Of a DNA stretch of 64,000 nt, positions 1 through 64,000 are shown in pieces. A program made the position numbers and the translations under genes. How positions within the stretch are numbered: position 1 is the stretch's first letter; each line of letters starts with the position of its first letter. The DNA comes from a virus. The notes beneath the pieces were generated by a model. The model saw only the letters and a list, made by a program, of their open reading frames with translations, did no database searches and was not told the origin of the DNA. The stretch spans positions 35,751 to 99,750 of IMG/VR virus record IMGVR_UViG_3300044639_001193. One strand, 5' to 3'.

Positions 1-2
1 CT

Positions 3-650
3 CAAGGCACAATTATTGATGCACAAACTTTGGACTACTTTAAAGCACGTACTGGAGATATTTCTGAGTCTGGTTCCCACAGTAAAAAAGATAAAACTAT
101 TCACGGCATTGACCCTATTACTGGAAAAAGCCATAGCCATACAACTAGCCCAAATAAAGTTGGAAAACAAATTAGAGTGAGCAATACAGATGTACTTTTT
201 AAAGAAGTTTCTTCAACGGTTGTAGCAGAAACAAAATCAATTGCTAAAGAACTTTCTGAAGGAATGGCGCACCTTGCTCGTTTCTCTATGCACGCTGAGG
301 GTAATGGGCAAGGCGACCCACGTATGGCTCCGTATAGAACTGTAGAAATAAACGGAACGGGAAGTAACACAGACGGTTTTTGGGTTTTAAAAAAAGTAGA
401 ACATTTAGTTACTTTTGATGGGCGTTACACTGTTGACTTTAAATGCATGACAGATGGGCTTGGTAAAAACAAAGAAGGCGCTTTTCGTAAGACAACAGCC
501 TCAATTGTACCCACACGAGATGTTGCATACGAAATGGCTACAGGCGGAAATCAAGCCCCTTCAACCCCTACAATTAGTTCTAGACAGCCTATGGTGAACG
601 AAACAAGTGGCGGGTTTACAACCAGTACAAAAAGATGGGTAGGTCTCTAA
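3..650 (+). CDS. Tail/baseplate hub-like protein, 5'-truncated
   Basis: Frame is open from base 3; C-terminal G.W....VEH......Y...F motif; lies directly upstream of gp25-like and baseplate J genes. Confidence 0.5.
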   Translation, partial: QGTIIDAQTLDYFKARTGDISESGSHSKKDKTIHGIDPITGKSHSHTTSPNKVGKQIRVSNTDVLFKEVSSTVVAETKSIAKELSEGMAHLARFSMHAEGNGQGDPRMAPYRTVEINGTGSNTDGFWVLKKVEHLVTFDGRYTVDFKCMTDGLGKNKEGAFRKTTASIVPTRDVAYEMATGGNQAPSTPTISSRQPMVNETSGGFTTSTKRWVGL

Positions 651-1051
651 TGGCTGAAGTAGCACTAACGCTTCCATTTACAATAAACGCTTACGGCAGT
701 GTTTCTACAACAACTGAACAAAGTAAAATTTGGTCAGATAGAGTTCGGTTTGTGATTGGTACCAACCTTCATGAAAGAATTTTAGACCCTCAGTTTGGAA
801 CCCTTGTTCCAGAAGCCTTTATGCAAACATCAGATGATGCTGAATCTATGATTATTGCTGAAGTAGAAAGAGCATTTCCAGAACAACTTGAACTCTTAAC
901 CCTTCAAAGTGTTGATGTTTCTTTTGACGAATACACCAGCACTACTAATGTAAACATCATTTACGAACTTCCAAATGGTGAAGTAACCGACACCGTTGTG
1001 GCTGTAACTTCTATTGGCGGAAACAACATATCAGTACAGGAGATATTATGA
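650..1051 (+). CDS. Baseplate wedge protein, gp25/GpW-like
   Basis: LPF...G start and GTNLHERILDPQFGT (gp25-type ER...P.FG); TAATG coupling places the start at 650. Confidence 0.8.
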   Translation: MAEVALTLPFTINAYGSVSTTTEQSKIWSDRVRFVIGTNLHERILDPQFGTLVPEAFMQTSDDAESMIIAEVERAFPEQLELLTLQSVDVSFDEYTSTTNVNIIYELPNGEVTDTVVAVTSIGGNNISVQEIL

Positions 1052-2607
1052 GCATAGTTGCTCCAAGCGATACACCCGTTCCACTAGACTATACAAGTCG
1101 TGATTACTACTCCATTCGTGAGCAGTTAATCAAACGTATTCAAGACCGCATACCTGATTGGGCTGCATCAGACCCAGCAGACTTTGGTGTGGCTCTTGTA
1201 GAGGCTTTTGCATATATGGGCGATTTAATGTCTTACTATATTGACCGCAACGTAAACGAATCATTTATTGCAACTGCAACACAACGAGATAGCGTTGTAA
1301 ACATTGCTCAGGCTTATGGGTACATTCCAACAGGATACCGTCAAGCATTTGTAACTTTAACTTTTACAAACTCTTCTGCAACCGATGTTATAACAATTCC
1401 TGCAGGTACAGTAATTAATGGAGATGTAATCAGTGGCGATACTGTAAACACCGTTTACTTCACAACTGATGCCGAGTTAACTTTAGACCCAGACGTTGAC
1501 AATGGTATTGGGACAATGACTGCACGAGAAGGTCGCAGTGTTACTTTAGTTGCTCCCGACTACACAAACATTTATGGAGAACTAGTTGGAACTTCTGATG
1601 GCACACCTAACCAAACTTTTGCTTTAGGAGAATCTCCAGCAGTAGATGGTTCTTTAAGCGTATATGTACAAGGCGGTCCTGAGTACTCTAAGTGGCGCCA
1701 AGTTCAACACTTAATTGACGCTAATCCTTTTGACCAGGTGTTTTCCGTAACTAGCGATGCCAACGATTTACTGTACGTAAATTTTGGTGACGGCGTATCT
1801 GGAGCAATTCCAGTTAATTTTTCTGCAGTTCGTGTGCTTTACACGGTTGGTGGAGGAACTATTGGAAATGTAACTACTGGTCTGCTTACAAACATTGATT
1901 ATGTACCAGGCCTTTCTACAAACGACGTTATTGCGTTACAGTCTCTTGTAACTGTTACAAACGATGAAGTTGCACTTGGCGGCGCTGACCCAGAAACTTT
2001 GTCTCAAATCCGTTATGCAGCGCCGTTAACTCTCCGTGCAAACACACGTGCTATTTCTCTTGAGGACTTTAACAGCCTTGCATTAAACGTAACAAACTGC
2101 GGTAAAGCAAACGCAACTGCAGACCTTTGGACATCCGTAACTTTGTATGTAGCACCTTCGCGTAACTCTGGTGATTCTGATTTACAACCTGGCCTTGATG
2201 AGGCCCAAGACCCAACAAGCGAGTATACAACCCTTGCTGAAGATGTATATGATTACGTTTTTCCTCGTACTTTGATTGGGTCTAGTTTGACCATTCAACC
2301 ACCAACTTATGTAGACGTTGTTTTGACTGTTCAATATGCAAAACTTCCTCAATACACTGAAACTGAAGTTGAGGCTTCAATTAAATCAGTTTTAGTAAAC
2401 GACTATGGTTATGTAAACAACACTTTTCAACAGACTATTTACGTACAAGACATTGAAACCACGCTCAACAACAGAGTTACTGGAATTAAGATTTCAAAAC
2501 TAGCAGCACTTTATCGTGCAGGCGGTAGTGGGTTAAACACTCTTGTAGGAGCAGCGGATGAAATTTTCCGAATTAAAGAAGAAAATATCACCATTGGACT
2601 TATTTAA
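1048..2607 (+). CDS. Baseplate J-like wedge protein
   Basis: DYTSRDY, D.GVALVEAFAYMGD, FGDGVSG, GGADPET...IR..AP, RAIS.EDF motifs. Confidence 0.9.
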   Translation: MSIVAPSDTPVPLDYTSRDYYSIREQLIKRIQDRIPDWAASDPADFGVALVEAFAYMGDLMSYYIDRNVNESFIATATQRDSVVNIAQAYGYIPTGYRQAFVTLTFTNSSATDVITIPAGTVINGDVISGDTVNTVYFTTDAELTLDPDVDNGIGTMTAREGRSVTLVAPDYTNIYGELVGTSDGTPNQTFALGESPAVDGSLSVYVQGGPEYSKWRQVQHLIDANPFDQVFSVTSDANDLLYVNFGDGVSGAIPVNFSAVRVLYTVGGGTIGNVTTGLLTNIDYVPGLSTNDVIALQSLVTVTNDEVALGGADPETLSQIRYAAPLTLRANTRAISLEDFNSLALNVTNCGKANATADLWTSVTLYVAPSRNSGDSDLQPGLDEAQDPTSEYTTLAEDVYDYVFPRTLIGSSLTIQPPTYVDVVLTVQYAKLPQYTETEVEASIKSVLVNDYGYVNNTFQQTIYVQDIETTLNNRVTGIKISKLAALYRAGGSGLNTLVGAADEIFRIKEENITIGLI

Positions 2608-2609
2608 AG

Positions 2610-3086
2610 ATGGCAAAAGAAAGACAACAATTTTCTGGCGTTTATAGAGGAACTATTGTAAACAATAGAGACCCTAAAAAACAGCGTCGGTTACAAGTAG
2701 AAGTCACAACTTCAGTAGGGCATTACACCGACTGGGTTTGGCCTATGGAGCCTGCCAACATAAGCACTGAAGTACCTGAAATTGGTCAAGGTGTTTGGAT
2801 TCATTTCCAAGCAGCAGACCATGAGTATCCAGTATGGTTTGGCGCCTTTGGTAAACACCAAGGAAAAAGCAAAAAACTTTATGTTAAAGCGCTTGCGGAT
2901 TCCGTAAATATTTCTACAGTAACAACTTATTTAAAAACAATTCAACAACCAGACGGAACTACCGAAGTAGATTTGATGGCAACTCTAGTTGCTATGGCAA
3001 ACTCTTTAAAAAATTATGAAACCAGAATTGCCTCTTTAGAGACCCAAATTACTCAAAAAGCAAGCACTAGCCATAGCCATCCATGA
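2610..3086 (+). CDS. Gp5/VgrG OB-fold baseplate spike-like protein
   Basis: YRGTIVNNRDP..RRLQV, PEIGQGVWI.F...D.EYPVW.G; ends in HSH. Confidence 0.8.
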   Translation: MAKERQQFSGVYRGTIVNNRDPKKQRRLQVEVTTSVGHYTDWVWPMEPANISTEVPEIGQGVWIHFQAADHEYPVWFGAFGKHQGKSKKLYVKALADSVNISTVTTYLKTIQQPDGTTEVDLMATLVAMANSLKNYETRIASLETQITQKASTSHSHP

Positions 3087-3149
3087 CTTTAGCCAGTAAA
3101 TAAATGACAAAGACGAGAAAATACAAACAGATATTGAGAGGATAACCTA

Positions 3150-3698
3150 GTGCCAACATCACCCCTGTACCCAGGTGCCGTACGCAATTTTGGGTCTGAC
3201 GTTGTTAACTTCACTGACACCATCCTTGCCGAGCACGTTAACTTTTTACGTGCTGAAGTTAACTCTATTGAAACAGTGCTTGGTACTTACTTAACCCTTA
3301 GTTCTGGTTGGAGTGGCTCGTTTACCCGTCCTAACATTTCTTACACTTGGGACAGTCTTAAGGACCGTCTTGCAAATATTGAGTATGGGTTAAACACTGC
3401 TTACTCAGCAAGAACTCCTATCGGGGGTAGCACGGGTCAAGTGTTAGTAAAATCTTCAAGTACCGATTACGACTTTGCTTGGACAACGTTTACTGGCCTT
3501 CCTTCACAGTCTACTAACACTGGAAAGTTTTTAACAACAGACGGCAGTTCTGCTTCTTGGGCATCTATTAGCCAAGTCCCAACTCAAACTGGTGAAAGTG
3601 GAAAATATTTAACTACAAATGGAACTAATGCTTCTTGGGCAACTGTTGAAGCATCTGGTGGCGCAAATGAATTTGTCCTAATGATGATGGGCGCATAA
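3150..3698 (+). CDS. Tail fibre-like structural protein
   Basis: GG.TGQVL.K.S..DYD..W and two GK(F/Y)LTT(D/N)G...SWA repeats. Confidence 0.6.
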   Translation: MPTSPLYPGAVRNFGSDVVNFTDTILAEHVNFLRAEVNSIETVLGTYLTLSSGWSGSFTRPNISYTWDSLKDRLANIEYGLNTAYSARTPIGGSTGQVLVKSSSTDYDFAWTTFTGLPSQSTNTGKFLTTDGSSASWASISQVPTQTGESGKYLTTNGTNASWATVEASGGANEFVLMMMGA

Positions 3699-3711
3699 AG
3701 AAGGGCACTAA

Positions 3712-5661
3712 ATGTCAAAGTACGGCTATTCCGTATATGGGTACTCTAAATACGGTATAACACCAAAGTTGGCTTACTCAGTTGAGCCAATGGATGTCAA
3801 CGTGATTAAATTTCACGAAGTGTACGTTTCTTGGCAATTGCCAACAGGTGATTTTACTCGTTTTCGTGTAGTTCGTAATCAAAATGCATACCCAGAAACA
3901 GCAGAAGATGGAATAATTATTTATGAATTACTTTCTACAGATGGTGAAAGCCTTGAAGGTAATTCAACTTTAAGGTATGACTTTTACGATGGTTCAGATA
4001 ATCCTACACAACCAAGTATTGCTCCAGGACGCAATATTTTTTATCGTGTTTTTTTGTATACCTCAGATAATGTTTGGGTTAAAGCAGGGCAAATAAGCGA
4101 AGTAGTACCAGAAGATACTGGTGCAATTACAAAAATGATGGATTTATTACCGCGTGTGTTGACCAGTTCAGTGCTAAGTCCTTTGGGCGTTATACAAGAA
4201 GACTCAGAGTTATATCAATTTTTAGACGGCCTTGCTTTTTCGTATGAACAAATGATGACTGAAATTAAACTAGCACGTCCTGCACATAACTTAGAAAACT
4301 CCAACTACAAAACAATTCCTGGAGAAGTGCTTAACTTAGGTTTAACCTCAGAAGCAAACATGCCAATGATTCGTCAACGTGCTTTGATACGTGAAGCAAT
4401 TGGACTATATTCAAATAAAGGAACTGCTTTAGGCGTAGAAAATTACTCTGAAGCACTTACGGGATTTGCTCCCACAGTAACTACTTCTCCTAATTTGATG
4501 CTTTCAATTCAAGACTCTACGTTTTACGAAAGCACGGGACGTTGGGTTGCGGTTAACGCCACAATTTCATCATCTGATGAGATGGTTCCAAACAACGTTA
4601 ACAAATCTATTGATTTGGTTTATACACTAAAAATTATAGCAGCCACTACTAGCGCCAGCATTTCTTTAGGTCTTGACGACCCAATAACTCAAGGGATTCC
4701 AGTTCAACCAAGTACTGAATACGTGTACAAAACAAACATAAAATGCCCAGCAAGTGGTAACGCTACTTTAAAAATAGAGTATTACGATAAAAATGGAACT
4801 GTAATATCAAATATTACTCAAGCAATTTCTGCAACAAATTCTTGGCAAACAATTAGTAAAACTGCTACTTCTCCAAGTAATGCTTCTTACGTTGTGTTGT
4901 ATGTTTTATTTAGTACAGCAACTACGTATTATGTAGACATGATTTATGTAGGGTCTACACCATTTGTTGAATACGATGAGGCACGTGCAACGACAATTCA
5001 ACTGGCACCAACTTATGAGAATTACGTAGAGAACCCATCGTTTGAGGTAGATGCTAGTAATTGGACTCTTACGGGGTTAACTTTTACTCAAGATGCTGAT
5101 GTTCCGTTAGTAGGTTATCCAGGTTCATTTAGCGGAAAATTTGTTGCTGCTGGTGCTTGGACATTAGAGTGTGATTCAATTTTTCCTGTAGAAACAGGTA
5201 TTTACTTTAACGTTTCTCACTACATAAAATCAGCAAATATGACGACTATGGATGTAACTATAGAACTATACGATGCCGATGATGAACTTGTAGACACTGC
5301 AGTTAGTTCTCATGACGTAACCAATACGTGGGAAAGAAGTTATACTTCTATCCTTATCCCACCTGAGTCAACAGCGGTTTACGCAAAGGCTCGCCATGAA
5401 GGAACTGCTGGAACTTTCTACTTAGACATGGTTATGGCACAAGATACTTATGCCCCAAGTGATTACTTTGACGGTTCTATGCCAGAACTAGTAGGAGCAA
5501 TTTGGGAAGGCACCGCAAATGCCTCAACAAGCCTTTACTACCCAAATAAATCTACTAAGATTTTACGCCTTGCCCAGACACTAAATGACTGGATGCCAAT
5601 GAACTCTTGGTGGAGAATTACTACTCCTGCTGGATTGGAATATACCAACTTAGACGTGTAG
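3712..5661 (+). CDS. Baseplate/tail protein with carbohydrate-binding-like domains
   Basis: LP..../L.QFL/Y..KGT..G core like tail protein I; two jelly-roll-like repeats (NPSFE..W; YVDM/YLDM). Confidence 0.65.
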   Translation: MSKYGYSVYGYSKYGITPKLAYSVEPMDVNVIKFHEVYVSWQLPTGDFTRFRVVRNQNAYPETAEDGIIIYELLSTDGESLEGNSTLRYDFYDGSDNPTQPSIAPGRNIFYRVFLYTSDNVWVKAGQISEVVPEDTGAITKMMDLLPRVLTSSVLSPLGVIQEDSELYQFLDGLAFSYEQMMTEIKLARPAHNLENSNYKTIPGEVLNLGLTSEANMPMIRQRALIREAIGLYSNKGTALGVENYSEALTGFAPTVTTSPNLMLSIQDSTFYESTGRWVAVNATISSSDEMVPNNVNKSIDLVYTLKIIAATTSASISLGLDDPITQGIPVQPSTEYVYKTNIKCPASGNATLKIEYYDKNGTVISNITQAISATNSWQTISKTATSPSNASYVVLYVLFSTATTYYVDMIYVGSTPFVEYDEARATTIQLAPTYENYVENPSFEVDASNWTLTGLTFTQDADVPLVGYPGSFSGKFVAAGAWTLECDSIFPVETGIYFNVSHYIKSANMTTMDVTIELYDADDELVDTAVSSHDVTNTWERSYTSILIPPESTAVYAKARHEGTAGTFYLDMVMAQDTYAPSDYFDGSMPELVGAIWEGTANASTSLYYPNKSTKILRLAQTLNDWMPMNSWWRITTPAGLEYTNLDV

Positions 5662-5671
5662 GCTCTGCCGT

Positions 5672-5941
5672 ATGGCTGACCTATTTATATCAATAATCCT
5701 TGCAGGATTTGCTGTTACATTCGTTGTAGAACTACTGTCTTTAGTTACTTCGTGGTTCTTTCAAAAAGAAACGCTATATGCGGTTCTATCGCTTCCGCTT
5801 TCATTTGGAGCAATGTATGTGATGTACGACATTACTGATTACTTTTTTGTAACAGTACCAGCAACTGCTTTTATAGCGTTGATTCTTAAAAAGTATTTGA
5901 ACACAAAGACAGTGACTAGCACTCGGTTAAACCGTTTATGA
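5672..5941 (+). CDS. Small membrane protein (3 hydrophobic segments)
   Basis: Hydrophobic helices; TAGGCT 7 nt before ATG. Confidence 0.6.
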   Translation: MADLFISIILAGFAVTFVVELLSLVTSWFFQKETLYAVLSLPLSFGAMYVMYDITDYFFVTVPATAFIALILKKYLNTKTVTSTRLNRL

Positions 5942-6507
5942 AAATTGCTATCTTTTCAGAACTTGATAAAGACGCACATGAAGGCGCACTTCAATTACTC
6001 ACGAGGTATGCTAACAAGTCGCCCGAAGTTATTTTTCCAGTATCGGAAGATAATCAACAGTTTGCAACCTCTGTAGGAAACCTCTGTAAGCAACTAGGCA
6101 TAAGAACCACTGCTTACTGTAGTCACGAGTTCTTGCTGGCTGATGAGATTGAGTACGCCGATGACGAGGTAGTTGCTGTATTGCACCAGTTGGAAAAGGG
6201 TGATGCCATCGGCATACTCTGGCGAGATAGCGAGTACGACCATTTCGTACTTCACAGTGTTGAAGACCTTGCCCTAGACGTTTGGGATATCACCAAGGGT
6301 CTATCTGCCATTGAGCACGCAAGCCTAGGTCCACTAGACCCAGATGCGTTGCGAGATGCCATGATGGATTCCTTTGAGGACTTTGTGGACTTGATGGCTA
6401 CCTATGTCGCTGCTACAGTCCTGAGTTCTATCACGCAAGCCGTAGAGGAGAACATCCGCGATATGGTTGACAAGAAAGATATTTCACCATTTGATGAAGA
6501 ACAGTAA
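5938..6507 (+). CDS. Hypothetical acidic protein
   Basis: 189-aa ORF with ATGA overlap. Confidence 0.6.
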   Translation: MKIAIFSELDKDAHEGALQLLTRYANKSPEVIFPVSEDNQQFATSVGNLCKQLGIRTTAYCSHEFLLADEIEYADDEVVAVLHQLEKGDAIGILWRDSEYDHFVLHSVEDLALDVWDITKGLSAIEHASLGPLDPDALRDAMMDSFEDFVDLMATYVAATVLSSITQAVEENIRDMVDKKDISPFDEEQ

Positions 6508-7489
6508 AGCCGTGAACATCCCCTTAGAAGCCTATTCTGCTGAGATAACCGATTTTCAGTTCAGGCTACTAGCGGTTTTATGCCGTTTAGCGGGGCCTGG
6601 AGGCCTATTACAGACCTCCGTAGCCGAGTTGTGTGTAGCGACTAACAAAAAGAGCGACAAGACGGTCCGTACGGCCTTACAAGGCTTAGAGACGGCTGGA
6701 CTTATCTACACCGAAGCCACCAAACGAGCCAACGGTTACCAGGGAAAGAAAATGATATTGGTAAAAAATTACCGTCTTGTGGATAACCCACCAGAGCAAA
6801 CGGTAAAGAATTACCGCACCTCACATGACTACGTGACTAATAGTTACAATAGCCAAATAGTAGATAAGCCATTAGTACCTAATAGCCAAGATAGTTATAA
6901 ATTAAAAGAATCTGCAAACACGAAACGTGTTTCCACAAAGGAGATTGCTATGCCTATGAAACAATACGACGATGGAGAAGATTTGGCAGGCTTTGGACTT
7001 GTGGAACCGACAGACCCACCAGCGGTCAGGGTTCGCAAAAGCGACCCCAAAACGCGGGGCAAGAGGCCGCAGCATGAGTGGACGTCTATGGACATCGCTG
7101 CTGAGTTTAGTTACCAAGTCGGGCGCCGATATCCTCTTTTACCAGGCACGGTCAACGTCGCCAAACTTGCAGGAGCCTTGCGAAAGTTCCGAGGCCAGTA
7201 CAACACCTCAGCGTTAATTGAACTTGAGTTGCTTCGTCTGTTCATGGCAGATGAACGTAACTTTAAAGATATCGGGGACGAAGCGCCTCACCTGTACAAG
7301 AAGTTCCTAGCATCCTTTGGCAAGAAGATGAACCAAGCCAGAGAGAACCTTGGGTTGAGCAAAGTAACAGCCAAGGTAGACACCACCCCAACCTCTGGTA
7401 CGCTACTTGCCAGTGACGGGCGTGCATTCCAGAATTCATTATCTGGTCGTGCACAACTAGAGCGATACGAAAAACGATTGAAGGGTTAA
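6467..7489 (+). CDS. Winged-helix replication initiator-like protein (probable start GTG 6512)
   Basis: N-terminal wHTH (SVAELCVAT..SDKTVRTALQGLE.AGLI); internal repeats; upstream of a DnaC-like gene. Confidence 0.65.
   Translation: MTRKIFHHLMKNSKAVNIPLEAYSAEITDFQFRLLAVLCRLAGPGGLLQTSVAELCVATNKKSDKTVRTALQGLETAGLIYTEATKRANGYQGKKMILVKNYRLVDNPPEQTVKNYRTSHDYVTNSYNSQIVDKPLVPNSQDSYKLKESANTKRVSTKEIAMPMKQYDDGEDLAGFGLVEPTDPPAVRVRKSDPKTRGKRPQHEWTSMDIAAEFSYQVGRRYPLLPGTVNVAKLAGALRKFRGQYNTSALIELELLRLFMADERNFKDIGDEAPHLYKKFLASFGKKMNQARENLGLSKVTAKVDTTPTSGTLLASDGRAFQNSLSGRAQLERYEKRLKG
6760..6910. other. Putative replication origin inside the initiator gene
   Basis: GGTAAA(A/G)AATTACCG at 6760 and 6802; DnaA box TGTGGATAA at 6778-6786; AT-rich tract follows. 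Confidence 0.5.
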
Positions 7490-7492
7490 CAC

Positions 7493-7798
7493 ATGGCTAA
7501 GAAAACAAGCAAGACGTTCACTGCAACTCTTGAACTGAATCCAGAAAAAGCAGGTGCATGGATGGCAACTGTTTTTGTAACGTACCTTGATACAACAGAT
7601 ACCTTGAACTCAATTCCAAACACAATCGGTGTTAGTGAACAGAGTGCATGGAAAAATGCATCTGCTGCAAAGCGTTGGATTAAAGTAAAGGTTCAAGAAC
7701 TAACACCACGTAAGTCAGTAAAAATGACTGCAACAAAGTTTGATAAAATTACAGAGAAGCCAAGTTCTTTCTCTGGCGTACTTGAATACAAGGAGTAA
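7493..7798 (+). CDS. Hypothetical protein
   Basis: 101-aa ORF in operon. Confidence 0.65.
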   Translation: MAKKTSKTFTATLELNPEKAGAWMATVFVTYLDTTDTLNSIPNTIGVSEQSAWKNASAAKRWIKVKVQELTPRKSVKMTATKFDKITEKPSSFSGVLEYKE

Positions 7799-7959
7799 AA
7801 ATGTTTCCAGGAGAACACCTACTAAAAGAAAAAGAAACTGCATTGCCAAATCTAATGAAGGATGCTGATTTTCTAGAGTACCTAGAAGAGAACTCAGTAC
7901 CAGAAGAAGAGACACAAATCGCGTTTGCTGCTTGGTTAAAAGAAAACCAACAGTAACAA

Positions 7960-8121
7960 ATGGGGTACAGCAGCGAGGAAATAGAGGAGGCGCTGATGAA
8001 CCTTTTTAATCTAGGAATTGTTTCAGTAGATTACGATGAGAACTTGGAAGCAAGATTCTCAGTCAAAGATGATGCAAAGTTTGAAAATGCAATAAAGAAA
8101 GTGAGGGACAACGATGTATGA
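7960..8121 (+). CDS. Small acidic hypothetical protein (53 aa, not in ORF track)
   Basis: MGYSSEEIEEALMNLFNLGIV...; overlaps the next start. Confidence 0.5.
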   Translation: MGYSSEEIEEALMNLFNLGIVSVDYDENLEARFSVKDDAKFENAIKKVRDNDV

Positions 8122-8836
8122 CGTCAACACTCTCTCGCCACTTAAGAAGCATTGGTTACTTCGTACATCAAATATTCCACGACGTTTCCTAGGATTAGAA
8201 CCAAGCGACATTATTGACCGTGTTGGTTCTTTTCCTATGGAAGTCAGTGGTTGGGTTGATGACGTTGCCCATAAGCAGGTTATTAAGCAGATTGGGCACA
8301 TCGGTATCAACGGTGTCGGTCTTGTCTTTGATGGCGGCCCAGGGCTAGGCAAAACAACACATGCCGTAGTTGCTGCTATGGAAGTTATTCGCAACATGCC
8401 AGAGAACGAACTTGTAGCAGCAGATTTGATGGGTCTAAAGCAAAGTGATTACGGACTGAGTTTTCGTCCCGTTTATTACATGACCTATCCAGAGTTTCTT
8501 TCTCGTAAGAAGTCATCTTTTGATGCAGACGTCGCAGACAAGCGAGAGATGATGTACGAGTTAGATGGCTTCCATGGTCGTTCTAAGTTTGACTGGTTAA
8601 ACGTAAGAGTACTTATTCTTGACGATTTAGGTAAAGAATACGGTTCTAAGTATGACGATACTTCTTTTGATGAAATTCTAAGACTTCGTTATGACAAAGG
8701 ATTACCAACAATTGTTACTACGAATGTACGTTTAGAAAATTGGGAAGCACAATATGGAGAAGCAATGGCGAGTTTCGCCAACGAAGCATTCATTAGAGTC
8801 CCTATCATTGGTTCAGACCTTAGAGGCGCCCAATGA
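8114..8836 (+). CDS. DnaC/IstB-like helicase loader ATPase
   Basis: Walker A GGPGLGKT, Walker B LILDDLGKE, R.RY...LPTIVTTN. Confidence 0.9.
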   Translation: MYDVNTLSPLKKHWLLRTSNIPRRFLGLEPSDIIDRVGSFPMEVSGWVDDVAHKQVIKQIGHIGINGVGLVFDGGPGLGKTTHAVVAAMEVIRNMPENELVAADLMGLKQSDYGLSFRPVYYMTYPEFLSRKKSSFDADVADKREMMYELDGFHGRSKFDWLNVRVLILDDLGKEYGSKYDDTSFDEILRLRYDKGLPTIVTTNVRLENWEAQYGEAMASFANEAFIRVPIIGSDLRGAQ

Positions 8837-9138
8837 AAGGACCTTCAATGAGTACTCAGTGGAGAACTGTGCAGCAGTTTATCTCTGCACAAGGTGCTGG
8901 TATTTTTGAAGTTGAGTTGGATACAGAAACAAAAGAAACACGTTGTAACTGTCCAGTGTGGGAAAAAAAGAAGTTGTGTAAACATGTAGCCTTTGTGAAT
9001 ACACGGATACAAACACGAGGTCATTACTCAATCACGGTACCGATTGAAGTTCCAGAAGAACTGGCAATTGAAGCAAACGAAAACCCTGATTCATTTAGAG
9101 AGTTCGTAGTTAACTACGCAAAAATAGAGGTGCTATGA
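8833..9138 (+). CDS. SWIM zinc-finger protein
   Basis: CNCP.......CKHV. Confidence 0.75.
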   Translation: MKGPSMSTQWRTVQQFISAQGAGIFEVELDTETKETRCNCPVWEKKKLCKHVAFVNTRIQTRGHYSITVPIEVPEELAIEANENPDSFREFVVNYAKIEVL

Positions 9139-9551
9139 GAGGCGGAGACATCTCCAATGTCTCATCTCCTCAGTGTATTGCTACAGCAACGCTTGTTATA
9201 AAACTAGTAGAAGAAGAAACACGTAAGTTCTTAAGCAAGCAAGTGGGATACAAACTGGGCGAGATTGATATGCTGGCTGCAAACAAACTGTGGAGCATCT
9301 CTAACCAGTACGGGTTGTCTTTAGAACTTGCTGGATTTGCGGACGAGGGTTGGACAGAAGAACTCCTTGACAAAGCATTTGAGAAATTAGAGCGTAGGGT
9401 TGTCAACCCTTTTAACTATCACCAGTTGTATGAGAGCGTAGACGAGTTAGTCGGTACGCTCCCCTACCGTCCAAACCTAAAGGCTGTGGTTGATGTCTCT
9501 AACAGAGTTGCGCGATATGGCTCTGCTGGTGTACAAATAGACAATATCTAG
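9135..9551 (+). CDS. Hypothetical protein
   Basis: 138-aa ORF with ATGA coupling. Confidence 0.6.
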   Translation: MRGGDISNVSSPQCIATATLVIKLVEEETRKFLSKQVGYKLGEIDMLAANKLWSISNQYGLSLELAGFADEGWTEELLDKAFEKLERRVVNPFNYHQLYESVDELVGTLPYRPNLKAVVDVSNRVARYGSAGVQIDNI

Positions 9552-9569
9552 TCCTTGAGGGAGGGCGCT

Positions 9570-9686
9570 ATGTTCGGTATCGCAAATACAAACTGTCCGA
9601 TGTGTCATGCAAACACTATTGCACGAATCTACGTAAACGGTAACTCTTATCTGCAGTGTCAAGAATGCGGGGAACGGTGGAAGTAA
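9570..9686 (+). CDS. Zinc-ribbon microprotein (38 aa)
   Basis: CPMC...CQECGERW; GAGGGAGG RBS; abuts dnaB. Confidence 0.6.
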   Translation: MFGIANTNCPMCHANTIARIYVNGNSYLQCQECGERWK

Positions 9687-10940
9687 ATGTCTGCAGATAA
9701 TGAACATCGGTTAGTCAGCAAGGTAATCAAAGAACGTGACATCACTCCCGCTTTACAACGCGGAGTTATGGAGGCATGGTTTCTAGATGAGGACAACCGT
9801 AAGGTTTGGTCTTTTGTACGAAAGCACTACAGCGAGTACAGCGAAGTTCCAACTGCAACTACTGTCCTAGACCATTACCCAAATTACAAAGTTCTTAATG
9901 TAGAAGATTCTGTTGACTATCTTTTGGACACGATGGTGGATTTTCGCCGTCGTATGCTCACACGTCAAGGTCTTGAAAATGCTGTTGAAGAACTGCAGAG
10001 CAACGACCACAACGCTGCACTCCTTGCTATGGAGAAAACTGTTGCAAAGGTTAACGAGCAAGGCGTATTGGGCACCCACGAAGTTGACTTAACTAAGAAC
10101 ACAGAAGAACGTTACAAGGAATATCAAGCAATTCAGAACCAAGAGTTTTTAGGTATACCTACAGGATTTAAAGATATTGATGAAGCAACTGCAGGATTAC
10201 AGGGCGGACAATTAGTAACCATCATTGCACCACCTAAGACTGGTAAGTCACAGGTTGCATTACAGATTGCTATTAACACGCATCAAATTGGCAAGACACC
10301 AATGTTTCAATCGTTTGAAATGAACAACCATGAGCAGCAACAACGTCACGATGCAATGCGAGCACACATTGACCACGGACGTTTGCGACGAGGAAAGTTG
10401 TTACCAGCAGAAGAAAGTCGTTACATAGATACCCTCAACGCTATGGAGAAAGAGCATTCATTTCATTTGGTTGATGCCGTTAACGGTATTACCGTTTCAG
10501 CATTAGCCGCAAAGATTGAGCACTTAAAACCAGACATTGTATTTGTAGACGGTGTGTATTTGATGATGGATGAGTTAACTGGCGAGATGAACACGCCAGG
10601 TGCCATTACTAACATCACTCGTGCGCTTAAGCGGTTAGCACAGCGCATTGATAAGCCAATTGTTATTACTACTCAGACTCTTCTTTGGAAGATGCGTGCT
10701 GGAAAAGTTACTGCTGATTCAATCGGTTACTCATCATCATTCTTTCAAGACTCAGATGTTATCTTAGGTCTAGAGCCTGTAGAAGAAGACGATTCAATTC
10801 GTTTATTAAAGGTCGTTGCTTCCCGTAACTGCCCACCAAAAGAAACTTCATTAACTTGGAAGTGGGAAACAGGTTGTTTCCACGACGAATCAAAGATGAT
10901 GAGTTGTGAGTTCTGTTCTAACTGGGGCGGAAATGGTTGA
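9687..10940 (+). CDS. dnaB: Replicative DNA helicase, DnaB-like
   Basis: GIPTGF..ID..T.GLQ.GQL, APPKTGKS, SFEM, VFVDG, SS.F.QDSD. Confidence 0.92.
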   Translation: MSADNEHRLVSKVIKERDITPALQRGVMEAWFLDEDNRKVWSFVRKHYSEYSEVPTATTVLDHYPNYKVLNVEDSVDYLLDTMVDFRRRMLTRQGLENAVEELQSNDHNAALLAMEKTVAKVNEQGVLGTHEVDLTKNTEERYKEYQAIQNQEFLGIPTGFKDIDEATAGLQGGQLVTIIAPPKTGKSQVALQIAINTHQIGKTPMFQSFEMNNHEQQQRHDAMRAHIDHGRLRRGKLLPAEESRYIDTLNAMEKEHSFHLVDAVNGITVSALAAKIEHLKPDIVFVDGVYLMMDELTGEMNTPGAITNITRALKRLAQRIDKPIVITTQTLLWKMRAGKVTADSIGYSSSFFQDSDVILGLEPVEEDDSIRLLKVVASRNCPPKETSLTWKWETGCFHDESKMMSCEFCSNWGGNG

Positions 10941-11871
10941 TGTTGAAAAGATTCTTCTTAATTTAGACGTATCACTTACTGCTCAACGTAGTGATGAGGT
11001 GCAGGGCTATTGCCCTATGCATGAGAAACGCACAGGTAAAGAAGACCACAATCCGTCTTGGTGGATTAACACCAACACTGGAGCACACATTTGTTTTTCT
11101 TGCGGTTACAAAGGAAACATTTACACATTAGTTGCTGACATCAAGGGCATTGATTACTTTGATGCAAAAGACTATATCAATGAAGGCGCCGAGATTCCGT
11201 TGGATTCTCTAATGAAGAGAATCAAGGAGTTACCACAGTATGTTGCAGCAGATGAGCCAATCATCATGTCAGAAGCAAGACTTGCGGTTTACACAGACCC
11301 TCCTGAAAATGAATTACGTAAAAGATTCATCAAACCAACAGATGCAAAACATCACGGCATCTTATGGGATACAAATAACTCAGCCTGGATTCTCCCAATC
11401 CGTGACCCTAACAATTACACTCTTTGGGGATGGCAAGAAAAAGGTGCACGTGGTCGTTTCTTCCGTAACCAGCCGCAAGGTGTAAAGAAATCTAAAACTG
11501 TTTTTGGTGTAGAGGTTATGTCTACGGAAACTCTTATAGTTGTTGAATCACCGCTTGACGTGCCTCGTCTTGCATCTGCGGGATACACAGGAGCCATATC
11601 TACTTTTGGCGCTATACCTAGTGAAGAACAAGCAAAGGTCATGAGAAGAGCACAGAGGGTTATAGCAGCCTTTGATAAAGATGAAGCAGGAAGACACGCC
11701 AATGAACTTATGCGTGGCTTTGCTCGCAAGTATGGTATTGAATTGTCCTACTTCAATTACACAGGTATTGATGTTAAGGACCCAGGAGACATGACAGAGA
11801 GCCAAATTAAACAAGGCATAGAAACTGCTCGTGACATGATTTACGGCAAGGAAGCCTTTACATGGTCTTAG
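10933..11871 (+). CDS. dnaG: DNA primase (CHC2 Zn finger + TOPRIM)
   Basis: CPMH..D.NPS..CFSCG; VVES..D; AFDKDEAG; KDPGD. Confidence 0.9.
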   Translation: MVDVEKILLNLDVSLTAQRSDEVQGYCPMHEKRTGKEDHNPSWWINTNTGAHICFSCGYKGNIYTLVADIKGIDYFDAKDYINEGAEIPLDSLMKRIKELPQYVAADEPIIMSEARLAVYTDPPENELRKRFIKPTDAKHHGILWDTNNSAWILPIRDPNNYTLWGWQEKGARGRFFRNQPQGVKKSKTVFGVEVMSTETLIVVESPLDVPRLASAGYTGAISTFGAIPSEEQAKVMRRAQRVIAAFDKDEAGRHANELMRGFARKYGIELSYFNYTGIDVKDPGDMTESQIKQGIETARDMIYGKEAFTWS

Positions 11872-12047
11872 ATGCTAGGGGTGTTCCTACCCATGCTTGT
11901 CCCAATTGTGGTGAACAAGTTTTTATTATTAGAGCAATGTTTTATGAGTACGAAATTGCTATGTGGATGACAGATGGGGAATGTTCTGGTTGTGGAACAT
12001 TGTTAACCGTACCTACACCATTGGATGACCCAGATGTTTACGGGTGA
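11862..12047 (+). CDS. Zinc-ribbon protein
   Basis: CPNCG...CSGCG. Confidence 0.65.
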   Translation: MVLDARGVPTHACPNCGEQVFIIRAMFYEYEIAMWMTDGECSGCGTLLTVPTPLDDPDVYG

Positions 12048-13653
12048 GTTAAAGCCGTATCAAGTTGAGGCTGTTGACAAAATGGCTTCTCGTAAAAAGA
12101 TGCTAGTTGCATACGAGATGGGTTTAGGTAAAACCTGTATGACTATTGCTGCTCTTGAAAAATTAAAAGAAGAAGGAACACTTACTAAACCAACTTTAAT
12201 TATTGCGTTGTCTAGTCTGAAATACCAATGGCAAAAAGAAATTAATAAATTCTCAGATGATTATTCCTCTGTAGTAGACGGTTCAAAAGGAACTCGTTAC
12301 ATTCGTTGGGAACGAGACATGACCTGGGAAGAACATACTGGTTACATTATTGCTAACTACGAAACCATTGTTGCAGATTGGGATGTAATTAAAGACTACG
12401 AGTGGGGCGCAATTGTTTGCGATGAAGCCACTGCCATTAAAAGTTTTAAATCCCAACGTTCAAAAGTAGTAAAGAAACTTGCTAGAAACATCCCAATTAG
12501 ATTTGCACTTACAGGTACTCCAATTGAAAACGGACGCCCAGAAGAGTTGTATAGCATTATGCAGTTTGTAGACGACACATTACTTGGTCGTTTTGATTTG
12601 TTTGACCAAACTTTTATTGTACGCAATCACTTTGGTGGAGTGCAGCGGTATCGCAATCTCCCTATCTTTCACGAAAAAATGAAACAAGTGTTTGTTAGAA
12701 AAACTCAAAAAGACCCAGACGTAGCCCCGTATCTTCCTGAAACTATTCATTTGGAACCAACGTTTATTTCCTTAGACAAAAAAACAAAAGAACTTTACGA
12801 CAAAATTGCTAATGATTTAAAACAAGAACTTATAGAAGCACAAACACTTCTTGGTGGTGGGTTCTCATTAGAAGCCCATTACGGTCATGGATTTCAACCT
12901 GGTTCTCCAGCAGACCAATTGCGTGGCTCAATTATGAGCAAAATAACTTCTTTAAGAATGATATGTGATTCTCCTTTACTGCTTGTTGATAGCGCTACAA
13001 AATTTAAAAATGGTTGGGTTGATGTAGACGGTGAGTCTATAAACATTGAAGGCTCAAAAGGTGGCAGCGCTTACGTGGCAGGGTTAGCCGACCAAGGGCT
13101 TCTTGATGGGTTAACTAAATCGCCAAAATTAGATGCGGTTATTGACTACATAATTGACCATCTCAACATGGAGGAAAGTCATAAAGTTGTTATTTTTACT
13201 TGCTATTTAGGTGTGCTACCACTTCTCCAAAATGCTTTAACCCAAAAGAAGATAACCAGCACTCTGTACTCTGGACAAATGGACGCCAAGGCTAAAGAAG
13301 AATCAAAGACTTTGTTCCAAACTTCTTTAGACGTACGAGTATTAATTTCTACTGATGCTGGCGGCTACGGCGTAGACTTACCTCAAGCCAATCTTCTTGT
13401 TAATTATGATTTACCTTGGTCGTCAGGAACTGCGGTCCAAAGAAACTCACGAATTCGTCGTGCTTCTAGTACTTGGAAAAGCGTTGTTATTCAAGACTTT
13501 TTAGTGCTAGGCTCCATAGAAGAGCGCCAGCACCAGATGTTATTACAGAAGAATGCCGTAGCAGATGCTGTAATGGATGGAGCAGGAATCAATAAAAAAG
13601 GCGGAATTGACCTAACCGTTGGTAGCCTGATAAACTTCTTGCAGGGAAAATAG
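12025..13653 (+). CDS. SNF2-family helicase
   Basis: EMGLGKT, DEA, LTGTPIEN, TDAGGYGVDL, YDLPW, QRNSRIRR. Confidence 0.92.
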   Translation: MTQMFTGELKPYQVEAVDKMASRKKMLVAYEMGLGKTCMTIAALEKLKEEGTLTKPTLIIALSSLKYQWQKEINKFSDDYSSVVDGSKGTRYIRWERDMTWEEHTGYIIANYETIVADWDVIKDYEWGAIVCDEATAIKSFKSQRSKVVKKLARNIPIRFALTGTPIENGRPEELYSIMQFVDDTLLGRFDLFDQTFIVRNHFGGVQRYRNLPIFHEKMKQVFVRKTQKDPDVAPYLPETIHLEPTFISLDKKTKELYDKIANDLKQELIEAQTLLGGGFSLEAHYGHGFQPGSPADQLRGSIMSKITSLRMICDSPLLLVDSATKFKNGWVDVDGESINIEGSKGGSAYVAGLADQGLLDGLTKSPKLDAVIDYIIDHLNMEESHKVVIFTCYLGVLPLLQNALTQKKITSTLYSGQMDAKAKEESKTLFQTSLDVRVLISTDAGGYGVDLPQANLLVNYDLPWSSGTAVQRNSRIRRASSTWKSVVIQDFLVLGSIEERQHQMLLQKNAVADAVMDGAGINKKGGIDLTVGSLINFLQGK

Positions 13654-13663
13654 GGGGAACAAA

Positions 13664-14104
13664 ATGGCACGAATCAAAGCAGAAGCAACACGTACAGCAG
13701 ACCAAGACAGCCTTGTTAATCAGGCTAAAGAATATGCGTTCATCAAATCACAGATGGATTATCTAGAAAAACAACAAAAAGAACTTCGTGAGAAGTTGTT
13801 TGAGGTTCTTGATACTTCAGGTGAACCTGATGATAAAGGCAACATAATTGTAGAACTTCCTCAAGAAGTTGATGGGTTTTTTTCCATTGTAAAACAAAAG
13901 CGAGTATCTCGTAAAGTTGATGAACTTGTTGCAGATGAAATTATTACCGCAAAAGGTATGGAAGAAACTTTGTACAAAACAGTTCGTATGGTAGACGAAG
14001 ACGCACTAATGGCTGCGTTGTATAACGATGAACTTACAGAAGAAGAAATTGACCAAATGTATCCACAGAAAATTACGTGGGCACTTGTTCTAAGTAAGAA
14101 GTAA
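13664..14104 (+). CDS. Hypothetical coiled-coil protein
   Basis: 146-aa ORF with GGGGGA RBS. Confidence 0.65.
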   Translation: MARIKAEATRTADQDSLVNQAKEYAFIKSQMDYLEKQQKELREKLFEVLDTSGEPDDKGNIIVELPQEVDGFFSIVKQKRVSRKVDELVADEIITAKGMEETLYKTVRMVDEDALMAALYNDELTEEEIDQMYPQKITWALVLSKK

Positions 14105-14106
14105 TC

Positions 14107-14592
14107 ATGGCAGGTCTACGGGGTCAAGACGAAATTGAAAAAGCGTTTGCTGATTTGGAATACGTTCCAGGTTCTAAGAAAAAACGCCGTGAACTAGACC
14201 CAAAAGTTTCTCGCCGTAAGGTGGGGGAAAGTAATGGTTGGGATGCAAACCCAGTCATTAAAACATTAGGCGGAAAAGAAACGGAAGTCTTTACGATTAG
14301 TGCATTAGCACTAGCGTTGGAGAAGTCCATAGTAACAATCCGTTTATGGGAGCGCAAAGGGTATATCCCACGTGCACCATACAGACTTCGTGCCAAGACT
14401 CTTGGTGGGAAGAAGACTGGTGGTAATCGTGTGTACACCAGAGCGCTCATTGAGTCCACACTTGAAGAGTTTTCAAAGCGTGGCTTACTAGGAACTGCTC
14501 GTGTAGAGTGGAACCAACACGATGACTTAACAGAAACGTTAGTAAGAACCTGGAAAGTCATCATATCCGAAGAGAGCCGTGAGGCCTCATGA
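14107..14592 (+). CDS. MerR-like HTH DNA-binding protein
   Basis: FTISALA.AL.KS..TIRLWE.KGYIP...R.YT. Confidence 0.75.
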   Translation: MAGLRGQDEIEKAFADLEYVPGSKKKRRELDPKVSRRKVGESNGWDANPVIKTLGGKETEVFTISALALALEKSIVTIRLWERKGYIPRAPYRLRAKTLGGKKTGGNRVYTRALIESTLEEFSKRGLLGTARVEWNQHDDLTETLVRTWKVIISEESREAS

Positions 14593-15257
14593 CCGAAAGA
14601 AACCAAATGCCGATTAAAATGCCAGCAGTAAACGCTGAAACCTATCTTGAAGAAGATAGCGCTGATATCCAACCTACAGTTGGAACAACCGTGCAAGAAG
14701 GCTGGGATGCAGCCGAAGCACTACTCAAAGTAGAGACATCTGAATTTCCAACAGATTTCCGATTCTCTGACGAACCACGCCTTGTAAAGTTTTTACAAGA
14801 CCGCCCATTCGCTACTTACGAGCAGCATTGGATTGAACGTCCAAAGGGCAAGAAGTCTTTTGTTTGCATCGGAGATGGTTGCCCACTCTGTGAAATCCTT
14901 GGCGATAAGCCACGAGGCAAGTTTGCATTCAATGTTCTTGTATTAACTGGCGATGTTCAGGGCGTACAAATTTTGACTGCACCTCCGTCACTTGCCCGCC
15001 AGATTAAGAAAGCCCACGATGATGAGCGCAAAGGCCCTCTTGACCGTGAGTTCTGGGAAATTTCTCGCATGGGAACAGGCCCTACTACGCAGTACACCCT
15101 CAACTTCGTACGTGGTCGTGACCTTGCAGAGGAATGGAAGTTGTCATTAGACAACGTTAATGAGTTAATTGCAAACGCTGAGTCTTTTTCAGCCGAAGAT
15201 GTAGTTCGTGAGACCCCTCGCTCTGAACTTCTTGAAATTGCTCGCTCAATAGCGTAA
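14589..15257 (+). CDS. Single-stranded DNA-binding protein, gp32-like
   Basis: QHWI...SFVC...CPLC; ISRMG.G..TQY; sits before the polymerase. Confidence 0.65.
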   Translation: MTERNQMPIKMPAVNAETYLEEDSADIQPTVGTTVQEGWDAAEALLKVETSEFPTDFRFSDEPRLVKFLQDRPFATYEQHWIERPKGKKSFVCIGDGCPLCEILGDKPRGKFAFNVLVLTGDVQGVQILTAPPSLARQIKKAHDDERKGPLDREFWEISRMGTGPTTQYTLNFVRGRDLAEEWKLSLDNVNELIANAESFSAEDVVRETPRSELLEIARSIA

Positions 15258-15271
15258 GACTTCCAAGTAGC

Positions 15272-15305
15272 AGGGGGCCTGTTTATATCCGTTTCCAGGC
15301 CCCCT
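15272..15305 (+). terminator. Stem-loop (terminator or processing site)
   Basis: AGGGGGCCTG...CAGGCCCCCT, 10-bp stem, no U tail. Confidence 0.5.
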
Positions 15306-15328
15306 CTACACACTTAGAGGGGATTTAG

Positions 15329-17338
15329 ATGAACATAATTACAACTAAACAACAGTTAGCAGACCTTGTTGAGTTTTACTCCAAGGTAGAGGGTTTTGCT
15401 TTTGACGTTGAAACCGTTGGTGATAACCGTATCCAACCAGTAGTAAACGACGTGCTATGGATTTCATTAGCAACAGATGACCGCACAGACGTTATACCTA
15501 TGGGTCACCCTAATGGTGAATTTTTGCATTGGGATAAAGAACTTTTATTAAGTGGTCAAAAGAAACTTGCTGCAGGAAAAGAACGTGACGATTTAAAAGA
15601 CACAGACTTTACAAAGAACCAAGCCAAGTGGACACCCGTGTTTGACGCTCCACCAGAACAATTACTTCCAGGAGATGTCTTTAAGGCATTAAAGCCATTG
15701 TTCTTTAGTGACCAGTTAAAAGTTGGTCACAACATTAAATTTGACCTTAAATCAATTGCCAAATATTACCGTGGTGTAGTTCCAACAAAACCGTTCTTTG
15801 ACACAATGATGGCAGCGTTTGTACTTGATAACCGTAACCGTGGAAAACTAGGACTTAAAGATTGCGCTGAAAAGTTTCTCAAGATTAAAGTTGAAAAAGG
15901 TATTGGTGCAATGGTGGAGGTTCATTCCTTCTCAGACGTAGCACATTACTCAGGGTTTGACTCAGAGGTTACTTGGAAGTTATACCGTTTATTAGCGCCT
16001 AAGTTAACAGGCGGGTTATCCCGTGTATGGGGATTAGAGATGGATGTTGTTGCAGCGCTTTGCGATATGGAACTTGCTGGAGCATCTATTGATGTAGAGG
16101 AACTTAAACTTCTTAAAGAGCGGTTAGAGACAGACATTGATTTAGCACGAGGCAAGGCATACAAGTTGGCTGGCAAACCATTTGCTATGAACTCAGTGCC
16201 AGAGAAACAGAAGTTGCTATTCCTTCCTAAAGACGAAGGTGGTCGTGGTATCAAGCCAAACGTTAAGATTAAAATTGCTTTAACGGCTAAAGGCCAAGAC
16301 ATAGCGTATGCACACGGAGAGTTAACAATCAATCATTTTTCTGTATCATCAGATGCTTTGGAGTTTTATCGCGCTAAAGACGAGTTAGTAGATGCAATCC
16401 TTGAGTACCAGGACTTGAACAAGTTGATGACTACTTATGTGATTCCATATTTAGGTGGCGAGGTAACTCGCACCAACTTAGGTAAGTCAAAGATTGTGCA
16501 AAAAGATTCGCTCCTAATCAAGGGTAAAGTACATACTAACTTTAAATCACATGGAGCAGAGACAGGTCGTTTCTCCAGTAGTGACCCAAACCTACAGAAC
16601 ATCCCTTCATCAGGTAAGTACGGTAAGTTGATTCGTAATCTGTTTATTGCACCACCAGGATACAAACTGGTTGTAGCAGACTACTCGCAGATTGAACCAC
16701 GCATTATTGCAGCGTTTTCTGGTGACCCAATTATGGTTGATAACTATGTAACTGGTGGAGATATCTATACAACTATCGGTAACACAATGGGTGTAGACCG
16801 CAAAGCAGGTAAAGTTTTAGTGTTATCTATTGCCTACGGTGTAGGGCCAGACAAGATTGCACAACAAGTTGGTTGTTCTATTACTGAAGCAAAAGATTTG
16901 CTTAATCGGTTTACAGCGCAGTTTAGTGACATTGCAAAATACAAAGCAAAGGTTATTCGTATGGCAGCACAGCAGTCTCCAGTACCGTTTGTAGAGACTT
17001 TAATGGGCCGTCGTCGTTACATTCCTGACCTACGAAGCATTGATAAAGGATTAAAGTCAAGAGCAGACCGACAAGCATTTAATACAGTTATTCAAGGTTC
17101 TGCAGCAGACATTATGAAACTAGCCATTATTAGGGCACATTCGTGTTTTATTGATGAACCAGATGTAAATGTTGTATTGACTGTGCACGATGAACTTGTT
17201 ACAGTTGCACGTGATGATTTAGCCGAGGAAACCGCCGAAGCAATTCGTTTGTCAATGGAAGGAATCAAATTGAAAGAGATTACAGTTCCCTTGATTGCAG
17301 ACGTAAAAATAGTAGACAAGTGGGGAGAAGCGAAGTGA
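15329..17338 (+). CDS. polA: DNA polymerase family A with 3'-5' exonuclease
   Basis: AFDVET, GHNIKFD, TGRFSSSDPNLQNIP, ADYSQIEPR, QGSAAD, VHDE. Confidence 0.95.
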   Translation: MNIITTKQQLADLVEFYSKVEGFAFDVETVGDNRIQPVVNDVLWISLATDDRTDVIPMGHPNGEFLHWDKELLLSGQKKLAAGKERDDLKDTDFTKNQAKWTPVFDAPPEQLLPGDVFKALKPLFFSDQLKVGHNIKFDLKSIAKYYRGVVPTKPFFDTMMAAFVLDNRNRGKLGLKDCAEKFLKIKVEKGIGAMVEVHSFSDVAHYSGFDSEVTWKLYRLLAPKLTGGLSRVWGLEMDVVAALCDMELAGASIDVEELKLLKERLETDIDLARGKAYKLAGKPFAMNSVPEKQKLLFLPKDEGGRGIKPNVKIKIALTAKGQDIAYAHGELTINHFSVSSDALEFYRAKDELVDAILEYQDLNKLMTTYVIPYLGGEVTRTNLGKSKIVQKDSLLIKGKVHTNFKSHGAETGRFSSSDPNLQNIPSSGKYGKLIRNLFIAPPGYKLVVADYSQIEPRIIAAFSGDPIMVDNYVTGGDIYTTIGNTMGVDRKAGKVLVLSIAYGVGPDKIAQQVGCSITEAKDLLNRFTAQFSDIAKYKAKVIRMAAQQSPVPFVETLMGRRRYIPDLRSIDKGLKSRADRQAFNTVIQGSAADIMKLAIIRAHSCFIDEPDVNVVLTVHDELVTVARDDLAEETAEAIRLSMEGIKLKEITVPLIADVKIVDKWGEAK

Positions 17339-17451
17339 AATTTATTTGTAAATTATTTGGACATAAGATGTATAACATTGTGTGGTCTAGCCTAGACCAA
17401 GACTTTACAGTCTTGTGCGTACGTTGCGAGTCACGTTGGGAAACCAAGTGA
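17335..17451 (+). CDS. Zn-binding microprotein (38 aa)
   Basis: ICKLFGH...CVRC; GTGA overlaps at both ends. Confidence 0.55.
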   Translation: MKFICKLFGHKMYNIVWSSLDQDFTVLCVRCESRWETK

Positions 17452-17819
17452 CAAACGCAGATTGGTGGGCTAAACAACTAGGTGCACAACCACAACAAGC
17501 ACCCGTAGCAGCACGTCCAGCAAATAACCCTATGCCGCCATCACAGCAGCCTATGACTACCTTTCAACAGCCTGCTCCTATGTCTAAAGCCCAGAGTTCT
17601 ACTCAGACACAGTTGTGTCCAGATTGCGGTGGCGGTAACTACATGACCGTACAAAATGCAGCAGCACGTTGTTACGATTGTGGTTATCCGCTTACTCAAG
17701 CAGGCAGCCGTTATGGAGCACTAACAGGTGCAAGCGTAGAAGGTAGCGCAAAACAAGCAAACGGTAATGACGTAGCAAGTAATTGGAACCCACAAGGAAT
17801 TATTGGGAGAATTAATTGA
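17448..17819 (+). CDS. Pro/Gln-rich zinc-ribbon protein
   Basis: CPDCG...CYDCGYP; start probably GTG 17448. Confidence 0.65.
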   Translation: MTNADWWAKQLGAQPQQAPVAARPANNPMPPSQQPMTTFQQPAPMSKAQSSTQTQLCPDCGGGNYMTVQNAAARCYDCGYPLTQAGSRYGALTGASVEGSAKQANGNDVASNWNPQGIIGRIN

Positions 17820-18208
17820 GTAGTAAAGCATTTTCAGCGTTTGATTTGGACCTTGAATTTGGGCAAGAAGGAGAAGCCCTTGTACAAGAGTTGCTTACCG
17901 ATGGGCGCACCATTGAAGTTAAACGAGATAGAAAATGGAAAGATACTCACAACGTTTATGTTGAAACAGAATGTTATTTTGTTGGAAAACAGAGTTGGGG
18001 TTTGTCTGGGTTAAGCGTAACTGAAGCCAAGTATTGGGCTTTTGTACTAGAGGAAGCAGTTCTTCTGGTTCCTACCGATGCTTTGCGTTACGCAATAAAA
18101 GAATTTGGCGGATATACGGAGTGTCGTATTCCTCCGAACTACAGTAAAGGATACCTTTTGACTGTGCCGCAAATATTAAAATCTATAAAGGAGTACAAAG
18201 GTGATTAA
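17816..18208 (+). CDS. PD-(D/E)XK nuclease-like protein
   Basis: IEVKRD......NVYVE....W..SGL..T.A.YW. Confidence 0.6.
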   Translation: MSSKAFSAFDLDLEFGQEGEALVQELLTDGRTIEVKRDRKWKDTHNVYVETECYFVGKQSWGLSGLSVTEAKYWAFVLEEAVLLVPTDALRYAIKEFGGYTECRIPPNYSKGYLLTVPQILKSIKEYKGD

Positions 18209-19247
18209 TGATGAAGCCAAAAAGATTGTTGCTCAACTTAATAAAAGGTTTGGGGACAACGTTGTTGTTCTTGCCAGTGATATTCGTAGCGACACTATTC
18301 CTCGTATTACAAGCGGCTCTACTACTCTTGACTATGTTCTTGGGGGCGGTTTTCCAGGTAACCAATGGAATGAACTCATCGGTGAACCATCTCACGGAAA
18401 AACTGCTGTTGCTCTTAAAACCATTGCAGCCAATCAGCAACGAGACCCCAACTACACAACCGTTTGGGTTGCCGCTGAACAATGGGTCCCAGACTATGCA
18501 GCAATGTGTGGTGTGGATACAACACGGGTCATTGTCATTGAAACGTCAGTCATGGAAGAGGCCTATCAAGCCGTAATTGAATTTGCTGAATCAAAAGCAG
18601 TTGATGCAATTGTAATTGATTCATTACCTGCCCTATCCCCTGCTCCAGAAATGGAAAAGGACATGTCAGAAATGACTGTAGGAAGGGGCGCATTACTTAC
18701 TAACAAGTTCTTCAGAGTCGTCGGGACAGCGATGAAGCGGTCATTGGTTGAGGATGAGCGTCCTGTATTGGGCCTCATCATCAATCAATACCGAATGAAG
18801 ATTGGCGTAATGCATGGCGACCCACGGACAACTCCTGGCGGAGAAGGAAAGAACTATGCATTCTTTACACGTTGTGAAGTACGTCGTAAGGAATGGATTG
18901 AAATCGGTTCAGGAACAAATAAAGTACGAGTAGGACAACAAATTGTTGTTCGTACATTAAAGAACAAGACTGCACCACCACAACGTGTTGCATACTTTGA
19001 TTTCTACTTTGCAGAAGGTGGCAACTGTGCTCCAGGAGAATACGATTTTGCAAAAGAAATTGCTTCTTTAGGAGTAATCATGGGAGTCATTAACCGCAAG
19101 GGTGGTTGGTTCTACCACGGTGAGCGCAAGTGGCAGGGTATTGACTCTGTTATTGCCAGCATCCGTGAAGAAGTTGACCTTAAAGAAGAGATACAAAAAG
19201 CAGTACTAGCATCTGATGCCGCACCTTTGGCGGCTGATGAAGACTGA
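18201..19247 (+). CDS. recA: RecA recombinase
   Basis: TSGS..LD..LGGG.P, GEPSHGKT, IVIDS, INQYRMKIGVMHGDP.TTPGG, KNKTAPP. Confidence 0.95.
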   Translation: MINDEAKKIVAQLNKRFGDNVVVLASDIRSDTIPRITSGSTTLDYVLGGGFPGNQWNELIGEPSHGKTAVALKTIAANQQRDPNYTTVWVAAEQWVPDYAAMCGVDTTRVIVIETSVMEEAYQAVIEFAESKAVDAIVIDSLPALSPAPEMEKDMSEMTVGRGALLTNKFFRVVGTAMKRSLVEDERPVLGLIINQYRMKIGVMHGDPRTTPGGEGKNYAFFTRCEVRRKEWIEIGSGTNKVRVGQQIVVRTLKNKTAPPQRVAYFDFYFAEGGNCAPGEYDFAKEIASLGVIMGVINRKGGWFYHGERKWQGIDSVIASIREEVDLKEEIQKAVLASDAAPLAADED

Positions 19248-19554
19248 AGGACAGAAACAATCTCAGAAGCACGAGAAGAGACTTGCTAAGAAAATTGGCG
19301 GTAAAACTATGGCTGCATCTGGAGCGTTTTGGTCTCACAAAGGAGATGTTCGGTCAAGCGACCTCTTGATTGAACATAAATTTACAGGTAAAAAACAAAC
19401 GACGTTAAAGTCGGATGTGTTACGCAAAATCACGAGAGAGGCAATTCTTGATGGACGTATGCCCGTACTGGGAGTTCATCTAGACGGGGAGGACTACGTG
19501 GTCCTTCTTGAGAACGATTTCTTGGAGATGAGGGACCGACTAAAGGATGCCTAA
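19237..19554 (+). CDS. Holliday junction resolvase, Hjc-like
   Basis: E.R.AK..GG....SGA....KGDV.....LIEHK.T. Confidence 0.75.
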   Translation: MKTEGQKQSQKHEKRLAKKIGGKTMAASGAFWSHKGDVRSSDLLIEHKFTGKKQTTLKSDVLRKITREAILDGRMPVLGVHLDGEDYVVLLENDFLEMRDRLKDA

Positions 19555-19557
19555 CAC

Positions 19558-19872
19558 ATGGAAGAACCAGAGTATGCGTGGCGTTACAGCGCACGCTGTA
19601 AGGGTGAAGACACCGACATCTTCTACCCACCACGAGATAAAGAACAATACAAAATCATTGCTAATCAAGCAAAGGTATTTTGTTTTGGAGAGAATAAAAA
19701 GAACCCGTGTCCCGTACAAAAGCAATGTTTATGGGATGCAGTTAAACGTGAGGAGCCTCACGGTATTTGGGGGGGCTTGAGTCATAGAGAAAGAAATGCT
19801 TTAATTCGTAAGTGGAAGAAATCGCATAAAAAGAAAATGTCGTTGCAAGAATTTATCTTAACTAAGGAATAA
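19558..19872 (+). CDS. whiB: WhiB-family transcription factor
   Basis: W...A.C....D.FYP, AK..C, CPV...CL..A, GIWGGLS..ER. Confidence 0.92.
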   Translation: MEEPEYAWRYSARCKGEDTDIFYPPRDKEQYKIIANQAKVFCFGENKKNPCPVQKQCLWDAVKREEPHGIWGGLSHRERNALIRKWKKSHKKKMSLQEFILTKE

Positions 19873-19873
19873 A

Positions 19874-20713
19874 ATGACAACTGAATTAAAGCGTTTTCTA
19901 GACGCAAAGAAACGTGAACCACGTCTCGTTGGAGATGTTGAACGTCACCTTATGCGTCGTCCGTTAGGTGACCGTTCTACAACAGTTCTGCACCCTTCAG
20001 AAATGATTAAAGATGATTTTTGTTTAAGGTATTCGTATTACCTTATGACAGGCGGAGAACAAAAGCAAGAAAAGCCAAACCTTCGTCTTCAATCTATTTT
20101 TGATGAAGGCCACTTCATCCATGAAAAATGGCAAACATGGTTTCATGAGATGGATGTTTTATACGGACGTTTTCAGTGCAAGCACTGCGGTACTTCTGTT
20201 ACAGGCATATCACCAAAGTGGTGTTTAAACTGCGAAGACCGTCGTATGGAATACAAGGAAGTCACACTCATAGACAATGACCTTCGTATTGCAGGGCACA
20301 CAGATGGTTGGATTAAGGGTATTGGCGAAGATTGCTTAATTGAGATTAAATCAATTGGGGCAGGAACTTTCCGTTACGAAGCACCCGACCTTCTTAGAGA
20401 CAACGATGGTGACATCTTTAAAGCATTTAACGGGATTAAACGACCATTCCGTAGCCACTTGTTACAGGGTCAAATGTATTTAGAGTTAGCACATCGTATG
20501 TTTGGTGAACAAGCGCCAAAAGAAATTGTATTTTTATATGAACTAAAGGCAGACCAAGCGTATAAAGAATTCACGGTAAAAGCAGATTATGAAATTGTAG
20601 ACCGTATTTTCTTTAAGGCTGAGAAAGTTATTAAAGCAATCAAGGATGAAATAATGCCTGAGTGCAACATAAGTCCAGAAGAAGGTTGTAAATCATGCAA
20701 CTTGATTCCATAA
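19874..20713 (+). CDS. Cas4-like exonuclease
   Basis: HPS...C.R, G..IH, GHTDG, IEIKS, Q...Y, terminal C.....C..C. Confidence 0.8.
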   Translation: MTTELKRFLDAKKREPRLVGDVERHLMRRPLGDRSTTVLHPSEMIKDDFCLRYSYYLMTGGEQKQEKPNLRLQSIFDEGHFIHEKWQTWFHEMDVLYGRFQCKHCGTSVTGISPKWCLNCEDRRMEYKEVTLIDNDLRIAGHTDGWIKGIGEDCLIEIKSIGAGTFRYEAPDLLRDNDGDIFKAFNGIKRPFRSHLLQGQMYLELAHRMFGEQAPKEIVFLYELKADQAYKEFTVKADYEIVDRIFFKAEKVIKAIKDEIMPECNISPEEGCKSCNLIP

Positions 20714-21162
20714 CAGTTAAAGACCAACTCATTAACGCTAAGCAACCCAACTATGACATGGTTAAGTTGCCACCAGATATTACTGCTTTGTCTAGTGAAC
20801 AATTAGCAGAGATGTTTACGGTGTTAACAGGATGGGCAGACTACATTGCTACTCAACTAGCAAATGCTCAAATTATGGAGAAGGTTGCTGAGAAAAAAGT
20901 AGACCGACTTATTGCGTCACTAACTGTAGACAAAATGGGCGCTGCAACAAAAGCAGATAGAGTCACTTTAATCAAAGCACAAATTGCAATAGACCCAGAT
21001 GTACAAGACCTAGAAGACAGACACCATCAAACATACGCCCAACGCAAAGCGTGGGAAGTTATGTTGACTAACCAGGAACGTGATATCACACTGGTATCAC
21101 GAGAGATAACTCGTCGTACTTCAGACCAACGAGCAATGCGAAAGGATTACAACGGCGCATGA
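20695..21162 (+). CDS. Hypothetical helical protein
   Basis: 155-aa ORF; SREITRR near the end. Confidence 0.6.
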   Translation: MQLDSITVKDQLINAKQPNYDMVKLPPDITALSSEQLAEMFTVLTGWADYIATQLANAQIMEKVAEKKVDRLIASLTVDKMGAATKADRVTLIKAQIAIDPDVQDLEDRHHQTYAQRKAWEVMLTNQERDITLVSREITRRTSDQRAMRKDYNGA

Positions 21163-21695
21163 TTATTGGACTATCAGGTTACGCACGTTCTGGAAAAGAT
21201 GAAGTAGCAAAGATTTTGGTAGAAGAATACGGCTATAAACGAATTGCGTTTGCTGACAACATTCGTAAATTGTTATACGCAACCAACCCTCAAGTAGGTG
21301 GGAACAGGTTACAGTTTTTAGTAGAAGACTATGGTTGGGATGTTGCTAAGTCCCAACCCGAAGTACGTCATTTGTTACAGTCTTTAGGCGTTGCAGCACG
21401 CAATCTTTTTGGAGAAGACTTTTGGATTAATAGTGCATTAAGACATTTAGAAATTCAAAAGAACTATGTTATTACCGATGTTAGGTTTGCTAATGAAGCA
21501 GACACTATAAAACTTAATGTAGAGTCTCAAATATGGCGCATTAAACGCAACGGTGTAGAGGCAGTAAACGGGCATGTATCAGAGCATGATATGGATAGTT
21601 ATCAAGTAGATATGATTTTAAAGAACGAGGGTACTTTAGAAGACCTACGAACATTGGTTCGTAAGCGTATGGAGACTTCCCTCAATGCCAACTAA
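21159..21695 (+). CDS. Deoxynucleoside monophosphate kinase
   Basis: IIGLSGYARSGKD, AFAD, R.LLQ.LG, ITDVRF.NE, H.SE. Confidence 0.9.
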   Translation: MIIGLSGYARSGKDEVAKILVEEYGYKRIAFADNIRKLLYATNPQVGGNRLQFLVEDYGWDVAKSQPEVRHLLQSLGVAARNLFGEDFWINSALRHLEIQKNYVITDVRFANEADTIKLNVESQIWRIKRNGVEAVNGHVSEHDMDSYQVDMILKNEGTLEDLRTLVRKRMETSLNAN

Positions 21696-22266
21696 ACTTA
21701 TAGAAGGCGGATTAAGTAAAGCAGGAGACATAGCGTTAGGTATAGACCAGTCGTTAACAGGTTTTGCTTTAACAGCATTAAGCGTAGAAGACCCCAGTAA
21801 ACATTTAACGTGGGTTTATAAATCTCCTTATTTTGGTATTGAAAGATTAGTAGATATTAGACAGTGGTTAGTAGACCACTTTATGTGGTTTGAAGAACAG
21901 AATTTAGATGTAGTAGACATTGCAATGGAAGGCACAGTACTAGCCAGTCATGCAGCCCTTGTATTGGGCGAGTTATCTGCAACAGTGCGGTTAGCAATAT
22001 ATGACCATTATGACGATTACTTACGATTCCCCCTTAAAGTTCCGCCAATGACGTTGAAGAAATATGCAGCAGGCAAGGGCAATGCCAAGAAACAAGAGAT
22101 GTTGTTACAAATCTACAAACGTTGGGGTATGGAGTTTAATGACGATAATGCTGCTGATTCGTACGCATTAGCCCGATTAGTATCAGGAAGCACTGATGGC
22201 GCTATTGAGGCAGCAATTGTTGAGCAAATGAAAGATGCCAAATACCGAGACCAACCAGCGATTTAG
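21685..22266 (+). CDS. RuvC-like Holliday junction resolvase
   Basis: LGIDQSLTG, AMEG, LKKYAAGKGNA.K, DN.ADSY.LA. Confidence 0.85.
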   Translation: MPTKLIEGGLSKAGDIALGIDQSLTGFALTALSVEDPSKHLTWVYKSPYFGIERLVDIRQWLVDHFMWFEEQNLDVVDIAMEGTVLASHAALVLGELSATVRLAIYDHYDDYLRFPLKVPPMTLKKYAAGKGNAKKQEMLLQIYKRWGMEFNDDNAADSYALARLVSGSTDGAIEAAIVEQMKDAKYRDQPAI

Positions 22267-22286
22267 CCTTACCCTTTAGGTTAGGA

Positions 22287-22610
22287 GTGGCACACCAAAC
22301 CGAACCAAAGGACTATAAATTGAATACACCCCCTGAAGTATCTGCTGAAGAGCCGTTCCTACGTGTCAGCGCATCCTCAAATCCGCAGAGCGTTGCCTCA
22401 GCAATTGCTCATGCCATCTACGATAAGCATGAAGTAAAACTCCGTGCAGTAGGTGCAGGCGCAGTAAACCAAGCAGTTAAAGCAATTGCTATTGCCCGTG
22501 GATACGTGGCACCTCGTGGTATGGATTTAACAGATAAGCCAGGATTTACCACCATTCAAAGTCGTGATGGTGAAATTTCCGCTATCGTGTTTCACATTAC
22601 AGCGTCTTAA
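22287..22610 (+). CDS. spoVS: SpoVS-family protein
   Basis: LRVSASSNPQSVASAIA...AVGAGAVNQAVKAIAIARGYVAP.G.DL...PGF. Confidence 0.9.
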   Translation: MAHQTEPKDYKLNTPPEVSAEEPFLRVSASSNPQSVASAIAHAIYDKHEVKLRAVGAGAVNQAVKAIAIARGYVAPRGMDLTDKPGFTTIQSRDGEISAIVFHITAS

Positions 22611-22646
22611 AACAGCCTTATCCTTATCCAAGAGCAAGGAGTCAAA

Positions 22647-23105
22647 ATGGCACTATGGACATCAATGGGTCACGCAATGCGTCGTCGTATGGGCGCCCCA
22701 TCCTCACATCATGAAGCGGCAGGTAAATCTATGAGTAAATCTGTTCCAACAACAGAAGAGATTCTCGCTTCTGCAGCACATTCAAAGTCACCACGTCGCT
22801 ACATGGGCATGGATGCAGCAAAGTTCACTAACGCAAGTGGTACACCTGAAAAGGGAAACCTTATGCCAAAGAAGAACGCACAAGCATCTGACCCAACAGC
22901 AGGCGGCAAGGCGAACAGAGCGAATGTTTCTGCAGGAAGCGCAGCACAATCAGAACGTATGGGAGCACGTTACAACATTAACGTAAAGTTTCCTGTAGGT
23001 CATGACCCAGCAGCATCTGCAACAATGGGAAGTGCAAAAATTGTTCCATCAATTGCAGGGCGCCAAGCACCAAATTTTGGCGACGGGATTAGTAGCGTAC
23101 GCTAA
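22647..23105 (+). CDS. Basic low-complexity hypothetical protein
   Basis: AAGGAG RBS; 152 aa. Confidence 0.65.
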   Translation: MALWTSMGHAMRRRMGAPSSHHEAAGKSMSKSVPTTEEILASAAHSKSPRRYMGMDAAKFTNASGTPEKGNLMPKKNAQASDPTAGGKANRANVSAGSAAQSERMGARYNINVKFPVGHDPAASATMGSAKIVPSIAGRQAPNFGDGISSVR

Positions 23106-23374
23106 TGTCAATCCTATCTTCTTCAGAATTTATGGATGATAATTTTTCTGGTCAACCAACTCATCATGGCCCAGATACTGACCCACCATTGTCATTAAGT
23201 TCTAGCACCACAGGTTCTGCTAACCAAGCAACTGCTTGGCGTAACAGAGGCCTTGGTGGAGGAAGACCAATGTCTTACTCAAGCAAGACTCGTGGAACTA
23301 CATTTAGTTTTGATGATGCAAAACAAACTACGTTACCAGAGGCAGATAAAGGCGCTAGTTTCGGAAAAGGATAG
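23105..23374 (+). CDS. Hypothetical protein with N-terminal LSSSEF
   Basis: TAATG coupling. Confidence 0.6.
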   Translation: MSILSSSEFMDDNFSGQPTHHGPDTDPPLSLSSSTTGSANQATAWRNRGLGGGRPMSYSSKTRGTTFSFDDAKQTTLPEADKGASFGKG

Positions 23375-23377
23375 TTT

Positions 23378-23914
23378 ATGGCAGGCGGCACTAACAACTA
23401 TTCAGCCACACAAAACTGGCAATCACTTGGCGGCGGCGGTCTGTATGGTTATAACAATCAAGGTGGTGCAGGAACTTCTGTAGCCCGTGACAGTATGGAT
23501 GCTTCCCGCATTGGTGTGGGAAGAGTTCCGTCTGCAGAATATCCAGATGGTTACCTTGGTACTATTCGTTCACGTCGTGATGACCGTTTACTTGATAGCG
23601 TTAAGAATCGTGTAAACCAAAAAGCATATCAACGTGGTGTACACAAGGGTGAGCGTATTGAGCCATCCATGTATTTTTGGCCTGAAAACATTAACGATAT
23701 GTCAGGCATTGAACGTCAAATGAAAGCAGCACGTGTACGCATCAATGGCGTCAACGTTTATCAAACAGAACGTGCTGCTCCACAAATTGGATTGACCCCT
23801 GCACCTCACCTAGTAAACGACGGTAAAGCAAACACAATTGCTACAGAGCCAGGACAAATCAATGAACGTCGCCAAGCAATGCTCGCTTACTTAAGGCCAG
23901 CGTGGTCTAATTGA
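23378..23914 (+). CDS. Hypothetical protein
   Basis: 178 aa; YPDGYLG..RSRRDDRL. Confidence 0.65.
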   Translation: MAGGTNNYSATQNWQSLGGGGLYGYNNQGGAGTSVARDSMDASRIGVGRVPSAEYPDGYLGTIRSRRDDRLLDSVKNRVNQKAYQRGVHKGERIEPSMYFWPENINDMSGIERQMKAARVRINGVNVYQTERAAPQIGLTPAPHLVNDGKANTIATEPGQINERRQAMLAYLRPAWSN

Positions 23915-24273
23915 CACAACATACTGATGGAGTATACGACTACACAAAACCGTGGCGTCCACCAATCCAACCTGACCAGGTAGCAAAGCGTTACTCTTAT
24001 AACGGCCCATGGTCAACGAATATGGAACGTTTAACTCAACAAGCCTTAATGGTTATGCAAATTCCTGGTGCTGATATTCAAGCAATGGTTCGTCCACCAT
24101 TGCCACAAATTCGTTTGTTTCCAGACCGTTATGGTTATGGAGACCGTCGTTCCCCAGGTATTGCAGACGTAGTAACTATTGACCGTGTGTATGCAGAGCC
24201 ACGCATCTCTTGGTTCTCAGGAGGTCCTGCAGGATTTAGCGGAACATCTACAAACTCTTTAGGCGGCATCTAA
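23911..24273 (+). CDS. Hypothetical protein
   Basis: Coupled 120-aa ORF. Confidence 0.6.
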   Translation: MTQHTDGVYDYTKPWRPPIQPDQVAKRYSYNGPWSTNMERLTQQALMVMQIPGADIQAMVRPPLPQIRLFPDRYGYGDRRSPGIADVVTIDRVYAEPRISWFSGGPAGFSGTSTNSLGGI

Positions 24274-24857
24274 TGTCTAAAGAAGATGCGTTTCCTCATT
24301 TTGTAGAGTACTCACCTAAAGAGGCTGGACACTTTAAAGCGTTTATTCAGCGTGCAAAAAAAGCAAGCCCAATGGGTGCAGCCGTTGATGTGCACAAAGT
24401 AAGTGACTACAAGAACATGCGTATGTTCTCAACTTCAGATGGATTAGCGGGGTACGCAGTAAACCAAGCAGGAGAAATTAACTCAGTATTTAAACATCCA
24501 GATGCACCGTATCAAAACGTTGCTCGCCATGCTGCAGAGCACGCTGTGTTAATGGCTGGTGGAACACACGCCTCAGCATTTGACCCTAAGTTGCCAGACA
24601 TGTATGCCAAGGGTGGATTACGTCCACTGTCACACGTTCAATGGAATGAAGATTACAAACCACCTAAATGGAAAGTTAAAGCCCAAGGTCGCCCAGATGT
24701 AGCATTTTTAGGCGCAGACCGTTCCGTTGCTAGAGAAGCAAACTCAGGCAAGTTAAACTACAAAGCAATGAGTACTCCTGAAACAACAGATTACGACACA
24801 GGTATGGGACAAGCAAAAGCCCATGGCGAAGCAGAGACAAAGAAACGGGGTAAGTAA
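24273..24857 (+). CDS. GNAT-like protein
   Basis: GLAGYAV...GEINSVF......A...GG.....FD..LP.MY...G pattern. Confidence 0.5.
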   Translation: MSKEDAFPHFVEYSPKEAGHFKAFIQRAKKASPMGAAVDVHKVSDYKNMRMFSTSDGLAGYAVNQAGEINSVFKHPDAPYQNVARHAAEHAVLMAGGTHASAFDPKLPDMYAKGGLRPLSHVQWNEDYKPPKWKVKAQGRPDVAFLGADRSVAREANSGKLNYKAMSTPETTDYDTGMGQAKAHGEAETKKRGK

Positions 24858-25060
24858 TGGATATGGAAGGCGGCGGATTCCCGCTAGAAATTCAAGCCAA
24901 GCAAGTTGCAGAGAATGCAATGCGCTATGGCGGTTCATTGCCATGCCCATCTTGCGGCGTTATTATGAACCCAATAGAAGCCATGTACAGCAAAGGTAAT
25001 TGCGTTAAATGCTATAGCCAGATTCAAGCAAAGCGTGCTAAGAATCGTATGGTTGGATAA
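24857..25060 (+). CDS. Zinc-ribbon protein
   Basis: CPSCG...CVKC. Confidence 0.6.
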   Translation: MDMEGGGFPLEIQAKQVAENAMRYGGSLPCPSCGVIMNPIEAMYSKGNCVKCYSQIQAKRAKNRMVG

Positions 25061-26091
25061 TGGCACGTAAAAAGAAGGTTATTAAAAGCGACGCTGCTAA
25101 AATGGACGTTGCTCCACATATACCGATGAGTGAAAAGTCAAAAGATATTGGTGCTGTCAAATCTTTAATTCCTGATTCTGCAGGAGTTGAAAAAATAGCA
25201 AGCATGGAACCAAATGCATTAAAAGAACATTTAAAGACTGCTCAACTTGACCGTACAACAGTTGACGCCGTTATGAAACGTCACTTGGAAATTCAAGGTT
25301 CAAAACCTAAACCAGTTAAACCAGCCGTACTTCGTGACAAGACAACTGGACGAGCAATCCCACGAGTTCCTGCAACTCCTACAAACGTTAAATCACCTGA
25401 CCCTCAAACGCCAGGAAAAAGATTAACAGCGGTTACTGGAGAAACAATTCGTCCAGCAACAAACCCAGAATTAAAACGTGGAATTCCTTCCAGAGTTGTT
25501 CGTGACCAAACCAGACCAACACAATCGGCAGGTCCAAGTCTTCCACGTATTGGTCAAATTTATAAACATAGCGATGGACGCATGATGCGTGTTAATCCAG
25601 AAAATATTGATGAAGTACACTCAGATGCAAAGCGCACAGTTTTGCCAACAGCAGGTCGTGACGTAATGATGCCAGAAGGTCGTCCAGCACCACTTCCAGG
25701 ACCTCGTGGCGGAGTACGAGTTAACATTCCTAAAAACACCAAAGGTAACCGTTCTGGTCTTGGTGTTGACCACGCTACGGCAAAAGAACACGTGGATAGA
25801 GCAGTAGGCCACCTAGATGCTATGGCGTCGTCAGAGCACGGAAGCGGCGTTTACCGACAAGCCCAAAAGAGTTTTCAGGTTGTACATGGAGCAATTGGGG
25901 AAAAGAACATGTCCAAACCCATTCATACCATGCTTCAACTAGCCCATAACCACATAGATAGCAAACTTCCTGGTACAGAAAAGATGTTAAACGCAACAAA
26001 AGAAGCCGTAGGAGATACACTTAAAGCAGGAAAAAAGGCAGAAGAGGAACGTACGTTCCGCCAGATACAGACCGACAAAGGTGGTAACTAA
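25060..26091 (+). CDS. Basic Pro-rich hypothetical protein
   Basis: 343-aa TAATG-coupled ORF. Confidence 0.7.
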   Translation: MARKKKVIKSDAAKMDVAPHIPMSEKSKDIGAVKSLIPDSAGVEKIASMEPNALKEHLKTAQLDRTTVDAVMKRHLEIQGSKPKPVKPAVLRDKTTGRAIPRVPATPTNVKSPDPQTPGKRLTAVTGETIRPATNPELKRGIPSRVVRDQTRPTQSAGPSLPRIGQIYKHSDGRMMRVNPENIDEVHSDAKRTVLPTAGRDVMMPEGRPAPLPGPRGGVRVNIPKNTKGNRSGLGVDHATAKEHVDRAVGHLDAMASSEHGSGVYRQAQKSFQVVHGAIGEKNMSKPIHTMLQLAHNHIDSKLPGTEKMLNATKEAVGDTLKAGKKAEEERTFRQIQTDKGGN

Positions 26092-26450
26092 TGTTATTTA
26101 ATGACCGTAAAAAAAAAGCAGCACCTAAACCTTCAATGAAACCTGCGATGAGCGAAGACGGTAAGTCTTATCAAGTCAGTAAAAACGTAACTGTACGAGG
26201 TTCCGCAAAGATGTCATTAGCAGGCAATGCTGGTCGTGGAAAGATTGACCCTAGAGATTTAAAAGGTGCAGCACAAGCAGTTCGTCAAAATGTAAATGCT
26301 GTTACTCCTATTTCAAAATCAGAAGCAAAAGCAAATGCTCGTGGACTAAAGGCTGCAAATTCAAAGAAACAACCTTCTCCTTTAAGTCAAAAGATTGCAA
26401 AGAAGATGTATCCAGCAGGAGTGCCAAAAGATAATAAAGGTGGTTACTAA
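26091..26450 (+). CDS. Basic protein, N-terminal MLFNDRK
   Basis: Coupled ORF with shared motif. Confidence 0.65.
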   Translation: MLFNDRKKKAAPKPSMKPAMSEDGKSYQVSKNVTVRGSAKMSLAGNAGRGKIDPRDLKGAAQAVRQNVNAVTPISKSEAKANARGLKAANSKKQPSPLSQKIAKKMYPAGVPKDNKGGY

Positions 26451-26451
26451 A

Positions 26452-26658
26452 ATGGCAGTTAATTCATCACGCTCAATGAACAAGTCTTTAGACGAGGGCG
26501 CAACAGATGGTAAGTACCGCAAGGTGCGTCCAGATACTGAAGTTATTCCAGGTCTTGGAGACTCAGCAACTGTAGACAACCGTGCATCACTCAACCCATT
26601 TTACAATTATGGTTTTGTAACAACAGAGTTTCCAACTAAGGTAAACCCAGGTAAGTAA
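26452..26658 (+). CDS. Hypothetical protein
   Basis: Start MAVNSS follows AAAGGTGG. Confidence 0.6.
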   Translation: MAVNSSRSMNKSLDEGATDGKYRKVRPDTEVIPGLGDSATVDNRASLNPFYNYGFVTTEFPTKVNPGK

Positions 26659-26660
26659 CC

Positions 26661-26870
26661 GTGGAGTTCAATGACCGTAGGTCCGTACCTAAACACAAAC
26701 ACGAGTGGTATAGCGTGGGTGGCGATAATTATGGTCCTGTTTTTGATATGTGTGTAGCAAAAGAAGGTTGCACAGCAGAACGTCACAATGAAGAACGTAA
26801 AACTCCAAAAAGAGTAAACGGTTCAACATCGTTGTATGCAACACGCACTTACCCTGAAGGAAAGAAGTAA
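26661..26870 (+). CDS. Small protein, N-terminal MEFNDRR, H.H.W...C....C
   Basis: Shared motif; possible Zn ligands. Confidence 0.6.
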   Translation: MEFNDRRSVPKHKHEWYSVGGDNYGPVFDMCVAKEGCTAERHNEERKTPKRVNGSTSLYATRTYPEGKK

Positions 26871-26872
26871 TC

Positions 26873-27085
26873 ATGGAGTTTAATGACCGTCGTAAATTTG
26901 TCACTAAAAAAACTGACAAAGGCATTCACGTTGAAGCAACCAATGACCGCAATGACTCTGGCGGTGCTATTTACGCAGTTGATTCAGCAGAAAAAGCCAT
27001 TGAATTACACGCAGACCGTATAAAAAAACAATCGTTTGCTCCACGTAATAAGAAAAGACGTTCAAAGGGAAGGAACTACTTGTAA
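26873..27085 (+). CDS. Small basic protein, N-terminal MEFNDRR
   Basis: Shared motif. Confidence 0.6.
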   Translation: MEFNDRRKFVTKKTDKGIHVEATNDRNDSGGAIYAVDSAEKAIELHADRIKKQSFAPRNKKRRSKGRNYL

Positions 27086-27087
27086 TC

Positions 27088-27369
27088 ATGGCTGCATTTG
27101 ACCCAAAAAAATCTGCAAGTGCAAATTACCTTGCTGGTCTTCAGGCTGCACGTAAAGCCAGTGGAGCATTCTCTAAAGTACAACCTTTAATTGACGCTCA
27201 CTTAAACCGCGACCGTTCAATTGACAAAAGTATTGTTTCTAAAAAAAGAACACCTAAAAAGGCTACAGTTAAAAAACCAAACGAAATGGGTCCAACTAAC
27301 TACACGCCAAAAAAAGGTAAAAATAAACCTAATCCAAATATTGAACATGCACCAATAAGAGGTAAGTAA
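27088..27369 (+). CDS. Lys-rich hypothetical protein
   Basis: Tightly packed ORF. Confidence 0.55.
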   Translation: MAAFDPKKSASANYLAGLQAARKASGAFSKVQPLIDAHLNRDRSIDKSIVSKKRTPKKATVKKPNEMGPTNYTPKKGKNKPNPNIEHAPIRGK

Positions 27370-27371
27370 CC

Positions 27372-27590
27372 ATGAGAACAGCGATAGGCGCACCAGACCC
27401 TGGTGATTTTGAGCGTAACCAACCTCATAATTTGTTCAATGACCGTCGCATTGGCGGCAAATCAAAGAACCGTTCTTTTGCTCAATCTATTTTTACAAAG
27501 AAAAACCCACCAAGATTAAAACCAGACAAGAACCAACGTGGCGTTGAACGCGGCGGCGGTTGGTCAGAAGGGCCAATGTATAATGGCTAA
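27372..27590 (+). CDS. Basic protein with internal LFNDRR
   Basis: Shared motif. Confidence 0.55.
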   Translation: MRTAIGAPDPGDFERNQPHNLFNDRRIGGKSKNRSFAQSIFTKKNPPRLKPDKNQRGVERGGGWSEGPMYNG

Positions 27591-27876
27591 AAAGATTAAG
27601 TACTCTGATATGTCGGTAGAAAAAGTGCGTCCATCTGGAGCCTACGTCATTTCCCATTTATCTGACGGTGTATTGAACTCTAAGCAATACCAGGGGTACA
27701 CTAAGAAACAAGCAATGAAATTACACAAAGATAATTACGAAAAGGGTTTAACTCCACGTAAAGTTACGGCCCAAAATAAACGAGATGCTATGGACGCTGA
27801 ACTTGGCGAATCGTATGCAGATAATGCTTTGGATAAAAAGATAAACAACAGATTTTCTAATGAAAGGAAAAAATAG
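27583..27876 (+). CDS. Basic hypothetical protein
   Basis: Start MAKKIK. Confidence 0.55.
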   Translation: MAKKIKYSDMSVEKVRPSGAYVISHLSDGVLNSKQYQGYTKKQAMKLHKDNYEKGLTPRKVTAQNKRDAMDAELGESYADNALDKKINNRFSNERKK

Positions 27877-27878
27877 TA

Positions 27879-28211
27879 ATGGCTAAAGCACGCAGAGTTA
27901 CACACAAAACCGTAGGCGAAGCCGTTGCTAACCGTGAGCGCTTTGAAGGCCCAAGCAGCCGTGGTGGAGCACCTGACGAAGTAGGTAGTACACTTGGTCG
28001 TCTGTCTGAAGGCGAAGCCGAAACTATGAAACAGCACAATCCTTCGTATGTGGTAAAGTCATACGACACACCGATTGCGTGGCATTCAAGTGACTACGGA
28101 TGGCACGTTGCTAACGACAAGCACAGCCAGACAACTTCACGTTTGCAGAATAATATTCGTCGTTCATTGAACGGGCACTTTACGTCAGGGCACGACGCAG
28201 CAAAAAACTAG
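27879..28211 (+). CDS. Phage hypothetical protein
   Basis: YVV.SY.TPIAW.....W......S.TTS..Q pattern. Confidence 0.6.
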   Translation: MAKARRVTHKTVGEAVANRERFEGPSSRGGAPDEVGSTLGRLSEGEAETMKQHNPSYVVKSYDTPIAWHSSDYGWHVANDKHSQTTSRLQNNIRRSLNGHFTSGHDAAKN

Positions 28212-28244
28212 CAAAGATTTAAACCGAACACTATAAGGAGCACT

Positions 28245-28799
28245 ATGAGTAACGTCCCATTACTGGGTCAACGTGACCAAAAACCAGATGAACCAATGTT
28301 TCGTTTGTTACATTGCCTTGTTTGTGACACTTTAGAAGAACTACCGCCTTATGACGGAGACCCAGAGTTAGACCATTTACTAGCAATTGCTTGTGAGCAA
28401 CACGTTTTTCCTTCAGGGGAACCCCACAAAGGTAAGTTATTTGTTTTGCCGTTGCGTACCTGGGCAAAAACTGAATCTAAGAAAGAAATTATCCGCCAGA
28501 TTAAAGGTGGAGGCTCTAAGGGTTTAGCAGAAATAGATGACACTTTCTATGAGTCACGCTCTACTTTCCTTGACGATGCAATGACTTGCTATGGACGTCA
28601 CAATAAGCCAAAAGACGGTTGCGATGATTGGCAACACTCCAGCAAACTTCTTATACCTAACACCGCTAAAGAACGTAAAGCAGAAGGTATGGCAAAGTAT
28701 CAAGACGAAGCAGGCCCAAAGACGTATCTGTGCAATTTCTGCCCAGTATCAATTGCTGTAAACCAACGTAAACAAAGACTACTAGAAGGACGACCATAA
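28245..28799 (+). CDS. Cys/His-rich hypothetical protein
   Basis: CLVC, C..H..P...C.DW, LCNFCP; AAGGAG RBS. Confidence 0.7.
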   Translation: MSNVPLLGQRDQKPDEPMFRLLHCLVCDTLEELPPYDGDPELDHLLAIACEQHVFPSGEPHKGKLFVLPLRTWAKTESKKEIIRQIKGGGSKGLAEIDDTFYESRSTFLDDAMTCYGRHNKPKDGCDDWQHSSKLLIPNTAKERKAEGMAKYQDEAGPKTYLCNFCPVSIAVNQRKQRLLEGRP

Positions 28800-29086
28800 T
28801 GGCTGAAGAGACACCAGACGTACAAGCATCTTACGTAGTAGCAATTAACCATGATGGTTCAGTTACTACCCAAGCACTTACTGTAGGTGTTGCCCGTAAA
28901 GCAACCACTTATGATATCTACCAAACTAGCAAACAACTGTCGTCTGAAATTGAAGAGATGTTATTGGCAGACCGTATTGCAAAGCACATCGTTGATGCAA
29001 TGCAGCCAGCCAATCCCACAGAGGAACAGCGTAAAAAGATTGCTGAAGCATTATCAGAACGCGGGATAGACCCCTCACAAGCCTAA
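28799..29086 (+). CDS. Hypothetical protein
   Basis: TAATG coupling. Confidence 0.6.
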   Translation: MAEETPDVQASYVVAINHDGSVTTQALTVGVARKATTYDIYQTSKQLSSEIEEMLLADRIAKHIVDAMQPANPTEEQRKKIAEALSERGIDPSQA

Positions 29087-29105
29087 AACCCCCTAAACTA
29101 TTATC

Positions 29106-30038
29106 ATGTTTAGGTACAGTGGAAGCAACGCTCAGCCAGTCCTGATTCAAGGGTCTGCAACGTCATACTTCTCTGCTCCAGAGTCTGAGTTAGACCCAAA
29201 GTTATTTGATGGTATGCACCTCAAAGGCTGGGTTCGCAATGGAATTTTGCAATTGTTAATGGGTTTCTTAAATTCTCAGTATAGACACCCAGACCTATGG
29301 TGTCGTGTATGGATTGCAGGTTCTGGAGTCTCATACCAATGGTCAGCAGCACGTGAGCCAGGAGACTTAGACGTCCTTATTGGCGTTAACTACATTCAAT
29401 TCCGTAAAGCACACCCAGAATACGTGGGTCTTACAGATGTTGAAGTAAGCAGAATGCTTAACGAAGATTTCCGCAATCATCTTCAAGAAGAAACCAAAAA
29501 TTGGAACGGATACGAAGTTACATTCTACGTTAATCCTGGCGCAACTGATATTCGTTCCATAAACCCTTATGCAGCATACGACTTAACCAATGATGAGTGG
29601 ACTGTTCATCCTGCACAGCAAACAGCACCAACCAACGCGGTTTGGGAAGAGATGGCAAAGCGTGACTTATCAATGGCAAGTGACATTGTTATGCGCTACA
29701 GCCAAGCAAGTACTGACTTTCAAGGCGCACAAAATGATGCAGCCCGCCGTAATGCTGAGGCAAAGATACACGCATCGTTGATACAAGCATCAGCGTTATT
29801 TGATGATATTCACAGTGCTCGTCGTTTTGCCTTTAAGCCAGATGGTAAAGGTTACGAAGATTACTACAACTATAGATGGCAGGCTGGAAAGAAGTATGGA
29901 ACAGTTCCTGCCTTACGTAAAATGTCTGAGTACTGGTCAGCGTACAAAGCACAACTAGCAGATGAAACTTATGGCATTGACCTGCCAGATACTCAGACCC
30001 TTATTAGGAGAGCGGCAACGTACCGAGCAAAGGGATAA
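29106..30038 (+). CDS. Pol-beta superfamily nucleotidyltransferase
   Basis: IAGS......GDLDVLI and a third acidic residue in YEVTFYV. Confidence 0.75.
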   Translation: MFRYSGSNAQPVLIQGSATSYFSAPESELDPKLFDGMHLKGWVRNGILQLLMGFLNSQYRHPDLWCRVWIAGSGVSYQWSAAREPGDLDVLIGVNYIQFRKAHPEYVGLTDVEVSRMLNEDFRNHLQEETKNWNGYEVTFYVNPGATDIRSINPYAAYDLTNDEWTVHPAQQTAPTNAVWEEMAKRDLSMASDIVMRYSQASTDFQGAQNDAARRNAEAKIHASLIQASALFDDIHSARRFAFKPDGKGYEDYYNYRWQAGKKYGTVPALRKMSEYWSAYKAQLADETYGIDLPDTQTLIRRAATYRAKG

Positions 30039-30527
30039 ATGAATATACTCGTATCACTAGACGGCGTACTAAGTTCGGAATCTGGGGAACCAATCCGTGC
30101 AGGAGTAGCACTTTACTACGCCCTAAATATCAATAACCGTGTAGCACTGATGACCTCTCGTGGTGAAGAAGACGCTAAACAATGGTTACAGAACCACGGC
30201 ATTATTAACTATGACGATTTGATTGATACTTCTTTTGCACTAGAAGGCGAAGACTTAAAGAAGCGCCAGTTCACAACCAGTAGAAGTAGAGCGCCTATTG
30301 AGTTGTATGTAGATAGCGACCCACACATGGTTGCTTGGGTATTCCAAGAACACATGGTGCCAACGGTTCTCTTTACACACCCAGGCTACGTACGAGTTGA
30401 ACACCGTCCAGATGCTCCAAAGAAGGTTAGAGCATGGTCTGAGATTGAAGAATCAATTAACCGTGTTAACAAGGCTAAATCATTAGCAGCACAGGCTCCT
30501 AAAGAACAAAACTTCTTTGGAGACTAA
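30039..30527 (+). CDS. HAD-fold protein with degenerate motif I
   Basis: ILVSLDGVL (DxD changed to SxD), LMTSR, WL..HGI, YVDSDP. Confidence 0.65.
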   Translation: MNILVSLDGVLSSESGEPIRAGVALYYALNINNRVALMTSRGEEDAKQWLQNHGIINYDDLIDTSFALEGEDLKKRQFTTSRSRAPIELYVDSDPHMVAWVFQEHMVPTVLFTHPGYVRVEHRPDAPKKVRAWSEIEESINRVNKAKSLAAQAPKEQNFFGD

Positions 30528-32032
30528 TGCAAGTTATCTTTAGCGGTGTTGAAGTTGGGTCTAACCGCACCCTTTTAGAGGGTATGAAAGTTGAGTCAAT
30601 GGGACTCAACTTTTGGGGGCTACGCAAAAGAGGTTTGCCCAAGAACAAACTTTGGCTTATTAGCGAGCATTTTGACCCTGAGACCAAAGTTTACATTGAG
30701 TCAGGTGCGGCCCAGGCAGATAAAGCAGGGCTATCTAAAGAAGAGTTAATGTCTTTAGCCGTTGAATACCAAGAGTTCCTGGTTAACAACTCAGAGCGTG
30801 CCACAGCGTTTATGGAGTTTGATTCCCTGGTTCTGGGCGAAGATTGGGTCAAAGCCCAGCGTCCGTTCTATGAGTACGACCCTAAGTTTTGGGTGGTCTG
30901 GCATGAAGAATACGGACTACCAGCCCTTAAAGCCATGTCCCAGACCTACACAAACGTAGTCATACCCAACGACGAGATTGAGGCGGTCACAAGCCTCTCA
31001 GCGGTCACCAGAGGCTACCAAAGGCAGTTCGGTACCGCGTACCACGCCCTAGCCTGCGCCAAACCAGACAACCTTAGACAGGTACCATTTAGCACAGCCA
31101 GCACATTGTCATGGCTAAGCCCGATGCGCCGAGGGGAGACAATCGTTTGGGATGGCACCAAACTTAACCGTTATCCAAAGCGTATGAAAGCCCAAGCAAG
31201 ACCTCGCTACAAGTCTGTAGTAGAGAAGGCAGGGCTAGACTATTTAGAGTTTAATAAAGATAGTACCCTAGAAGCGACTAGAGTTGCGGTCTGGTCATAC
31301 CTACAGTTGGAGAAGTCAATGGACAAGAAAACCCCTGATTTACACATCATTGAAGGTGGTAGAAATGCCCAAGTATCTGACAACAGTGATACCCCACTAC
31401 TATCAGGTTTCGCGGAATTTGGGGGGTCACCTTCTGATAACAGCGACCTTGAGATGCGGAAAGTTTCTTCTCCAGAACTGATACAAAGAGATGTAAGTGA
31501 GATACAAAACCTACCTGTTTTCGGCTACAAGATGAAGACTGTAGTGGAAACAGATGATGACGGTAAAGACGTTCTCATGGAAGTGCCAGTGGTTCAGACC
31601 CAGCAATCTTCTTTACGCCAGTGCGATACTTGCTTTGTCGCCGCCAACTGTCCCGCCTTCAAACCTCAAAATACCTGTGCCTTCAACCTTCCTATAGAGG
31701 TAAAGACTAAAGACCAACTGAAGGCATTGATGACTTCAATGATTGAAATGCAGGGTCAAAGAGTTGCTTTTATGCGTTTTGCTGAGGAAATGAACGGTGG
31801 CTACGCAGACCCTAACGTCTCTCAAGAAGTTGACCGTCTTATCAAGATGGTTAAAGAAGTTAATGACATGGCATCAGATAAAGAGTTTGTTCAGATTACC
31901 GCCAGCCGCCAATCATCAGGTGGAGTTCTTTCATCCATCTTTGGTGACCGTGCTCAAGCACTTAGAGAACTGCCAGAAGCCCTGAAGGAAGAGACTGTAA
32001 CTAAGATTATCCAATCGTCTATAGAAGATTGA
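30527..32032 (+). CDS. TGT/DpdA-like TIM-barrel protein fused to a Cys-cluster domain
   Basis: YIESGA, VVWH, YHAL and PFSTASTLSW resemble DSGAF, PVWH, HGLG and PF.S.DSSSW; CDTC.....CP.......C. Confidence 0.45.
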   Translation: MQVIFSGVEVGSNRTLLEGMKVESMGLNFWGLRKRGLPKNKLWLISEHFDPETKVYIESGAAQADKAGLSKEELMSLAVEYQEFLVNNSERATAFMEFDSLVLGEDWVKAQRPFYEYDPKFWVVWHEEYGLPALKAMSQTYTNVVIPNDEIEAVTSLSAVTRGYQRQFGTAYHALACAKPDNLRQVPFSTASTLSWLSPMRRGETIVWDGTKLNRYPKRMKAQARPRYKSVVEKAGLDYLEFNKDSTLEATRVAVWSYLQLEKSMDKKTPDLHIIEGGRNAQVSDNSDTPLLSGFAEFGGSPSDNSDLEMRKVSSPELIQRDVSEIQNLPVFGYKMKTVVETDDDGKDVLMEVPVVQTQQSSLRQCDTCFVAANCPAFKPQNTCAFNLPIEVKTKDQLKALMTSMIEMQGQRVAFMRFAEEMNGGYADPNVSQEVDRLIKMVKEVNDMASDKEFVQITASRQSSGGVLSSIFGDRAQALRELPEALKEETVTKIIQSSIED

Positions 32033-32156
32033 TTATCTGATAATAGCAATTCATAGGTGTTGAACCAGGGTTCACCCTGCCATGAGTATTTTGTTGGTCA
32101 ACAAAGTTAACAAGTGCATGATAGGTTCTCCTACGCAACAATAGGCTCCCCGATAG

Positions 32157-34232
32157 ATGGGGTATTTGAGCAAACATAGAAATGGTGGTATGTCAATGGG
32201 GTTATTCTCATTTGAACTTCAAAAGGAATTCGTAGAGGGATACAAGGACAAGAAGGCTCCGTTTGGGTACAGGGATGCCGCTGGAAACTCAGTGGGCGAA
32301 ATCACTTTCTTGCGTACCTATTCACGTTTGAAGGCAGATGGTACTAAGGAGACTTGGGTAGATGTATGTGAGCGTGTTATCAACGGCATGTATTCCCTAC
32401 AGAAAGACCACGCCAAAAGACAGCGCTTACCTTGGTCTGATGCCAAGGCAGCAGCCTCGGCTAAAGAAGCATTTGACCGTCTCTTCAACTTGAAGTGGAC
32501 TCCACCAGGTCGTGGACTATGGGTAATGGGTACCCCACTAGTAAATGAGCAGCGCAACTCGGCAGCCTTGCAGAACTGTGCTTTTGTTTCAACAGGAGCG
32601 ATGGTCAAGACCGACCCAGCAAAACCGTTTGCCTTCCTCATGGAAGCCTCAATGCTCGGAGTGGGCGTTGGCTTTGATGATAAGGGCGCAGAAAAGGACT
32701 TCACAATATATGAACCAAAAGAAACCTATGAGTATAAAATCCCTGACACCAGAGAAGGATGGGTTGAGTCAGTCTCTGCCCTCATCAATGCCTACCTCAA
32801 ATCAGATACGAAGGCTCCAGTATTTGATTACCAAGAAATCCGCCCAGCAGGTGCGCCAATCAAAACTTTTGGCGGAACCGCAGCAGGACACGAACCTCTC
32901 CTAAGACTCCACAACCACATCACCAAGATGTTTGCTGGTCGTGCAGGTCAGAAGTTAACCAAGATTGACATTGCTGATATTGGCAACATGATTGGTGTCT
33001 GTGTTGTATCAGGGAACGTTCGTCGTTCAGCAGAACTTCTTATTGGTCAGATTGACGACGAGAACTTCTTAAACCTTAAAAACCCAGAGGTATACCCAGA
33101 GCGTAACTCTTACGACCCTGAGAATCCAGGCTGGGCTTGGATGTCTAACAACTCTGTGGAAGCAAAGGTTGGCTCAGACTTTTCAAAGATTATTGACGGC
33201 ATTGTCCGTAACGGCGAACCAGGCGTTGTGTGGATGGATGTATCACGCAAGTATGGTCGTCTTATTGACCCACCTAACAACAAAGATTGGCGAATCGCTG
33301 GCTACAACCCTTGTGCAGAACAGTCACTTGAGTCTTATGAGTGTTGCACACTTGTTGAAACCTATTTGAATCGCCACACAGACCTTGATGACTTCAAAAG
33401 AACATTAAAGTTTGCTTATCTTTATGCCAAGACTGTAACTCTCTTGCCTACTCACTGGGAAGAAACCAATGCAATCATGCAACGCAACCGCCGTATTGGA
33501 ACTTCAATCTCTGGCATTGCGAACTTTGCAGATAACAATGGTTGGACTGTGCTTCGTGATTGGCTTAACAGCGGCTATGAAGTTGTAAAGAAGTATGACG
33601 AGTCTTACTCAGAGTGGCTTGGCATCCGTCAGTCCATAAAGATGACTACGGTCAAACCATCAGGAACAGTTTCAATCTTAGCGGGAGAATCTCCTGGAGT
33701 TCACTGGGCATCAGGCGGTAAGTTCTTTAACAGAGCAATTCGCTTTGCAAACAGTGACCCAATGCTTCCGCTATTTAAGATGGCAAACTACAGAGTAGAA
33801 CCAGCCTCTGAATCTCCAGAAACAACTTCAGTAGTATTCTTTCCAATCCAAACTAATGCTAAGAGAGCGGAAAAAGAAGTCTCAGTTCACGAGAAAGTTT
33901 CTTTAGCAGTGGTTGTGCAGCGATACTGGTCGGATAACTCCGTATCAGTAACAGTTACCTTTGACCCTGAGAAAGAAGCAGAAGCAATCCCCTCTATCTT
34001 GCACATGCACGACGGTCAGTTAAAGACGATTAGTTTCTTGCCTATGGGCAACATGACTTATCCACAAATGCCATATACACAGATTACTCAAGAAGAATAT
34101 GAAGCAGCAACTATGTCTTTGTTCCCGATTGACTTGTCAGGTGTCTACGCTGGTATGGCAAGTGACGCTATTGGTGAGGCTTACTGCACCACGGACGCTT
34201 GTGAAGTTAAGTTGATTAAAGACAATCAGTAA
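32157..34232 (+). CDS. nrdJ: Class II (B12-dependent) ribonucleotide reductase, RTPR type (start probably 32190 or 32196)
   Basis: RTYSR, PPGRGLW, LQNC, GNVRRSAE, NPCAEQ, VKPSGT, C-terminal CTTDAC. Confidence 0.92.
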   Translation: MGYLSKHRNGGMSMGLFSFELQKEFVEGYKDKKAPFGYRDAAGNSVGEITFLRTYSRLKADGTKETWVDVCERVINGMYSLQKDHAKRQRLPWSDAKAAASAKEAFDRLFNLKWTPPGRGLWVMGTPLVNEQRNSAALQNCAFVSTGAMVKTDPAKPFAFLMEASMLGVGVGFDDKGAEKDFTIYEPKETYEYKIPDTREGWVESVSALINAYLKSDTKAPVFDYQEIRPAGAPIKTFGGTAAGHEPLLRLHNHITKMFAGRAGQKLTKIDIADIGNMIGVCVVSGNVRRSAELLIGQIDDENFLNLKNPEVYPERNSYDPENPGWAWMSNNSVEAKVGSDFSKIIDGIVRNGEPGVVWMDVSRKYGRLIDPPNNKDWRIAGYNPCAEQSLESYECCTLVETYLNRHTDLDDFKRTLKFAYLYAKTVTLLPTHWEETNAIMQRNRRIGTSISGIANFADNNGWTVLRDWLNSGYEVVKKYDESYSEWLGIRQSIKMTTVKPSGTVSILAGESPGVHWASGGKFFNRAIRFANSDPMLPLFKMANYRVEPASESPETTSVVFFPIQTNAKRAEKEVSVHEKVSLAVVVQRYWSDNSVSVTVTFDPEKEAEAIPSILHMHDGQLKTISFLPMGNMTYPQMPYTQITQEEYEAATMSLFPIDLSGVYAGMASDAIGEAYCTTDACEVKLIKDNQ

Positions 34233-34241
34233 TTGCTAAAG

Positions 34242-34278
34242 AAGAAAGCCCCTAACCGTAATGGCTAGGGGCTTTCTT
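34242..34278. terminator. Bidirectional intrinsic terminator
   Basis: AAGAAAGCCCCTA...TAGGGGCTTTCTT between convergent genes. Confidence 0.8.
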
Positions 34279-34313
34279 TATGCGCCTGCTTTTGCTATGG
34301 CTTCTTGCTTTGG

Positions 34314-34859
34314 CTACGACTTGTGCTGAGAAGGGAACTTTGCTAACCAACGCTTTACTACGTCAGTATGCAATCCCTTCCATGCGCTCCAGTCTTTACC
34401 ACCATTGCTCATGTGATAAGCAATTTTGGCATTGACCACAGGGTTGAACAGTTCGGCATTTGAAACCAAATTGAACTTATCTCGTCTATCTGACCCCAAT
34501 GAACCAAGCATATTTACTTGGAATAGACCGTAGGAGTTATCCCCAGTCTTACGATTACCGTTGTGCGATAGCGGATTACCATGTGATTCTTTCTTAGCGA
34601 TAGCCCATGCTTCTTTAAGGTCTTGACCTTTGAAACCGACTGCACTGAGCAGTTCAATCAACTGTTTGTCGTTGAGGCTATCGGCGTTCGCATACTTGGC
34701 AAGTGTGCGAACCTGCAATGTTTGTTTAACAGTTATTGCTTCTGCTTTTGTTGGGGCTACGGCTGGCGTTGCTACGCCTACCATAATCCCTGCTACAAGA
34801 GGGGCTAGTGAAATAGTTCCAATAGCCACTTTTAGTTTCTTTGTTAGGTTCATAATCAC
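34314..34859 (-). CDS. Secreted lytic transglycosylase (SLT/lysozyme-like)
   Basis: Signal peptide; AIAKKES.GNP, SYGLFQVN, NAKIAY, DWSAW. Confidence 0.85.
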   Translation of the reverse strand: MIMNLTKKLKVAIGTISLAPLVAGIMVGVATPAVAPTKAEAITVKQTLQVRTLAKYANADSLNDKQLIELLSAVGFKGQDLKEAWAIAKKESHGNPLSHNGNRKTGDNSYGLFQVNMLGSLGSDRRDKFNLVSNAELFNPVVNAKIAYHMSNGGKDWSAWKGLHTDVVKRWLAKFPSQHKS

Positions 34860-36172
34860 TCCAAATAGTCATTAACAACCTCGGCTGCCTTTGACTGCTG
34901 GTGACGGATACGGTGCAGATACCTCTCCGTCGTTGTAATTGACTGGTGACCTAGCCTCTCTTTAACCTCATGCACATCCACCCCGTTCTTTAGCAACTGG
35001 GTAGCGTTTGCGTGTCTAAGGTCGTGAGTGGTGGGATACCAACCAATTCCTGACTGTTCTATGGCTTCGTTCCAAATGGCTCGCCACTTGTCACGGGGTA
35101 GATGACCTTCGCTTTTGCTATCGCTTCTGCTATTGCTTCTGCTATCGCTTTTGCTATGGCTTTCTACTTCTGCCTTCGCTTTGTCCTTCCTATAGTGATT
35201 GCGGTATTCCTTGACCGCTTGTTTGCATTGACTACACCTACAGCCCCCTACATTGTAGGAGTAAGGTGTTCCATGTTGAAATGTTCTGCTTTCAACTTTG
35301 TATTTAGTTGTACCCTTGCTTTCGCTAGGGCTTCCTAGTTTACATGACTTCTCTATAAGGCTCTTTGAGAAGACAAGGCTATCTTTTACTAGTGCTTTGG
35401 CTTTGACAAATGCTTTTACCTCTGCTATGAGGCTCTCGCTCAGCACTACGGTGCGCTTATTGCCGTTTTTTGTGGCGTCCACGACCATGAACCTTCTCCC
35501 CTCGGAACTCCATCTGTACCCTATATCACTTACAGTTCTACGAATATAGACTTCTTTTGAGGCAAAGTTAAAGTCTTTAACCCTGAGTTCTGTTGCTTCT
35601 CCAAAACGGCAGCCAGAACCAATGAGAAATCTGGCAAAAAGAACTGCCCCGTCTGTGGGTAACTTCTTTAGAACCTTGTGAAAGTCTTTAGGCTCTAGCG
35701 TGTAGGTTGGGTCGGGCTTGGGTACTTGGACTTTGATACGGTGGGTTGGGTTGGTTGGGATTACCTCATCATCAACGGCTAGTCTGAATAGATAACCTAG
35801 TGCCGTTTTGAGGTGGGAGATAGTGCTTTGGCTAACCCCTTGTGATTGCAGGGTTTCCAGCAGGGTCTTTATGTCTTTCTTTTGTATTGACGATATGCGC
35901 TTAGTACCTAAAGAGGGTTGGGCATACTTCTTTAGCAGGGTGATATATGTCTTGCGTGTGATAACCCGTAGGTCATTTCGCTTCGTAAGTTGTTCAAGGT
36001 AAGTGTTAAAGGTTTGTTGAAATTCGGGCAGAGTTTGGAACTCTCCTGCTTCGGCTAGTAACGCCGATTGAAGTGCCTTAGCCCTAGAGTTGAAAGTGCC
36101 TACTGACTTTGCTTTGCCGTCTATGCGGTAGTAGGCGGTATATCTTTTGTTGCGTTCAATGACATAAGCCAT
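34856..36172 (-). CDS. int: Tyrosine recombinase/integrase with a Zn-finger insertion
   Basis: GCRFGEA, TKNG, HDLRH, LGH, TERY; internal HGTPYSY..GGCRCSQC. Confidence 0.92.
   Translation of the reverse strand: MAYVIERNKRYTAYYRIDGKAKSVGTFNSRAKALQSALLAEAGEFQTLPEFQQTFNTYLEQLTKRNDLRVITRKTYITLLKKYAQPSLGTKRISSIQKKDIKTLLETLQSQGVSQSTISHLKTALGYLFRLAVDDEVIPTNPTHRIKVQVPKPDPTYTLEPKDFHKVLKKLPTDGAVLFARFLIGSGCRFGEATELRVKDFNFASKEVYIRRTVSDIGYRWSSEGRRFMVVDATKNGNKRTVVLSESLIAEVKAFVKAKALVKDSLVFSKSLIEKSCKLGSPSESKGTTKYKVESRTFQHGTPYSYNVGGCRCSQCKQAVKEYRNHYRKDKAKAEVESHSKSDSRSNSRSDSKSEGHLPRDKWRAIWNEAIEQSGIGWYPTTHDLRHANATQLLKNGVDVHEVKERLGHQSITTTERYLHRIRHQQSKAAEVVNDYLE
35111..35158. repeat. Four 12-bp tandem repeats GCTTYTGCTATN inside the integrase
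   Basis: gcttttgctatc gcttctgctatt gcttctgctatc gcttttgctatg. Confidence 0.85.
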
Positions 36173-36189
36173 TAGTTACCCCCCAGTAA

Positions 36190-36205
36190 TGTGATGTGGG
36201 TCACA
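36190..36205. promoter_or_regulatory. CRP/GlxR consensus site
   Basis: TGTGA-TGTGGG-TCACA. Confidence 0.65.
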
Positions 36206-36231
36206 CTATCAGACTCGGTACTGGGGGTCAA
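36203..36231 (-). promoter_or_regulatory. SigA-type promoter of the integrase-SLT operon
   Basis: TTGACC-N17-TAGTGT with extended -10 TG. Confidence 0.7.
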
Positions 36232-36239
36232 AATAGAAC

Positions 36240-36289
36240 AAAAAAAGGGGGTGAATTGCCTTGCCTTTCGGCTTGGCAATCCACCCCCT
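36240..36289 (-). terminator. Intrinsic terminator after the HNH gene
   Basis: Long GC stem followed by U7 on the minus strand. Confidence 0.75.
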
Positions 36290-36342
36290 AGAGTGCTAAC
36301 TGTTGGTCTAAAGAAGTCTGTCAAACTTCTTTAGTTCTTAAC

Positions 36343-36984
36343 TTACTTGGCGAGAAGATTAACTCGCAATAATGAGTCACCCTTCTTTAGGTTGCATAGT
36401 CCATGAGCAGGTCTAATGTTGCCTAACTTATCGTGACCACCTTTGATTAAAGGAATTAGGTGGTCTAAGTGCAAGCCCATTGTTTTATGCCCTGTGCGAG
36501 GTAGTGATAGGTCAATATCAGTACCGCAAACCCAACACGCTACGCCGTAATGGTCAATAACTTGTTGCAGGTTATATGCGTGGTGACCGACTCCGTATTT
36601 TCTTGCTCGCCTTGCTCGGTCATGATTAGCGTACTTCTCCTTGTTGTGGAGATAGTTAAAGTGGTCACCAACTTTTTTCTTGCGTGGGTGTTTATCTTTC
36701 CACTCCTGACTTCTTTTGCGAGCCTTATCTTGTAAGTCGGGGCGGTTAGCATAACGCTCATTTCTTTGTTCTTTAGTTGGTGTTTTACCAGCGAGAGTTC
36801 TTTTGCTGACACTCTCTCGGTTGATACGGCGATACCACTCAGGGTTCTCTGAACGGTACTGCGCTGTTTTCTTGCGAGTGTATTCTCGCGAGGCTTCAAC
36901 GCATGGTTGGCAAGGCGTTTCTCCTATTGACTTGTGCCGTCTATAAGAGGCGCGAGTACCGCAAGGGCTAAGTTCTTTAGCCAT
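36343..36984 (-). CDS. HNH endonuclease with N-terminal Zn-binding motif
   Basis: CGT..SY.RH....E.PC..C; CWVC, LDHLIPL.KGG.....N..PAH..CN. Confidence 0.85.
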   Translation of the reverse strand: MAKELSPCGTRASYRRHKSIGETPCQPCVEASREYTRKKTAQYRSENPEWYRRINRESVSKRTLAGKTPTKEQRNERYANRPDLQDKARKRSQEWKDKHPRKKKVGDHFNYLHNKEKYANHDRARRARKYGVGHHAYNLQQVIDHYGVACWVCGTDIDLSLPRTGHKTMGLHLDHLIPLIKGGHDKLGNIRPAHGLCNLKKGDSLLRVNLLAK

Positions 36985-37141
36985 TGACTTGCTTCTCTAC
37001 GCAATTAAAGCAGAACCACATAACAACTTCTTTATTGCCTTGTATATCTTTGCCATTGGCTCTAACTCCTTCTTGGTTACAACTATCACATAACCATAGT
37101 TCATCACTAGCAGTTAGTTTTCGTGCAGTTACATATCCCAT
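36977..37141 (-). CDS. Zinc-finger microprotein (54 aa)
   Basis: SDELWLCDSC...WFCFNC. Confidence 0.55.
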   Translation of the reverse strand: MGYVTARKLTASDELWLCDSCNQEGVRANGKDIQGNKEVVMWFCFNCVEKQVNG

Positions 37142-37297
37142 TTAACTTCCCTTCTCTATGATTGCAAGTGCTTCTTGGAACGCCTCTGACTTTGCTTTGT
37201 GGTAACTAATTGTTCCCTGCTTGAACACTCTCCCCATGCGTTCCATTTTTTGGTGGTGTTCTACTCTTTCAAGTAGTTTTCTTTTTAATACTTCCAT
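37142..37297 (-). CDS. Small hypothetical protein (51 aa)
   Basis: MEVLKRKLLERV...; packed between neighbours. Confidence 0.5.
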   Translation of the reverse strand: MEVLKRKLLERVEHHQKMERMGRVFKQGTISYHKAKSEAFQEALAIIEKGS

Positions 37298-37443
37298 TAT
37301 TCTTTATCCTTATCTATAACTTCTTTAACTAAGGCATAAGTGTTAGCGCATAGATAGCAAACCTTCTCTGTTGGTACTCCCAACACAAAAGCGTCTGTTC
37401 CTGACCATACAACTTCTTTTGAGTCGCATACTTTGCAGTTCAT
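37297..37443 (-). CDS. Zinc-finger microprotein (48 aa)
   Basis: MNCKVC...VCYLC. Confidence 0.55.
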   Translation of the reverse strand: MNCKVCDSKEVVWSGTDAFVLGVPTEKVCYLCANTYALVKEVIDKDKE

Positions 37444-37607
37444 TTGTTTCCCTCTTTCTTTTGCATTTGCAAAATCTTTATGACTTTGCGTAGGTCGTTG
37501 TTCTGTCTTACTAATTGACCATACTTTACAATACTTAGTATGATTACAAAACTAGCACCAAGTAGTGCTATGAGTATTGCTATTACATCAGTTAGTAGTA
37601 GTTGCAT
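37440..37607 (-). CDS. Single-pass membrane microprotein (55 aa)
   Basis: MQLLLTDVIAILIALLGASFVIILSIV; AGGAG RBS. Confidence 0.55.
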   Translation of the reverse strand: MQLLLTDVIAILIALLGASFVIILSIVKYGQLVRQNNDLRKVIKILQMQKKEGNK

Positions 37608-37785
37608 TTGTATTTCTCCTTTTGTTTTGGGCTTGGCTTGTTAGGTGGTACTTACTGCATATCGGGCATTTGTAACTTGAACATGGCTTCTTGCGTGACG
37701 ATAGCCAATTTGTTTTCCATATTTTATTTAAGGCTCTCTCTGCACTCGTCTGTGAGTTGAAAGCCTTTTTTTCCTCGCACCGCAT
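37588..37785 (-). CDS. Zn-finger protein
   Basis: C..K..F.....A.......Y.CP.C..YHLTS. Confidence 0.65.
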   Translation of the reverse strand: MRCEEKKAFNSQTSAERALNKIWKTNWLSSRKKPCSSYKCPICSKYHLTSQAQNKRRNTNATTTN

Positions 37786-37788
37786 TGT

Positions 37789-38028
37789 CTATCCTTCCCA
37801 TAGTTGTTGTTCATTTTTGTTGTCTTGTATATCGTTTCGTACTTCATGCTTGCATGAGTTCATTGTTCTATGCTTCTTTGACTTCACTTCATACTCTTTT
37901 GTTTGCTCATTAAGAACACTCCAAAACCAATTATGAAATTCGTCTTTACCTATGAGGTATTTATCGTCATGCGTTAGATAGCAACTCTTTGCTGTCGGGT
38001 GTTTCTTTAGCGATAGATTGAACCTCAT
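37789..38028 (-). CDS. Hypothetical protein ending EQQLWEG
   Basis: AAGGAG RBS. Confidence 0.6.
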   Translation of the reverse strand: MRFNLSLKKHPTAKSCYLTHDDKYLIGKDEFHNWFWSVLNEQTKEYEVKSKKHRTMNSCKHEVRNDIQDNKNEQQLWEG

Positions 38029-38641
38029 CTGCTTCTCCTTCCCATAGTTCTTTATCTATTGTTAGTAGTTCTGTTTCACACTCAACGCATAGGTCTTGTG
38101 GCTCACCGTCACACTCAAACTGCTCATGGCATTGGTCGCATGAGTGGTGGTAGTTGTCACCGTAATACTCCCGATAGATTTCGCAAGGCGTTCCTTTCTC
38201 AAAAGAACCTTGCAATACAACTTCGGGAATACCTTTGCGATAGATATAAGTTCCGTAGAACGCCATACCTTCCTCGGTGAATTTGTGAGTGATAGTTACT
38301 TTTGGATTGTCTTTAGACAACTGACTTAGAACTGGTACTGGTGGTGACCACGCTGTTTGGAAGTTGATAACTAAGTCACCGCCTTCCCAACAAGTATCGT
38401 CATACTTCTCTGACCACTCGCCGTCATTTAAGAACATCACATCACTAGCGTTCCACTTTGTTCCCCAATTTTCAATACGCCACTCGTACCACTCAGCACC
38501 AGTAGGCATTGGAACTACCTTCTCAAAGTCAAAGAGTGCTTCATCACCTTCACTTTGAGTTGTGGCAATTTGCTTTAGAAGTTTGTTTAACATTTTTGGC
38601 TTACCAACAATAGTTAATTCGTTACTGCACCAATTCGGCAT
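37967..38641 (-). CDS. DUF1281/YubB ferredoxin-like protein
   Basis: MPNWCSN, WYEWR.ENWGTKW, FQTAWSPP. Confidence 0.8.
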   Translation of the reverse strand: MPNWCSNELTIVGKPKMLNKLLKQIATTQSEGDEALFDFEKVVPMPTGAEWYEWRIENWGTKWNASDVMFLNDGEWSEKYDDTCWEGGDLVINFQTAWSPPVPVLSQLSKDNPKVTITHKFTEEGMAFYGTYIYRKGIPEVVLQGSFEKGTPCEIYREYYGDNYHHSCDQCHEQFECDGEPQDLCVECETELLTIDKELWEGEADEVQSIAKETPDSKELLSNA

Positions 38642-39233
38642 TTGCTTCTCCTTCTGCTTGTAGTCGGTGAGTTAGTGGGCGATACACGATTGACTTACCG
38701 CCACCAGTTTTGTACCCGTAGCGAGCAAACCTGAATTGAAGTGCGCTAGTAGTAATGCCTAACGCCTTTGCTACGGCATAGACACTAACGCCCCTCTCAA
38801 CCTGTGCATAAGCAAGTTGTGTAAAGTCCTCGGCTTCTTGACGATACTTCTTTCCCCTACCTCTAACTAACTTTGCTTTTGAGTAAAGTTCTTTTAACTC
38901 AGTTAATACATCATTAGGAATTTGCACTCGGTTAATGACTTCTCTATTGAGTGTGCGAGTAGGTATTGGTGGTATTGGCAAACTTGCGATTGCTTTTCTC
39001 ACCTCGGACTCATTATTTGTTTTAGAAGTTTCATATAACCTAATTGACTCTCTAGTTATATTAAGAACATCTGCAATACATTGTAGAGTCCAACCTGCTT
39101 TAGATAGTTCTGCTGAGTAAGCCCTGCGCTCTTTAAGTGCTAAGCCCCTAAGTATGTCTGCAACTTCTTTAGGCAAAGTGTGCTTACTCTTTTGTGGTAG
39201 TTCTACTGTAAGTGTGACTTTTTCTCTTGTCAT
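38622..39233 (-). CDS. Tandem-HTH DNA-binding protein
   Basis: GWTLQ.IA.VL.ITRESIR and GVS...VAKALGIT.SAL.FR. Confidence 0.7.
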   Translation of the reverse strand: MTREKVTLTVELPQKSKHTLPKEVADILRGLALKERRAYSAELSKAGWTLQCIADVLNITRESIRLYETSKTNNESEVRKAIASLPIPPIPTRTLNREVINRVQIPNDVLTELKELYSKAKLVRGRGKKYRQEAEDFTQLAYAQVERGVSVYAVAKALGITTSALQFRFARYGYKTGGGKSIVYRPLTHRLQAEGEANAELVQ

Positions 39234-39670
39234 TTGATTACTACTCCGTTCTTGATAGTGGTTTCTAACTCCTTTTGCAGGTCTGCCATTTTTTCATCAA
39301 AGGCTTGTCGTGCGTAGTCGTGATAGTGGTCGGGTATTTGCGCTAAGACTTCTTGAATAGCATGGTGAGGAATATAAGTAGTTCTATACCTTAAAGCACC
39401 GTCTTTTCTAAAGCCTCGTACAACTGCATTATGAAAGGTTGCGGTGTTTGCTTCATCACCGTATCCCAAGTGGTATTGCAGTTCCTCTAGTTGATACTTC
39501 TCTTTGTCGGCAGATAAAACATATTTTCTTAGATTTTGGTCATAAACCATTTGACCCATTTCAATAAATATGCGTTCTGTTTCGGCTAGTTGCACATAAC
39601 AACTAAAGCCAAAACTTGATTGTGCATTGACGGTTGCTTCTGTTGTTGGTGCGATTGTTGTTGTAGTCAT
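39230..39670 (-). CDS. Hypothetical protein (MTTTTIA start)
   Basis: GGAG RBS before 39670. Confidence 0.6.
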   Translation of the reverse strand: MTTTTIAPTTEATVNAQSSFGFSCYVQLAETERIFIEMGQMVYDQNLRKYVLSADKEKYQLEELQYHLGYGDEANTATFHNAVVRGFRKDGALRYRTTYIPHHAIQEVLAQIPDHYHDYARQAFDEKMADLQKELETTIKNGVVIK

Positions 39671-39672
39671 TT

Positions 39673-39966
39673 TTATTTCTCCCATAGTTCTTTATCTAGT
39701 TGTTCTACTTGTGTATCTATTTGTATTTCACTTATGCGCTTAAAGTCAAAGCGCATACTCTCCATAATTGCGTCTGCAATTCTGTCGTCACCCTCAGTAC
39801 CATTAACAACTGTTTCCCACTCATCATCATTGACAACTGGCAACTCTGTTGTTTCTGCCCACTCGCTAAACTCATACATGAATTCGGTTTTGTCAAACCA
39901 AGTAATATAAATTACATCATCAGGGTTTAACTTTTCCAATAACGCTATTGCTCTTGATACTTGCAT
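39673..39966 (-). CDS. Acidic paralog 4
   Basis: PDD...WFDK; ends QLDKELWEK. Confidence 0.7.
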   Translation of the reverse strand: MQVSRAIALLEKLNPDDVIYITWFDKTEFMYEFSEWAETTELPVVNDDEWETVVNGTEGDDRIADAIMESMRFDFKRISEIQIDTQVEQLDKELWEK

Positions 39967-39969
39967 TTT

Positions 39970-40278
39970 TTATCCTTCCCATAGTTGTTCATCAGTTATA
40001 CCTGCCTTGTAATTAGCCATGAAGTCTGCAATAAACTTCTCGGTGTGTTCATCTGTTTCTTTCATCATTAGTTCTAAGTCTTTACGGATACCAGCACCTA
40101 ACATTTGGTCATTGAATTGCACATTAAAGTTATCTGCAACTAAATCCCACTCGCTATCCATTAGTAACCTTGCTTCGGTATCTAAGTGCTTAAAGCACTC
40201 TTTATCCCATAACGCAACAACCAGTTGTGTATCGGGTTGATACTTCTTTAGCAGTTCTTGTAACTCACTTACTTTCAT
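39970..40278 (-). CDS. Acidic paralog 3
   Basis: PDT...LWDK; ends DEQLWEG. Confidence 0.7.
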   Translation of the reverse strand: MKVSELQELLKKYQPDTQLVVALWDKECFKHLDTEARLLMDSEWDLVADNFNVQFNDQMLGAGIRKDLELMMKETDEHTEKFIADFMANYKAGITDEQLWEG

Positions 40279-40612
40279 TTGTTGTTCTCCCCTCGGTATC
40301 CCATAGTTCTGTATCTGACTCTGCTTCTTTTACTTCACCAATTAGTCGGCTCAATACATCTCGGCAACTATCGTTAAAGTTTTCATTGAACCGTTCCCAA
40401 ATATAATCGTCATTGTCTATGCTGTTAATAATTTCTTTAACAACATCATCAGTAACAAATTTATTTGTATCTATTACTTCATCATTTTCATCTGTGTATT
40501 CCATTTGACTAAAGGCTTCTGCAATATCGTCTTTGTTGATATAAGTAACCCACACTTCATCATCAGGGTTCATACTGCTAAAGCGTTCTGCAAGGTCTTT
40601 TGCTTTTGACAT
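40265..40612 (-). CDS. Acidic paralog 2
   Basis: PDD...YINK; DTELWD near the end. Confidence 0.7.
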   Translation of the reverse strand: MSKAKDLAERFSSMNPDDEVWVTYINKDDIAEAFSQMEYTDENDEVIDTNKFVTDDVVKEIINSIDNDDYIWERFNENFNDSCRDVLSRLIGEVKEAESDTELWDTEGRTTNESK

Positions 40613-40617
40613 TGTTG

Positions 40618-40947
40618 CTACTCCTTATCCCATAGTTGTTTATCTAGTTGTTCATCATAAGTTGCTTCTGATTGTTCATTACTCCACTCGTCTAACGCTT
40701 CAATTAGTGATTGAGTAATACCGTCACCAACATCAGGGGTGTCATATTGCTGTTCTGTTGCGTACTCCCATGACTCATTGAAGGCTTCATTAACTTCTTT
40801 ATCAGTTAAGTTGTGTTCATCTTTGAGTTCTGTAAGTGTTTCCTCAACCCACTCTTTGCAGAGTTCTTTATCCCAATAAAGAACAAGTAAATGTTCTTTA
40901 GGGTCATAAGCAGATAGTTCTTTGATAATACTTTCTACTGTTGCCAT
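40618..40947 (-). CDS. Acidic paralog 1
   Basis: PKE...YWDK; ends QLDKQLWDKE. Confidence 0.7.
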   Translation of the reverse strand: MATVESIIKELSAYDPKEHLLVLYWDKELCKEWVEETLTELKDEHNLTDKEVNEAFNESWEYATEQQYDTPDVGDGITQSLIEALDEWSNEQSEATYDEQLDKQLWDKE

Positions 40948-40961
40948 TTGTTATTCCTTTC

Positions 40962-41669
40962 CTAGTGATACTTCTTAGCGCAATATGCACCCATGCCACC
41001 AGCAACACTCTTTAGAAGTGTGAGTGTGCGACCACAATGAACGCATATACCAACCTGTGCTGAATACTTGATTGCAAGTTCCAGCGTTAGTCGGTCTTTA
41101 GGTTCTAATTGAAATAGAACATCATGCTTTTCACTATTGCGTACATATTTTTTTGCAACATCTGAGTAAGTCCAAACACTCCAACGCCGACTCTCAGAAC
41201 CTAGACGGATTGAATAGATAACTCCGTCTAGTAGATAAGCACCTACCTCTGTGATTTTCATTGGTGGTTTAATTTCGTAATTAGACTTTAATGCGTTAAT
41301 GATTGCAGATACATCTTTGCGGTCTAGTTCATTAAGCGCATTAACTTTGCGATTGCGTAGATAGTGATTGAGAGTGTCAAACCCACCTTCTTTTGTTTTG
41401 ATTAGTGCTGTTGCAAAAGAAAGTTGCTTCTCTGTTGCAGGGTTAATGACTCCTGCCTTGTTAGGTAGCAAAAGTAACTTAGAAATTAGTTCTCCAGCAC
41501 CTTGCACATTAAGTTGTTCAATATCAACCTCACCAAAGGTATGCTCTTTAGTTTCCAGTAATGATTTGATAAAGAACTGTTGTCTTTCACTTGCGTAGCG
41601 CACTTGGTACTGCCCATAACCATTTGCGCCTGTTGAACCGCCTGTGCGGTGTTTAGTTGCTGTTGTCAT
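40962..41669 (-). CDS. Protein with two A(S/T)E(R/K)Q repeats and a C-terminal DUF6011-like Zn finger
   Basis: CVHCGRTLT...S...GMG..CA. Confidence 0.65.
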   Translation of the reverse strand: MTTATKHRTGGSTGANGYGQYQVRYASERQQFFIKSLLETKEHTFGEVDIEQLNVQGAGELISKLLLLPNKAGVINPATEKQLSFATALIKTKEGGFDTLNHYLRNRKVNALNELDRKDVSAIINALKSNYEIKPPMKITEVGAYLLDGVIYSIRLGSESRRWSVWTYSDVAKKYVRNSEKHDVLFQLEPKDRLTLELAIKYSAQVGICVHCGRTLTLLKSVAGGMGAYCAKKYH

Positions 41670-42012
41670 TTGTTTCTCCTATCGGTGTTGTTGTTAGTAG
41701 TCGGTAATTAGATATTTCTTTTTTGATTAGTCTTGCTTCTTTAGCAGTTACAAGTTCTGCTTTAACTACTTCGTAGCGTTCTTTATCTGCTTTCTTGTTC
41801 CATGTCTTGCAGTAACGATTAGCGTTGTGTTGTGTTGCTGACCATGAGGAATAGATAGCACCCCACTCGCTAATTTCTTTTGAGATTATGCAATAAGAAT
41901 AATCTTTATCTGCACTCCCTCTAACTGCTTTGTATCCTGCGCTGTTAGTTGCAACAAAATACTTGCGTGGTTGTCGTACCCAACCTGTTTGGTTTAGTAA
42001 GTCTTGACCCAT
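41653..42012 (-). CDS. Hypothetical protein
   Basis: 119-aa ORF in operon. Confidence 0.6.
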   Translation of the reverse strand: MGQDLLNQTGWVRQPRKYFVATNSAGYKAVRGSADKDYSYCIISKEISEWGAIYSSWSATQHNANRYCKTWNKKADKERYEVVKAELVTAKEARLIKKEISNYRLLTTTPIGETNDNSN

Positions 42013-42014
42013 GA

Positions 42015-42593
42015 TTAGTTATCCTTTCCTGCATAGGCGAGTTCAATTAACTGCTCAAACTCTTTGATACTGAAAGTCACAACGCCGTAAGCCTCAATTC
42101 CATAACCGTTTTGAGTTACTTCAACATTGTTATTAGAACCTAGAAGTTCTTTAGCACTATCTATAATGGATTGGCGTGAGCGTTCTATCTCTTGTGCAAT
42201 TCGCTCAATATGAGCGCGTTCCAAAAGACGGCGTTCTTTTTCCTCTATCTCGCGCTTCTCTTGTTCTGATTGCTTTGCTTTCCAACGAGGCTCTAGCACC
42301 GACCACTCAGCAACAATATCTGCAAGGCGTGAAGTCCAATAGAAGTCTGTGCCACCGTTATCTGTTGCCTTCACAAGTACGCCAACGGAACGATTGCCCT
42401 GCTGTGCTTTTGTGAAGGTAGGTTCATGCTTGCGTTGTGAAGGCTCGTACTCGTACTTAGTTAGTTCAACAAGCGTTGCCTTAACAACATCATTTTCTCG
42501 TACATTGTCTATCTCTCTTGAACCGCGACTTGAATATGTCCATGAAGGAACGATTGCGTATTCTTTTCCAACTGTTAGTTCTGATAGTTTCAT
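42015..42593 (-). CDS. Hypothetical protein
   Basis: 192-aa ORF. Confidence 0.65.
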   Translation of the reverse strand: MKLSELTVGKEYAIVPSWTYSSRGSREIDNVRENDVVKATLVELTKYEYEPSQRKHEPTFTKAQQGNRSVGVLVKATDNGGTDFYWTSRLADIVAEWSVLEPRWKAKQSEQEKREIEEKERRLLERAHIERIAQEIERSRQSIIDSAKELLGSNNNVEVTQNGYGIEAYGVVTFSIKEFEQLIELAYAGKDN

Positions 42594-42620
42594 TTTATTT
42601 ATTCCGTTTCTTTTTCTCCT

Positions 42621-42648
42621 ATCGGGGTAGCCCTGTTGCTACCCCGAT
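42621..42648. other. Intergenic stem-loop
   Basis: ATCGGGGTAGC...GCTACCCCGAT, 11-bp stem. Confidence 0.6.
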
Positions 42649-42658
42649 ATTTATTTAC

Positions 42659-44695
42659 TTACTTAACTAGATTGCGTGAGATTGCAAGGCGCACTAAAGA
42701 CTTACCTAAAGTTGTAATGTCTTTAGCAGATTGAAGTTGTGTTACCAACTCAAACGAGTGCCGTACTCCGTTTAAGTAATCGGCACTTAGATTGCGACCC
42801 TCATATAGCAACGCTTGGCAAGTAAGAACGCCAGCGTTTTTCATTTCGGTAACGGCTTGTTCTCCTGCTTCACTATCCCAAGCACCGTCGGTAATCATGC
42901 AAAGCAACTTAATTGGCTTGTCGCTCTCAGCAAGTACCTTCTTAGCGTAAAGGATTGAGTCTTTAGGATTTGTGCCACCGTTAGCACCTGAGTCGCGGAT
43001 AGTTGTACCAGCCTTCTCGTTCTTGTCATAAAGAAGTGTGGTACTGCTATCAAAGAGAACAACTGTTGTTGTTGCTTCTACTGACTCTAGTGCTTTCTTA
43101 ATAGCCCACATGGATTTGTAGGCTTCTTTAGCGTTATGCCCTGCCATTGAGGAACTTCTATCTAACAAAATTACTGCTTCAATAGCAGTAACATCATCAC
43201 GCCCCTCTTGCCACTCATCAAAACAAGTGTCTAAGTCATTACCCATTAGATAACGAGTTGCATTTATTTTTCCGTTGTCGGTTTGCTTTAACCAAGCAGG
43301 GTCGTGGTCTGCTCGCAAGCGTTCTAACTCTCGCGCAAAGGCTCTCGCACTAAGCACTAACTCAGGGCTTGCAGGAACATTTGAGTAGCGAGCCTTGTCG
43401 GGTGTCTTTGCATTACCGCCAGTTAGTTCAACCTCAACGCCAGCCTGTTTTGCAATTCGGTTAATCTCTTTTGATAGTTGCTCAACAATATCGTTCATAA
43501 CATCATTGAGAACATCAGTAACTTGTTGATTGCTACCAGTAACGCCTTGCGCGTTACCAGCACTATTGCCACCGTTACCGTCACTATCATCAACTTCATC
43601 ACTTAGTTCATCATCAAAGTCCTCAAACTCATCAGCAAACTCATCATCAGAAGTTTTCTCATCTTGGTCAAAAGAATTATCTTTTGACTTTGGTTGAGTA
43701 GCACCACCGCAACCACCTGCGTTGATTGGCTTGCTATCGCTATCTGAATTGTCTTTAGAAGTTTCATCAGACTTATCTTGGATAACAACATCAAGCACAA
43801 CATTTTTCTTTTGATTAGCGATTGCAGTTTGTTGGTCACGCTTTTGTTGTGCGGTCTTTGCAGGTCGCACACTAGAACTTTCCACGCCCTCTACTGGGCG
43901 ATTACCATGACCGTTAGGGCTATGGATACGGATAGTTACTGTTGTGCCTTCACCGTTACCGTTGCCACCGTCTTGCGGTGATTGCGGTTGCTTAGGCAAG
44001 TTGTCCAAAAGATTATTGAACGCAACGATAAGTTCTTTTGCTCTTTCGGTATCGTCATTACTTGCAAATATCAGTAAGCGATATTCGTCAATAATGGTTG
44101 CGAGTGCTTTTATGTCGCTCGGTACTTTGTATTTATCTACTGCAAGTTGTCGCAACTCAACTGGTAGATATTGCCGACCATAAACCAAAGGGAACGCTGT
44201 TGTTACTGCTTCATCATTACCGAGAAGGTAATCAACGATTGTTGCAGTAAGCCAGTTTTCAACTGTTGGTAGATAACCAGTTAGCAAAGTTTCAATACGC
44301 ATATCCTCTAGGCAATTAAAACTTTCCCAAAGTGCTTGTGCATTGTCTTGTTCTCTTATCCATATCGGCAAGGCATGACCATTTCTAGGCGTATATAAAA
44401 GATGACTCAATTCGTGGAACGATAACCCTTGCAAAGAAAGAATTGAGTGTGCAGATAGGTCAAACTTAATCTCAGATAAGTTCAACCACATTTCGCTAGT
44501 GCTTGACCAAGCAGGTGCTTTATATTCGGGTTGCTCAACGATATTAACTTTTATTCTGCGACCCGTTAAAACACTATTGACTCGCGCCAATACTGTTGCG
44601 ATTGAGTTTAAGTGCTTGCGTGTAACTTGTTTTGCTTGTTCCGCTTTATCTATTTGCTCTTGCAATAGTTGCGGTGCTGAGTTTCCTGCTCTCAC
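42659..44695 (-). CDS. CobT-like vWA protein with an HExxH domain
   Basis: FHELSH, N.LED.RIE, acidic linker, MIDAS DRSSS...GGT...TDG. Confidence 0.85.
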   Translation of the reverse strand: MRAGNSAPQLLQEQIDKAEQAKQVTRKHLNSIATVLARVNSVLTGRRIKVNIVEQPEYKAPAWSSTSEMWLNLSEIKFDLSAHSILSLQGLSFHELSHLLYTPRNGHALPIWIREQDNAQALWESFNCLEDMRIETLLTGYLPTVENWLTATIVDYLLGNDEAVTTAFPLVYGRQYLPVELRQLAVDKYKVPSDIKALATIIDEYRLLIFASNDDTERAKELIVAFNNLLDNLPKQPQSPQDGGNGNGEGTTVTIRIHSPNGHGNRPVEGVESSSVRPAKTAQQKRDQQTAIANQKKNVVLDVVIQDKSDETSKDNSDSDSKPINAGGCGGATQPKSKDNSFDQDEKTSDDEFADEFEDFDDELSDEVDDSDGNGGNSAGNAQGVTGSNQQVTDVLNDVMNDIVEQLSKEINRIAKQAGVEVELTGGNAKTPDKARYSNVPASPELVLSARAFARELERLRADHDPAWLKQTDNGKINATRYLMGNDLDTCFDEWQEGRDDVTAIEAVILLDRSSSMAGHNAKEAYKSMWAIKKALESVEATTTVVLFDSSTTLLYDKNEKAGTTIRDSGANGGTNPKDSILYAKKVLAESDKPIKLLCMITDGAWDSEAGEQAVTEMKNAGVLTCQALLYEGRNLSADYLNGVRHSFELVTQLQSAKDITTLGKSLVRLAISRNLVK

Positions 44696-44714
44696 TTTAT
44701 TTTCTCCTATCGGT

Positions 44715-46070
44715 TTAGTTGCGGATTAGTGTTGTAGTGCTGTTGAGTTCTTGCTCTAGGTCGTGGCGGTGTGCTTCTAAAAGAAGTTTCACACTTGGGC
44801 GTTCATCATCATTGAAGTTGTTTAGGAAGTTATCTACTGCATACTCGTAACCCAACTCTTGTGCAAACTTCTGAAAGTTCTTTAGCAAGCGAGTTGAGAG
44901 TGGTGTTTCGTAGATACCTTGAATTGAGTCTGCTCTCATTTGCTGAACTAGATTAAGCAAGGTTGCAGACTTAATGAACTTCTTTTCAATTTCAATGTCG
45001 TACTCAAAACGCAACTTGTGGTGAAAGCGGTCAATAAACGCTTGATTGAGTTTATTGTTGCCATGATATTTGTCGTTGTAAGAACCAACGATTAAAACAT
45101 TTTCACCTTTTGGAATTACCTCGCCCCTGTTATCAAGCAAAGTAAGTGTGCGAGTGCTATCAAGTGTTGGGAATAAAACGCCCGATTGCTTTGCAATAAT
45201 GAAAGTCAATTCGTCTAAGTGAATTACTGCATTACCTTCACGCCAGCACTCAGTAAAGCCACCGTCTTGCCAAAACAAATTACCAATTTGATTAGGCATA
45301 ATTTTTCCAAACAACTGGCTACTTTCAATTCCTGCATTGAAGTTAATGCGGTAGTAATTAAGCCCACGCTTACCTGCATAAGCCATTGTGCTTGTTGTCT
45401 TACCTGTTCCTGCTTCACCAACGATTGCAACATTGAGATTATTTATTAACGCATGGTCATAAATATCTGTTTCTGTTTTACCGTTAGCAAAAGTTCTTTC
45501 AATATAACCTGAAATCTCAGGGTCACTTAAAGAAGGAACAAAAGAAAGATTGCTTGTTGATTGAGTTGCTTTGCGTTCAATGACGATTGCAGGTGCAACT
45601 GCTACTGGTACTGGTGTAACTGTTGGTGTTGATTGCGTTGTTGTTGCTGACTTGTCGCTTCTCCCGTCGGAACGGTATTGCGATAGCAACTCAGGGTCTT
45701 GCTCTATTTGTGCATACACTTCTTTAAGCACCTCTCCGATAGTTTGCTGGCTGATTGTTTTGTCACGCAAACCAAACTGCTTTGTCAATTTCTGAATTAG
45801 CACGATTGGTTTTTCATTTGTAGTGATTGCATGAATATCTGTTGCTGTTAATGGTGTTGATAGAACTGAACCAACGATTAAAGAAGTTTCGCTATCGGCG
45901 TTACTGACGATTGCTAAATAACTATCGTTGTTCCAAGCATTATCGGTACCGCGACCACCATTGGTAGTGCGTGACCATGCAAAGTTCTTTCCGTTGTAAT
46001 TGGCGATTAGATATTGCTTTAGTGTTCCGACTTCATTTGTTTGCCCTGTAATTAGGATTGCGTGTGACAT
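44715..46070 (-). CDS. MoxR/CbbQ/CobS-like AAA+ ATPase
   Basis: GEAGTGKT, WQDG, HLDE, N..Y.G...LNQAF.DRF. Confidence 0.88.
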   Translation of the reverse strand: MSHAILITGQTNEVGTLKQYLIANYNGKNFAWSRTTNGGRGTDNAWNNDSYLAIVSNADSETSLIVGSVLSTPLTATDIHAITTNEKPIVLIQKLTKQFGLRDKTISQQTIGEVLKEVYAQIEQDPELLSQYRSDGRSDKSATTTQSTPTVTPVPVAVAPAIVIERKATQSTSNLSFVPSLSDPEISGYIERTFANGKTETDIYDHALINNLNVAIVGEAGTGKTTSTMAYAGKRGLNYYRINFNAGIESSQLFGKIMPNQIGNLFWQDGGFTECWREGNAVIHLDELTFIIAKQSGVLFPTLDSTRTLTLLDNRGEVIPKGENVLIVGSYNDKYHGNNKLNQAFIDRFHHKLRFEYDIEIEKKFIKSATLLNLVQQMRADSIQGIYETPLSTRLLKNFQKFAQELGYEYAVDNFLNNFNDDERPSVKLLLEAHRHDLEQELNSTTTLIRN

Positions 46071-46087
46071 TTTTTATTCCGTTTCTG

Positions 46088-46378
46088 TTAGTTGTTGTTG
46101 GTAGTTGTTGCAGGTGCATTGAACATATCGTTTAGGTCTGACACTTCTTTAGCCTTCTTAACGGCTTCATCAGTTGCGACTTGAACGGCTTTACTTAGTC
46201 TAGTTGGGTCTGAAATTGCAAGTAGCGTTGTAGTTCCCATATAGAAAACCTCTTGCTCGCTTGCTGTTGGGTTGAGGTACTCAATGGCTTGAAGTAACTC
46301 ATGGAACTGATTGGCGTTACTAAAGAAGGTTGCCCCTGTAATTTTCGCCCCTCGGAACTTACTTAGTGGATTACGCAT
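46088..46378 (-). CDS. Hypothetical protein
   Basis: AAGGAG RBS before MRNPL. Confidence 0.6.
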   Translation of the reverse strand: MRNPLSKFRGAKITGATFFSNANQFHELLQAIEYLNPTASEQEVFYMGTTTLLAISDPTRLSKAVQVATDEAVKKAKEVSDLNDMFNAPATTTNNN

Positions 46379-46502
46379 TTTTATTTTCTCCTTTATTTTG
46401 TAACGACGATTTAATATCAAGGATTACTAAGCGGATAACAAGTAGTGCAGGTACTCCGATAAGTACCTGCACTAAAGAAGTTAGCAAGCGATTGAGTGTC
46501 AT
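46371..46502 (-). CDS. Membrane microprotein (43 aa)
   Basis: MTLNRLLTSLVQVLIGVPALLVIRLV; contains a 13-bp inverted repeat at 46443-46474. Confidence 0.45.
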   Translation of the reverse strand: MTLNRLLTSLVQVLIGVPALLVIRLVILDIKSSLQNKGENKNA

Positions 46503-46733
46503 TTATTTTCTCCGTTTCATTAGTTTGATTATGCGTTTCGGTTCTTTGTCCAAGCAAACATCAACAACTATCACGCTGTTTTTATTTACCTGTTTTAAGT
46601 GATTGTCAATTACTTTTGTAATGCAAAGTTCATAGTCATACTCGTCGGGAGTTAAGTCGTTCTTATCAACTATGAACTTATCGTTAGCAGTTTCATCAAA
46701 ATAAACTGTTACTAGAAAGGATTGGCGTTGCAT
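46503..46733 (-). CDS. Hypothetical protein
   Basis: Abutting ORF. Confidence 0.55.
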   Translation of the reverse strand: MQRQSFLVTVYFDETANDKFIVDKNDLTPDEYDYELCITKVIDNHLKQVNKNSVIVVDVCLDKEPKRIIKLMKRRK

Positions 46734-46997
46734 TTATTTCACCCACGCTTCTAATCGCAACTGGTCAATTACTTGGTAAGCAAGTACGGAACTGTCACCG
46801 CGAAAGGTAACGCCATTAGATAGTTCCAGTACCAAGTTAGGTTGCTGTTCATTACACGCATGAATTGCCTCAACTGCAACCTCAACCATGAATTGCGGAA
46901 CTGGTGGATAGCAATTAGTTGAGAAGTGAATTGAGATTTGATTTTCAAGTGTTAAAGAAGTTTGAGCAGATAAGTCATTAGCGAAGTTAGAACCCAT
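46734..46997 (-). CDS. Hypothetical protein (start MGSNFA)
   Basis: GGAG RBS; H...N.YPPVP..M. Confidence 0.6.
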   Translation of the reverse strand: MGSNFANDLSAQTSLTLENQISIHFSTNCYPPVPQFMVEVAVEAIHACNEQQPNLVLELSNGVTFRGDSSVLAYQVIDQLRLEAWVK

Positions 46998-47076
46998 TTT
47001 ATTTTCTCCATTTGTTAGTAGTTGTTTGTTTGTTTTTGCAAGTAAGTATTTAGTTGTTATTAAGTTGTTAAAGAAG

Positions 47077-47457
47077 TTAGAACTCAATTTTTCCGTAGAG
47101 TGCCTGTTGCAAAACAAAATACGCAAAGCAACCGTCGTACTCATTATGGTCAAGTGAGTGACCGCCACAATGAGTGCTGTTGTTATCAAGTAATTCTGCG
47201 TAAGCGTTAGCAAGTTTTTCTAGTGTTAATTTCTTACTGCGTACTTTCCAATAACCACCAGTTGGATTGGTGTCTATATCGTAATACTTAACTGAAACTG
47301 TCAAAGTATTTTCGTTGTAACCGATTAACTCGGTGAAGTCCGAGCAACCGTAGAAGTCTGAACCAGTAATTGCCTCAAAGAAATCTTTAGCGTTAATTTC
47401 TTTTGTTGTTGTAATTGTGATTGCTTTATTTTTTGCGATTGTTGTTGTTGTAGTCAT
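47077..47457 (-). CDS. Hypothetical protein, first gene of the leftward block
   Basis: GGAG RBS; ends LQQALYGKIEF. Confidence 0.65.
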   Translation of the reverse strand: MTTTTTIAKNKAITITTTKEINAKDFFEAITGSDFYGCSDFTELIGYNENTLTVSVKYYDIDTNPTGGYWKVRSKKLTLEKLANAYAELLDNNSTHCGGHSLDHNEYDGCFAYFVLQQALYGKIEF

Positions 47458-47496
47458 TTTTTATTCTCCAGTTCATAGTTGTTAATTGGATTGAAT

Positions 47497-47576
47497 TGCA
47501 AGTTGAGTAGTAACAACTACTCACCACCACTTACTAATTGCTCATAACAATTAGTAAGCGATAGAAAGTATTTGCA
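47497..47576 (-). ncRNA. Candidate structured leader RNA (three-way junction)
   Basis: 17-bp stem with G-U pairs possible only on the minus strand; abutting 8-bp stem; 5-bp closing stem. Confidence 0.4.
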
Positions 47577-47952
47577 TACCTTTAATTTATTTTTTCTAAG
47601 TAGTAACGCCAATATATTTATGCAAGTGTTATGCAAGGCGAGAGTAAGAATTATTCTTACCGATAATCAGAACCCATACTCGTTCATAAGTTTTGCAAAA
47701 GAAGTTTGATTGTTGTTATCCAAACGAAAGTTTGCGGGCAATAGCAGACGATAAAAATATGTCACAAAATTATTTTTATTTAATTTGCAATTTAATTTGC
47801 AAAATAAAAATAATTTTTATTTTTATTTTCTGCCACTCGGTCGCGAGGCGAGGAGTTGCTGATAAGAGAATTGAACCATATCGGGGAACAAGGCGCAACT
47901 ACCCCCAAAGTGAGCGTGTTCTGAGCGTGAGTCGGGGGCAGAATTGACCCAA

Positions 47953-47995
47953 ACCGCCACCGCCACCGCAACCGCAACCGCCGTATCCGCCACCG
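47953..47995. repeat. ACCGC(C/A) hexamer tandem repeat
   Basis: Five tandem units plus a partial copy. Confidence 0.8.
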
Positions 47996-48024
47996 ACCTG
48001 AAGAAAAAAACAAAAATAAATACG

Positions 48025-48622
48025 CAAAAGATATTTAGTTAATGATAAATAAATACAAAAGATATTTAGTTAATAGTTAATTAACGACGGCGCATCTATT
48101 TTTATTGTTGTTTATTTATTTATTATTTAGCAAGTAATAGATAGGTAAATAAAGCGCATGAGTTCTTTCCTTTTATTTTGTAATGATTACTAATAGAGAT
48201 AGATACTAAAGAGATATAGATATAACTATTACCTTGTCACTTATCTTGTTGTTAGTTGTTAGTGCTTGCATAAGATAGTTGAACATAATAAGTAATACAC
48301 AATGCCTATGAAACATATTGTTAGTGATAGTTGTATAAACATAACAACATAACAAGTGAAACATATTGTTAATGATTAAGTGATAGATATAAATAAGTGA
48401 TAGATAAGTACCTGATAACAACAATGAAAGGTGCATGACAGGCTGGTGTTACAACTGCACGCAAGCAATAAATAAATAGCAGTAGCCAATAGTTAAAGTA
48501 ACTCACTATCAAAAGCACTATCAAACTATTTAATTGTTCTGATAACAACGCATAGATAGAACAATAAATACTTCTTTAAGAAACAAGTTGTAAGTGTAAT
48601 CGTGCAAACTAAATATCTTTTG
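48025..48622. repeat. CAAAAGATATTTAGTT, two direct copies and one inverted copy
   Basis: Direct at 48025 and 48056; inverted at 48607-48622. Confidence 0.8.
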
Positions 48623-48726
48623 GCACAAATGACCCCCACAGTTAAAGCGAATTACGCAGATGTCCCTCCAGGTTGGAGCCACGGTTGAGGGTGTGGGAGC
48701 AAGGCAGTAGCCGTAAAATCGCCATT

Positions 48727-48822
48727 ATGGACGATTTCTCCAGATGGACCTGCCAGACATGTGGAAAACGCTATGTGGTGCCTGGTTTGGCACGAGATTG
48801 CGAAGAACGTCACCTAGAATAG
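48727..48822 (+). CDS. Zinc-finger microprotein (31 aa)
   Basis: WTCQTCGKRYVVPGLARDCEERH; TAAAAT 7 nt before ATG. Confidence 0.55.
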   Translation: MDDFSRWTCQTCGKRYVVPGLARDCEERHLE

Positions 48823-48886
48823 TACCTCCCCTAAGTAATATCTTTTTTCTCAGTAAAAGTAAGGCAGTAGCCGCTACACTTGGGAA

Positions 48887-49111
48887 ATGCTAAGTAACGA
48901 AGAGTTTAAGGTCTATGACTTTGAGGCCGCTAAGAACATGAAGAAGCACACTGGTCGTGCCGTTGCTTGGCAGGTAGACCCAGGTGAGTATCATCCAGAG
49001 ACCAAGAAGCATGATGATGAGGCTATGGCTATTCATGACGAGCCAAAGAAGCCTGACTCTAAGTTAACTAAAGCCGCCAAGTTTATTGGCCTGATGGACC
49101 CACTGCCTTAA
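48887..49111 (+). CDS. Hypothetical protein, N-terminal MLSNEEF
   Basis: TACACT-N6-ATG. Confidence 0.6.
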   Translation: MLSNEEFKVYDFEAAKNMKKHTGRAVAWQVDPGEYHPETKKHDDEAMAIHDEPKKPDSKLTKAAKFIGLMDPLP

Positions 49112-49627
49112 ATGAGCGCTAGATACTCAGAGTTTTCTGATGCCAAAGGGCGTCACTACGTTGAACATGATATGCCAGAAGATATGGCGTACTCACACCC
49201 AATTCGTTCATACGGTGAGCCACGTCGTTTATCTGTATATGACCAATCTGACCCAACCCCACGCATCGTGACACCAGAAGGTGGCGGCATAGTTGAGCAC
49301 CCAAAGGGTGAACCAGGGCTAGTTGGTTACTCAGACTTCTATCGTGAAGAACCACGTAGCACTGTCACAAACATCTCAAGAGATGAACACGGCAATGAGG
49401 TACGTACTCCCGCTCCTCCTATTGCAGATACTAATATTGGCTACATGCACGTGCTAGACCGCCACGCAGGTGGAGGTATTGGGCGCCAGATGTTTGACTA
49501 TATGCACAAGACAACACCAGAAGGTTCAGTCTTAAACGTAGGAAGAGTTGCACACGATAAAACAGAGCACATGGCAAAGAAGTTACGTGAAGAAAAGCCC
49601 AACTCAGTACATTATAAGTTGTTCTAA
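49112..49627 (+). CDS. GNAT acetyltransferase-like protein
   Basis: LVGYSDF...IGYMHV...HAGGGIGRQMFDYM (acetyl-CoA motif A). Confidence 0.6.
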   Translation: MSARYSEFSDAKGRHYVEHDMPEDMAYSHPIRSYGEPRRLSVYDQSDPTPRIVTPEGGGIVEHPKGEPGLVGYSDFYREEPRSTVTNISRDEHGNEVRTPAPPIADTNIGYMHVLDRHAGGGIGRQMFDYMHKTTPEGSVLNVGRVAHDKTEHMAKKLREEKPNSVHYKLF

Positions 49628-50029
49628 ATGAGCGCTTCAGATAACTTATCGCCTAGTCAATTTGACTCTGCTAACATGAACTTTTTTCATGTGTCCCATA
49701 AATCAAACCGAGAAGGAATTTCAACCACAGGAATTGACCCAAAAAGTTCTAAAGGTAAAACAGAGTGGAAAGGAACCAAACAAAAACCCGTACCACAATT
49801 AGCCTGGTTTACTACAAAACAGAGTGCTGTACATGACACCTATCCAATGCCTAATTCGGATATCTGGCACTCCAGTGATGTTGGAGATTGGCGTGAAAAA
49901 GAAGAACAAGGAGGCCCTTACGCTGTATCTACCCGTAAGAAAGTTTCTCCATCAAAACTTACTCGTGTTGGTCATATCACTTCCGACAACCAAGTTCATT
50001 GGCATAAAGAAGAAGATTGCCCTAAATGA
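49628..50029 (+). CDS. ADP-ribosyltransferase/Tpt1-fold-like protein
   Basis: FFHVS...NREGI...GIDP, AWFTT, DIW. Confidence 0.5.
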   Translation: MSASDNLSPSQFDSANMNFFHVSHKSNREGISTTGIDPKSSKGKTEWKGTKQKPVPQLAWFTTKQSAVHDTYPMPNSDIWHSSDVGDWREKEEQGGPYAVSTRKKVSPSKLTRVGHITSDNQVHWHKEEDCPK

Positions 50030-50352
50030 GCGCTTCAGATAACTTATCATTAGAGCAATTACAGGAATGGGTTGCCAAATCCCAGGCTGAACTAAAACAA
50101 AGTCGTGCAGAAAATAGGGCAAGTCGCAAATCAGGCTCACCTACTACTCCATCTGATTGGACAAAAGAACACGACAAGGACACAAACGTCACATACCACG
50201 TTCATGGGCCTAGCGGAGCAAAGGTTTGGAATACTTACAATACCGCTCATAAGTGGCAGATAGAAGGTTCTAGCCTTCACGGAGAAATCTTTAAAACTGC
50301 GCAAGAAGCAAAGAGCCGTGTTGAGGCTCACCATCGGCGGTGGAACGAATGA
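50026..50352 (+). CDS. Hypothetical protein, N-terminal MSASDNLS
   Basis: ATGA coupling; F.T..EAK..VE. Confidence 0.65.
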   Translation: MSASDNLSLEQLQEWVAKSQAELKQSRAENRASRKSGSPTTPSDWTKEHDKDTNVTYHVHGPSGAKVWNTYNTAHKWQIEGSSLHGEIFKTAQEAKSRVEAHHRRWNE

Positions 50353-50948
50353 GCGCATCAGATAACTTAAGTAGTATGCAAATGTCTAAATGGCATCGTA
50401 AAGAGAAAATCTCATTTTTATCCCAAAACGATAAGGGTGGAGTGAGTGCTTCGCTATATCCTCCTTCTACCCACTTTTATCCACACCATGCTTATGACGA
50501 ACATGGTGTACCTACTTTGTTTGACCATTCTCACCTTCCTCCTTCAATAGATAACCTTTTTGCTCATGGACACTCTGGTGCGGATGTAGCAACTCACCTT
50601 GGGACTATGGCTCTTGAATCGTTGCATAGATACGGAGAGTTGCCTAGTACAGACGTCCGTACCAGCCTAAGCAAAGATAGTGTCAAGTTAGTAAACAAAG
50701 TCAATGAAAAAATGGGTAAAAAGCCTGAGTCTATTGACCCCTATAACCCTGCAACCAAAGAAGATGCAGTACACGAGGTTGAAGGCTCCAAACGAGTTCA
50801 TGCTCATTTAGGTGAGGAAAAAGACCCAAGACACTCCAAGATAGATGCTTCAACCGTTGGCTCAGGACGAGCACTGATGCGTGACATGCTTGTTCCTAAA
50901 AAGAACCTAAGCACCAAGCAGTTTAACCAACCAGAGTTGAATCTTTAA
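50349..50948 (+). CDS. Hypothetical protein, N-terminal MSASDNLS, C-terminal NLSTKQF
   Basis: ATGA coupling places the start at 50349. Confidence 0.65.
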   Translation: MSASDNLSSMQMSKWHRKEKISFLSQNDKGGVSASLYPPSTHFYPHHAYDEHGVPTLFDHSHLPPSIDNLFAHGHSGADVATHLGTMALESLHRYGELPSTDVRTSLSKDSVKLVNKVNEKMGKKPESIDPYNPATKEDAVHEVEGSKRVHAHLGEEKDPRHSKIDASTVGSGRALMRDMLVPKKNLSTKQFNQPELNL

Positions 50949-50974
50949 TGGCTGCGCCCTGATAGAGTGGGGCT

Positions 50975-51106
50975 ATGAATATAAAAGCAGGATGGGGCAA
51001 GTGGGACTCTTGGGGTTTCGGCATATCTTATTGTCACTACGATAATTCACTAACAATTAATTTCATACACTGGTATGCATACGTAGAGATATGGACAAAA
51101 CACTAA
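50975..51106 (+). CDS. Aromatic-rich microprotein (43 aa)
   Basis: TGA-TAGAGT-N6-ATG; TAATG coupling to the next gene. Confidence 0.5.
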   Translation: MNIKAGWGKWDSWGFGISYCHYDNSLTINFIHWYAYVEIWTKH

Positions 51107-51318
51107 TGTGGTCTTGGGTATTAGCCGTAATCGGTGTAGCAGGTATCTACTTTGTTGGGCGCAAGACTATTTGGGGTTGGTTAATACTCTGCGCCAATGA
51201 AGTCTTATGGATTACCTATGCAATTATCACAGAACAATATGGTTTTATATTCTCCGCCATTGCTTATGCCGCAGTTTACATTAAGTCATTCATCCACTGG
51301 AAGAGAGAAGAAGCATGA
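51106..51318 (+). CDS. Small membrane protein, PnuC-like half transporter
   Basis: WGW......LWI.YA....QYGF; 3 helices. Confidence 0.55.
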   Translation: MWSWVLAVIGVAGIYFVGRKTIWGWLILCANEVLWITYAIITEQYGFIFSAIAYAAVYIKSFIHWKREEA

Positions 51319-51444
51319 AGATACCTAAGAACACTGCAAGTGAGTATCACGAGTTAAAGAAATTAAAGAAACAAGTAACACAGAAAGTTAAGAAAGATAC
51401 TCGTGGGACATTGACCGACCCATCAGCCCATCCAAAGGGTAAGA

Positions 51445-51630
51445 ATGAAACTAGGTAATTACGAACTTCGTAAGCCATGGGTGAAGATGGTTGACCTGCC
51501 CATTGAGGCAGAGTTGTACATTGCCATTCGCAAATCAGTTTTAGATGATGTGATGAAGGAGTTTCACGATGCTGCTAATCGTGTACTAGAACTTAACGAG
51601 GAACGTGTTAAGGAGCACTATGCTAAATAA
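51445..51630 (+). CDS. Hypothetical protein
   Basis: 61-aa ORF. Confidence 0.5.
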   Translation: MKLGNYELRKPWVKMVDLPIEAELYIAIRKSVLDDVMKEFHDAANRVLELNEERVKEHYAK

Positions 51631-51765
51631 CATTTGGCTAGGGATACTCATTGGCATTGTGATAGGTAGAGGTTTTGACCTATGGGTAGATATTAGAGAC
51701 AGAAGAGCGGTTACTGAGGAAAAAAGCACCGCCAGCGTTTTGCCAACGGCAGAGGGAGATGGGCA

Positions 51766-52179
51766 ATGATAAAACAATCACAGCATAAAATTAATGGCAA
51801 GATTAACGAGCAGTTTAAAAATCATTTAGAACAAGAGGGTTGGACGACCACCACCTATCCAGATTACAACCACCTCAAAGAAGAGCACGCCAAAAAGAGA
51901 GAAGTACTTAATAAAAATGTAAAGACCTTTGGTAACTCAGTTACACTTGCCGCTCCCATGGTCGTGCAAGATGGGGCCGTCGCAATTGCCTATGAAAACG
52001 TGCTCAAAGATTATTTTAACGCAAAGGTAAAAAACTTTCCGCTCTGGTCAGGTTTGCCCGACATTACCGTTAAGCCACAACCCAATTTAGATATGATGAT
52101 TTCTTGGCACGTGAATGTTCCCAAGCATTTAGTGATTAACCCTGATGACTTGCTGGAAGAAGACCTCTGGAACTCATGA
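51766..52179 (+). CDS. Hypothetical protein
   Basis: GAGGGAG RBS. Confidence 0.55.
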   Translation: MIKQSQHKINGKINEQFKNHLEQEGWTTTTYPDYNHLKEEHAKKREVLNKNVKTFGNSVTLAAPMVVQDGAVAIAYENVLKDYFNAKVKNFPLWSGLPDITVKPQPNLDMMISWHVNVPKHLVINPDDLLEEDLWNS

Positions 52180-52655
52180 CATTTGATTATCACGCCGCTA
52201 TGACGCAGGGGCACTCCTACAACGAGATGGTTGCCCAAAGGCTCCAAGGTGAGAAAATCGGGTGCGAGGTTCCTGAGTTAGAGTTGGTCTCTACTAAAGA
52301 AGAGATACAGCGCATGACCGAGAACGAGAAAGACATCATCTTAGATAACGGCCTCATCCTTGAGGTGAAGTCACGTAACTTAGGTTTCTCAGAGGACCCA
52401 GCGCTGTTCTGGCAGAAAGATATCTATGTAGATACCGTCTCAGGTTATGAGGCTAAGAAGGTAAAGCCATACGCCTATGTGATGGTTAGCCAGAAGTCAG
52501 GCAACATGCTAGTTGTCCACTCCAACACCAAAGATAAGTGGTTTAAGAAAACTGTCACTGACCCTTACCGCAAAGTCACCGATGTCTTCTACAAGATTGA
52601 ACGGCAACACCTGATAACTTGGGCATCGCTTGTTGAGGATTTAAAAGCCAAGTAA
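52176..52655 (+). CDS. PD-(D/E)XK nuclease-like protein
   Basis: EKDI......LEVKSR. Confidence 0.6.
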   Translation: MTFDYHAAMTQGHSYNEMVAQRLQGEKIGCEVPELELVSTKEEIQRMTENEKDIILDNGLILEVKSRNLGFSEDPALFWQKDIYVDTVSGYEAKKVKPYAYVMVSQKSGNMLVVHSNTKDKWFKKTVTDPYRKVTDVFYKIERQHLITWASLVEDLKAK

Positions 52656-52670
52656 TGGCACAATACTCAC

Positions 52671-52886
52671 ATGGCCCGTCAAAAAGTTCCAGGTACTGAT
52701 ATCAACAAGCCTATTAAGGCTGAGACAAACTTGCCCAATAAAAGCAAGATGACCCCTGAGAAGGTAGCAGAACAACAGAACCTTCTTAAGAAGTTAAAGA
52801 CTCCTTCAAGCAAAAAGGTTAAAAAGGGTGCTATGACTAAGAAGGCTAATACCAATAACCCGAACAGGAAACCAAAGAATGGCTAA
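52671..52886 (+). CDS. Lys-rich protein
   Basis: TGG-CACAAT-N6-ATG. Confidence 0.55.
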   Translation: MARQKVPGTDINKPIKAETNLPNKSKMTPEKVAEQQNLLKKLKTPSSKKVKKGAMTKKANTNNPNRKPKNG

Positions 52887-52986
52887 TTGCATTAAGTGTG
52901 AGCATTCTATGTACCTCAATGTTTGTTTGGAAGATACTTGTAAGTGCATCTGTGAGTCTGACAACTCCTACGAAAGCCAATCATGA
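52879..52986 (+). CDS. Cys-rich microprotein (35 aa)
   Basis: CIKCEH......C....CKC.C; overlaps both neighbours. Confidence 0.45.
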   Translation: MANCIKCEHSMYLNVCLEDTCKCICESDNSYESQS

Positions 52987-53252
52987 CAGTTAAGGCATAC
53001 GGCCCTTACGCCGATAAATCCAAAGATGGTCGTAAGAAGATGACCATCGTTGATAACAAGACTGGTAAACATACTTCTACTAATGCTGCTCGTTACAAGA
53101 AAGAAAAAGCATTGGGGCGCAAACTGCCAAAGAACGTGGACGTTGACCACGCAGATAACAACAAGCACCACGACGGTGCAAAGAATTTAAAAGTTATGAG
53201 CCACTCCGACAATGTTGCTAAGGGCAACAAGCATCGGACAAAGAAAAAATGA
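52983..53252 (+). CDS. HNH endonuclease-like protein
   Basis: LGRKL....DVDH.DNNK......NL..MS.S.N. Confidence 0.7.
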   Translation: MTVKAYGPYADKSKDGRKKMTIVDNKTGKHTSTNAARYKKEKALGRKLPKNVDVDHADNNKHHDGAKNLKVMSHSDNVAKGNKHRTKKK

Positions 53253-53533
53253 GCAAACTAACTAACCCTCAGCAATTTGGCAGTTCTATGAATGCTCATG
53301 AGATTCTAGAGTCTGTTGAGATGGCGCCAGGTAAAGACTTGAACGAGGTAAGCGCTGCAGCGTGGGCATCAGGTTTAGGGTCTAGTATTCAAAAGCATTG
53401 GATTACTGAACCACTAACCATTTGGCACGAGAAAGAGCGGGCTAGACTTGCTGATGGTCATCACCGTCTTGCAGTTGCTCACGATATTGACCCAGCAAAA
53501 CCAATGCCAGTTCGTCACCAGTACAAAGACTAA
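53249..53533 (+). CDS. ParB/Srx N-terminal domain protein
   Basis: L..SI......EPL....LADGHHRLAVA. Confidence 0.7.
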   Translation: MSKLTNPQQFGSSMNAHEILESVEMAPGKDLNEVSAAAWASGLGSSIQKHWITEPLTIWHEKERARLADGHHRLAVAHDIDPAKPMPVRHQYKD

Positions 53534-53549
53534 AGAAAGAAGAGAATAA

Positions 53550-53861
53550 ATGGCTGACTATCACGAAGACCCACAGTACTTAGCGCATGAGACCGCCTAC
53601 ATGAAACTTCATCCTATAGGTAACGAAAGGGTTGGAAAAGGAATGGGTCCTCAGCACCCGTCAGCCATTCACCAACATTTAGCAAACGATTACGGCGGAG
53701 TACGAACTGCTAATCACGTTCGTGGAGATATACGTCATGGACTTAATATGTTAAAAGAAAGTGGAGTCACTAAACATGGCGGTATGCTAACTGCAGAAGA
53801 TATGGGACATAGTGCTCGTGCACACCTGTACTTGGAAGCACAATCTAAACTTAAAAAGTAA
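53550..53861 (+). CDS. Hypothetical protein
   Basis: 103-aa ORF. Confidence 0.55.
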   Translation: MADYHEDPQYLAHETAYMKLHPIGNERVGKGMGPQHPSAIHQHLANDYGGVRTANHVRGDIRHGLNMLKESGVTKHGGMLTAEDMGHSARAHLYLEAQSKLKK

Positions 53862-53885
53862 ATAATCTTAAGAAAGGTAAAACCC

Positions 53886-54629
53886 ATGGCTGAACAAGGA
53901 ACAGCAGCAGCAATCATTGAAGTTGCTAAAAAAGAATTGGGCGTTATTGAAGGCCCTAAAGATAATGAGACAAAGTACGGCAAGTTTACAAAAGCCAACT
54001 TCCTACCGTGGTGTGGTTCCTTTGTTATGTGGTGTGCTAAAGAAGCAGGCGTAAAAGTTCCTAACACAGTGTCTACTGTGGCTGGTGCTGGCGCTTTTAA
54101 AAAGATGAAGACTTGGTTTGACGCAGACTGCGGGCAGTCACCACAACCAGGAGATATCTTGTATTTTGATTTCCCAGGAGACGGTGTAGACCGTATCTCA
54201 CATGTTGGTATTTGCACAGGCGTTGATTCTGATGGCGTTGTAACCGCCATTGAGGGAAACACTTCTGGCAAGAAGAGAGGTGACCAACGGAATGGTGGCG
54301 AAGTTTGCGCCCAAGTGCGTGCCTACAAGCCCAACAAAAAGAAAGTTTTAGTCTCTATCGTAGGTTGGGGTCGCCCTAACTATAAGGGCAACGAGGTTGA
54401 GGCTGAGGTACCTGTCTCAGACGCTCCAGCCTTCCCAGGCAAGATTAAACCTGGTGACAAGGGTGAATCTGTCAAGATTGTACAGACGGCTCTAGGATTG
54501 GCTGCAGACGGCGATTACGGCCCAGCAACCAAGAAAGCAGTTGTTGCATTTCAAGACAATAACGACCTAGTGGACTCAAACGGCATCATCGGCCCTAAAA
54601 CATGGGCAGAACTGGTCAAATTGCTCTAA
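53886..54629 (+). CDS. Endolysin (CHAP + peptidoglycan-binding domain)
   Basis: PWCGSFVMW, PQPGDI..FD, HVGI, IEGNT; ADG.YGP.T..AV..FQ...GIIGPKTW. Confidence 0.9.
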   Translation: MAEQGTAAAIIEVAKKELGVIEGPKDNETKYGKFTKANFLPWCGSFVMWCAKEAGVKVPNTVSTVAGAGAFKKMKTWFDADCGQSPQPGDILYFDFPGDGVDRISHVGICTGVDSDGVVTAIEGNTSGKKRGDQRNGGEVCAQVRAYKPNKKKVLVSIVGWGRPNYKGNEVEAEVPVSDAPAFPGKIKPGDKGESVKIVQTALGLAADGDYGPATKKAVVAFQDNNDLVDSNGIIGPKTWAELVKLL

Positions 54630-54643
54630 TCGGACATTACACA

Positions 54644-54678
54644 ATAACCCCCTTAGACCTGATAGGCTAGGGGGGTTA
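54644..54678 (+). terminator. Stem-loop after endolysin, containing an extended -10 (TGA-TAGGCT)
   Basis: ATAACCCCCT...AGGGGGTTAT. Confidence 0.55.
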
Positions 54679-54695
54679 TCTGTGAAGGAGCAGTC

Positions 54696-55244
54696 ATGAC
54701 CACAATAGTTGCGGTTCAATACAACGATAAATGCGTTATTGCTGCTGATAACCAGGTTACTGGTGACGGCGGACGTCGTTACAACCATCCTGATATGAAA
54801 AAGATTTCACAACGTGGGGCTTTCCTTGTTGCAGGCAGTGGTGAAGTTCAACCCTGCGATGTTGTTCAACACTTTTGGGTTCCACCAAAACTAACAATTA
54901 AAGAGTCTGAAGACATTTATCACTTCATGATTACCAAAGCAATGCCTTCTCTTAGAAAATGCTTAACTGATAATGGTTATGATTTCAATGAAGGTAAGGG
55001 TGAAGGAAAAGCGGAAGAAAACCGTTTTAGTTTCATTATGGCTGTTGGTGGAGAACTATTTGATATTGGGGATGACTTATCTGTAATTCGTTCAGGAAGT
55101 GGAATTTACGGAGTGGGTTCTGGGGCTGATTACGCAATGGGCGCCCTATACGCAGGAGCAACTCCAGAAAAAGCCGTAGAGATTGCGGCTAAATTAGATG
55201 TGAATACATCAGGGCCTGTACAGGTTGTGGAACAATACAAGTAA
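54696..55244 (+). CDS. HslV/proteasome-beta-like Ntn threonine peptidase
   Basis: MTTIVAV, AAD.QVT, K(K)I, AGSG, GVGSG..YA.GAL, A...D..T. Confidence 0.85.
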   Translation: MTTIVAVQYNDKCVIAADNQVTGDGGRRYNHPDMKKISQRGAFLVAGSGEVQPCDVVQHFWVPPKLTIKESEDIYHFMITKAMPSLRKCLTDNGYDFNEGKGEGKAEENRFSFIMAVGGELFDIGDDLSVIRSGSGIYGVGSGADYAMGALYAGATPEKAVEIAAKLDVNTSGPVQVVEQYK

Positions 55245-55261
55245 CCTGATAGGGTTAGAAC

Positions 55262-55576
55262 ATGGACAAAATACTTTACAAATCAAACAAAGAAAAGAAG
55301 CGCCTCTCTAGAGCGCTGGAACAAGAGCAGTTTCTAGAAGAAAAGAAGACAGAGCCATTCCTAAAAGCATGGGAAGAGGCACAAGTAAAAGCGGCGACTA
55401 TTCAGTCAGCCCTAGATTATGCGGTTGAACAATACAGCCAGCACAAAGATGAATTGGAAGAGAAAGTGCAAAAAGAAATAGAAGAACAGATTAGTTTACG
55501 ACAAGAAGAGATTAAAGATTTCCTTATGACAGAAAAAGAACGTTACTTAGCCAGTATTGGCATTTTAGAAGACTGA
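55262..55576 (+). CDS. Coiled-coil hypothetical protein
   Basis: TGA-TAGGGT-N6-ATG. Confidence 0.6.
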   Translation: MDKILYKSNKEKKRLSRALEQEQFLEEKKTEPFLKAWEEAQVKAATIQSALDYAVEQYSQHKDELEEKVQKEIEEQISLRQEEIKDFLMTEKERYLASIGILED

Positions 55577-55590
55577 TAATAGGTATCTAA

Positions 55591-55953
55591 TTGAGGGGGA
55601 AAGAGAACGGTATGAGGAATCTTATGAAAAGTTTAAACAATGTGCTAATGCGTATTGTGGCAGTTTTTGCTGCCAGTGGTTTAAGTGTTATTGGTGCTGG
55701 TGCAATTGCTGGTATCTCAACTGTTAAGGCTGTAACAGTTGCAGGGTTAACAGCAGTTGCTGCTGTTATTGAGAAGTTGGCTCGTGCTTTTATGGACGAT
55801 GGAAAACTAACTCTAGACGAAATCAACGCAGCGTTTTCAACCGTTGATAAAGGCGCAAAGACTGTGGCAGATGTAGAAGTAGAAGAACGTCAAGCAAAGG
55901 CTAAAACAGCAAAAACTGTTCCTGCTAAAGAAGACGACCCAGACTACAACTAA
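55591..55953 (+). CDS. Holin-like membrane protein
   Basis: Two hydrophobic helices; DDGKLT.DEINAAF; near the endolysin. Confidence 0.5.
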   Translation: MRGKENGMRNLMKSLNNVLMRIVAVFAASGLSVIGAGAIAGISTVKAVTVAGLTAVAAVIEKLARAFMDDGKLTLDEINAAFSTVDKGAKTVADVEVEERQAKAKTAKTVPAKEDDPDYN

Positions 55954-56126
55954 TTTCCAGTTTTATAAAAACCTGAGCCTTTAAACTGAAGGCCAAAAGG
56001 TGTAAAGACACGTTGAAGAGCGTAGCCGCACGTATCGCAGACATAATTAGGTTCTGCGTCGTGAATGCTACGCTCTTTCTCGTAGTCTAAGTCACACTGT
56101 ATACAAGCGTATTCGTACTTTGGCAT
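55950..56126 (-). CDS. FmdB-family zinc-ribbon protein (58 aa)
   Basis: MPKYEYAC..C...C..CG....RV......FKGSGFY.T. Confidence 0.8.
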   Translation of the reverse strand: MPKYEYACIQCDLDYEKERSIHDAEPNYVCDTCGYALQRVFTPFGLQFKGSGFYKTGN

Positions 56127-57022
56127 TACTGTATTAAAACATACTTTCCAGTAGCGTACTCATTAGACGCTGTTGTTGTAGTAGCAAGAATAGTTGCATA
56201 GGTCTCATCTACTGAGGACTTTCTATTTAAAAGCCATAACCCTGCAATAGATGCAGTTGCGTTAGATGTGCCAACAGTAAACTTGGTAGTTCCGTTAGCA
56301 TTAGTTACAAACCAACGACCATTAGCGTAGAAGTCAATAGCAGAAGAAATATTGGTGTAACGGGCAATGTAAGGCTTTGCTTTGCTATCCCAAGCAAAAG
56401 GCTCAGAACCAGACCATGGATTATCGGTGGCTCCTACCGCAATGACGTCCGCAATGCAGGCAGGTGAGTTAATTGCTGTTTTATTACTGTTGTTTCCTGT
56501 TGCTGAAATGACAGCAACATTGCGTGCTTTGAGTGTTGCAATTTGCTCAACCATGCCTGCAGGGACTTTACAGTTAGCAAACACTCTACCCTGAGAAATG
56601 CTTACTACTGCAATGTTGTATTTTGCCTGATTAGCAATGACCCAATCAAGAGCCATCTTTACAGAGTCCAAGGAGTACAGACCAGCGTTACCATTTGGAT
56701 TTACCCCAACAATACGAATTGGCAATAACTTTGCTGAAGGATTCACCTTTGCAACAATAGAGAGCATCTGTGTTCCGTGGTCAAGAGCCTTGTCCTTAAA
56801 AGCAGGAAGTAATGATGCTCCAGCACCTTCCATAGAAGTTTTACCATTTGCACATTTGTACGACTCAACAACACAATACTCAGCAACAATTCTGTCGCCA
56901 AAGAGTGATGGGGTTGTGCCTGTATCAATAACTGCAATTGATGGTGCTACTTCTGCATGTGTTGGTGCTGCTGTAGTACCTATTAAAAATATCGTTACAA
57001 ATAAATAAATAACTTTTTTCAT
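56126..57022 (-). CDS. Secreted subtilisin-like S8 peptidase
   Basis: Signal peptide; IAVIDTG, HGTQM, ATGN, GTSNA. Confidence 0.88.
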   Translation of the reverse strand: MKKVIYLFVTIFLIGTTAAPTHAEVAPSIAVIDTGTTPSLFGDRIVAEYCVVESYKCANGKTSMEGAGASLLPAFKDKALDHGTQMLSIVAKVNPSAKLLPIRIVGVNPNGNAGLYSLDSVKMALDWVIANQAKYNIAVVSISQGRVFANCKVPAGMVEQIATLKARNVAVISATGNNSNKTAINSPACIADVIAVGATDNPWSGSEPFAWDSKAKPYIARYTNISSAIDFYANGRWFVTNANGTTKFTVGTSNATASIAGLWLLNRKSSVDETYATILATTTTASNEYATGKYVLIQ

Positions 57023-57072
57023 TTTCCCTCTTCCGTTGTTTGTGGTCTTAGACTACAGACCTAAGCCTTTCT

Positions 57073-57543
57073 TTACAAATTTTCTCGGTAGTCCAAGGCA
57101 TCTACGCTTAGGCCATGCTGGTAGCGCCACCGCCAGTTGTTGGTGCGCTCAGCGGTGACCTTCCTGTGACAGTTAGAGCAACGGACTTCCCCATACTCAA
57201 GTTCAGCCTTGATACGCTCAAGCGGTAGCACGTCTCGTATGGCGTTGTTTATCCCAAAGTTCTTTTCCAAAAGATGGTCAAAGTCCAAAACCACAATGTC
57301 TGTCTCTCCGCAGTCCACGCAAGGATGCGTACTGTAGTACTCGGCTAAAAAGAGTCTAATAACTTTTTTGCGTTTCTTACGGTTTTCATAAATATTGTCT
57401 AACCTGTCTACGCGGGTATCCTCGTAGTTTTCTCGTTGGTAGTCGCCTTGACAGGTTCTGCAATAAGGTTGCACACCACTGGCTCTTTTCTTATTAAAAT
57501 CTGTCAATGGTTTTTCTGTTTTGCAACGATTGCAGGTTTTCAT
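57073..57543 (-). CDS. HNH endonuclease-like protein
   Basis: CNRC..EK..DF, CVDCGE.D..VLDFDH, RCSNCHR. Confidence 0.8.
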   Translation of the reverse strand: MKTCNRCKTEKPLTDFNKKRASGVQPYCRTCQGDYQRENYEDTRVDRLDNIYENRKKRKKVIRLFLAEYYSTHPCVDCGETDIVVLDFDHLLEKNFGINNAIRDVLPLERIKAELEYGEVRCSNCHRKVTAERTNNWRWRYQHGLSVDALDYRENL

Positions 57544-57587
57544 GGGTTCACCATACAGAACAATCTTAAAGGGTGCAAAATAGATAC

Positions 57588-57749
57588 ATGTTATCTCAGG
57601 CAGAGTTTAATCCCATGACACAAAGCAAAGAAGCCATGCCAGAGAGTTCTAAGTTTGATGGTCCTAAAGGTTTAACTATTTCTAACGTTCAAGATAAATT
57701 TGCTGCTAACAGTCATACGTCCTTACCAAAACCAGGATTTAGTTCATGA
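57588..57749 (+). CDS. Microprotein, N-terminal MLSQAEF (53 aa)
   Basis: CAAAAT-N6-ATG; ATGA coupling to the next gene. Confidence 0.5.
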   Translation: MLSQAEFNPMTQSKEAMPESSKFDGPKGLTISNVQDKFAANSHTSLPKPGFSS

Positions 57750-57949
57750 ACGATGTAATTGAACAAGTAGAGTTAACAGCCACTGACCGCTGCGACAAGT
57801 GCGGTGCACGAGCAATGGTTAGGGCAACGTTAAAAACAGGTGAACTGTACTTCTGCGGACACCACGCAAAAGAAACTGGCTACACACTAGTCCTTCAGGC
57901 TTTAGAGGTTTATGACCCAGAAGGACTTTTAAAATATGAAGACCGATAA
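57746..57949 (+). CDS. Actinobacterial-type Zn-binding protein
   Basis: LTA.DRCD.CGA.A.V.......L.FCGHH. Confidence 0.7.
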   Translation: MNDVIEQVELTATDRCDKCGARAMVRATLKTGELYFCGHHAKETGYTLVLQALEVYDPEGLLKYEDR

Positions 57950-58081
57950 TGAATTAACACAGGTTGACTACTACAAGTTATGGCAACCGATTTCTGGTCA
58001 ACAGTTTTACGGGCTAGGAATGTATGGAGCAGTTAAACAAGATATGGGTAAGTACGATAAAGAGAATTTGGATAAAACATC

Positions 58082-58393
58082 ATGAGTAATCTTAGTCACC
58101 AGTTTGATGGTCAGAAGGCAGCCTGGGAAGACATACAGCGTCGTCGTTATGCTCGCAAACAAGGTGTCTCAGGATTCATTGGTAACGGCTATTGGTTCTT
58201 TAACTACCCAAACATGGTAGGTGGAATTGGTTCTGGAACAATCATTCAATCCCAAACTGGAGAAGATAAAAAAGATTTAGGACAAAACTTAGGTGTTGGT
58301 GCAGAAAACCTTGACGCAATGGCTGGAAACTCTACGGGTATGGGCGAAGGCGGAACCGCAGTAACTGGTGACACAGGTGGAGCGGTGGCGTGA
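58082..58393 (+). CDS. Gly-rich protein, N-terminal MSNLSHQF
   Basis: 103-aa ORF. Confidence 0.55.
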   Translation: MSNLSHQFDGQKAAWEDIQRRRYARKQGVSGFIGNGYWFFNYPNMVGGIGSGTIIQSQTGEDKKDLGQNLGVGAENLDAMAGNSTGMGEGGTAVTGDTGGAVA

Positions 58394-58602
58394 GCAACCA
58401 ACTCAACCGTAAACTTTTAAAGATAAATAACCGCACAAGCACCACACAGCGTTTTGAAGCCGCTAAACCTGTTGTAAAGAGTGAAACACGTGCATCTATC
58501 TTTGCGTGGGCAAGTCGCGGTAGAGGCGTACAAGGAGAGTCCACTAACTCTCAAGACAACAACTCAAAACAAATTATTAATAAACTAAGAAAACCAATGT
58601 AA
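58390..58602 (+). CDS. Basic hypothetical protein
   Basis: GTGA coupling. Confidence 0.5.
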   Translation: MSNQLNRKLLKINNRTSTTQRFEAAKPVVKSETRASIFAWASRGRGVQGESTNSQDNNSKQIINKLRKPM

Positions 58603-58652
58603 CTTCTGCTTTAATATACAGAGAGAGCGTTATAGTTATCCGAGGGGAAAAC

Positions 58653-61112
58653 TTGAAAGCACTGCGTACTATCGCAGCACTATTTGTCGCATTATCCGCA
58701 TCCTTATTACCTTCAATATTTGCAGAATCTGCCCACGGTAATTCACCTAACCCTGGGTTAACCGCCGAAGTCTATGACGTACTTGGGCAAAATGGTGCTC
58801 CCTTTATTCCACAAGGACAATCACCTGTGCTTGTTACTACGGTTCCTAACGTTTCTTTTGACTGGGATAGCGGAAGTGTTCTTGGCGGCCCAAGCGAAGA
58901 TGTAATTGTTCGCTTTATTGGGTACATAACAAGCCCAACAACACAAACTGTTTTATTTTCAACAGATGCAGATGATGGTACTCGTCTTTACATTGACGGA
59001 AGTCTTATAGCGGATGATTGGGTAGATAAAGGTGGTGGAGGAACTACAAGCGCACCCATCTCTTTTACCGCAGGAGTTTCCCGTTCTATTGAACTTATGT
59101 ACTACGAAAATGGTGGGGGAGCGAGAGCCGTTCTTTTGTGGGACCAAGGAGGTGGAACGAATGTTGTTCCTTCTTCAGCATTTACAACTTCACCAACAGT
59201 AGTTATACCACCAGAGGTACTAACCATAGGTGCGCCAACAAACTTAACAGTAGTTGATGGTCCTACTTCTGCATTACTCACCTGGAACGCTCCTACGGAT
59301 GGAAATAGACAACCAGAACGCTACGCTATTAGTTTTACGTGTGATGGTTGCAATGGTTGGGGAATTGCCACAGGAAACGTGGGAGACGCTAATGCACTAA
59401 ATACGACGATAACAATTAACCATTCGTTGCTTGAGTCTTTAAAGCCAAGCGGTACGGTGTGGTCATTTCATATTAGGTCAGATAACGATACATTAGCACT
59501 TTACTCTGCAAACTCAAATGTTGTTACATTAAAAATTGGAAAAACTGCAGAAGAAATTGCTGCAGAGCAGGCAGCATCTGAGGCCGCTATAGCAGCCGCT
59601 ACCGCAGAAGCAGCAAGGATTACAGAAATAGCAAGATTAGCAGAAGTTGCACGACTAGCAGAAGTTGCCAGATTAGCAGAGGTTGCAAGATTGGCTGAAG
59701 TTGCAAGACTTGCAGAAGTTGCAAGATTGGCTGAAGTAGCACGACTTCAAGCAGAAGCAGCAGCAGTATTGGCGGCACAGCAAGAGGCTGCAAGAATCGC
59801 AGCCATCACTGCAGAAGTTGCCAGACTCGCAGAAGTTGCCAGACTCGCAGAAGTTGCCAGATTAGCAGAAGTGGAAAGACTTGCAGAAATTGCTAGGTTA
59901 GCAGAAGCAGCAAGGATTACAGAAATAGCAAGATTAGCAGAAGTTGCACGACTAGCAGAGGTGGCAAGGCTTGCAGAAGCAGAAAGACTTGAGGCTGCAA
60001 GAATAGCAGCAGCGGTTGAGGCTGCTCGCGTAGCAGCAGAAGTTGAGGCTGCAAGAATTGCTGCTGAAGTTGAGGCTGCAAGACTAGCAGCAGAAGCAGC
60101 AGCCAAAGCAGAGGCTGCAAGAATTGCTGCAGAACAAGAGGCTGCTCGTGTAGAAGCAGAAAGAATTGCAGCGGAAGAAGCCGCAAAGAAAGCAGAAGCA
60201 GAAAGACTTGCTGCAGAAGCAGCAGCAGCGAAGGCTGAAGCAGAACGAATTGCTGCTGAAGAAGCAAAAGCCAAAGCAGAAGCAGAAGCAGAAGCAAAAG
60301 CCAAAGCAGAAGAAGAACGATTAGCAGCGGAAGCAAAGGCTAAGGCTGAAGCGGAAGCAAAAGCCGCAGAAGAAGCAAAGGCCAAAGCCGATGCAGAAGC
60401 CAAGGCTGCTGAAGAAGCAAGACTAAAAGCAGAAGCAGAAGCAAAGGCTGCGGCAGATGCTGCTGCAAAAGCAGAGGCAGACCGTCTAGCAGCAGAAGCA
60501 GCATCAAAGGCAAGGGCTGAAGCAGATGCAAGGGCTGCTGCTGAAGCAGCACGAGTTGCTGAGGCAAAAGCAGCAGCAGAAAAACTTGCAGAACAGGAAG
60601 CGCTGAAGAAGGCGGCAGAAGAAGGTAAACTAAGTGAAGAACAAAAAACCGTTATTGCAACTGAGTTAATTGCATCAGTTGCTCCTGGAGAATCAATTTC
60701 CGCTGCAGCAATCAAAGAAGCAGGCATTGAGTATAAGGATTTACCTCCAGAGACTCCCGTAGATGTTCGTACCGATGAGCAAGGAAACGCAGTAGTTATT
60801 TCTGCTGAAGTTGCTGCACAAGTTGAACTGCTACAAGACCCTGGAGCCTTACTTGCCGAAGCATTTTCTGACCCAGGAGCAGCATTAGCAGCCCTTGGAA
60901 GTATTGGCGCCGACATGTCTACCGAAGAACGGGAAGAGGCAACCGACATGGTTGTTGCAACGGTTGTTGCCGCAGGTGCTGCTATGAACGCAGTTGGTGC
61001 AGCAGCAGGTTCTACTGGAAGTTCATCTTCTGGTGGAAGTAGTGGAGGCGGAAGTTCTGGTGGTGGAGGCTCATCAGGTGAGAGTAAAGGCGTAAGGAGA
61101 CGAAAGCCATGA
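58653..61112 (+). CDS. Exported PA14 + Fn3 protein with an Ala/Glu coiled-coil stalk
   Basis: Signal peptide; ADDG.RLYIDG..I.DDW, YYENGGGA; APTNL..L.W.AP; AEVARL repeats; hydrophobic and basic tail. Confidence 0.8.
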   Translation: MKALRTIAALFVALSASLLPSIFAESAHGNSPNPGLTAEVYDVLGQNGAPFIPQGQSPVLVTTVPNVSFDWDSGSVLGGPSEDVIVRFIGYITSPTTQTVLFSTDADDGTRLYIDGSLIADDWVDKGGGGTTSAPISFTAGVSRSIELMYYENGGGARAVLLWDQGGGTNVVPSSAFTTSPTVVIPPEVLTIGAPTNLTVVDGPTSALLTWNAPTDGNRQPERYAISFTCDGCNGWGIATGNVGDANALNTTITINHSLLESLKPSGTVWSFHIRSDNDTLALYSANSNVVTLKIGKTAEEIAAEQAASEAAIAAATAEAARITEIARLAEVARLAEVARLAEVARLAEVARLAEVARLAEVARLQAEAAAVLAAQQEAARIAAITAEVARLAEVARLAEVARLAEVERLAEIARLAEAARITEIARLAEVARLAEVARLAEAERLEAARIAAAVEAARVAAEVEAARIAAEVEAARLAAEAAAKAEAARIAAEQEAARVEAERIAAEEAAKKAEAERLAAEAAAAKAEAERIAAEEAKAKAEAEAEAKAKAEEERLAAEAKAKAEAEAKAAEEAKAKADAEAKAAEEARLKAEAEAKAAADAAAKAEADRLAAEAASKARAEADARAAAEAARVAEAKAAAEKLAEQEALKKAAEEGKLSEEQKTVIATELIASVAPGESISAAAIKEAGIEYKDLPPETPVDVRTDEQGNAVVISAEVAAQVELLQDPGALLAEAFSDPGAALAALGSIGADMSTEEREEATDMVVATVVAAGAAMNAVGAAAGSTGSSSSGGSSGGGSSGGGGSSGESKGVRRRKP
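59584..60620 (+). repeat. Degenerate coding repeats (AEVARL / AEAEAKA)
   Basis: 18-bp periodicity; duplicated block near 59603 and 59901. Confidence 0.85.
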
Positions 61113-61273
61113 AAGTACTAAAAGACATGATTGACCAACTATGGACTCTGCTTGGCATGTTTATTGCTTGGGTAGTTTTAGACGGAAGCGCTAAAACCAT
61201 TGTTGGATACGCAATCATTGCAACACTATTTGCATGGGCTATTACGTATCCCCTGCGTAACCGCGACGAATAA
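61109..61273 (+). CDS. Two-helix membrane microprotein (54 aa)
   Basis: AAGGAG RBS; ATGA coupling. Confidence 0.6.
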   Translation: MKVLKDMIDQLWTLLGMFIAWVVLDGSAKTIVGYAIIATLFAWAITYPLRNRDE

Positions 61274-61314
61274 GAGACCATTACTTCTGAGTTGGGCAAT
61301 TAGTAAGGAGTAAC

Positions 61315-61506
61315 ATGGATATCAACGCACTTAAGGCTGCAGGAGCAACTTGGCTCCGTGCATCAGTTGCTGCTGTTGCAGCGCTTTATATGTCTGGAAT
61401 TTCGGACCCAAAGACTTTGGCTAATGCTTTTATTGCAGGTCTACTTGGACCAGCAGCAAAGTTTGTAAATCCAAAAGACCCATCATACGGTTTCGGCAAG
61501 AAGTAA
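61315..61506 (+). CDS. Holin-like small membrane protein
   Basis: W.R....A..A.Y..G..DP..L......LLGP.....NP.D..YG. Confidence 0.55.
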   Translation: MDINALKAAGATWLRASVAAVAALYMSGISDPKTLANAFIAGLLGPAAKFVNPKDPSYGFGKK

Positions 61507-61524
61507 TTTAGAGGAGATGCACCA

Positions 61525-61905
61525 GTGACAAGTACCTTTGCAACTATTGGCATTGTCGCTGGTGCTCTCATTAGCCTAGGAGTGCTCTTGAGTCCGTTTT
61601 ACAAGAAAGTAAAACGTTGGGCTGCATGGATGGAGCGCTTCATGCGTGACTGGGAAGGCGAAGAAGAGTCTCCAGGACGGGATGCAGTTCCAGGAATCAT
61701 GGAACGTATGAACCGTATGGATGGAGAACTTAGCCAAAATGGTGGATATACCACTGTTAAAGACCGAGTAGACCGTCTTTACGAAAATCAAACAAAGGTT
61801 ATTGAAACTCAAGATAAGTTGCTTGATGCTTTTGTAGAGATGGGTGAGCGCCTAATTAACATTGAAAATTGTTTGACGCATACCACATCAGAACCAAAAA
61901 ACTAA
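61525..61905 (+). CDS. Membrane-anchored coiled-coil protein
   Basis: N-terminal helix; DW.GE...PGR..VPG.MER...NGG...KD. Confidence 0.65.
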   Translation: MTSTFATIGIVAGALISLGVLLSPFYKKVKRWAAWMERFMRDWEGEEESPGRDAVPGIMERMNRMDGELSQNGGYTTVKDRVDRLYENQTKVIETQDKLLDAFVEMGERLINIENCLTHTTSEPKN

Positions 61906-61919
61906 GGGAAGATTAGACC

Positions 61920-62525
61920 ATGTCACAGATGAACAGAGTAACCGCAGGCCATGGCTCTAGCGGCAATCCATTTAATTGGCTTGGTAGCAAAAGGTCTGGT
62001 CGTCTTAATGCTATGCAACAAGGTATTGCAAGTGCTGCGTCACAACAGGCTGACCAAGAACATGACATACGTCGCATGGTTACGAAACATGTTCTTGCAA
62101 AAGATATGCACAGCCATGTTTACAAAGGTGCTCAAGGTGAAACTCCTATTACTATGGACTACGAAGGTATCCAAACTGGTAGCGTAAAAAAAGCCAGTAA
62201 AACTCGTGCGCCAAAAGCAGAGGCTCCACAAGCGGCAGAGGCTCCAACAGAAACTAAAGCGCCTGAAGCACCAGCGGCTACTCATAGCACTGGACAAGTT
62301 ATTGCTACAAATATTCCAACTAATCCTGGTGAGTGGAAGGGCGGAACTGTACAGCGTAATCCAAAAACAAAAAGAGCAGAAGCCAATCCAGCCTACAGAG
62401 ACTTTAAAACACGCAAACAACATTTTGACACAAGCATTGCAACACAAACAGGTCACTTTGCTGTTAAACCAGAAATTAAAATTCCTAATTACGCACGTAA
62501 GGCTATGCAGCCAAAAAAGGGGTAG
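61920..62525 (+). CDS. Basic hypothetical protein
   Basis: 201-aa ORF. Confidence 0.6.
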   Translation: MSQMNRVTAGHGSSGNPFNWLGSKRSGRLNAMQQGIASAASQQADQEHDIRRMVTKHVLAKDMHSHVYKGAQGETPITMDYEGIQTGSVKKASKTRAPKAEAPQAAEAPTETKAPEAPAATHSTGQVIATNIPTNPGEWKGGTVQRNPKTKRAEANPAYRDFKTRKQHFDTSIATQTGHFAVKPEIKIPNYARKAMQPKKG

Positions 62526-62528
62526 TTA

Positions 62529-62810
62529 ATGGCAACTAAAAAAACTGCAGCATGGTCCCGTAGCGAGGGCAAGAACAAAAAAGGTGGCCTTAACGAAAAA
62601 GGTCGTAAGTCCTATGAGCGTGCACATCCAGGTTCTGATTTAAAACCTCCCGTTAAAAAAGAACAGGCTAAAAAGTCTCCTAAGTCTGCAGCACGTCGTA
62701 AGTCTTTTTGTGCAAGGATGGAAGGTATGAAGAAGGTTAATACGTCTGCAAAAACGGCGAATGACCCTAACAGCCGTATTAATAAATCGTTGAGAGCGTG
62801 GGATTGCTAA
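62529..62810 (+). CDS. DUF6321-like basic phage protein
   Basis: AW.R.EGK...GGLN.KGR.SY...RRKSFCARM...W.C. Confidence 0.7.
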   Translation: MATKKTAAWSRSEGKNKKGGLNEKGRKSYERAHPGSDLKPPVKKEQAKKSPKSAARRKSFCARMEGMKKVNTSAKTANDPNSRINKSLRAWDC

Positions 62811-63103
62811 TGAAGTGTGCAAACTGTAAAAAAGATGCTTTTTATATTTACCAAATGACAGAAAAAACACAGGTTCTATATTGCAATGTACATTTGCCAA
62901 CTTTTTTAGAAAACGCAAAAAATGCTGGTCTTCTTAAGACAACTGACTCTTTTAAATCAGTTATTGAAGAAGGCTTAAAGAACATTGTTACCCCTAAAGT
63001 AGAAATTACTCCTGTAGAAGAACCAGTAGTTGACAAACTACAAGATGAAGAAGAAACAACCGAAGAGCCAAAGAAGAAAGCGACAAAGAAGAAGGCAGAA
63101 TAA
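62810..63103 (+). CDS. Zn-finger protein with a charged tail
   Basis: MKCANC...YC..HLP.FL. Confidence 0.6.
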   Translation: MKCANCKKDAFYIYQMTEKTQVLYCNVHLPTFLENAKNAGLLKTTDSFKSVIEEGLKNIVTPKVEITPVEEPVVDKLQDEEETTEEPKKKATKKKAE

Positions 63104-63334
63104 ATGCCTATCATTCGTAAGTTTGCAATTCAAGGCCATGCCATTCCCGCTATTTCCCATAGCCCTAGAGGGCCTTTTCCTCCAGAAGTGTTAGCCCAAC
63201 CACAAATGCACGTTGATGAACATCATTCTGATTCTTTACATGTTGGATTAGATGATGTTCGGTTCTTTAAGTGTAAAAATTGTGACGAGATTCTTCTTCA
63301 AGAAGAGTTAGATGAACACGAGTGTGACGAATAA
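63104..63334 (+). CDS. Zn-finger protein
   Basis: FKCKNC.........HEC. Confidence 0.6.
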   Translation: MPIIRKFAIQGHAIPAISHSPRGPFPPEVLAQPQMHVDEHHSDSLHVGLDDVRFFKCKNCDEILLQEELDEHECDE

Positions 63335-63430
63335 ACCCTGACATAGAGCAATTCTTCTTGGATACTACATACCAAGGTTCCCCTAAGCGCATGGGGAAAT
63401 TAACACCTCTATAGAGAAAGAAGAAAATAA

Positions 63431-64000
63431 ATGGCAACGAATAACAACGGAAACTTGCTTGATGATTTAGGCGAGGTAGCAATTGATTTCGTATGGGGTA
63501 ATTTCCCTATTCAACCAAACGATGCTCGTCCAAACACAACTGCAGAACGTTTAGACCCAGCATTAGATAACCACATCATCGCTCTTTCAGGATGGGGCGG
63601 GTACCCACAGTTCACAGCAAACTCTGCTGGTGAAGATGTAGCAGGAGCAACTGACTACGTACTTGTACCTTCAGTAATTGGTTTGACAACAGCACTTGCA
63701 ACTGACGCAATGAAGGACGCATCACTTGTTCCTACAACTGCAACAGCAGCAACAAACGCTGCTAAAACAGCAACCGCAATTGCTCGTACTGCTGGAAGCA
63801 CAACTATCACAGTAACAGCAACATCCCACGGATTCTCAGTTGGTCAGAAGGTTGTTATTGCTAACTCAGGCGATGCAACAGCAAACGGCACATACACCGT
63901 TGCAACTTCAAGCACCAACTCATTTACTGCAACAGGTACAAACACTGATGTTCTTGCACTTACAGGACTATCAGCAACTGTTGTTGGTCTTGAAGGAACT
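63431..64000 (+). CDS. PASTA-like, Thr/Ala-rich protein, 3'-truncated, possibly structural
   Basis: MATNNNGNLLDD...; VPSVIGLT...A.; HGFSVGQKVVI; frame open to the window end. Confidence 0.6.
   Translation, partial: MATNNNGNLLDDLGEVAIDFVWGNFPIQPNDARPNTTAERLDPALDNHIIALSGWGGYPQFTANSAGEDVAGATDYVLVPSVIGLTTALATDAMKDASLVPTTATAATNAAKTATAIARTAGSTTITVTATSHGFSVGQKVVIANSGDATANGTYTVATSSTNSFTATGTNTDVLALTGLSATVVGLEGT

Follow-up and report, generated by a model that had tools for sequence, protein, structure and literature searches.

A short C-terminal tail built on Leu-Trp (LW) is the most conserved feature of more than 150 fast-diverging phage proteins, and this short and easily recognised element sits on unrelated folds. 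Judged from the sequences, strong purifying selection maintains LW in at least four families without mutual relationship across one phage clade, with the nucleotides changing beneath it. The tail is probably a short linear docking motif that brings its carriers onto a common partner; that the motif binds a partner, and which partner this is, are the parts of this reading that we infer.

Six copies of one 10-mer and the proteins that carry them

The window, that is, the whole stretch of DNA that was analysed (64,000 nucleotides of virus record IMGVR_UViG_3300044639_001193), contains six exact copies of AACTATGGGA, all of them on the minus strand and within 37796-40637 (Table 1). The chance expectation was 0.13 copies, dinucleotide shuffles gave one copy at most, and the whole 99,750-bp virus record contains no further copy. 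The preliminary description of this DNA also had six copies, with the last one at about 40629 where the start found here is 40628. Each copy provides the codons for x-[EQ]-L-W-[DE] close to a C-terminus, and all six peptides listed earlier were recovered in the translations, as was an example for the earlier caveat that Leu-Trp codons also occur elsewhere (within the ORF 61109-61273, CAACTATGGACT codes for QLWT at an internal position). In this genome, the motif lies within the last six residues of four proteins vs 0.38 expected. The repeated 10-mer is likely to be what a conserved peptide motif at the C-terminus leaves in the DNA. Its six copies are identical because Trp has a single codon, the GA of Asp/Glu is fixed, GAA/CAA are common codons, and Leu is encoded by CTA; this invariance is limited to this genome, and relatives differ.

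Table 1. Carriers of the tail and associated genes in the window, with the AACTATGGGA copies (minus strand) and the distance from the end of the Trp codon to the next start codon.
Feature	Coordinates	Strand	C-terminal end or other characteristics	AACTATGGGA copy (tail DNA)	Distance (nt)
79-aa basic protein, pI 8.6	37789..38028	-	EQQLWEG*	37796-37805	12
DUF1281-type protein, 224 aa	37967..38641	-	IDKELWEGE near the end; Pfam PF18406, E=1.2e-12	38040-38049	13
Paralog, 97 aa, pI 4.05	39673..39966	-	QLDKELWEK*	39680-39689	11
Paralog, 102 aa, pI 4.4	39970..40278	-	TDEQLWEG*	39977-39986	12
Paralog, 115 aa, pI 4.05	40265..40612	-	DTELWD, then TEGRTTNESK* (10 residues past the motif)	40299-40308	22
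Paralog, 109 aa, pI 4.05	40618..40947	-	QLDKQLWDKE*	40628-40637	17
vWA protein	42659-44695	-	Pfam; intact MIDAS pattern (DRSSS ... GGT ... ITDG) read from the translation		
MoxR-type AAA_5 ATPase	44715-46070	-	Pfam; head of the same leftward operon (42659..46070)		
137-aa protein, rightward block	51766..52179	+	EEDLWNS*; Leu codon CTC		

The four paralogs belong to a family in which an alignment of 120 homologues has L and W as its sole invariant columns. LW[DENQ] was located at most 20 residues from the C-terminus in 118 of the 120 homologues, the distance ranging from 3 to about 18 residues, and no columns other than L and W were invariant in an alignment of 17 long-form members that have diverged strongly (20-38% identity). 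Family members of a short form (73-90 aa) are without the tail, which makes the tail an add-on module. The AF2 model of the 102-aa paralog (pLDDT 80) comprises a small N-terminal domain, a long helix (residues 53-93) and a short terminal helix (96-101) that bears LW. A fold search with this model gave no match in the PDB; matches of the paralog model were uncharacterised phage proteins alone in BFVD and unnamed viral clusters in the ESM Atlas. Pfam and PHROGs assigned a function to none of the paralogs, the 79-aa protein, p146, p170 and the 127-aa family, and no cultured phage was matched by blastn of the region or by tblastn of two family members. Scans of viral contigs with the four-paralog alignment and with the 97-aa subfamily yielded zero confirmed loci; a metagenome scan gave at least five loci.

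Two of the carriers had been described as unrelated to the four paralogs, and profile comparison supported this view: the DUF1281 profile aligned with that of the paralogs over the 14-column tail and nothing else, and the profile of the 79-aa family gave no alignment at all. The C-terminal part of the DUF1281 protein consists of a Cys/His zinc-ribbon-like extension, the IDKELWEGE segment and a variable end of 21 residues, so that 24 residues follow W, and the 3′ end of the gene, encoding the variable residues, overlaps the next gene. L199 and W200 are invariant among the orthologues that combine DUF1281 with the zinc ribbon (n=7), and their Leu codon is CTA, TTA or CTG. In the AF2 model the tail of this protein falls within a low-confidence helix (pLDDT below 50), and a search with its C-terminal region returned three close relatives and nothing further. 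LW is likewise invariant among the orthologues of the 79-aa protein (22-35% identity; the range over the orthologues of both unrelated carriers is 22-44%). Related phages add more unrelated carriers, namely a 170-aa family and small ORFs of 59 and 61 aa. Finally, endings in LWN were found in a 127-aa family, a 72-aa protein and the 137-aa protein of the rightward block. The latter, whose search for relatives returned near-identical ones alone, possibly adds one more protein with a terminal tail of a related kind.

Conservation of the peptide and of its codons in relatives

Under the constant LW, Leu is encoded by CTA, TTA, TTG and CTG inside the operon and by CTC, TTG and CTT outside it, that is, by all six codons overall. 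In relatives, the codon preceding Leu varies, and the residue following W is D or E (four codons) or N, in which case GGGA is lost. The pattern that relatives have in common at the nucleotide level is YTN-TGG-(G/A)AN and nothing more. The motif is retained at distances of 22-45 nt from the next start codon and in proteins that continue for 10-18 residues past it. Of 46 distinct tails, 44 have D or E directly after W; Asn is found in two tails of the operon. Comparison of amino-acid with synonymous conservation thus showed that relatives keep LW while the codons change. According to the preliminary description, the finding to speak against its reading was that homologues conserve the purines alone and lose both LW and AACTAT; the opposite was observed, LW being kept and the purines and AACTAT being sometimes lost. 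Invariance over more than 150 diverged proteins, as read from these alignments, requires selection at the level of the peptide.

The tail as a docking motif and its candidate partners

The consensus of the tail is an acidic or polar run followed by [EQDST]-L-W-[DE], frequently with x-E next, and it terminates a polar stalk that is helical or flexible. In docking, Leu-Trp would enter a pocket of hydrophobic character, with electrostatic contacts provided by the acidic residues on either side. Being carried by at least four unrelated non-structural protein families in one operon of freshwater phages of about 100 kb, whose hosts are probably Actinomycetota, the common tail would recruit several different small proteins to one partner. 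Candidates for this partner are a hub protein of the host and the MoxR-vWA motor, whose genes head the operon of the carriers. The element behaves as short linear motifs (SLiMs) do, since it is short, is kept in variable non-globular sequence and recurs on unrelated proteins. In the AF2 models the tail either terminates a long helix, where confidence declines, or belongs to a stretch whose pLDDT is below 50. Eukaryotic viruses are well known to use docking peptides common to many proteins; from phages, to our knowledge, they are documented for few hubs alone, such as clamp and SSB tails, and a literature search for an LW-acidic phage tail found nothing. A 12-15-residue tail peptide would offer an experimental handle on the targets of function-unassigned proteins from abundant, largely uncultured freshwater actinophages.

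A specific version of the docking reading, which we consider rather unlikely, is that the tail marks proteins as clients or adaptors of the MoxR-vWA motor encoded by the phage itself. The metal site (MIDAS) of the vWA protein would be completed by the acidic residue that follows Trp, with Leu-Trp packing alongside, after which the tagged protein or its bound target would be remodelled by the AAA+ ring. Acidic ligand residues complete the MIDAS of vWA and integrin I domains in LDV/IDS-type integrin ligands, Rea1-Rsa4/Ytm1 and CbbO-Rubisco. The tail resembles these ligands in having hydrophobic residues beside an Asp/Glu (essential in the known ligands), and here the operon of the carriers also encodes a MoxR-vWA pair whose MIDAS pattern is intact; the acidic residue found after W in nearly all distinct tails (44/46) belongs, in the models, to a low-confidence and probably exposed segment. 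We know of no LW-acidic MIDAS ligand. In favour of the tag, the conserved operon of the carriers begins with the AAA_5 and vWA genes, the translated vWA gene has an intact DxSxS...T...D pattern, and the vWA partners of MoxR ATPases engage their clients via the MIDAS site (CobST preprint, 10.64898/2026.10.09.757910). Synteny of the MoxR-vWA pair is kept in all relatives with contigs that extend that far, and the in-operon carriers are all located downstream of it in every relative. However, all carriers come from one syntenic clade, so this co-occurrence says little. In addition, no LW tails were found on genes near the related AAA-vWA pair of the cultured actinophages Cantare and GMA6, LWN-tailed proteins are encoded elsewhere in the genome, and in the two operon tails with Asn the acidic residue is replaced. 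It is unlikely that MoxR-vWA reads the LW-acidic tail as a tag of universal use, with the fast-evolving small acidic proteins, the DUF1281 protein and others serving as interchangeable adaptors, each bringing in a host target of its own by way of the common C-terminal peptide. If true, the tag reading would amount to a modular tag-and-remodel system for host takeover or counter-defence in freshwater actinophages, and the tail could supply the first candidate substrate signal for phage MoxR-vWA pairs.

Comparison with known tails gave partial likenesses. In phage T4, the C-terminal tails of the gp43 polymerase, gp33 and gp55 bind the gp45 clamp. As in the phages studied here, unrelated proteins of one phage have a short hydrophobic-acidic terminal peptide, and docking onto one hub is established for T4; the sequence is different, and the T4 carriers are replication and transcription factors whereas those described here are small proteins without assigned function. 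No clamp gene was found in this phage genome. The beta-clamp-binding motif of mycobacterial ImuB (352-QLPLWG-357), in which Trp is tolerated at position 5 (PMC10421592), has in common with the tail a Leu-Trp pair, sometimes Gly after it, an actinobacterial setting, shortness, a position near the C-terminus and polar flanks. The invariant LW fits positions 4-5 of the beta-clamp motif (Leu plus an aromatic or hydrophobic residue), and only these two positions fit. A match to QL[SD]LF / QLxLxL was rejected, the Gln-1 and hydrophobic-2 positions being occupied here by D/E and K/T/E/Q, in tails that read D/E-K/T/E-E/Q-L-W. The tip of SSB, in turn, is an acidic run ending in hydrophobic-Pro-Phe-COOH, and phage T7 gp2.5 has an acidic tail; an acidic stretch, an aromatic anchor and a flexible C-terminal tail are alike, and docking of multiple partners is a property of theirs. 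The docking tail put forward in the preliminary description is supported at the level of sequence as an acidic-aromatic tail, LW being kept on unrelated families, but not in its SSB-like version: the LW motif is 3-26 residues from the end, Pro-Phe is absent, the last residue is G, K, E or another, and the carriers are not OB-fold SSBs. No SSB gene, as a PF00436 match, was found in the genome.

That the tail is an intrinsic structural element with no shared partner, such as a helix cap or an oligomerisation knob on a coiled-coil-like stalk, spread by 3′-end exchange, appears quite unlikely. The predicted 40-residue helix followed by the short LW helix would suit such a role, and a wide structure search with the paralog model returned generic coiled-coil-like long helices alone (Z about 5.5), including a tryptophan-zipper pentamer. 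Cassette number and order differ among relatives, and the bias towards CTA at the Leu codon is consistent with common descent of the tails. However, what precedes the motif is quite different from carrier to carrier (a long acidic helix, a zinc ribbon or a basic stretch), the distance to the C-terminus varies, and LW is the sole invariant feature while the stalk changes freely, which is typical of a ligand motif and not of a packing element.

Ribosome-binding sites and the Leu codon at the gene junctions

The codons after W (E-G, D-K-E) double as the ribosome-binding site (RBS) of the next gene in four of the six copies, and GGGA(A)GGA, from the W-E-G / W-E-K codons, is located 11-13 nt before the next start codon, again in four of six. 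In the tail of the 79-aa gene, GGGAAGGA is the RBS of the next gene (start 37785), and in the 109-aa paralog the K-E codons form AAGGAG, which is the RBS of the next gene downstream of the 40628 motif. A separate RBS past the 40299 copy, mentioned in the preliminary description, was found (GAGGGGAG), and AAGGAG plays the same part at the 40628 copy. The junctions are similar to a Shine-Dalgarno sequence embedded in the 3′ end of an upstream gene, in that the W-E-G/W-E-K codons supply the RBS in four copies; they differ in that the Leu-Trp codons are kept when another RBS or none follows, and LW stays where the purines are lost. We rejected a reading as Shine-Dalgarno only, since LW is kept 17-45 nt from the next start, beside a separate RBS, and in LWN tails without GGGA; the earlier statement that the element is not only a Shine-Dalgarno is thus upheld. 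A fixed DNA site (stoperator-like, recombination core or attC-like) was also rejected, because the nucleotides vary in relatives beyond the degenerate pattern given above. Folding of 71-nt segments at the junctions was no better than that of shuffled sequences (z -0.3 to +1.1), giving no indication of a hairpin, and the junction region had no Rfam match and no excess of promoters.

It is very improbable that the conserved unit is a nucleic acid, either an RNA operator or extended RBS element or a DNA recombination or repressor site at cassette junctions. The idea is suggested by six identical 10-mers in one orientation, 11-22 nt upstream of the next start, by GGGA(A)GGA acting as the RBS in four copies, by the CTA excess at Leu with GAA/CAA exclusively before it, and by a helix-turn-helix protein encoded in the cluster. 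The copy number of the cassettes also differs between relatives, and since both their number and order vary, conserved gene ends may aid recombination. In contrast, relatives retain the Leu-Trp codons alone, with four Leu codons in the operon and six overall, GGGA is missing from the LWN variants, the motif persists even 45 nt before the end of a gene, and the hairpin, Rfam and promoter checks were empty. The translational operator or fixed DNA site offered as a second branch of the preliminary description did not hold, given a 10-mer that is invariant here alone, the lack of structure or Rfam match at the junctions, and a varying distance to the start codon. As for the tail being a functionless by-product of in-frame RBS translation (UGG GAA GGA, GAU AAG GAG) and repeated junction recombination, this is highly improbable: the residues after W exactly match those coded by the RBS and the genes are tightly packed or overlapping, but the invariant Leu is left unexplained, LW is kept beside a separate RBS, with 10-24 residues following and in LWN tails with unrelated downstream sequence, and its invariance in so many diverged proteins (>150) calls for peptide selection. 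On the docking reading, peptide selection that overlaps an RBS can thus give rise, as a by-product, to a conspicuous DNA word that is the same at every junction.

Leu is encoded by CTA in 36 of the 46 distinct tails, vs about 18% genome-wide, and the codons preceding it are GAA and CAA exclusively. An A-rich bias of initiation regions was rejected as the origin of the CTA excess, the last eight codons of other genes having no enrichment of CTA or A3. Saturation of synonymous sites between the paralogs was rejected as well, the same codon being present at 86 of 127 positions vs 54.7 expected. Because these sites are unsaturated, shared ancestry is plausible and codon identity counts as weak evidence for selection on the DNA. 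CTA was probably inherited, via paralogy or via transfer of tails between neighbouring genes; a weak nucleotide-level constraint could still lie behind the excess. The motif of the 97-aa paralog contains an ATG that shares the reading frame of the gene that follows.

Six gene ends that share one word

The window contains six copies of the word AACTATGGGA, against 0.13 expected from shuffles, and the rest of the 99,750-bp genome contains none. Each copy encodes x-[EQ]-L-W-[DE] close to the C-terminus of a leftward gene. Four of the six carriers are acidic paralogs of 97, 102, 115 and 109 aa (24-30% identity, pI 4.05-4.4); the others are a DUF1281-type protein with a Cys/His extension and a basic 79-aa protein, and profile-profile comparison found these two unrelated to the paralogs, with only 14 columns at the tail in common. 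In four copies the next start lies 11-13 nt after the end of the Trp codon and the RBS there is GGGA(A)GGA; in the other two the distance is 17 and 22 nt, and a separate AAGGAG or GAGGGGAG lies downstream. The preliminary description had reported six copies at gene ends, two carriers foreign to the four paralogs and a separate downstream RBS in at least one copy; all this held, the last for two copies. The DUF1281 gene runs 24 codons beyond the motif Trp, its last 62 nt overlapping the beginning of the 79-aa gene. This extension and overlap are kept in all relatives, with a variable extension sequence.

Coordinates of the features discussed (window numbering unless a record is named)
Feature	Coordinates	Strand	Remark
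AACTATGGGA, six copies	37796 to 40637	-	
DUF1281/79-aa gene overlap	37967-38028	-	
Motif ATG of 97-aa paralog	39670-39689	-	in-frame; could give alternative start MGEIKM before annotated MTTTT
vWA-p192 gap	42620-42649		strong 12-bp GC-rich hairpin
WhiB-family protein	19558-19872	+	PF02467, E=1.5e-18
137-aa protein	51766-52179		outside operon
54-aa Cys-rich protein	36977-37141	-	SDELWL near N-terminus, encoded by GAACTATGGTTA
57-aa protein	G000:C1:25127-25300 (this virus's whole record); -10624 to -10451	+	outside window; ends EDLDDEDWEDS*
Three consecutive genes	G000 85378-86698	+	begin MSASDNLS
Two genes of a relative	G002 47662-47871 and 48083-48400	-	begin MEFNDRR and MLFNDRR
Lysozyme-like protein, unrelated phage contig (28.5% GC)	L129:4833-5336	+	ends ELELWDKE*
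Cantare (Brevibacterium phage) AAA ATPase	L133 8965-9987		ends GVDWEL*
GMA6 (Gordonia phage) AAA ATPase	L134 8848-10047		ends DDEDDELDNAF*

Conservation of the peptide and of its codons

Across 120 aligned homologues of the paralogs, only the columns of the tail Leu and Trp were invariant, and LW[DENQ] lay no more than 20 residues from the end in 118 of them. Among 17 highly divergent members of the long form (20-38% identity), again no column but these two was invariant. When 1.8 billion cluster representatives were searched, the paralog N-terminal domain (~75 residues) proved widespread; its short members (73-90 aa) have no tail, so the long helix and LW tail are an added module of one subclade. 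Orthologues of both unrelated carriers also had LW invariant, seven of DUF1281 plus zinc ribbon at 38-44% identity and seven of the 79-aa protein at 22-35%. More distant clade members added a 170-aa family (n = 2, 31% identity) and ORFs of 59 and 61 aa. Outside the operon, a 127-aa family (in four relatives), one 72-aa protein and, in the window itself, the 137-aa protein end in LWN[SKQ]*. All carriers identified come from one uncultured clade, and the tail is absent from distant DUF1281 phages outside it.

The DNA underneath is less constant. Among 46 distinct operon tails, Leu is encoded by CTA in 36, TTA in seven, TTG in two and CTG in one; the preceding codon specifies E, Q, D, S, T, A, F, K or H, and Trp is followed by D or E (four codons) or N. 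LWN tails use CTC, TTG and CTT for Leu, and two relatives have CTA-TGG-AAT or AAC, where the purine run is gone and LW is retained. Homologues hold LW while the DNA varies, the opposite of the outcome that the preliminary description had named as counting against its proposal. Given this deep conservation, the unrelated carriers and the changing DNA, selection very probably acts on the peptide, and a tail that is a functionless by-product would be hard to reconcile with them.

Trp has the single codon TGG and GA is fixed for Asp and Glu, while Glu and Gln are mostly encoded by GAA and CAA here (65% and 71%); the identity of the six copies follows from this except for CTA, which accounts for 18% of Leu codons genome-wide. 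The paralogs use the same codon at 86 of 127 aligned identical residues, against 54.7 expected, so their synonymous sites are unsaturated and shared ancestry can account for their CTA. To explain CTA in the two unrelated carriers, one must invoke chance or a tail transferred from a paralog. Each has a 19-nt stretch identical to one paralog, most of it because the peptides are identical. General composition at gene ends failed to explain the CTA excess. The excess is consistent with a transferable tail of common descent, and a further weak constraint on the nucleotides may also contribute.

A docking motif and its rivals

The best-supported reading, and one we consider probable, is that the LW tail serves for docking, as a short linear motif carried on a flexible stalk at the C-terminus, through which several unrelated proteins of the same operon would reach a common partner. 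The MoxR-vWA motor encoded in the operon itself is attractive as that partner because of operon linkage and because a MIDAS, intact in the translated vWA protein, requires an acidic ligand, although we regard this assignment as rather unlikely. A hub in the host is just as possible. The phage genome encodes neither an SSB nor a beta clamp of its own. Mycobacterial ImuB has the clamp-binding motif QLPLWG, and LW can anchor in the beta clamp (PMC10421592); the tails described here share LW, but the upstream clamp-motif positions are unmatched.

Alternatively, the tail could be an intrinsic structural or oligomerisation element. For the 102-aa paralog, AF2 (pLDDT 80) predicts a small alpha/beta domain at the N-terminus, followed by a helix of 40 residues and then a short terminal one bearing LW; confidence drops towards the end. 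The tail region of the DUF1281 model reached pLDDT ~40-50, from an alignment of seven sequences only. Fold searches gave no informative match.

A conserved nucleic-acid element, the other branch of the preliminary proposal, did not find support: junction windows folded no better than shuffled sequence, no Rfam match or promoter excess was found, and the distance from motif to next start varies from 11 to ~45 nt. Only in the copy of the 97-aa paralog does the ATG within CTATGG share the reading frame of the next gene. A Shine-Dalgarno role is real but secondary. The codons after Trp form the RBS (E-G as GAAGGA, D-K-E as GATAAGGAG), which is why the tail usually stops 1-3 residues past the acidic position, and they leave the Leu-Trp pair unexplained. 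The earlier claim that the motif is more than a Shine-Dalgarno was thus upheld, LW being kept without the purine run, beside a separate RBS, and far from starts in proteins that extend 10-18 residues further.

Operon, phage and look-alike ends

The operon runs from the MoxR-type AAA_5 ATPase through the vWA protein, p192, p119, a DUF6011 protein and one to four paralogs to p146 and an HTH protein (in either order), DUF1281, the 79-aa family, small genes and an integrase, an order identical in every relative whose contig reaches far enough. Since paralog number varies from one to four among relatives and one 99.9-kb relative has its paralogs after DUF1281 instead of before, cassettes are gained, lost and moved, and conserved gene ends may help this. 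The hairpin in the vWA-p192 gap could act as an attenuator inside the operon or affect RNA stability. Cantare and GMA6, two cultured actinophages, have no LW tails on the small genes after the homologous AAA-vWA pair; their AAA ATPases have acidic-aromatic ends.

The virus record, from IMG/VR, is complete, with direct terminal repeats, and the window spans bases 35751-99750 of it. The phage's baseplate J protein is most similar to those of BRock-like Streptomyces myophages, its AAA ATPase has its nearest counterparts in Brevibacterium and Gordonia phages, and a distant relative of one operon protein comes from an Actinomycetota MAG. Together with the WhiB-family protein, which would mark an actinophage despite 42.6% GC, these similarities point to a low-GC actinobacterial host. 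One BFVD homologue has the source 'uncultured Caudovirales phage'.

Shared N-terminal sequences also occur, in this virus and in a relative, and shared terminal tags may be more widespread among phages of this group. The 57-aa protein has an acidic tail with Trp near the C-terminus and lacks Leu. In the 54-aa protein the tail's codons are internal and no acidic residue follows, and the ending of the lysozyme-like protein probably fits the search pattern by chance.

Follow-up and report, generated by a model that had tools for sequence, protein, structure and literature searches.

The stretch of DNA analysed here (the window) covers 64,000 nucleotides of a phage genome (IMGVR_UViG_3300044639_001193:35751-99750; genome G000), which is complete at 99.75 kb in a circular assembly. 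A rightward array of small genes starts at position 48,887, directly after a long (1.7-kb) divergent non-coding region, where early genes typically lie. The first-pass annotation had noticed an LSxx[EQ]F peptide, or a looser version of it, at the start of unrelated proteins in the window, and each peptide that it listed was recovered where it had been placed, including the looser ones at 49112, 53249 and 58082. The first gene of the array (48887..49111, on the plus strand, as are all tagged genes of the window given below) encodes 74 aa beginning with MLSNEEF, a short E-variant of the tag, and its orthologues start with MSQENLSQEQF-KVYDFEAA (L008) and MSNLNPNQF-KVLDF (L016). Next to it lies an ORF of 171 aa (49112..49627) with the uncertain tag variant MSARYSEF and a GNAT motif-A-like stretch, HAGGGIGRQMF; it has no Pfam match, and its hhalign comparison with the tagged GNAT cluster aligned the motif-A stretch only (E 0.012). 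The canonical tag MSASDNLSPSQF opens the 133-aa protein at 49628..50029 (tag matrix score 24.7), the body of which is an Arr/Tpt1/PARP-like mini ADP-ribosyltransferase (ART). Its own predicted fold is of low confidence (pLDDT 46.7), and its ART membership rests on the family profile (E 4.6e-20). The ORF at 50026..50352 (108 aa) carries the Q-L tag variant MSASDNLSLEQL (matrix score 17.6), retained as LSLEQL in orthologues, while the ORF at 50349..50948 (199 aa) starts with MSASDNLSSMQM (matrix score 19.8) and bears a second, C-terminal tag copy at 50904-50924 on the plus strand, KKNLSTKQFNQPELNL, which includes NLSTKQF (matrix score 14.3) and is conserved in two related loci (L002 and L060).

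Further along, a ParB-like protein of 94 aa with a DGHHR motif (53249..53533) begins with the degenerate tag MSKLTNPQQF, and its match to the HMM of a tagged ParB-like cluster (cluster 0, E 3.3e-19) spans DGHHR. A small core protein of 53 aa (57588..57749) starts with MLSQAEF; its family was found in 23 loci and carries a form of the tag in all of them (MISNQQF, MLSDPQF and MNANLSSSQF, for example). The Gly-rich protein of 103 aa at 58082..58393 opens with MSNLSHQF, the tag minus one residue, and belongs to a family whose members start with MSNLSNTQF, MSNLSRKQF or VSNLNSAQF. At 23105..23374, an 89-aa ORF begins with the E-variant MSILSSSEF, and its orthologues begin with MSSLSSSQF (G001) and MPLSSTQF (G002). 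For the E-variants at 48887, 57588 and 23105, orthologues or family members show the canonical Q form. Among the looser variants, those at 58082 and 53249 likewise have canonical Q-form relatives, whereas the one at 49112 stays uncertain, its orthologue in G003 starting with MSRYAEF.

In full, the consensus reads M-S-A-x-D-N-L-[S/N]-x-x-[Q/L]-F, most commonly M-S-A-x-D-N-L-S-x-x-Q-F, with a core of [D/S]-N-L-[S/N]-x-x-[Q/L]-F that sits mostly at the extreme N-terminus and at times at the C-terminus. Its carriers are uncultured actinobacterial phages, a widespread group from lakes and soils. The strict motif LSxx[EQ]F occurs seven times in six-frame ORFs of the whole genome; five of these copies are in real frames, four of the five lying no more than six residues from the ATG. 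The proposed terminal enrichment was borne out, since the motif falls within the first 16 aa of 4 of the genome's 165 ORFs against 0.03 expected from residue shuffles, and none of 2000 shuffles of the ORFs reached four such copies. In about 100 related loci and five complete genomes, a set outside the DNA on which the first-pass annotation was made, 78 unique proteins have the motif in their first 16 aa against 0.6 expected. A position matrix gave 266 matches against about 6 in shuffled proteomes; of the 266, 192 fall in residues 1-12 of their proteins and 19 in the last 25 residues. The matrix shows D, N, S and Q as invariant polar residues and no conserved residue past the final Phe, and the tag persists over a G+C range of 40% to 67%. 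The tag is a peptide shared at the protein level by unrelated proteins.

Dispersed copies had been said to use different codons, and across loci they do: Leu7 is written with six codons, Ser8 with all six, and Gln with CAA and CAG 16 and 18 times, and for Leu, Ser, Gln and Phe alike the full range of synonymous codons is in use. The three tandem genes of the window, however, share a near-identical 23-nt start (22-23 of 23 nucleotides in agreement). This identity, the AGC bias at Ser2 (27 of 30 codons, for which ATGA stop-start overlaps account only in part) and the placing of the genes in hypervariable tandem arrays would suit a by-product of DNA-level processes without peptide function, such as a linker for cassette-exchange recombination, a translation-initiation element or the remnant of a duplicated ancestral N-terminus. 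The use of all synonymous codons at conserved residues, including both the AGY and TCN boxes of serine, indicates instead that selection acts on the peptide; moreover, the tag has C-terminal and internal copies, is retained at 62-67% G+C and sits on bodies that differ in fold. We consider a DNA-level origin highly improbable, and as a sole explanation it is already largely refuted by the codon data. Such processes may add to cassette exchange but cannot account for the conservation of the tag.

The 138 unique tagged proteins fell into 33 BLAST clusters, and profile-profile comparison (hhalign) of the clusters stripped of their tags gave only four weak links, placing the tag on about 20-30 families without detectable mutual homology. 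The proteins are single-domain and small: in the loci their median length is 114 aa, and none exceeds 202 aa. Arr-like ART, GNAT and ParB-like bodies, three distinct folds or families, bear the tag, in agreement with the enzyme types named in the first-pass annotation. ART and ParB-like (the latter at 53249) are supported in the window; GNAT holds for the relatives, whereas in the window the assignment of 49112 is at the motif level only. The commonest tagged family was confirmed by its predicted model as having the Arr-like mini-ART fold: members match Pfam Arr-ms and PARP, the family model aligns with the Arr structures 9iaf and 2hw2 (Foldseek E 3e-5, TM 0.62), and the His of the [FY]-H-G-[ST] first motif is invariant in 101 ART sequences. 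Arr (PDB 2hw2, 9iaf; PF12120) shares this fold and first motif, but the rifampin ADP-ribosyltransferase has no N-terminal tag and is only 17-18% identical to the phage proteins. In a confident ART model (pLDDT 88), the tag is a coil adjoining strand 1 (pLDDT about 60; mean 60 over residues 1-10, against more than 90 in the neighbouring core). In the ParB-like family, the tag is N-terminal in some members and C-terminal, just past DGHHR, in others. The predicted model shows the tag as an unstructured terminal extension, and the family comparison shows its use at either terminus.

The three enzyme types are also hub domains of phage polyvalent proteins (PMC5512222), which are placed in the head by prediction and, for P1 DdrB and T4 Alt, by experiment (PMC5512222). 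The tagged proteins share with them the ART, GNAT-next-to-ART and ParB-like repertoire and the logic of conflict effectors (Iyer, Burroughs, Anand, de Souza, Aravind 2017, PMC5512222). Polyvalent proteins, however, join 2-15 domains in one polypeptide, usually with an MPTase or MuF-type anchor (PMC5512222), whereas this lineage makes separate small single-domain proteins with a 12-aa tag each, none of which combines several effector domains, and no MPTase or MuF processing or anchor domain was present among the scanned G000 proteins, which cover part of the ORFs. The polyvalent paper notes solo versions beside late genes (PMC5512222) and is not known to describe a shared short tag on them. When 1.84 billion representatives were searched with the ART family, the best 150 matches comprised 123 small relatives and 27 giant proteins (570-3995 aa, with 3-8 ART stretches); 106 of the former carried the tag, and none of the latter did. 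Two of these giants repeat Arr-ms and GNAT domains and also have a SprT-like peptidase. The giant relatives P0002 and P0004 string together those very ART and GNAT domains which this lineage tags as single proteins.

The suggestion that the tag routes its carriers to a common partner fits the data well, a peptide-level tag on unrelated proteins being what was found. We tentatively prefer to read it as a docking peptide at the protein terminus that would bind one common partner and most likely serve virion loading, while conceding that this reading could well be wrong. The lineage attaches the tag to a changing set of small, mutually unrelated effector-type proteins, and the tag would bring each of them to one partner conserved in the lineage, most likely part of the virion under assembly (capsid interior, scaffold or portal). 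Packaging would follow, and delivery together with the DNA, which would make the tagged set a 'solo', non-covalent equivalent of the giant polyvalent proteins that other phages build from these domains. We infer the single partner, its place in the virion and the injection of the tagged proteins. The case for a candidate capsid partner is circumstantial: the tagged domains are hub domains of polyvalent proteins, whose packaging is predicted (PMC5512222), untagged giants concatenate the ART and GNAT domains found here, the tag follows a single capsid lineage through different hosts, and G001 encodes a tagged LysM protein within its structural module. The final Phe of the tag already lies within strand 1 in several ARTs, leaving no linker, which counts against the docking reading. 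It is possible, if doubtful, that a peptide of 7-12 residues at either terminus acts in this tailed-phage lineage as a general cargo label, so that any small protein gaining NLSxxQF is loaded into the head and injected. If so, phages would have a plug-and-play system that does without the covalent linkage of polyvalent proteins, and the sequence alone would suffice to predict injected effectors in hundreds of uncultured actinophages.

Two known systems offer partial precedents. The capsid-targeting sequence (CTS) of the T4 internal proteins IPI, IPII and IPIII binds the scaffolding core and is removed by the prohead protease gp21 (Rao & Black 2010, PMC3012670). Like the tag, it is a short (about 10-12 aa) N-terminal peptide and the only conserved part of diverse small anti-host proteins, otherwise unrelated, whose set changes fast and whose genes lie in variable arrays. 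The tag is unrelated to it in sequence, however, and is not confined to the N-terminus as the CTS is, given its 19 matches near the C-terminus. No prohead protease was found in ten head-block ORFs scanned with PHROGs (TerL, portal and MCP included), nor was there one between the portal and capsid genes. The lack of a protease there and the C-terminal copies argue against a T4-type mechanism. The position matrix also found no tag-like motif in the scaffold, and our search gave no cultured relative or virion proteome for the lineage. In family 2 encapsulins, the cysteine desulfurase cargo bears a LARLANEFFS motif in its N-terminal domain, which is disordered (Nichols et al. 2021, PMC8049743). 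There, too, a short conserved motif sits in a disordered terminal extension, as it does in our predicted model, and directs unrelated cargo into an HK97-fold shell, although encapsulins are cellular compartments without DNA, unlike phage heads, and binding of the tag to a capsid is our conjecture. An L-x-x-x-[EQ]-F flavour is loosely common to both motifs, a weak resemblance.

Tagged genes cluster in hypervariable tandem arrays: a tagged neighbour is present for 200 of 289, where 58 would be expected. In anchored loci, all 147 are oriented like the lysis cassette, and in the circular assembly this cassette leads into the structural genes. Among tag-bearing phage contigs of testable length, the tag is restricted to a single MCP lineage (83-91% identity, and 61-63% in relatives of 60-67% G+C), a co-occurrence that may reflect mere shared ancestry. 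A rather doubtful alternative to virion loading is that the tag is a short linear motif docking the enzymes, without packaging, on a conserved hub or substrate of the actinobacterial host (for instance the machinery of transcription, translation or replication), so that early takeover enzymes are concentrated on their target. A disordered tag working at either terminus is typical of such motifs, and the array takes the usual place of early genes, beside a gap that looks regulatory. The tag is unchanged in phages of 40-67% G+C, which implies a very conserved partner. In the ParB-like family a second, clamp-binding-like Q-L-x-M-F motif directly follows the tag, which shows that such termini do hold host-type motifs. 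Finally, in one 6.6-Mb high-G+C Actinomycetota MAG a tagged gene (G+C 0.62) is present in two copies flanked by IS elements, and the MCP of the tag lineage was not detected in this MAG, which argues against a capsid partner. Against host docking, the long-form tag was found in only 1 of 185,579 species genomes, and to our knowledge no known bacterial hub-binding consensus matches it; clamp motifs begin with Q. Moreover, the tag is absent from the unrelated phages G004 and G005, whose overlap with G000 is limited to little more than lysin, an HslV-like peptidase, holin, a PA14 protein, RNR and WhiB; the common lysin, holin, PA14 protein and WhiB suggest that their hosts are probably similar. 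G004 instead carries a canonical polyvalent protein (ArdC-N plus MPTase-PolyVal).

The HslV-like gene (54696-55244; phrog_1040, E 2.6e-33) encodes an Ntn peptidase with an intact Thr2 and shares the gene block of the tagged genes. This raises the unlikely case that the tag is a degron or timing signal for the phage peptidase or a host AAA+ protease, by which a set of potentially toxic enzymes would be removed at a defined stage of infection. Disordered terminal peptides are typical degrons, and every tag-bearing genome tested has the peptidase, even those of high G+C (25% identity). It also occurs, however, in the tagless G004 and G005 (41-42% identity), and no HslU- or ClpX-like unfoldase was identified, the sole AAA+ protein found being a MoxR-type one (AAA_5) that forms a pair with a VWA protein; a degron would also leave the untagged giant concatenates of the same domains without a reason. 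Less probable still, the tag could be the recognition or modification site of one enzyme, in the manner of a RiPP leader peptide, with its Asn, Ser or Gln covalently modified. Invariant polar D, N, S and Q would be unusual in a purely hydrophobic docking motif, and a small cupin gene lies within four genes of a tagged gene in 16 of 19 cupin-bearing loci, but the cupin family occurs in just those 19 of the 96 loci examined and is absent from the annotated ORFs of the window, and no untagged enzyme family universally adjoins tagged genes.

Two further members of the set had escaped the first-pass annotation. One is a small protein of 49 aa (57936..58085) with an internal copy, WQPISGQQF (matrix score 16.1), whose relative in L039 starts with MENSNLSAAQF. 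The other is a Gly/Asn-rich protein of 178 aa (23378..23914), which starts with MAGGTNNYSATQNW and has the degenerate tag copy NNYSATQNW; its orthologue in G001, 81% identical, starts with MAGGVNNLSPQQNW (NNLSPQQNW) and reaches a matrix score of 18.3.

The first-pass annotation had read LSxx[EQ]F, a short terminal peptide (the tag) on otherwise unrelated small proteins, as a candidate signal for packaging effectors or routing them to one common partner. The tag peptides that it quoted were all found at their coordinates. Six-frame ORFs of the whole genome contained the strict motif seven times, five of these in real genes and four of the five no more than six residues from the start. Within the first 16 residues it occurred in 4 of 165 ORFs against 0.03 expected by residue shuffling, and none of 2000 shuffles reached four, confirming enrichment at N-termini. 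De novo pattern counting in this genome alone gave highest counts of 4, against the usual 3 in controls, which is not compelling by itself, and independent sequence was therefore taken as the decisive test. This set comprised 67 IMG/VR loci anchored on the HslV-like peptidase gene, 26 more anchored on the tag DNA pattern and five complete genomes, and in it the enrichment was repeated, with 78 unique proteins having the strict motif within their N-terminal 16 residues versus 0.6 expected. A refined position matrix yielded the core [D/S]-N-L-[S/N]-x-x-[Q/L]-F and 266 matches among 2864 unique ORF products, where shuffled proteomes gave 4-9. Of the 266, 192 fell no further than residue 12 and 19 within 25 residues of the C-terminus; another 40, for the most part miscalled starts or short leaders, were at residues 13-45. 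The tag has a long form, M-S-A-[S/Q/E]-[D/E]-[N/H]-L-S-x-x-Q-F, and short forms, MSNLSxxQF, MLSxxEF and MISxxQF. An N-glycosylation sequon, N-L-S, was rejected, as about one fifth of the copies have N-L-N.

Codon usage was compared across 34 distinct long-form starts. Six codons were used for Leu7 and all six for Ser8, from both the TCN and AGY boxes; Gln11 was encoded by CAA or CAG (16/18), Phe by TTT or TTC (18/6) and Ala3 by three codons. Phages with a G+C content of 58-67% also keep the tag unchanged, as does a bacterial gene at 62% G+C. Because synonymous codons vary while the tag stays the same at 58-67% G+C, selection acts on the peptide; the codon tables thus extend across loci the peptide-level conservation that the first-pass annotation had claimed, and rule out a DNA-level signal as the sole cause. 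Ser2 was AGC in 27 of 30 cases, which is explained in part by ATGA overlaps between many starts and the stop upstream. Three tandem genes of the window are identical at 22-23 of 23 nt at their starts, suggesting that the part encoding the tag was recently exchanged.

The 138 unique tagged proteins fell into 33 BLAST clusters, a few of them built on loose, probably spurious matches. All-against-all hhalign comparison with the tag removed left only four weak links, and no pair exceeded 77% probability; chance or paralogy as the origin of the tag is ruled out by the shuffles, the independent loci and these profile comparisons. One family, including the window ORF at 49628, aligns as tag-[FY]HG[ST]...A[ST][ST]...VYxVxP; its members match Pfam Arr-ms (8.7e-6) and PARP, and its profile weakly matches Tpt1 and diphtheria toxin chains. 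A member modelled from 101 sequences (pLDDT 88.3, pTM 0.80) resembled the rifampin ADP-ribosyltransferase Arr (9iaf, 2hw2; E 3e-5, TM 0.62) and then other ART toxins. The AlphaFold model of 49628 itself, from 16 sequences, had a pLDDT of 46.7, and a word-based homologue search of this ORF returned a single near-identical match. A second tagged family scored above the Pfam GNAT threshold (Acetyltransf_1, 30.6 bits versus a cut-off of 20.7), and a third is ParB-like (ParB_N, E 0.023; DGHHR motif) and takes in window ORF 53249 (HMM E 3.3e-19). Among the enzyme labels proposed earlier, ART was thus supported by family profile and fold and ParB-like by the HMM, and GNAT is plausible only, the likeness of window ORF 49112 being at motif level. 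Pfam and PHROGs searches with the window's tagged proteins gave almost no matches. ParB-like relatives of 53249 (L016:475-816, L014:999-1340, L049:5936-6277 and others) carry Q-L-x-M-F right after the tag (QLAMF, QLDMF, QLPMF), a pattern similar to the pentapeptide QL[SD]LF that binds the bacterial sliding clamp; in 53249 itself it is missing. The tag itself was rejected as a clamp-binding motif, its residue order being wrong, and Q-L-x-M-F in the ParB-like proteins is a separate feature.

Almost all seemingly tagless homologues have variants of the tag, such as NLSxxLF fused straight to HGT, or NLNxxQF, and the tag is close to obligatory for these families within the lineage. Several ParB-like proteins end in ...DGHHR-x5-NLNPxQF-x6-10 where other family members have the tag at the start, and the window's 50349 protein has one copy at each end; the tag is not confined to N-termini. 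Residues 1-10 of the confident ART model are coil (pLDDT about 60), and strand 1 begins at residue 12. Tagged proteins have a median of 114 aa and a maximum of 202 aa in the loci, and are no more basic than other small ORFs. Their genes form arrays: a tagged neighbour was present for 200 of 289, where 58 were expected, and all 147 in the anchored loci point the same way as the lysis genes. BLAST found no homologue of the window array in any of the three complete relatives, which marks the locus as hypervariable. No untagged enzyme universally adjoining tagged genes was found across the loci. An untagged 113-aa cupin (RPWGxYxVL...) was present in 19 loci, and in 16 of them (L019:916, L026:7276, L068:1576 and 13 more) it lay inside the tagged arrays. 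A possible second start motif, M-S-R-x-x-E-F, was seen on two further families (MSARYSEF, MSRYAEF, MSRASEFEAAH and MSRREEFEASH; window 49112, G002 22800, L008 8096, L079 9646) and may be a decayed tag or a separate motif.

The window covers bases 35751-99750 of a 99,750-bp virus contig, which has a 127-bp exact repeat at its ends, indicating a complete, circularly assembled genome. The phage is of myovirus type (43% G+C), with genes for TerL, portal (L098:3871-5607), coiled-coil scaffold (L098:5737-6498), major capsid protein (MCP; L098:6528-7667), collagen-like fibres and tail sheath, as well as a tyrosine integrase and a WhiB-like gene, whiB being a marker of actinophages (PMC6802176). TerL and portal genes are separated by a gene for a 131-aa protein (L098:3144-3539). 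Nearly all genes are on the plus strand, except for a block at 34.3-47.2 kb. The tagged array (48.9-51 kb) holds the first plus-strand genes beyond a 1.7-kb gap, in a run that then takes in the lysis cassette and, past the contig junction, reaches the structural genes. The lysis-type block (window 53886-55953) encodes a CHAP + PG_binding_1 lysin, then the HslV-like Ntn peptidase (54696-55244; start MTTIV; phrog_1040, E 2.6e-33), a 104-aa coiled protein and a membrane protein.

Searched with an ART-family profile, 1.84 billion representatives yielded 738 relatives (E ≤ 0.001), and all those looked up were metagenomic; two tagged ARTs had no tblastn match in 50,697 cultured-phage records. Among the best 150 of the 738, 123 are small, with the tag at the start in 106; the remaining 27, all untagged, are giants (570-3995 aa) in which ART stretches occur 3-8 times. 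The two giants scanned with Pfam, P0002 (3995 aa) and P0004 (3164 aa), contain Arr-ms and GNAT domain repeats with a SprT-like peptidase, and these and the 25 others look like a polyvalent-protein variant made mostly of two enzyme types. The MCP of the phage was found at 83-91% identity on the three longest of five contigs chosen by tag pattern, and tag-bearing contigs of 60-67% G+C have the same MCP lineage at 61-63%. The tag is absent from two complete phages, G004 and G005, whose overlap with the window's phage is limited to a few small genes and those for lysin, HslV-like peptidase, holin, PA14 protein, RNR and WhiB. G004 has a polyvalent protein of the canonical type, 4200 aa long (ArdC-N, MPTase-PolyVal, UvrD, RNase_T). 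The HslV-like peptidase was present in every tag-bearing genome tested, as a partner of the tag would be, but these two phages have the peptidase and no tag, and we retain it as an unlikely, weak rival. That the tag acts as a degron is improbable. Beyond phages, the long-form tag DNA pattern occurred in 1 of 185,579 species genomes, a 6.6-Mb high-G+C Actinomycetota MAG (CAWGAE01), in a gene for a 159-aa protein starting MSAQDNLS[RK]AQF (L096:5665-6144, L097:3055-3534). There a 1.9-kb segment is present twice, 99% identical and flanked by IS transposase genes, one copy lying near a Prim-Pol gene.

These data are consistent with a terminal docking peptide that is recognised by a single conserved partner, whose identity we infer. 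We tentatively favour a virion component, because other phages deliver the tagged domain types (ART, GNAT and ParB-like) in the form of polyvalent proteins (PMC5512222), because untagged concatenates and tagged single proteins look like two solutions to one problem, because the tag goes with one capsid lineage in hosts of widely differing G+C and unrelated phages that have this lysis module lack it, and because a tagged protein lies among structural genes: a 326-aa Gly/Ala-rich protein with a LysM-like stretch, starting MAALNPNQF (G001 29091-30071 = L101:9091-10071, minus strand), with small basic proteins on one side and the tail sheath region on the other. The T4 capsid targeting sequence (PMC3012670) is the closest precedent, encapsulin cargo peptides (PMC8049743) a looser one. 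Against a virion partner, no prohead protease was found in the head-gene block scanned with PHROGs, the array position is early-looking (a promoter/terminator scan and shared intergenic k-mers gave no early or late placing), the MAG has a copy with no MCP of this lineage detected, and co-occurrence of tag and capsid lineage may reflect mere shared ancestry. Docking of the motif to a host hub is a possible, somewhat doubtful reading, and a recognition site for an enzyme a very improbable one. Should the tag prove to be an address label, sequence alone would reveal the effectors of a large uncultured phage group, whose actinobacterial hosts are among the most abundant freshwater bacteria, and giant polyvalent proteins and tagged single proteins would be two delivery routes for the same enzymes. 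A minimal peptide with which cargo could be loaded into HK97-type capsids would be of practical value as a tool, like the T4 sequence before it. Even with a host hub or protease as partner, the tag unites about 10% of ORFs in these regions in one functional class, and the peptide itself is a direct handle on the partner.

Several further features of the genome were observed. The proteasome-type peptidase sits inside the lysis cassette, and the lysis-type block and a PA14 protein also occur in the otherwise unrelated G004 and G005. This 819-aa protein (window 58653-61112), kept in G002-G005, has a signal peptide, then a PA14 domain, and beyond it Ala-rich heptad-like repeats (ARLAEV, AKAEAE) that extend over several hundred residues. 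Four tandem paralogous small genes on the minus strand (39673-40947; 97-115 aa), sharing the N-terminal pattern ...L..[YL].PD..L.V..WDKE, form an expanded family separate from the tagged proteins. Also on the minus strand, a MoxR-type AAA_5 ATPase (451 aa) adjoins a 678-aa protein with a weak VWA match (42659-46070), a chaperone-like pair in the same block as the integrase and an HNH protein.
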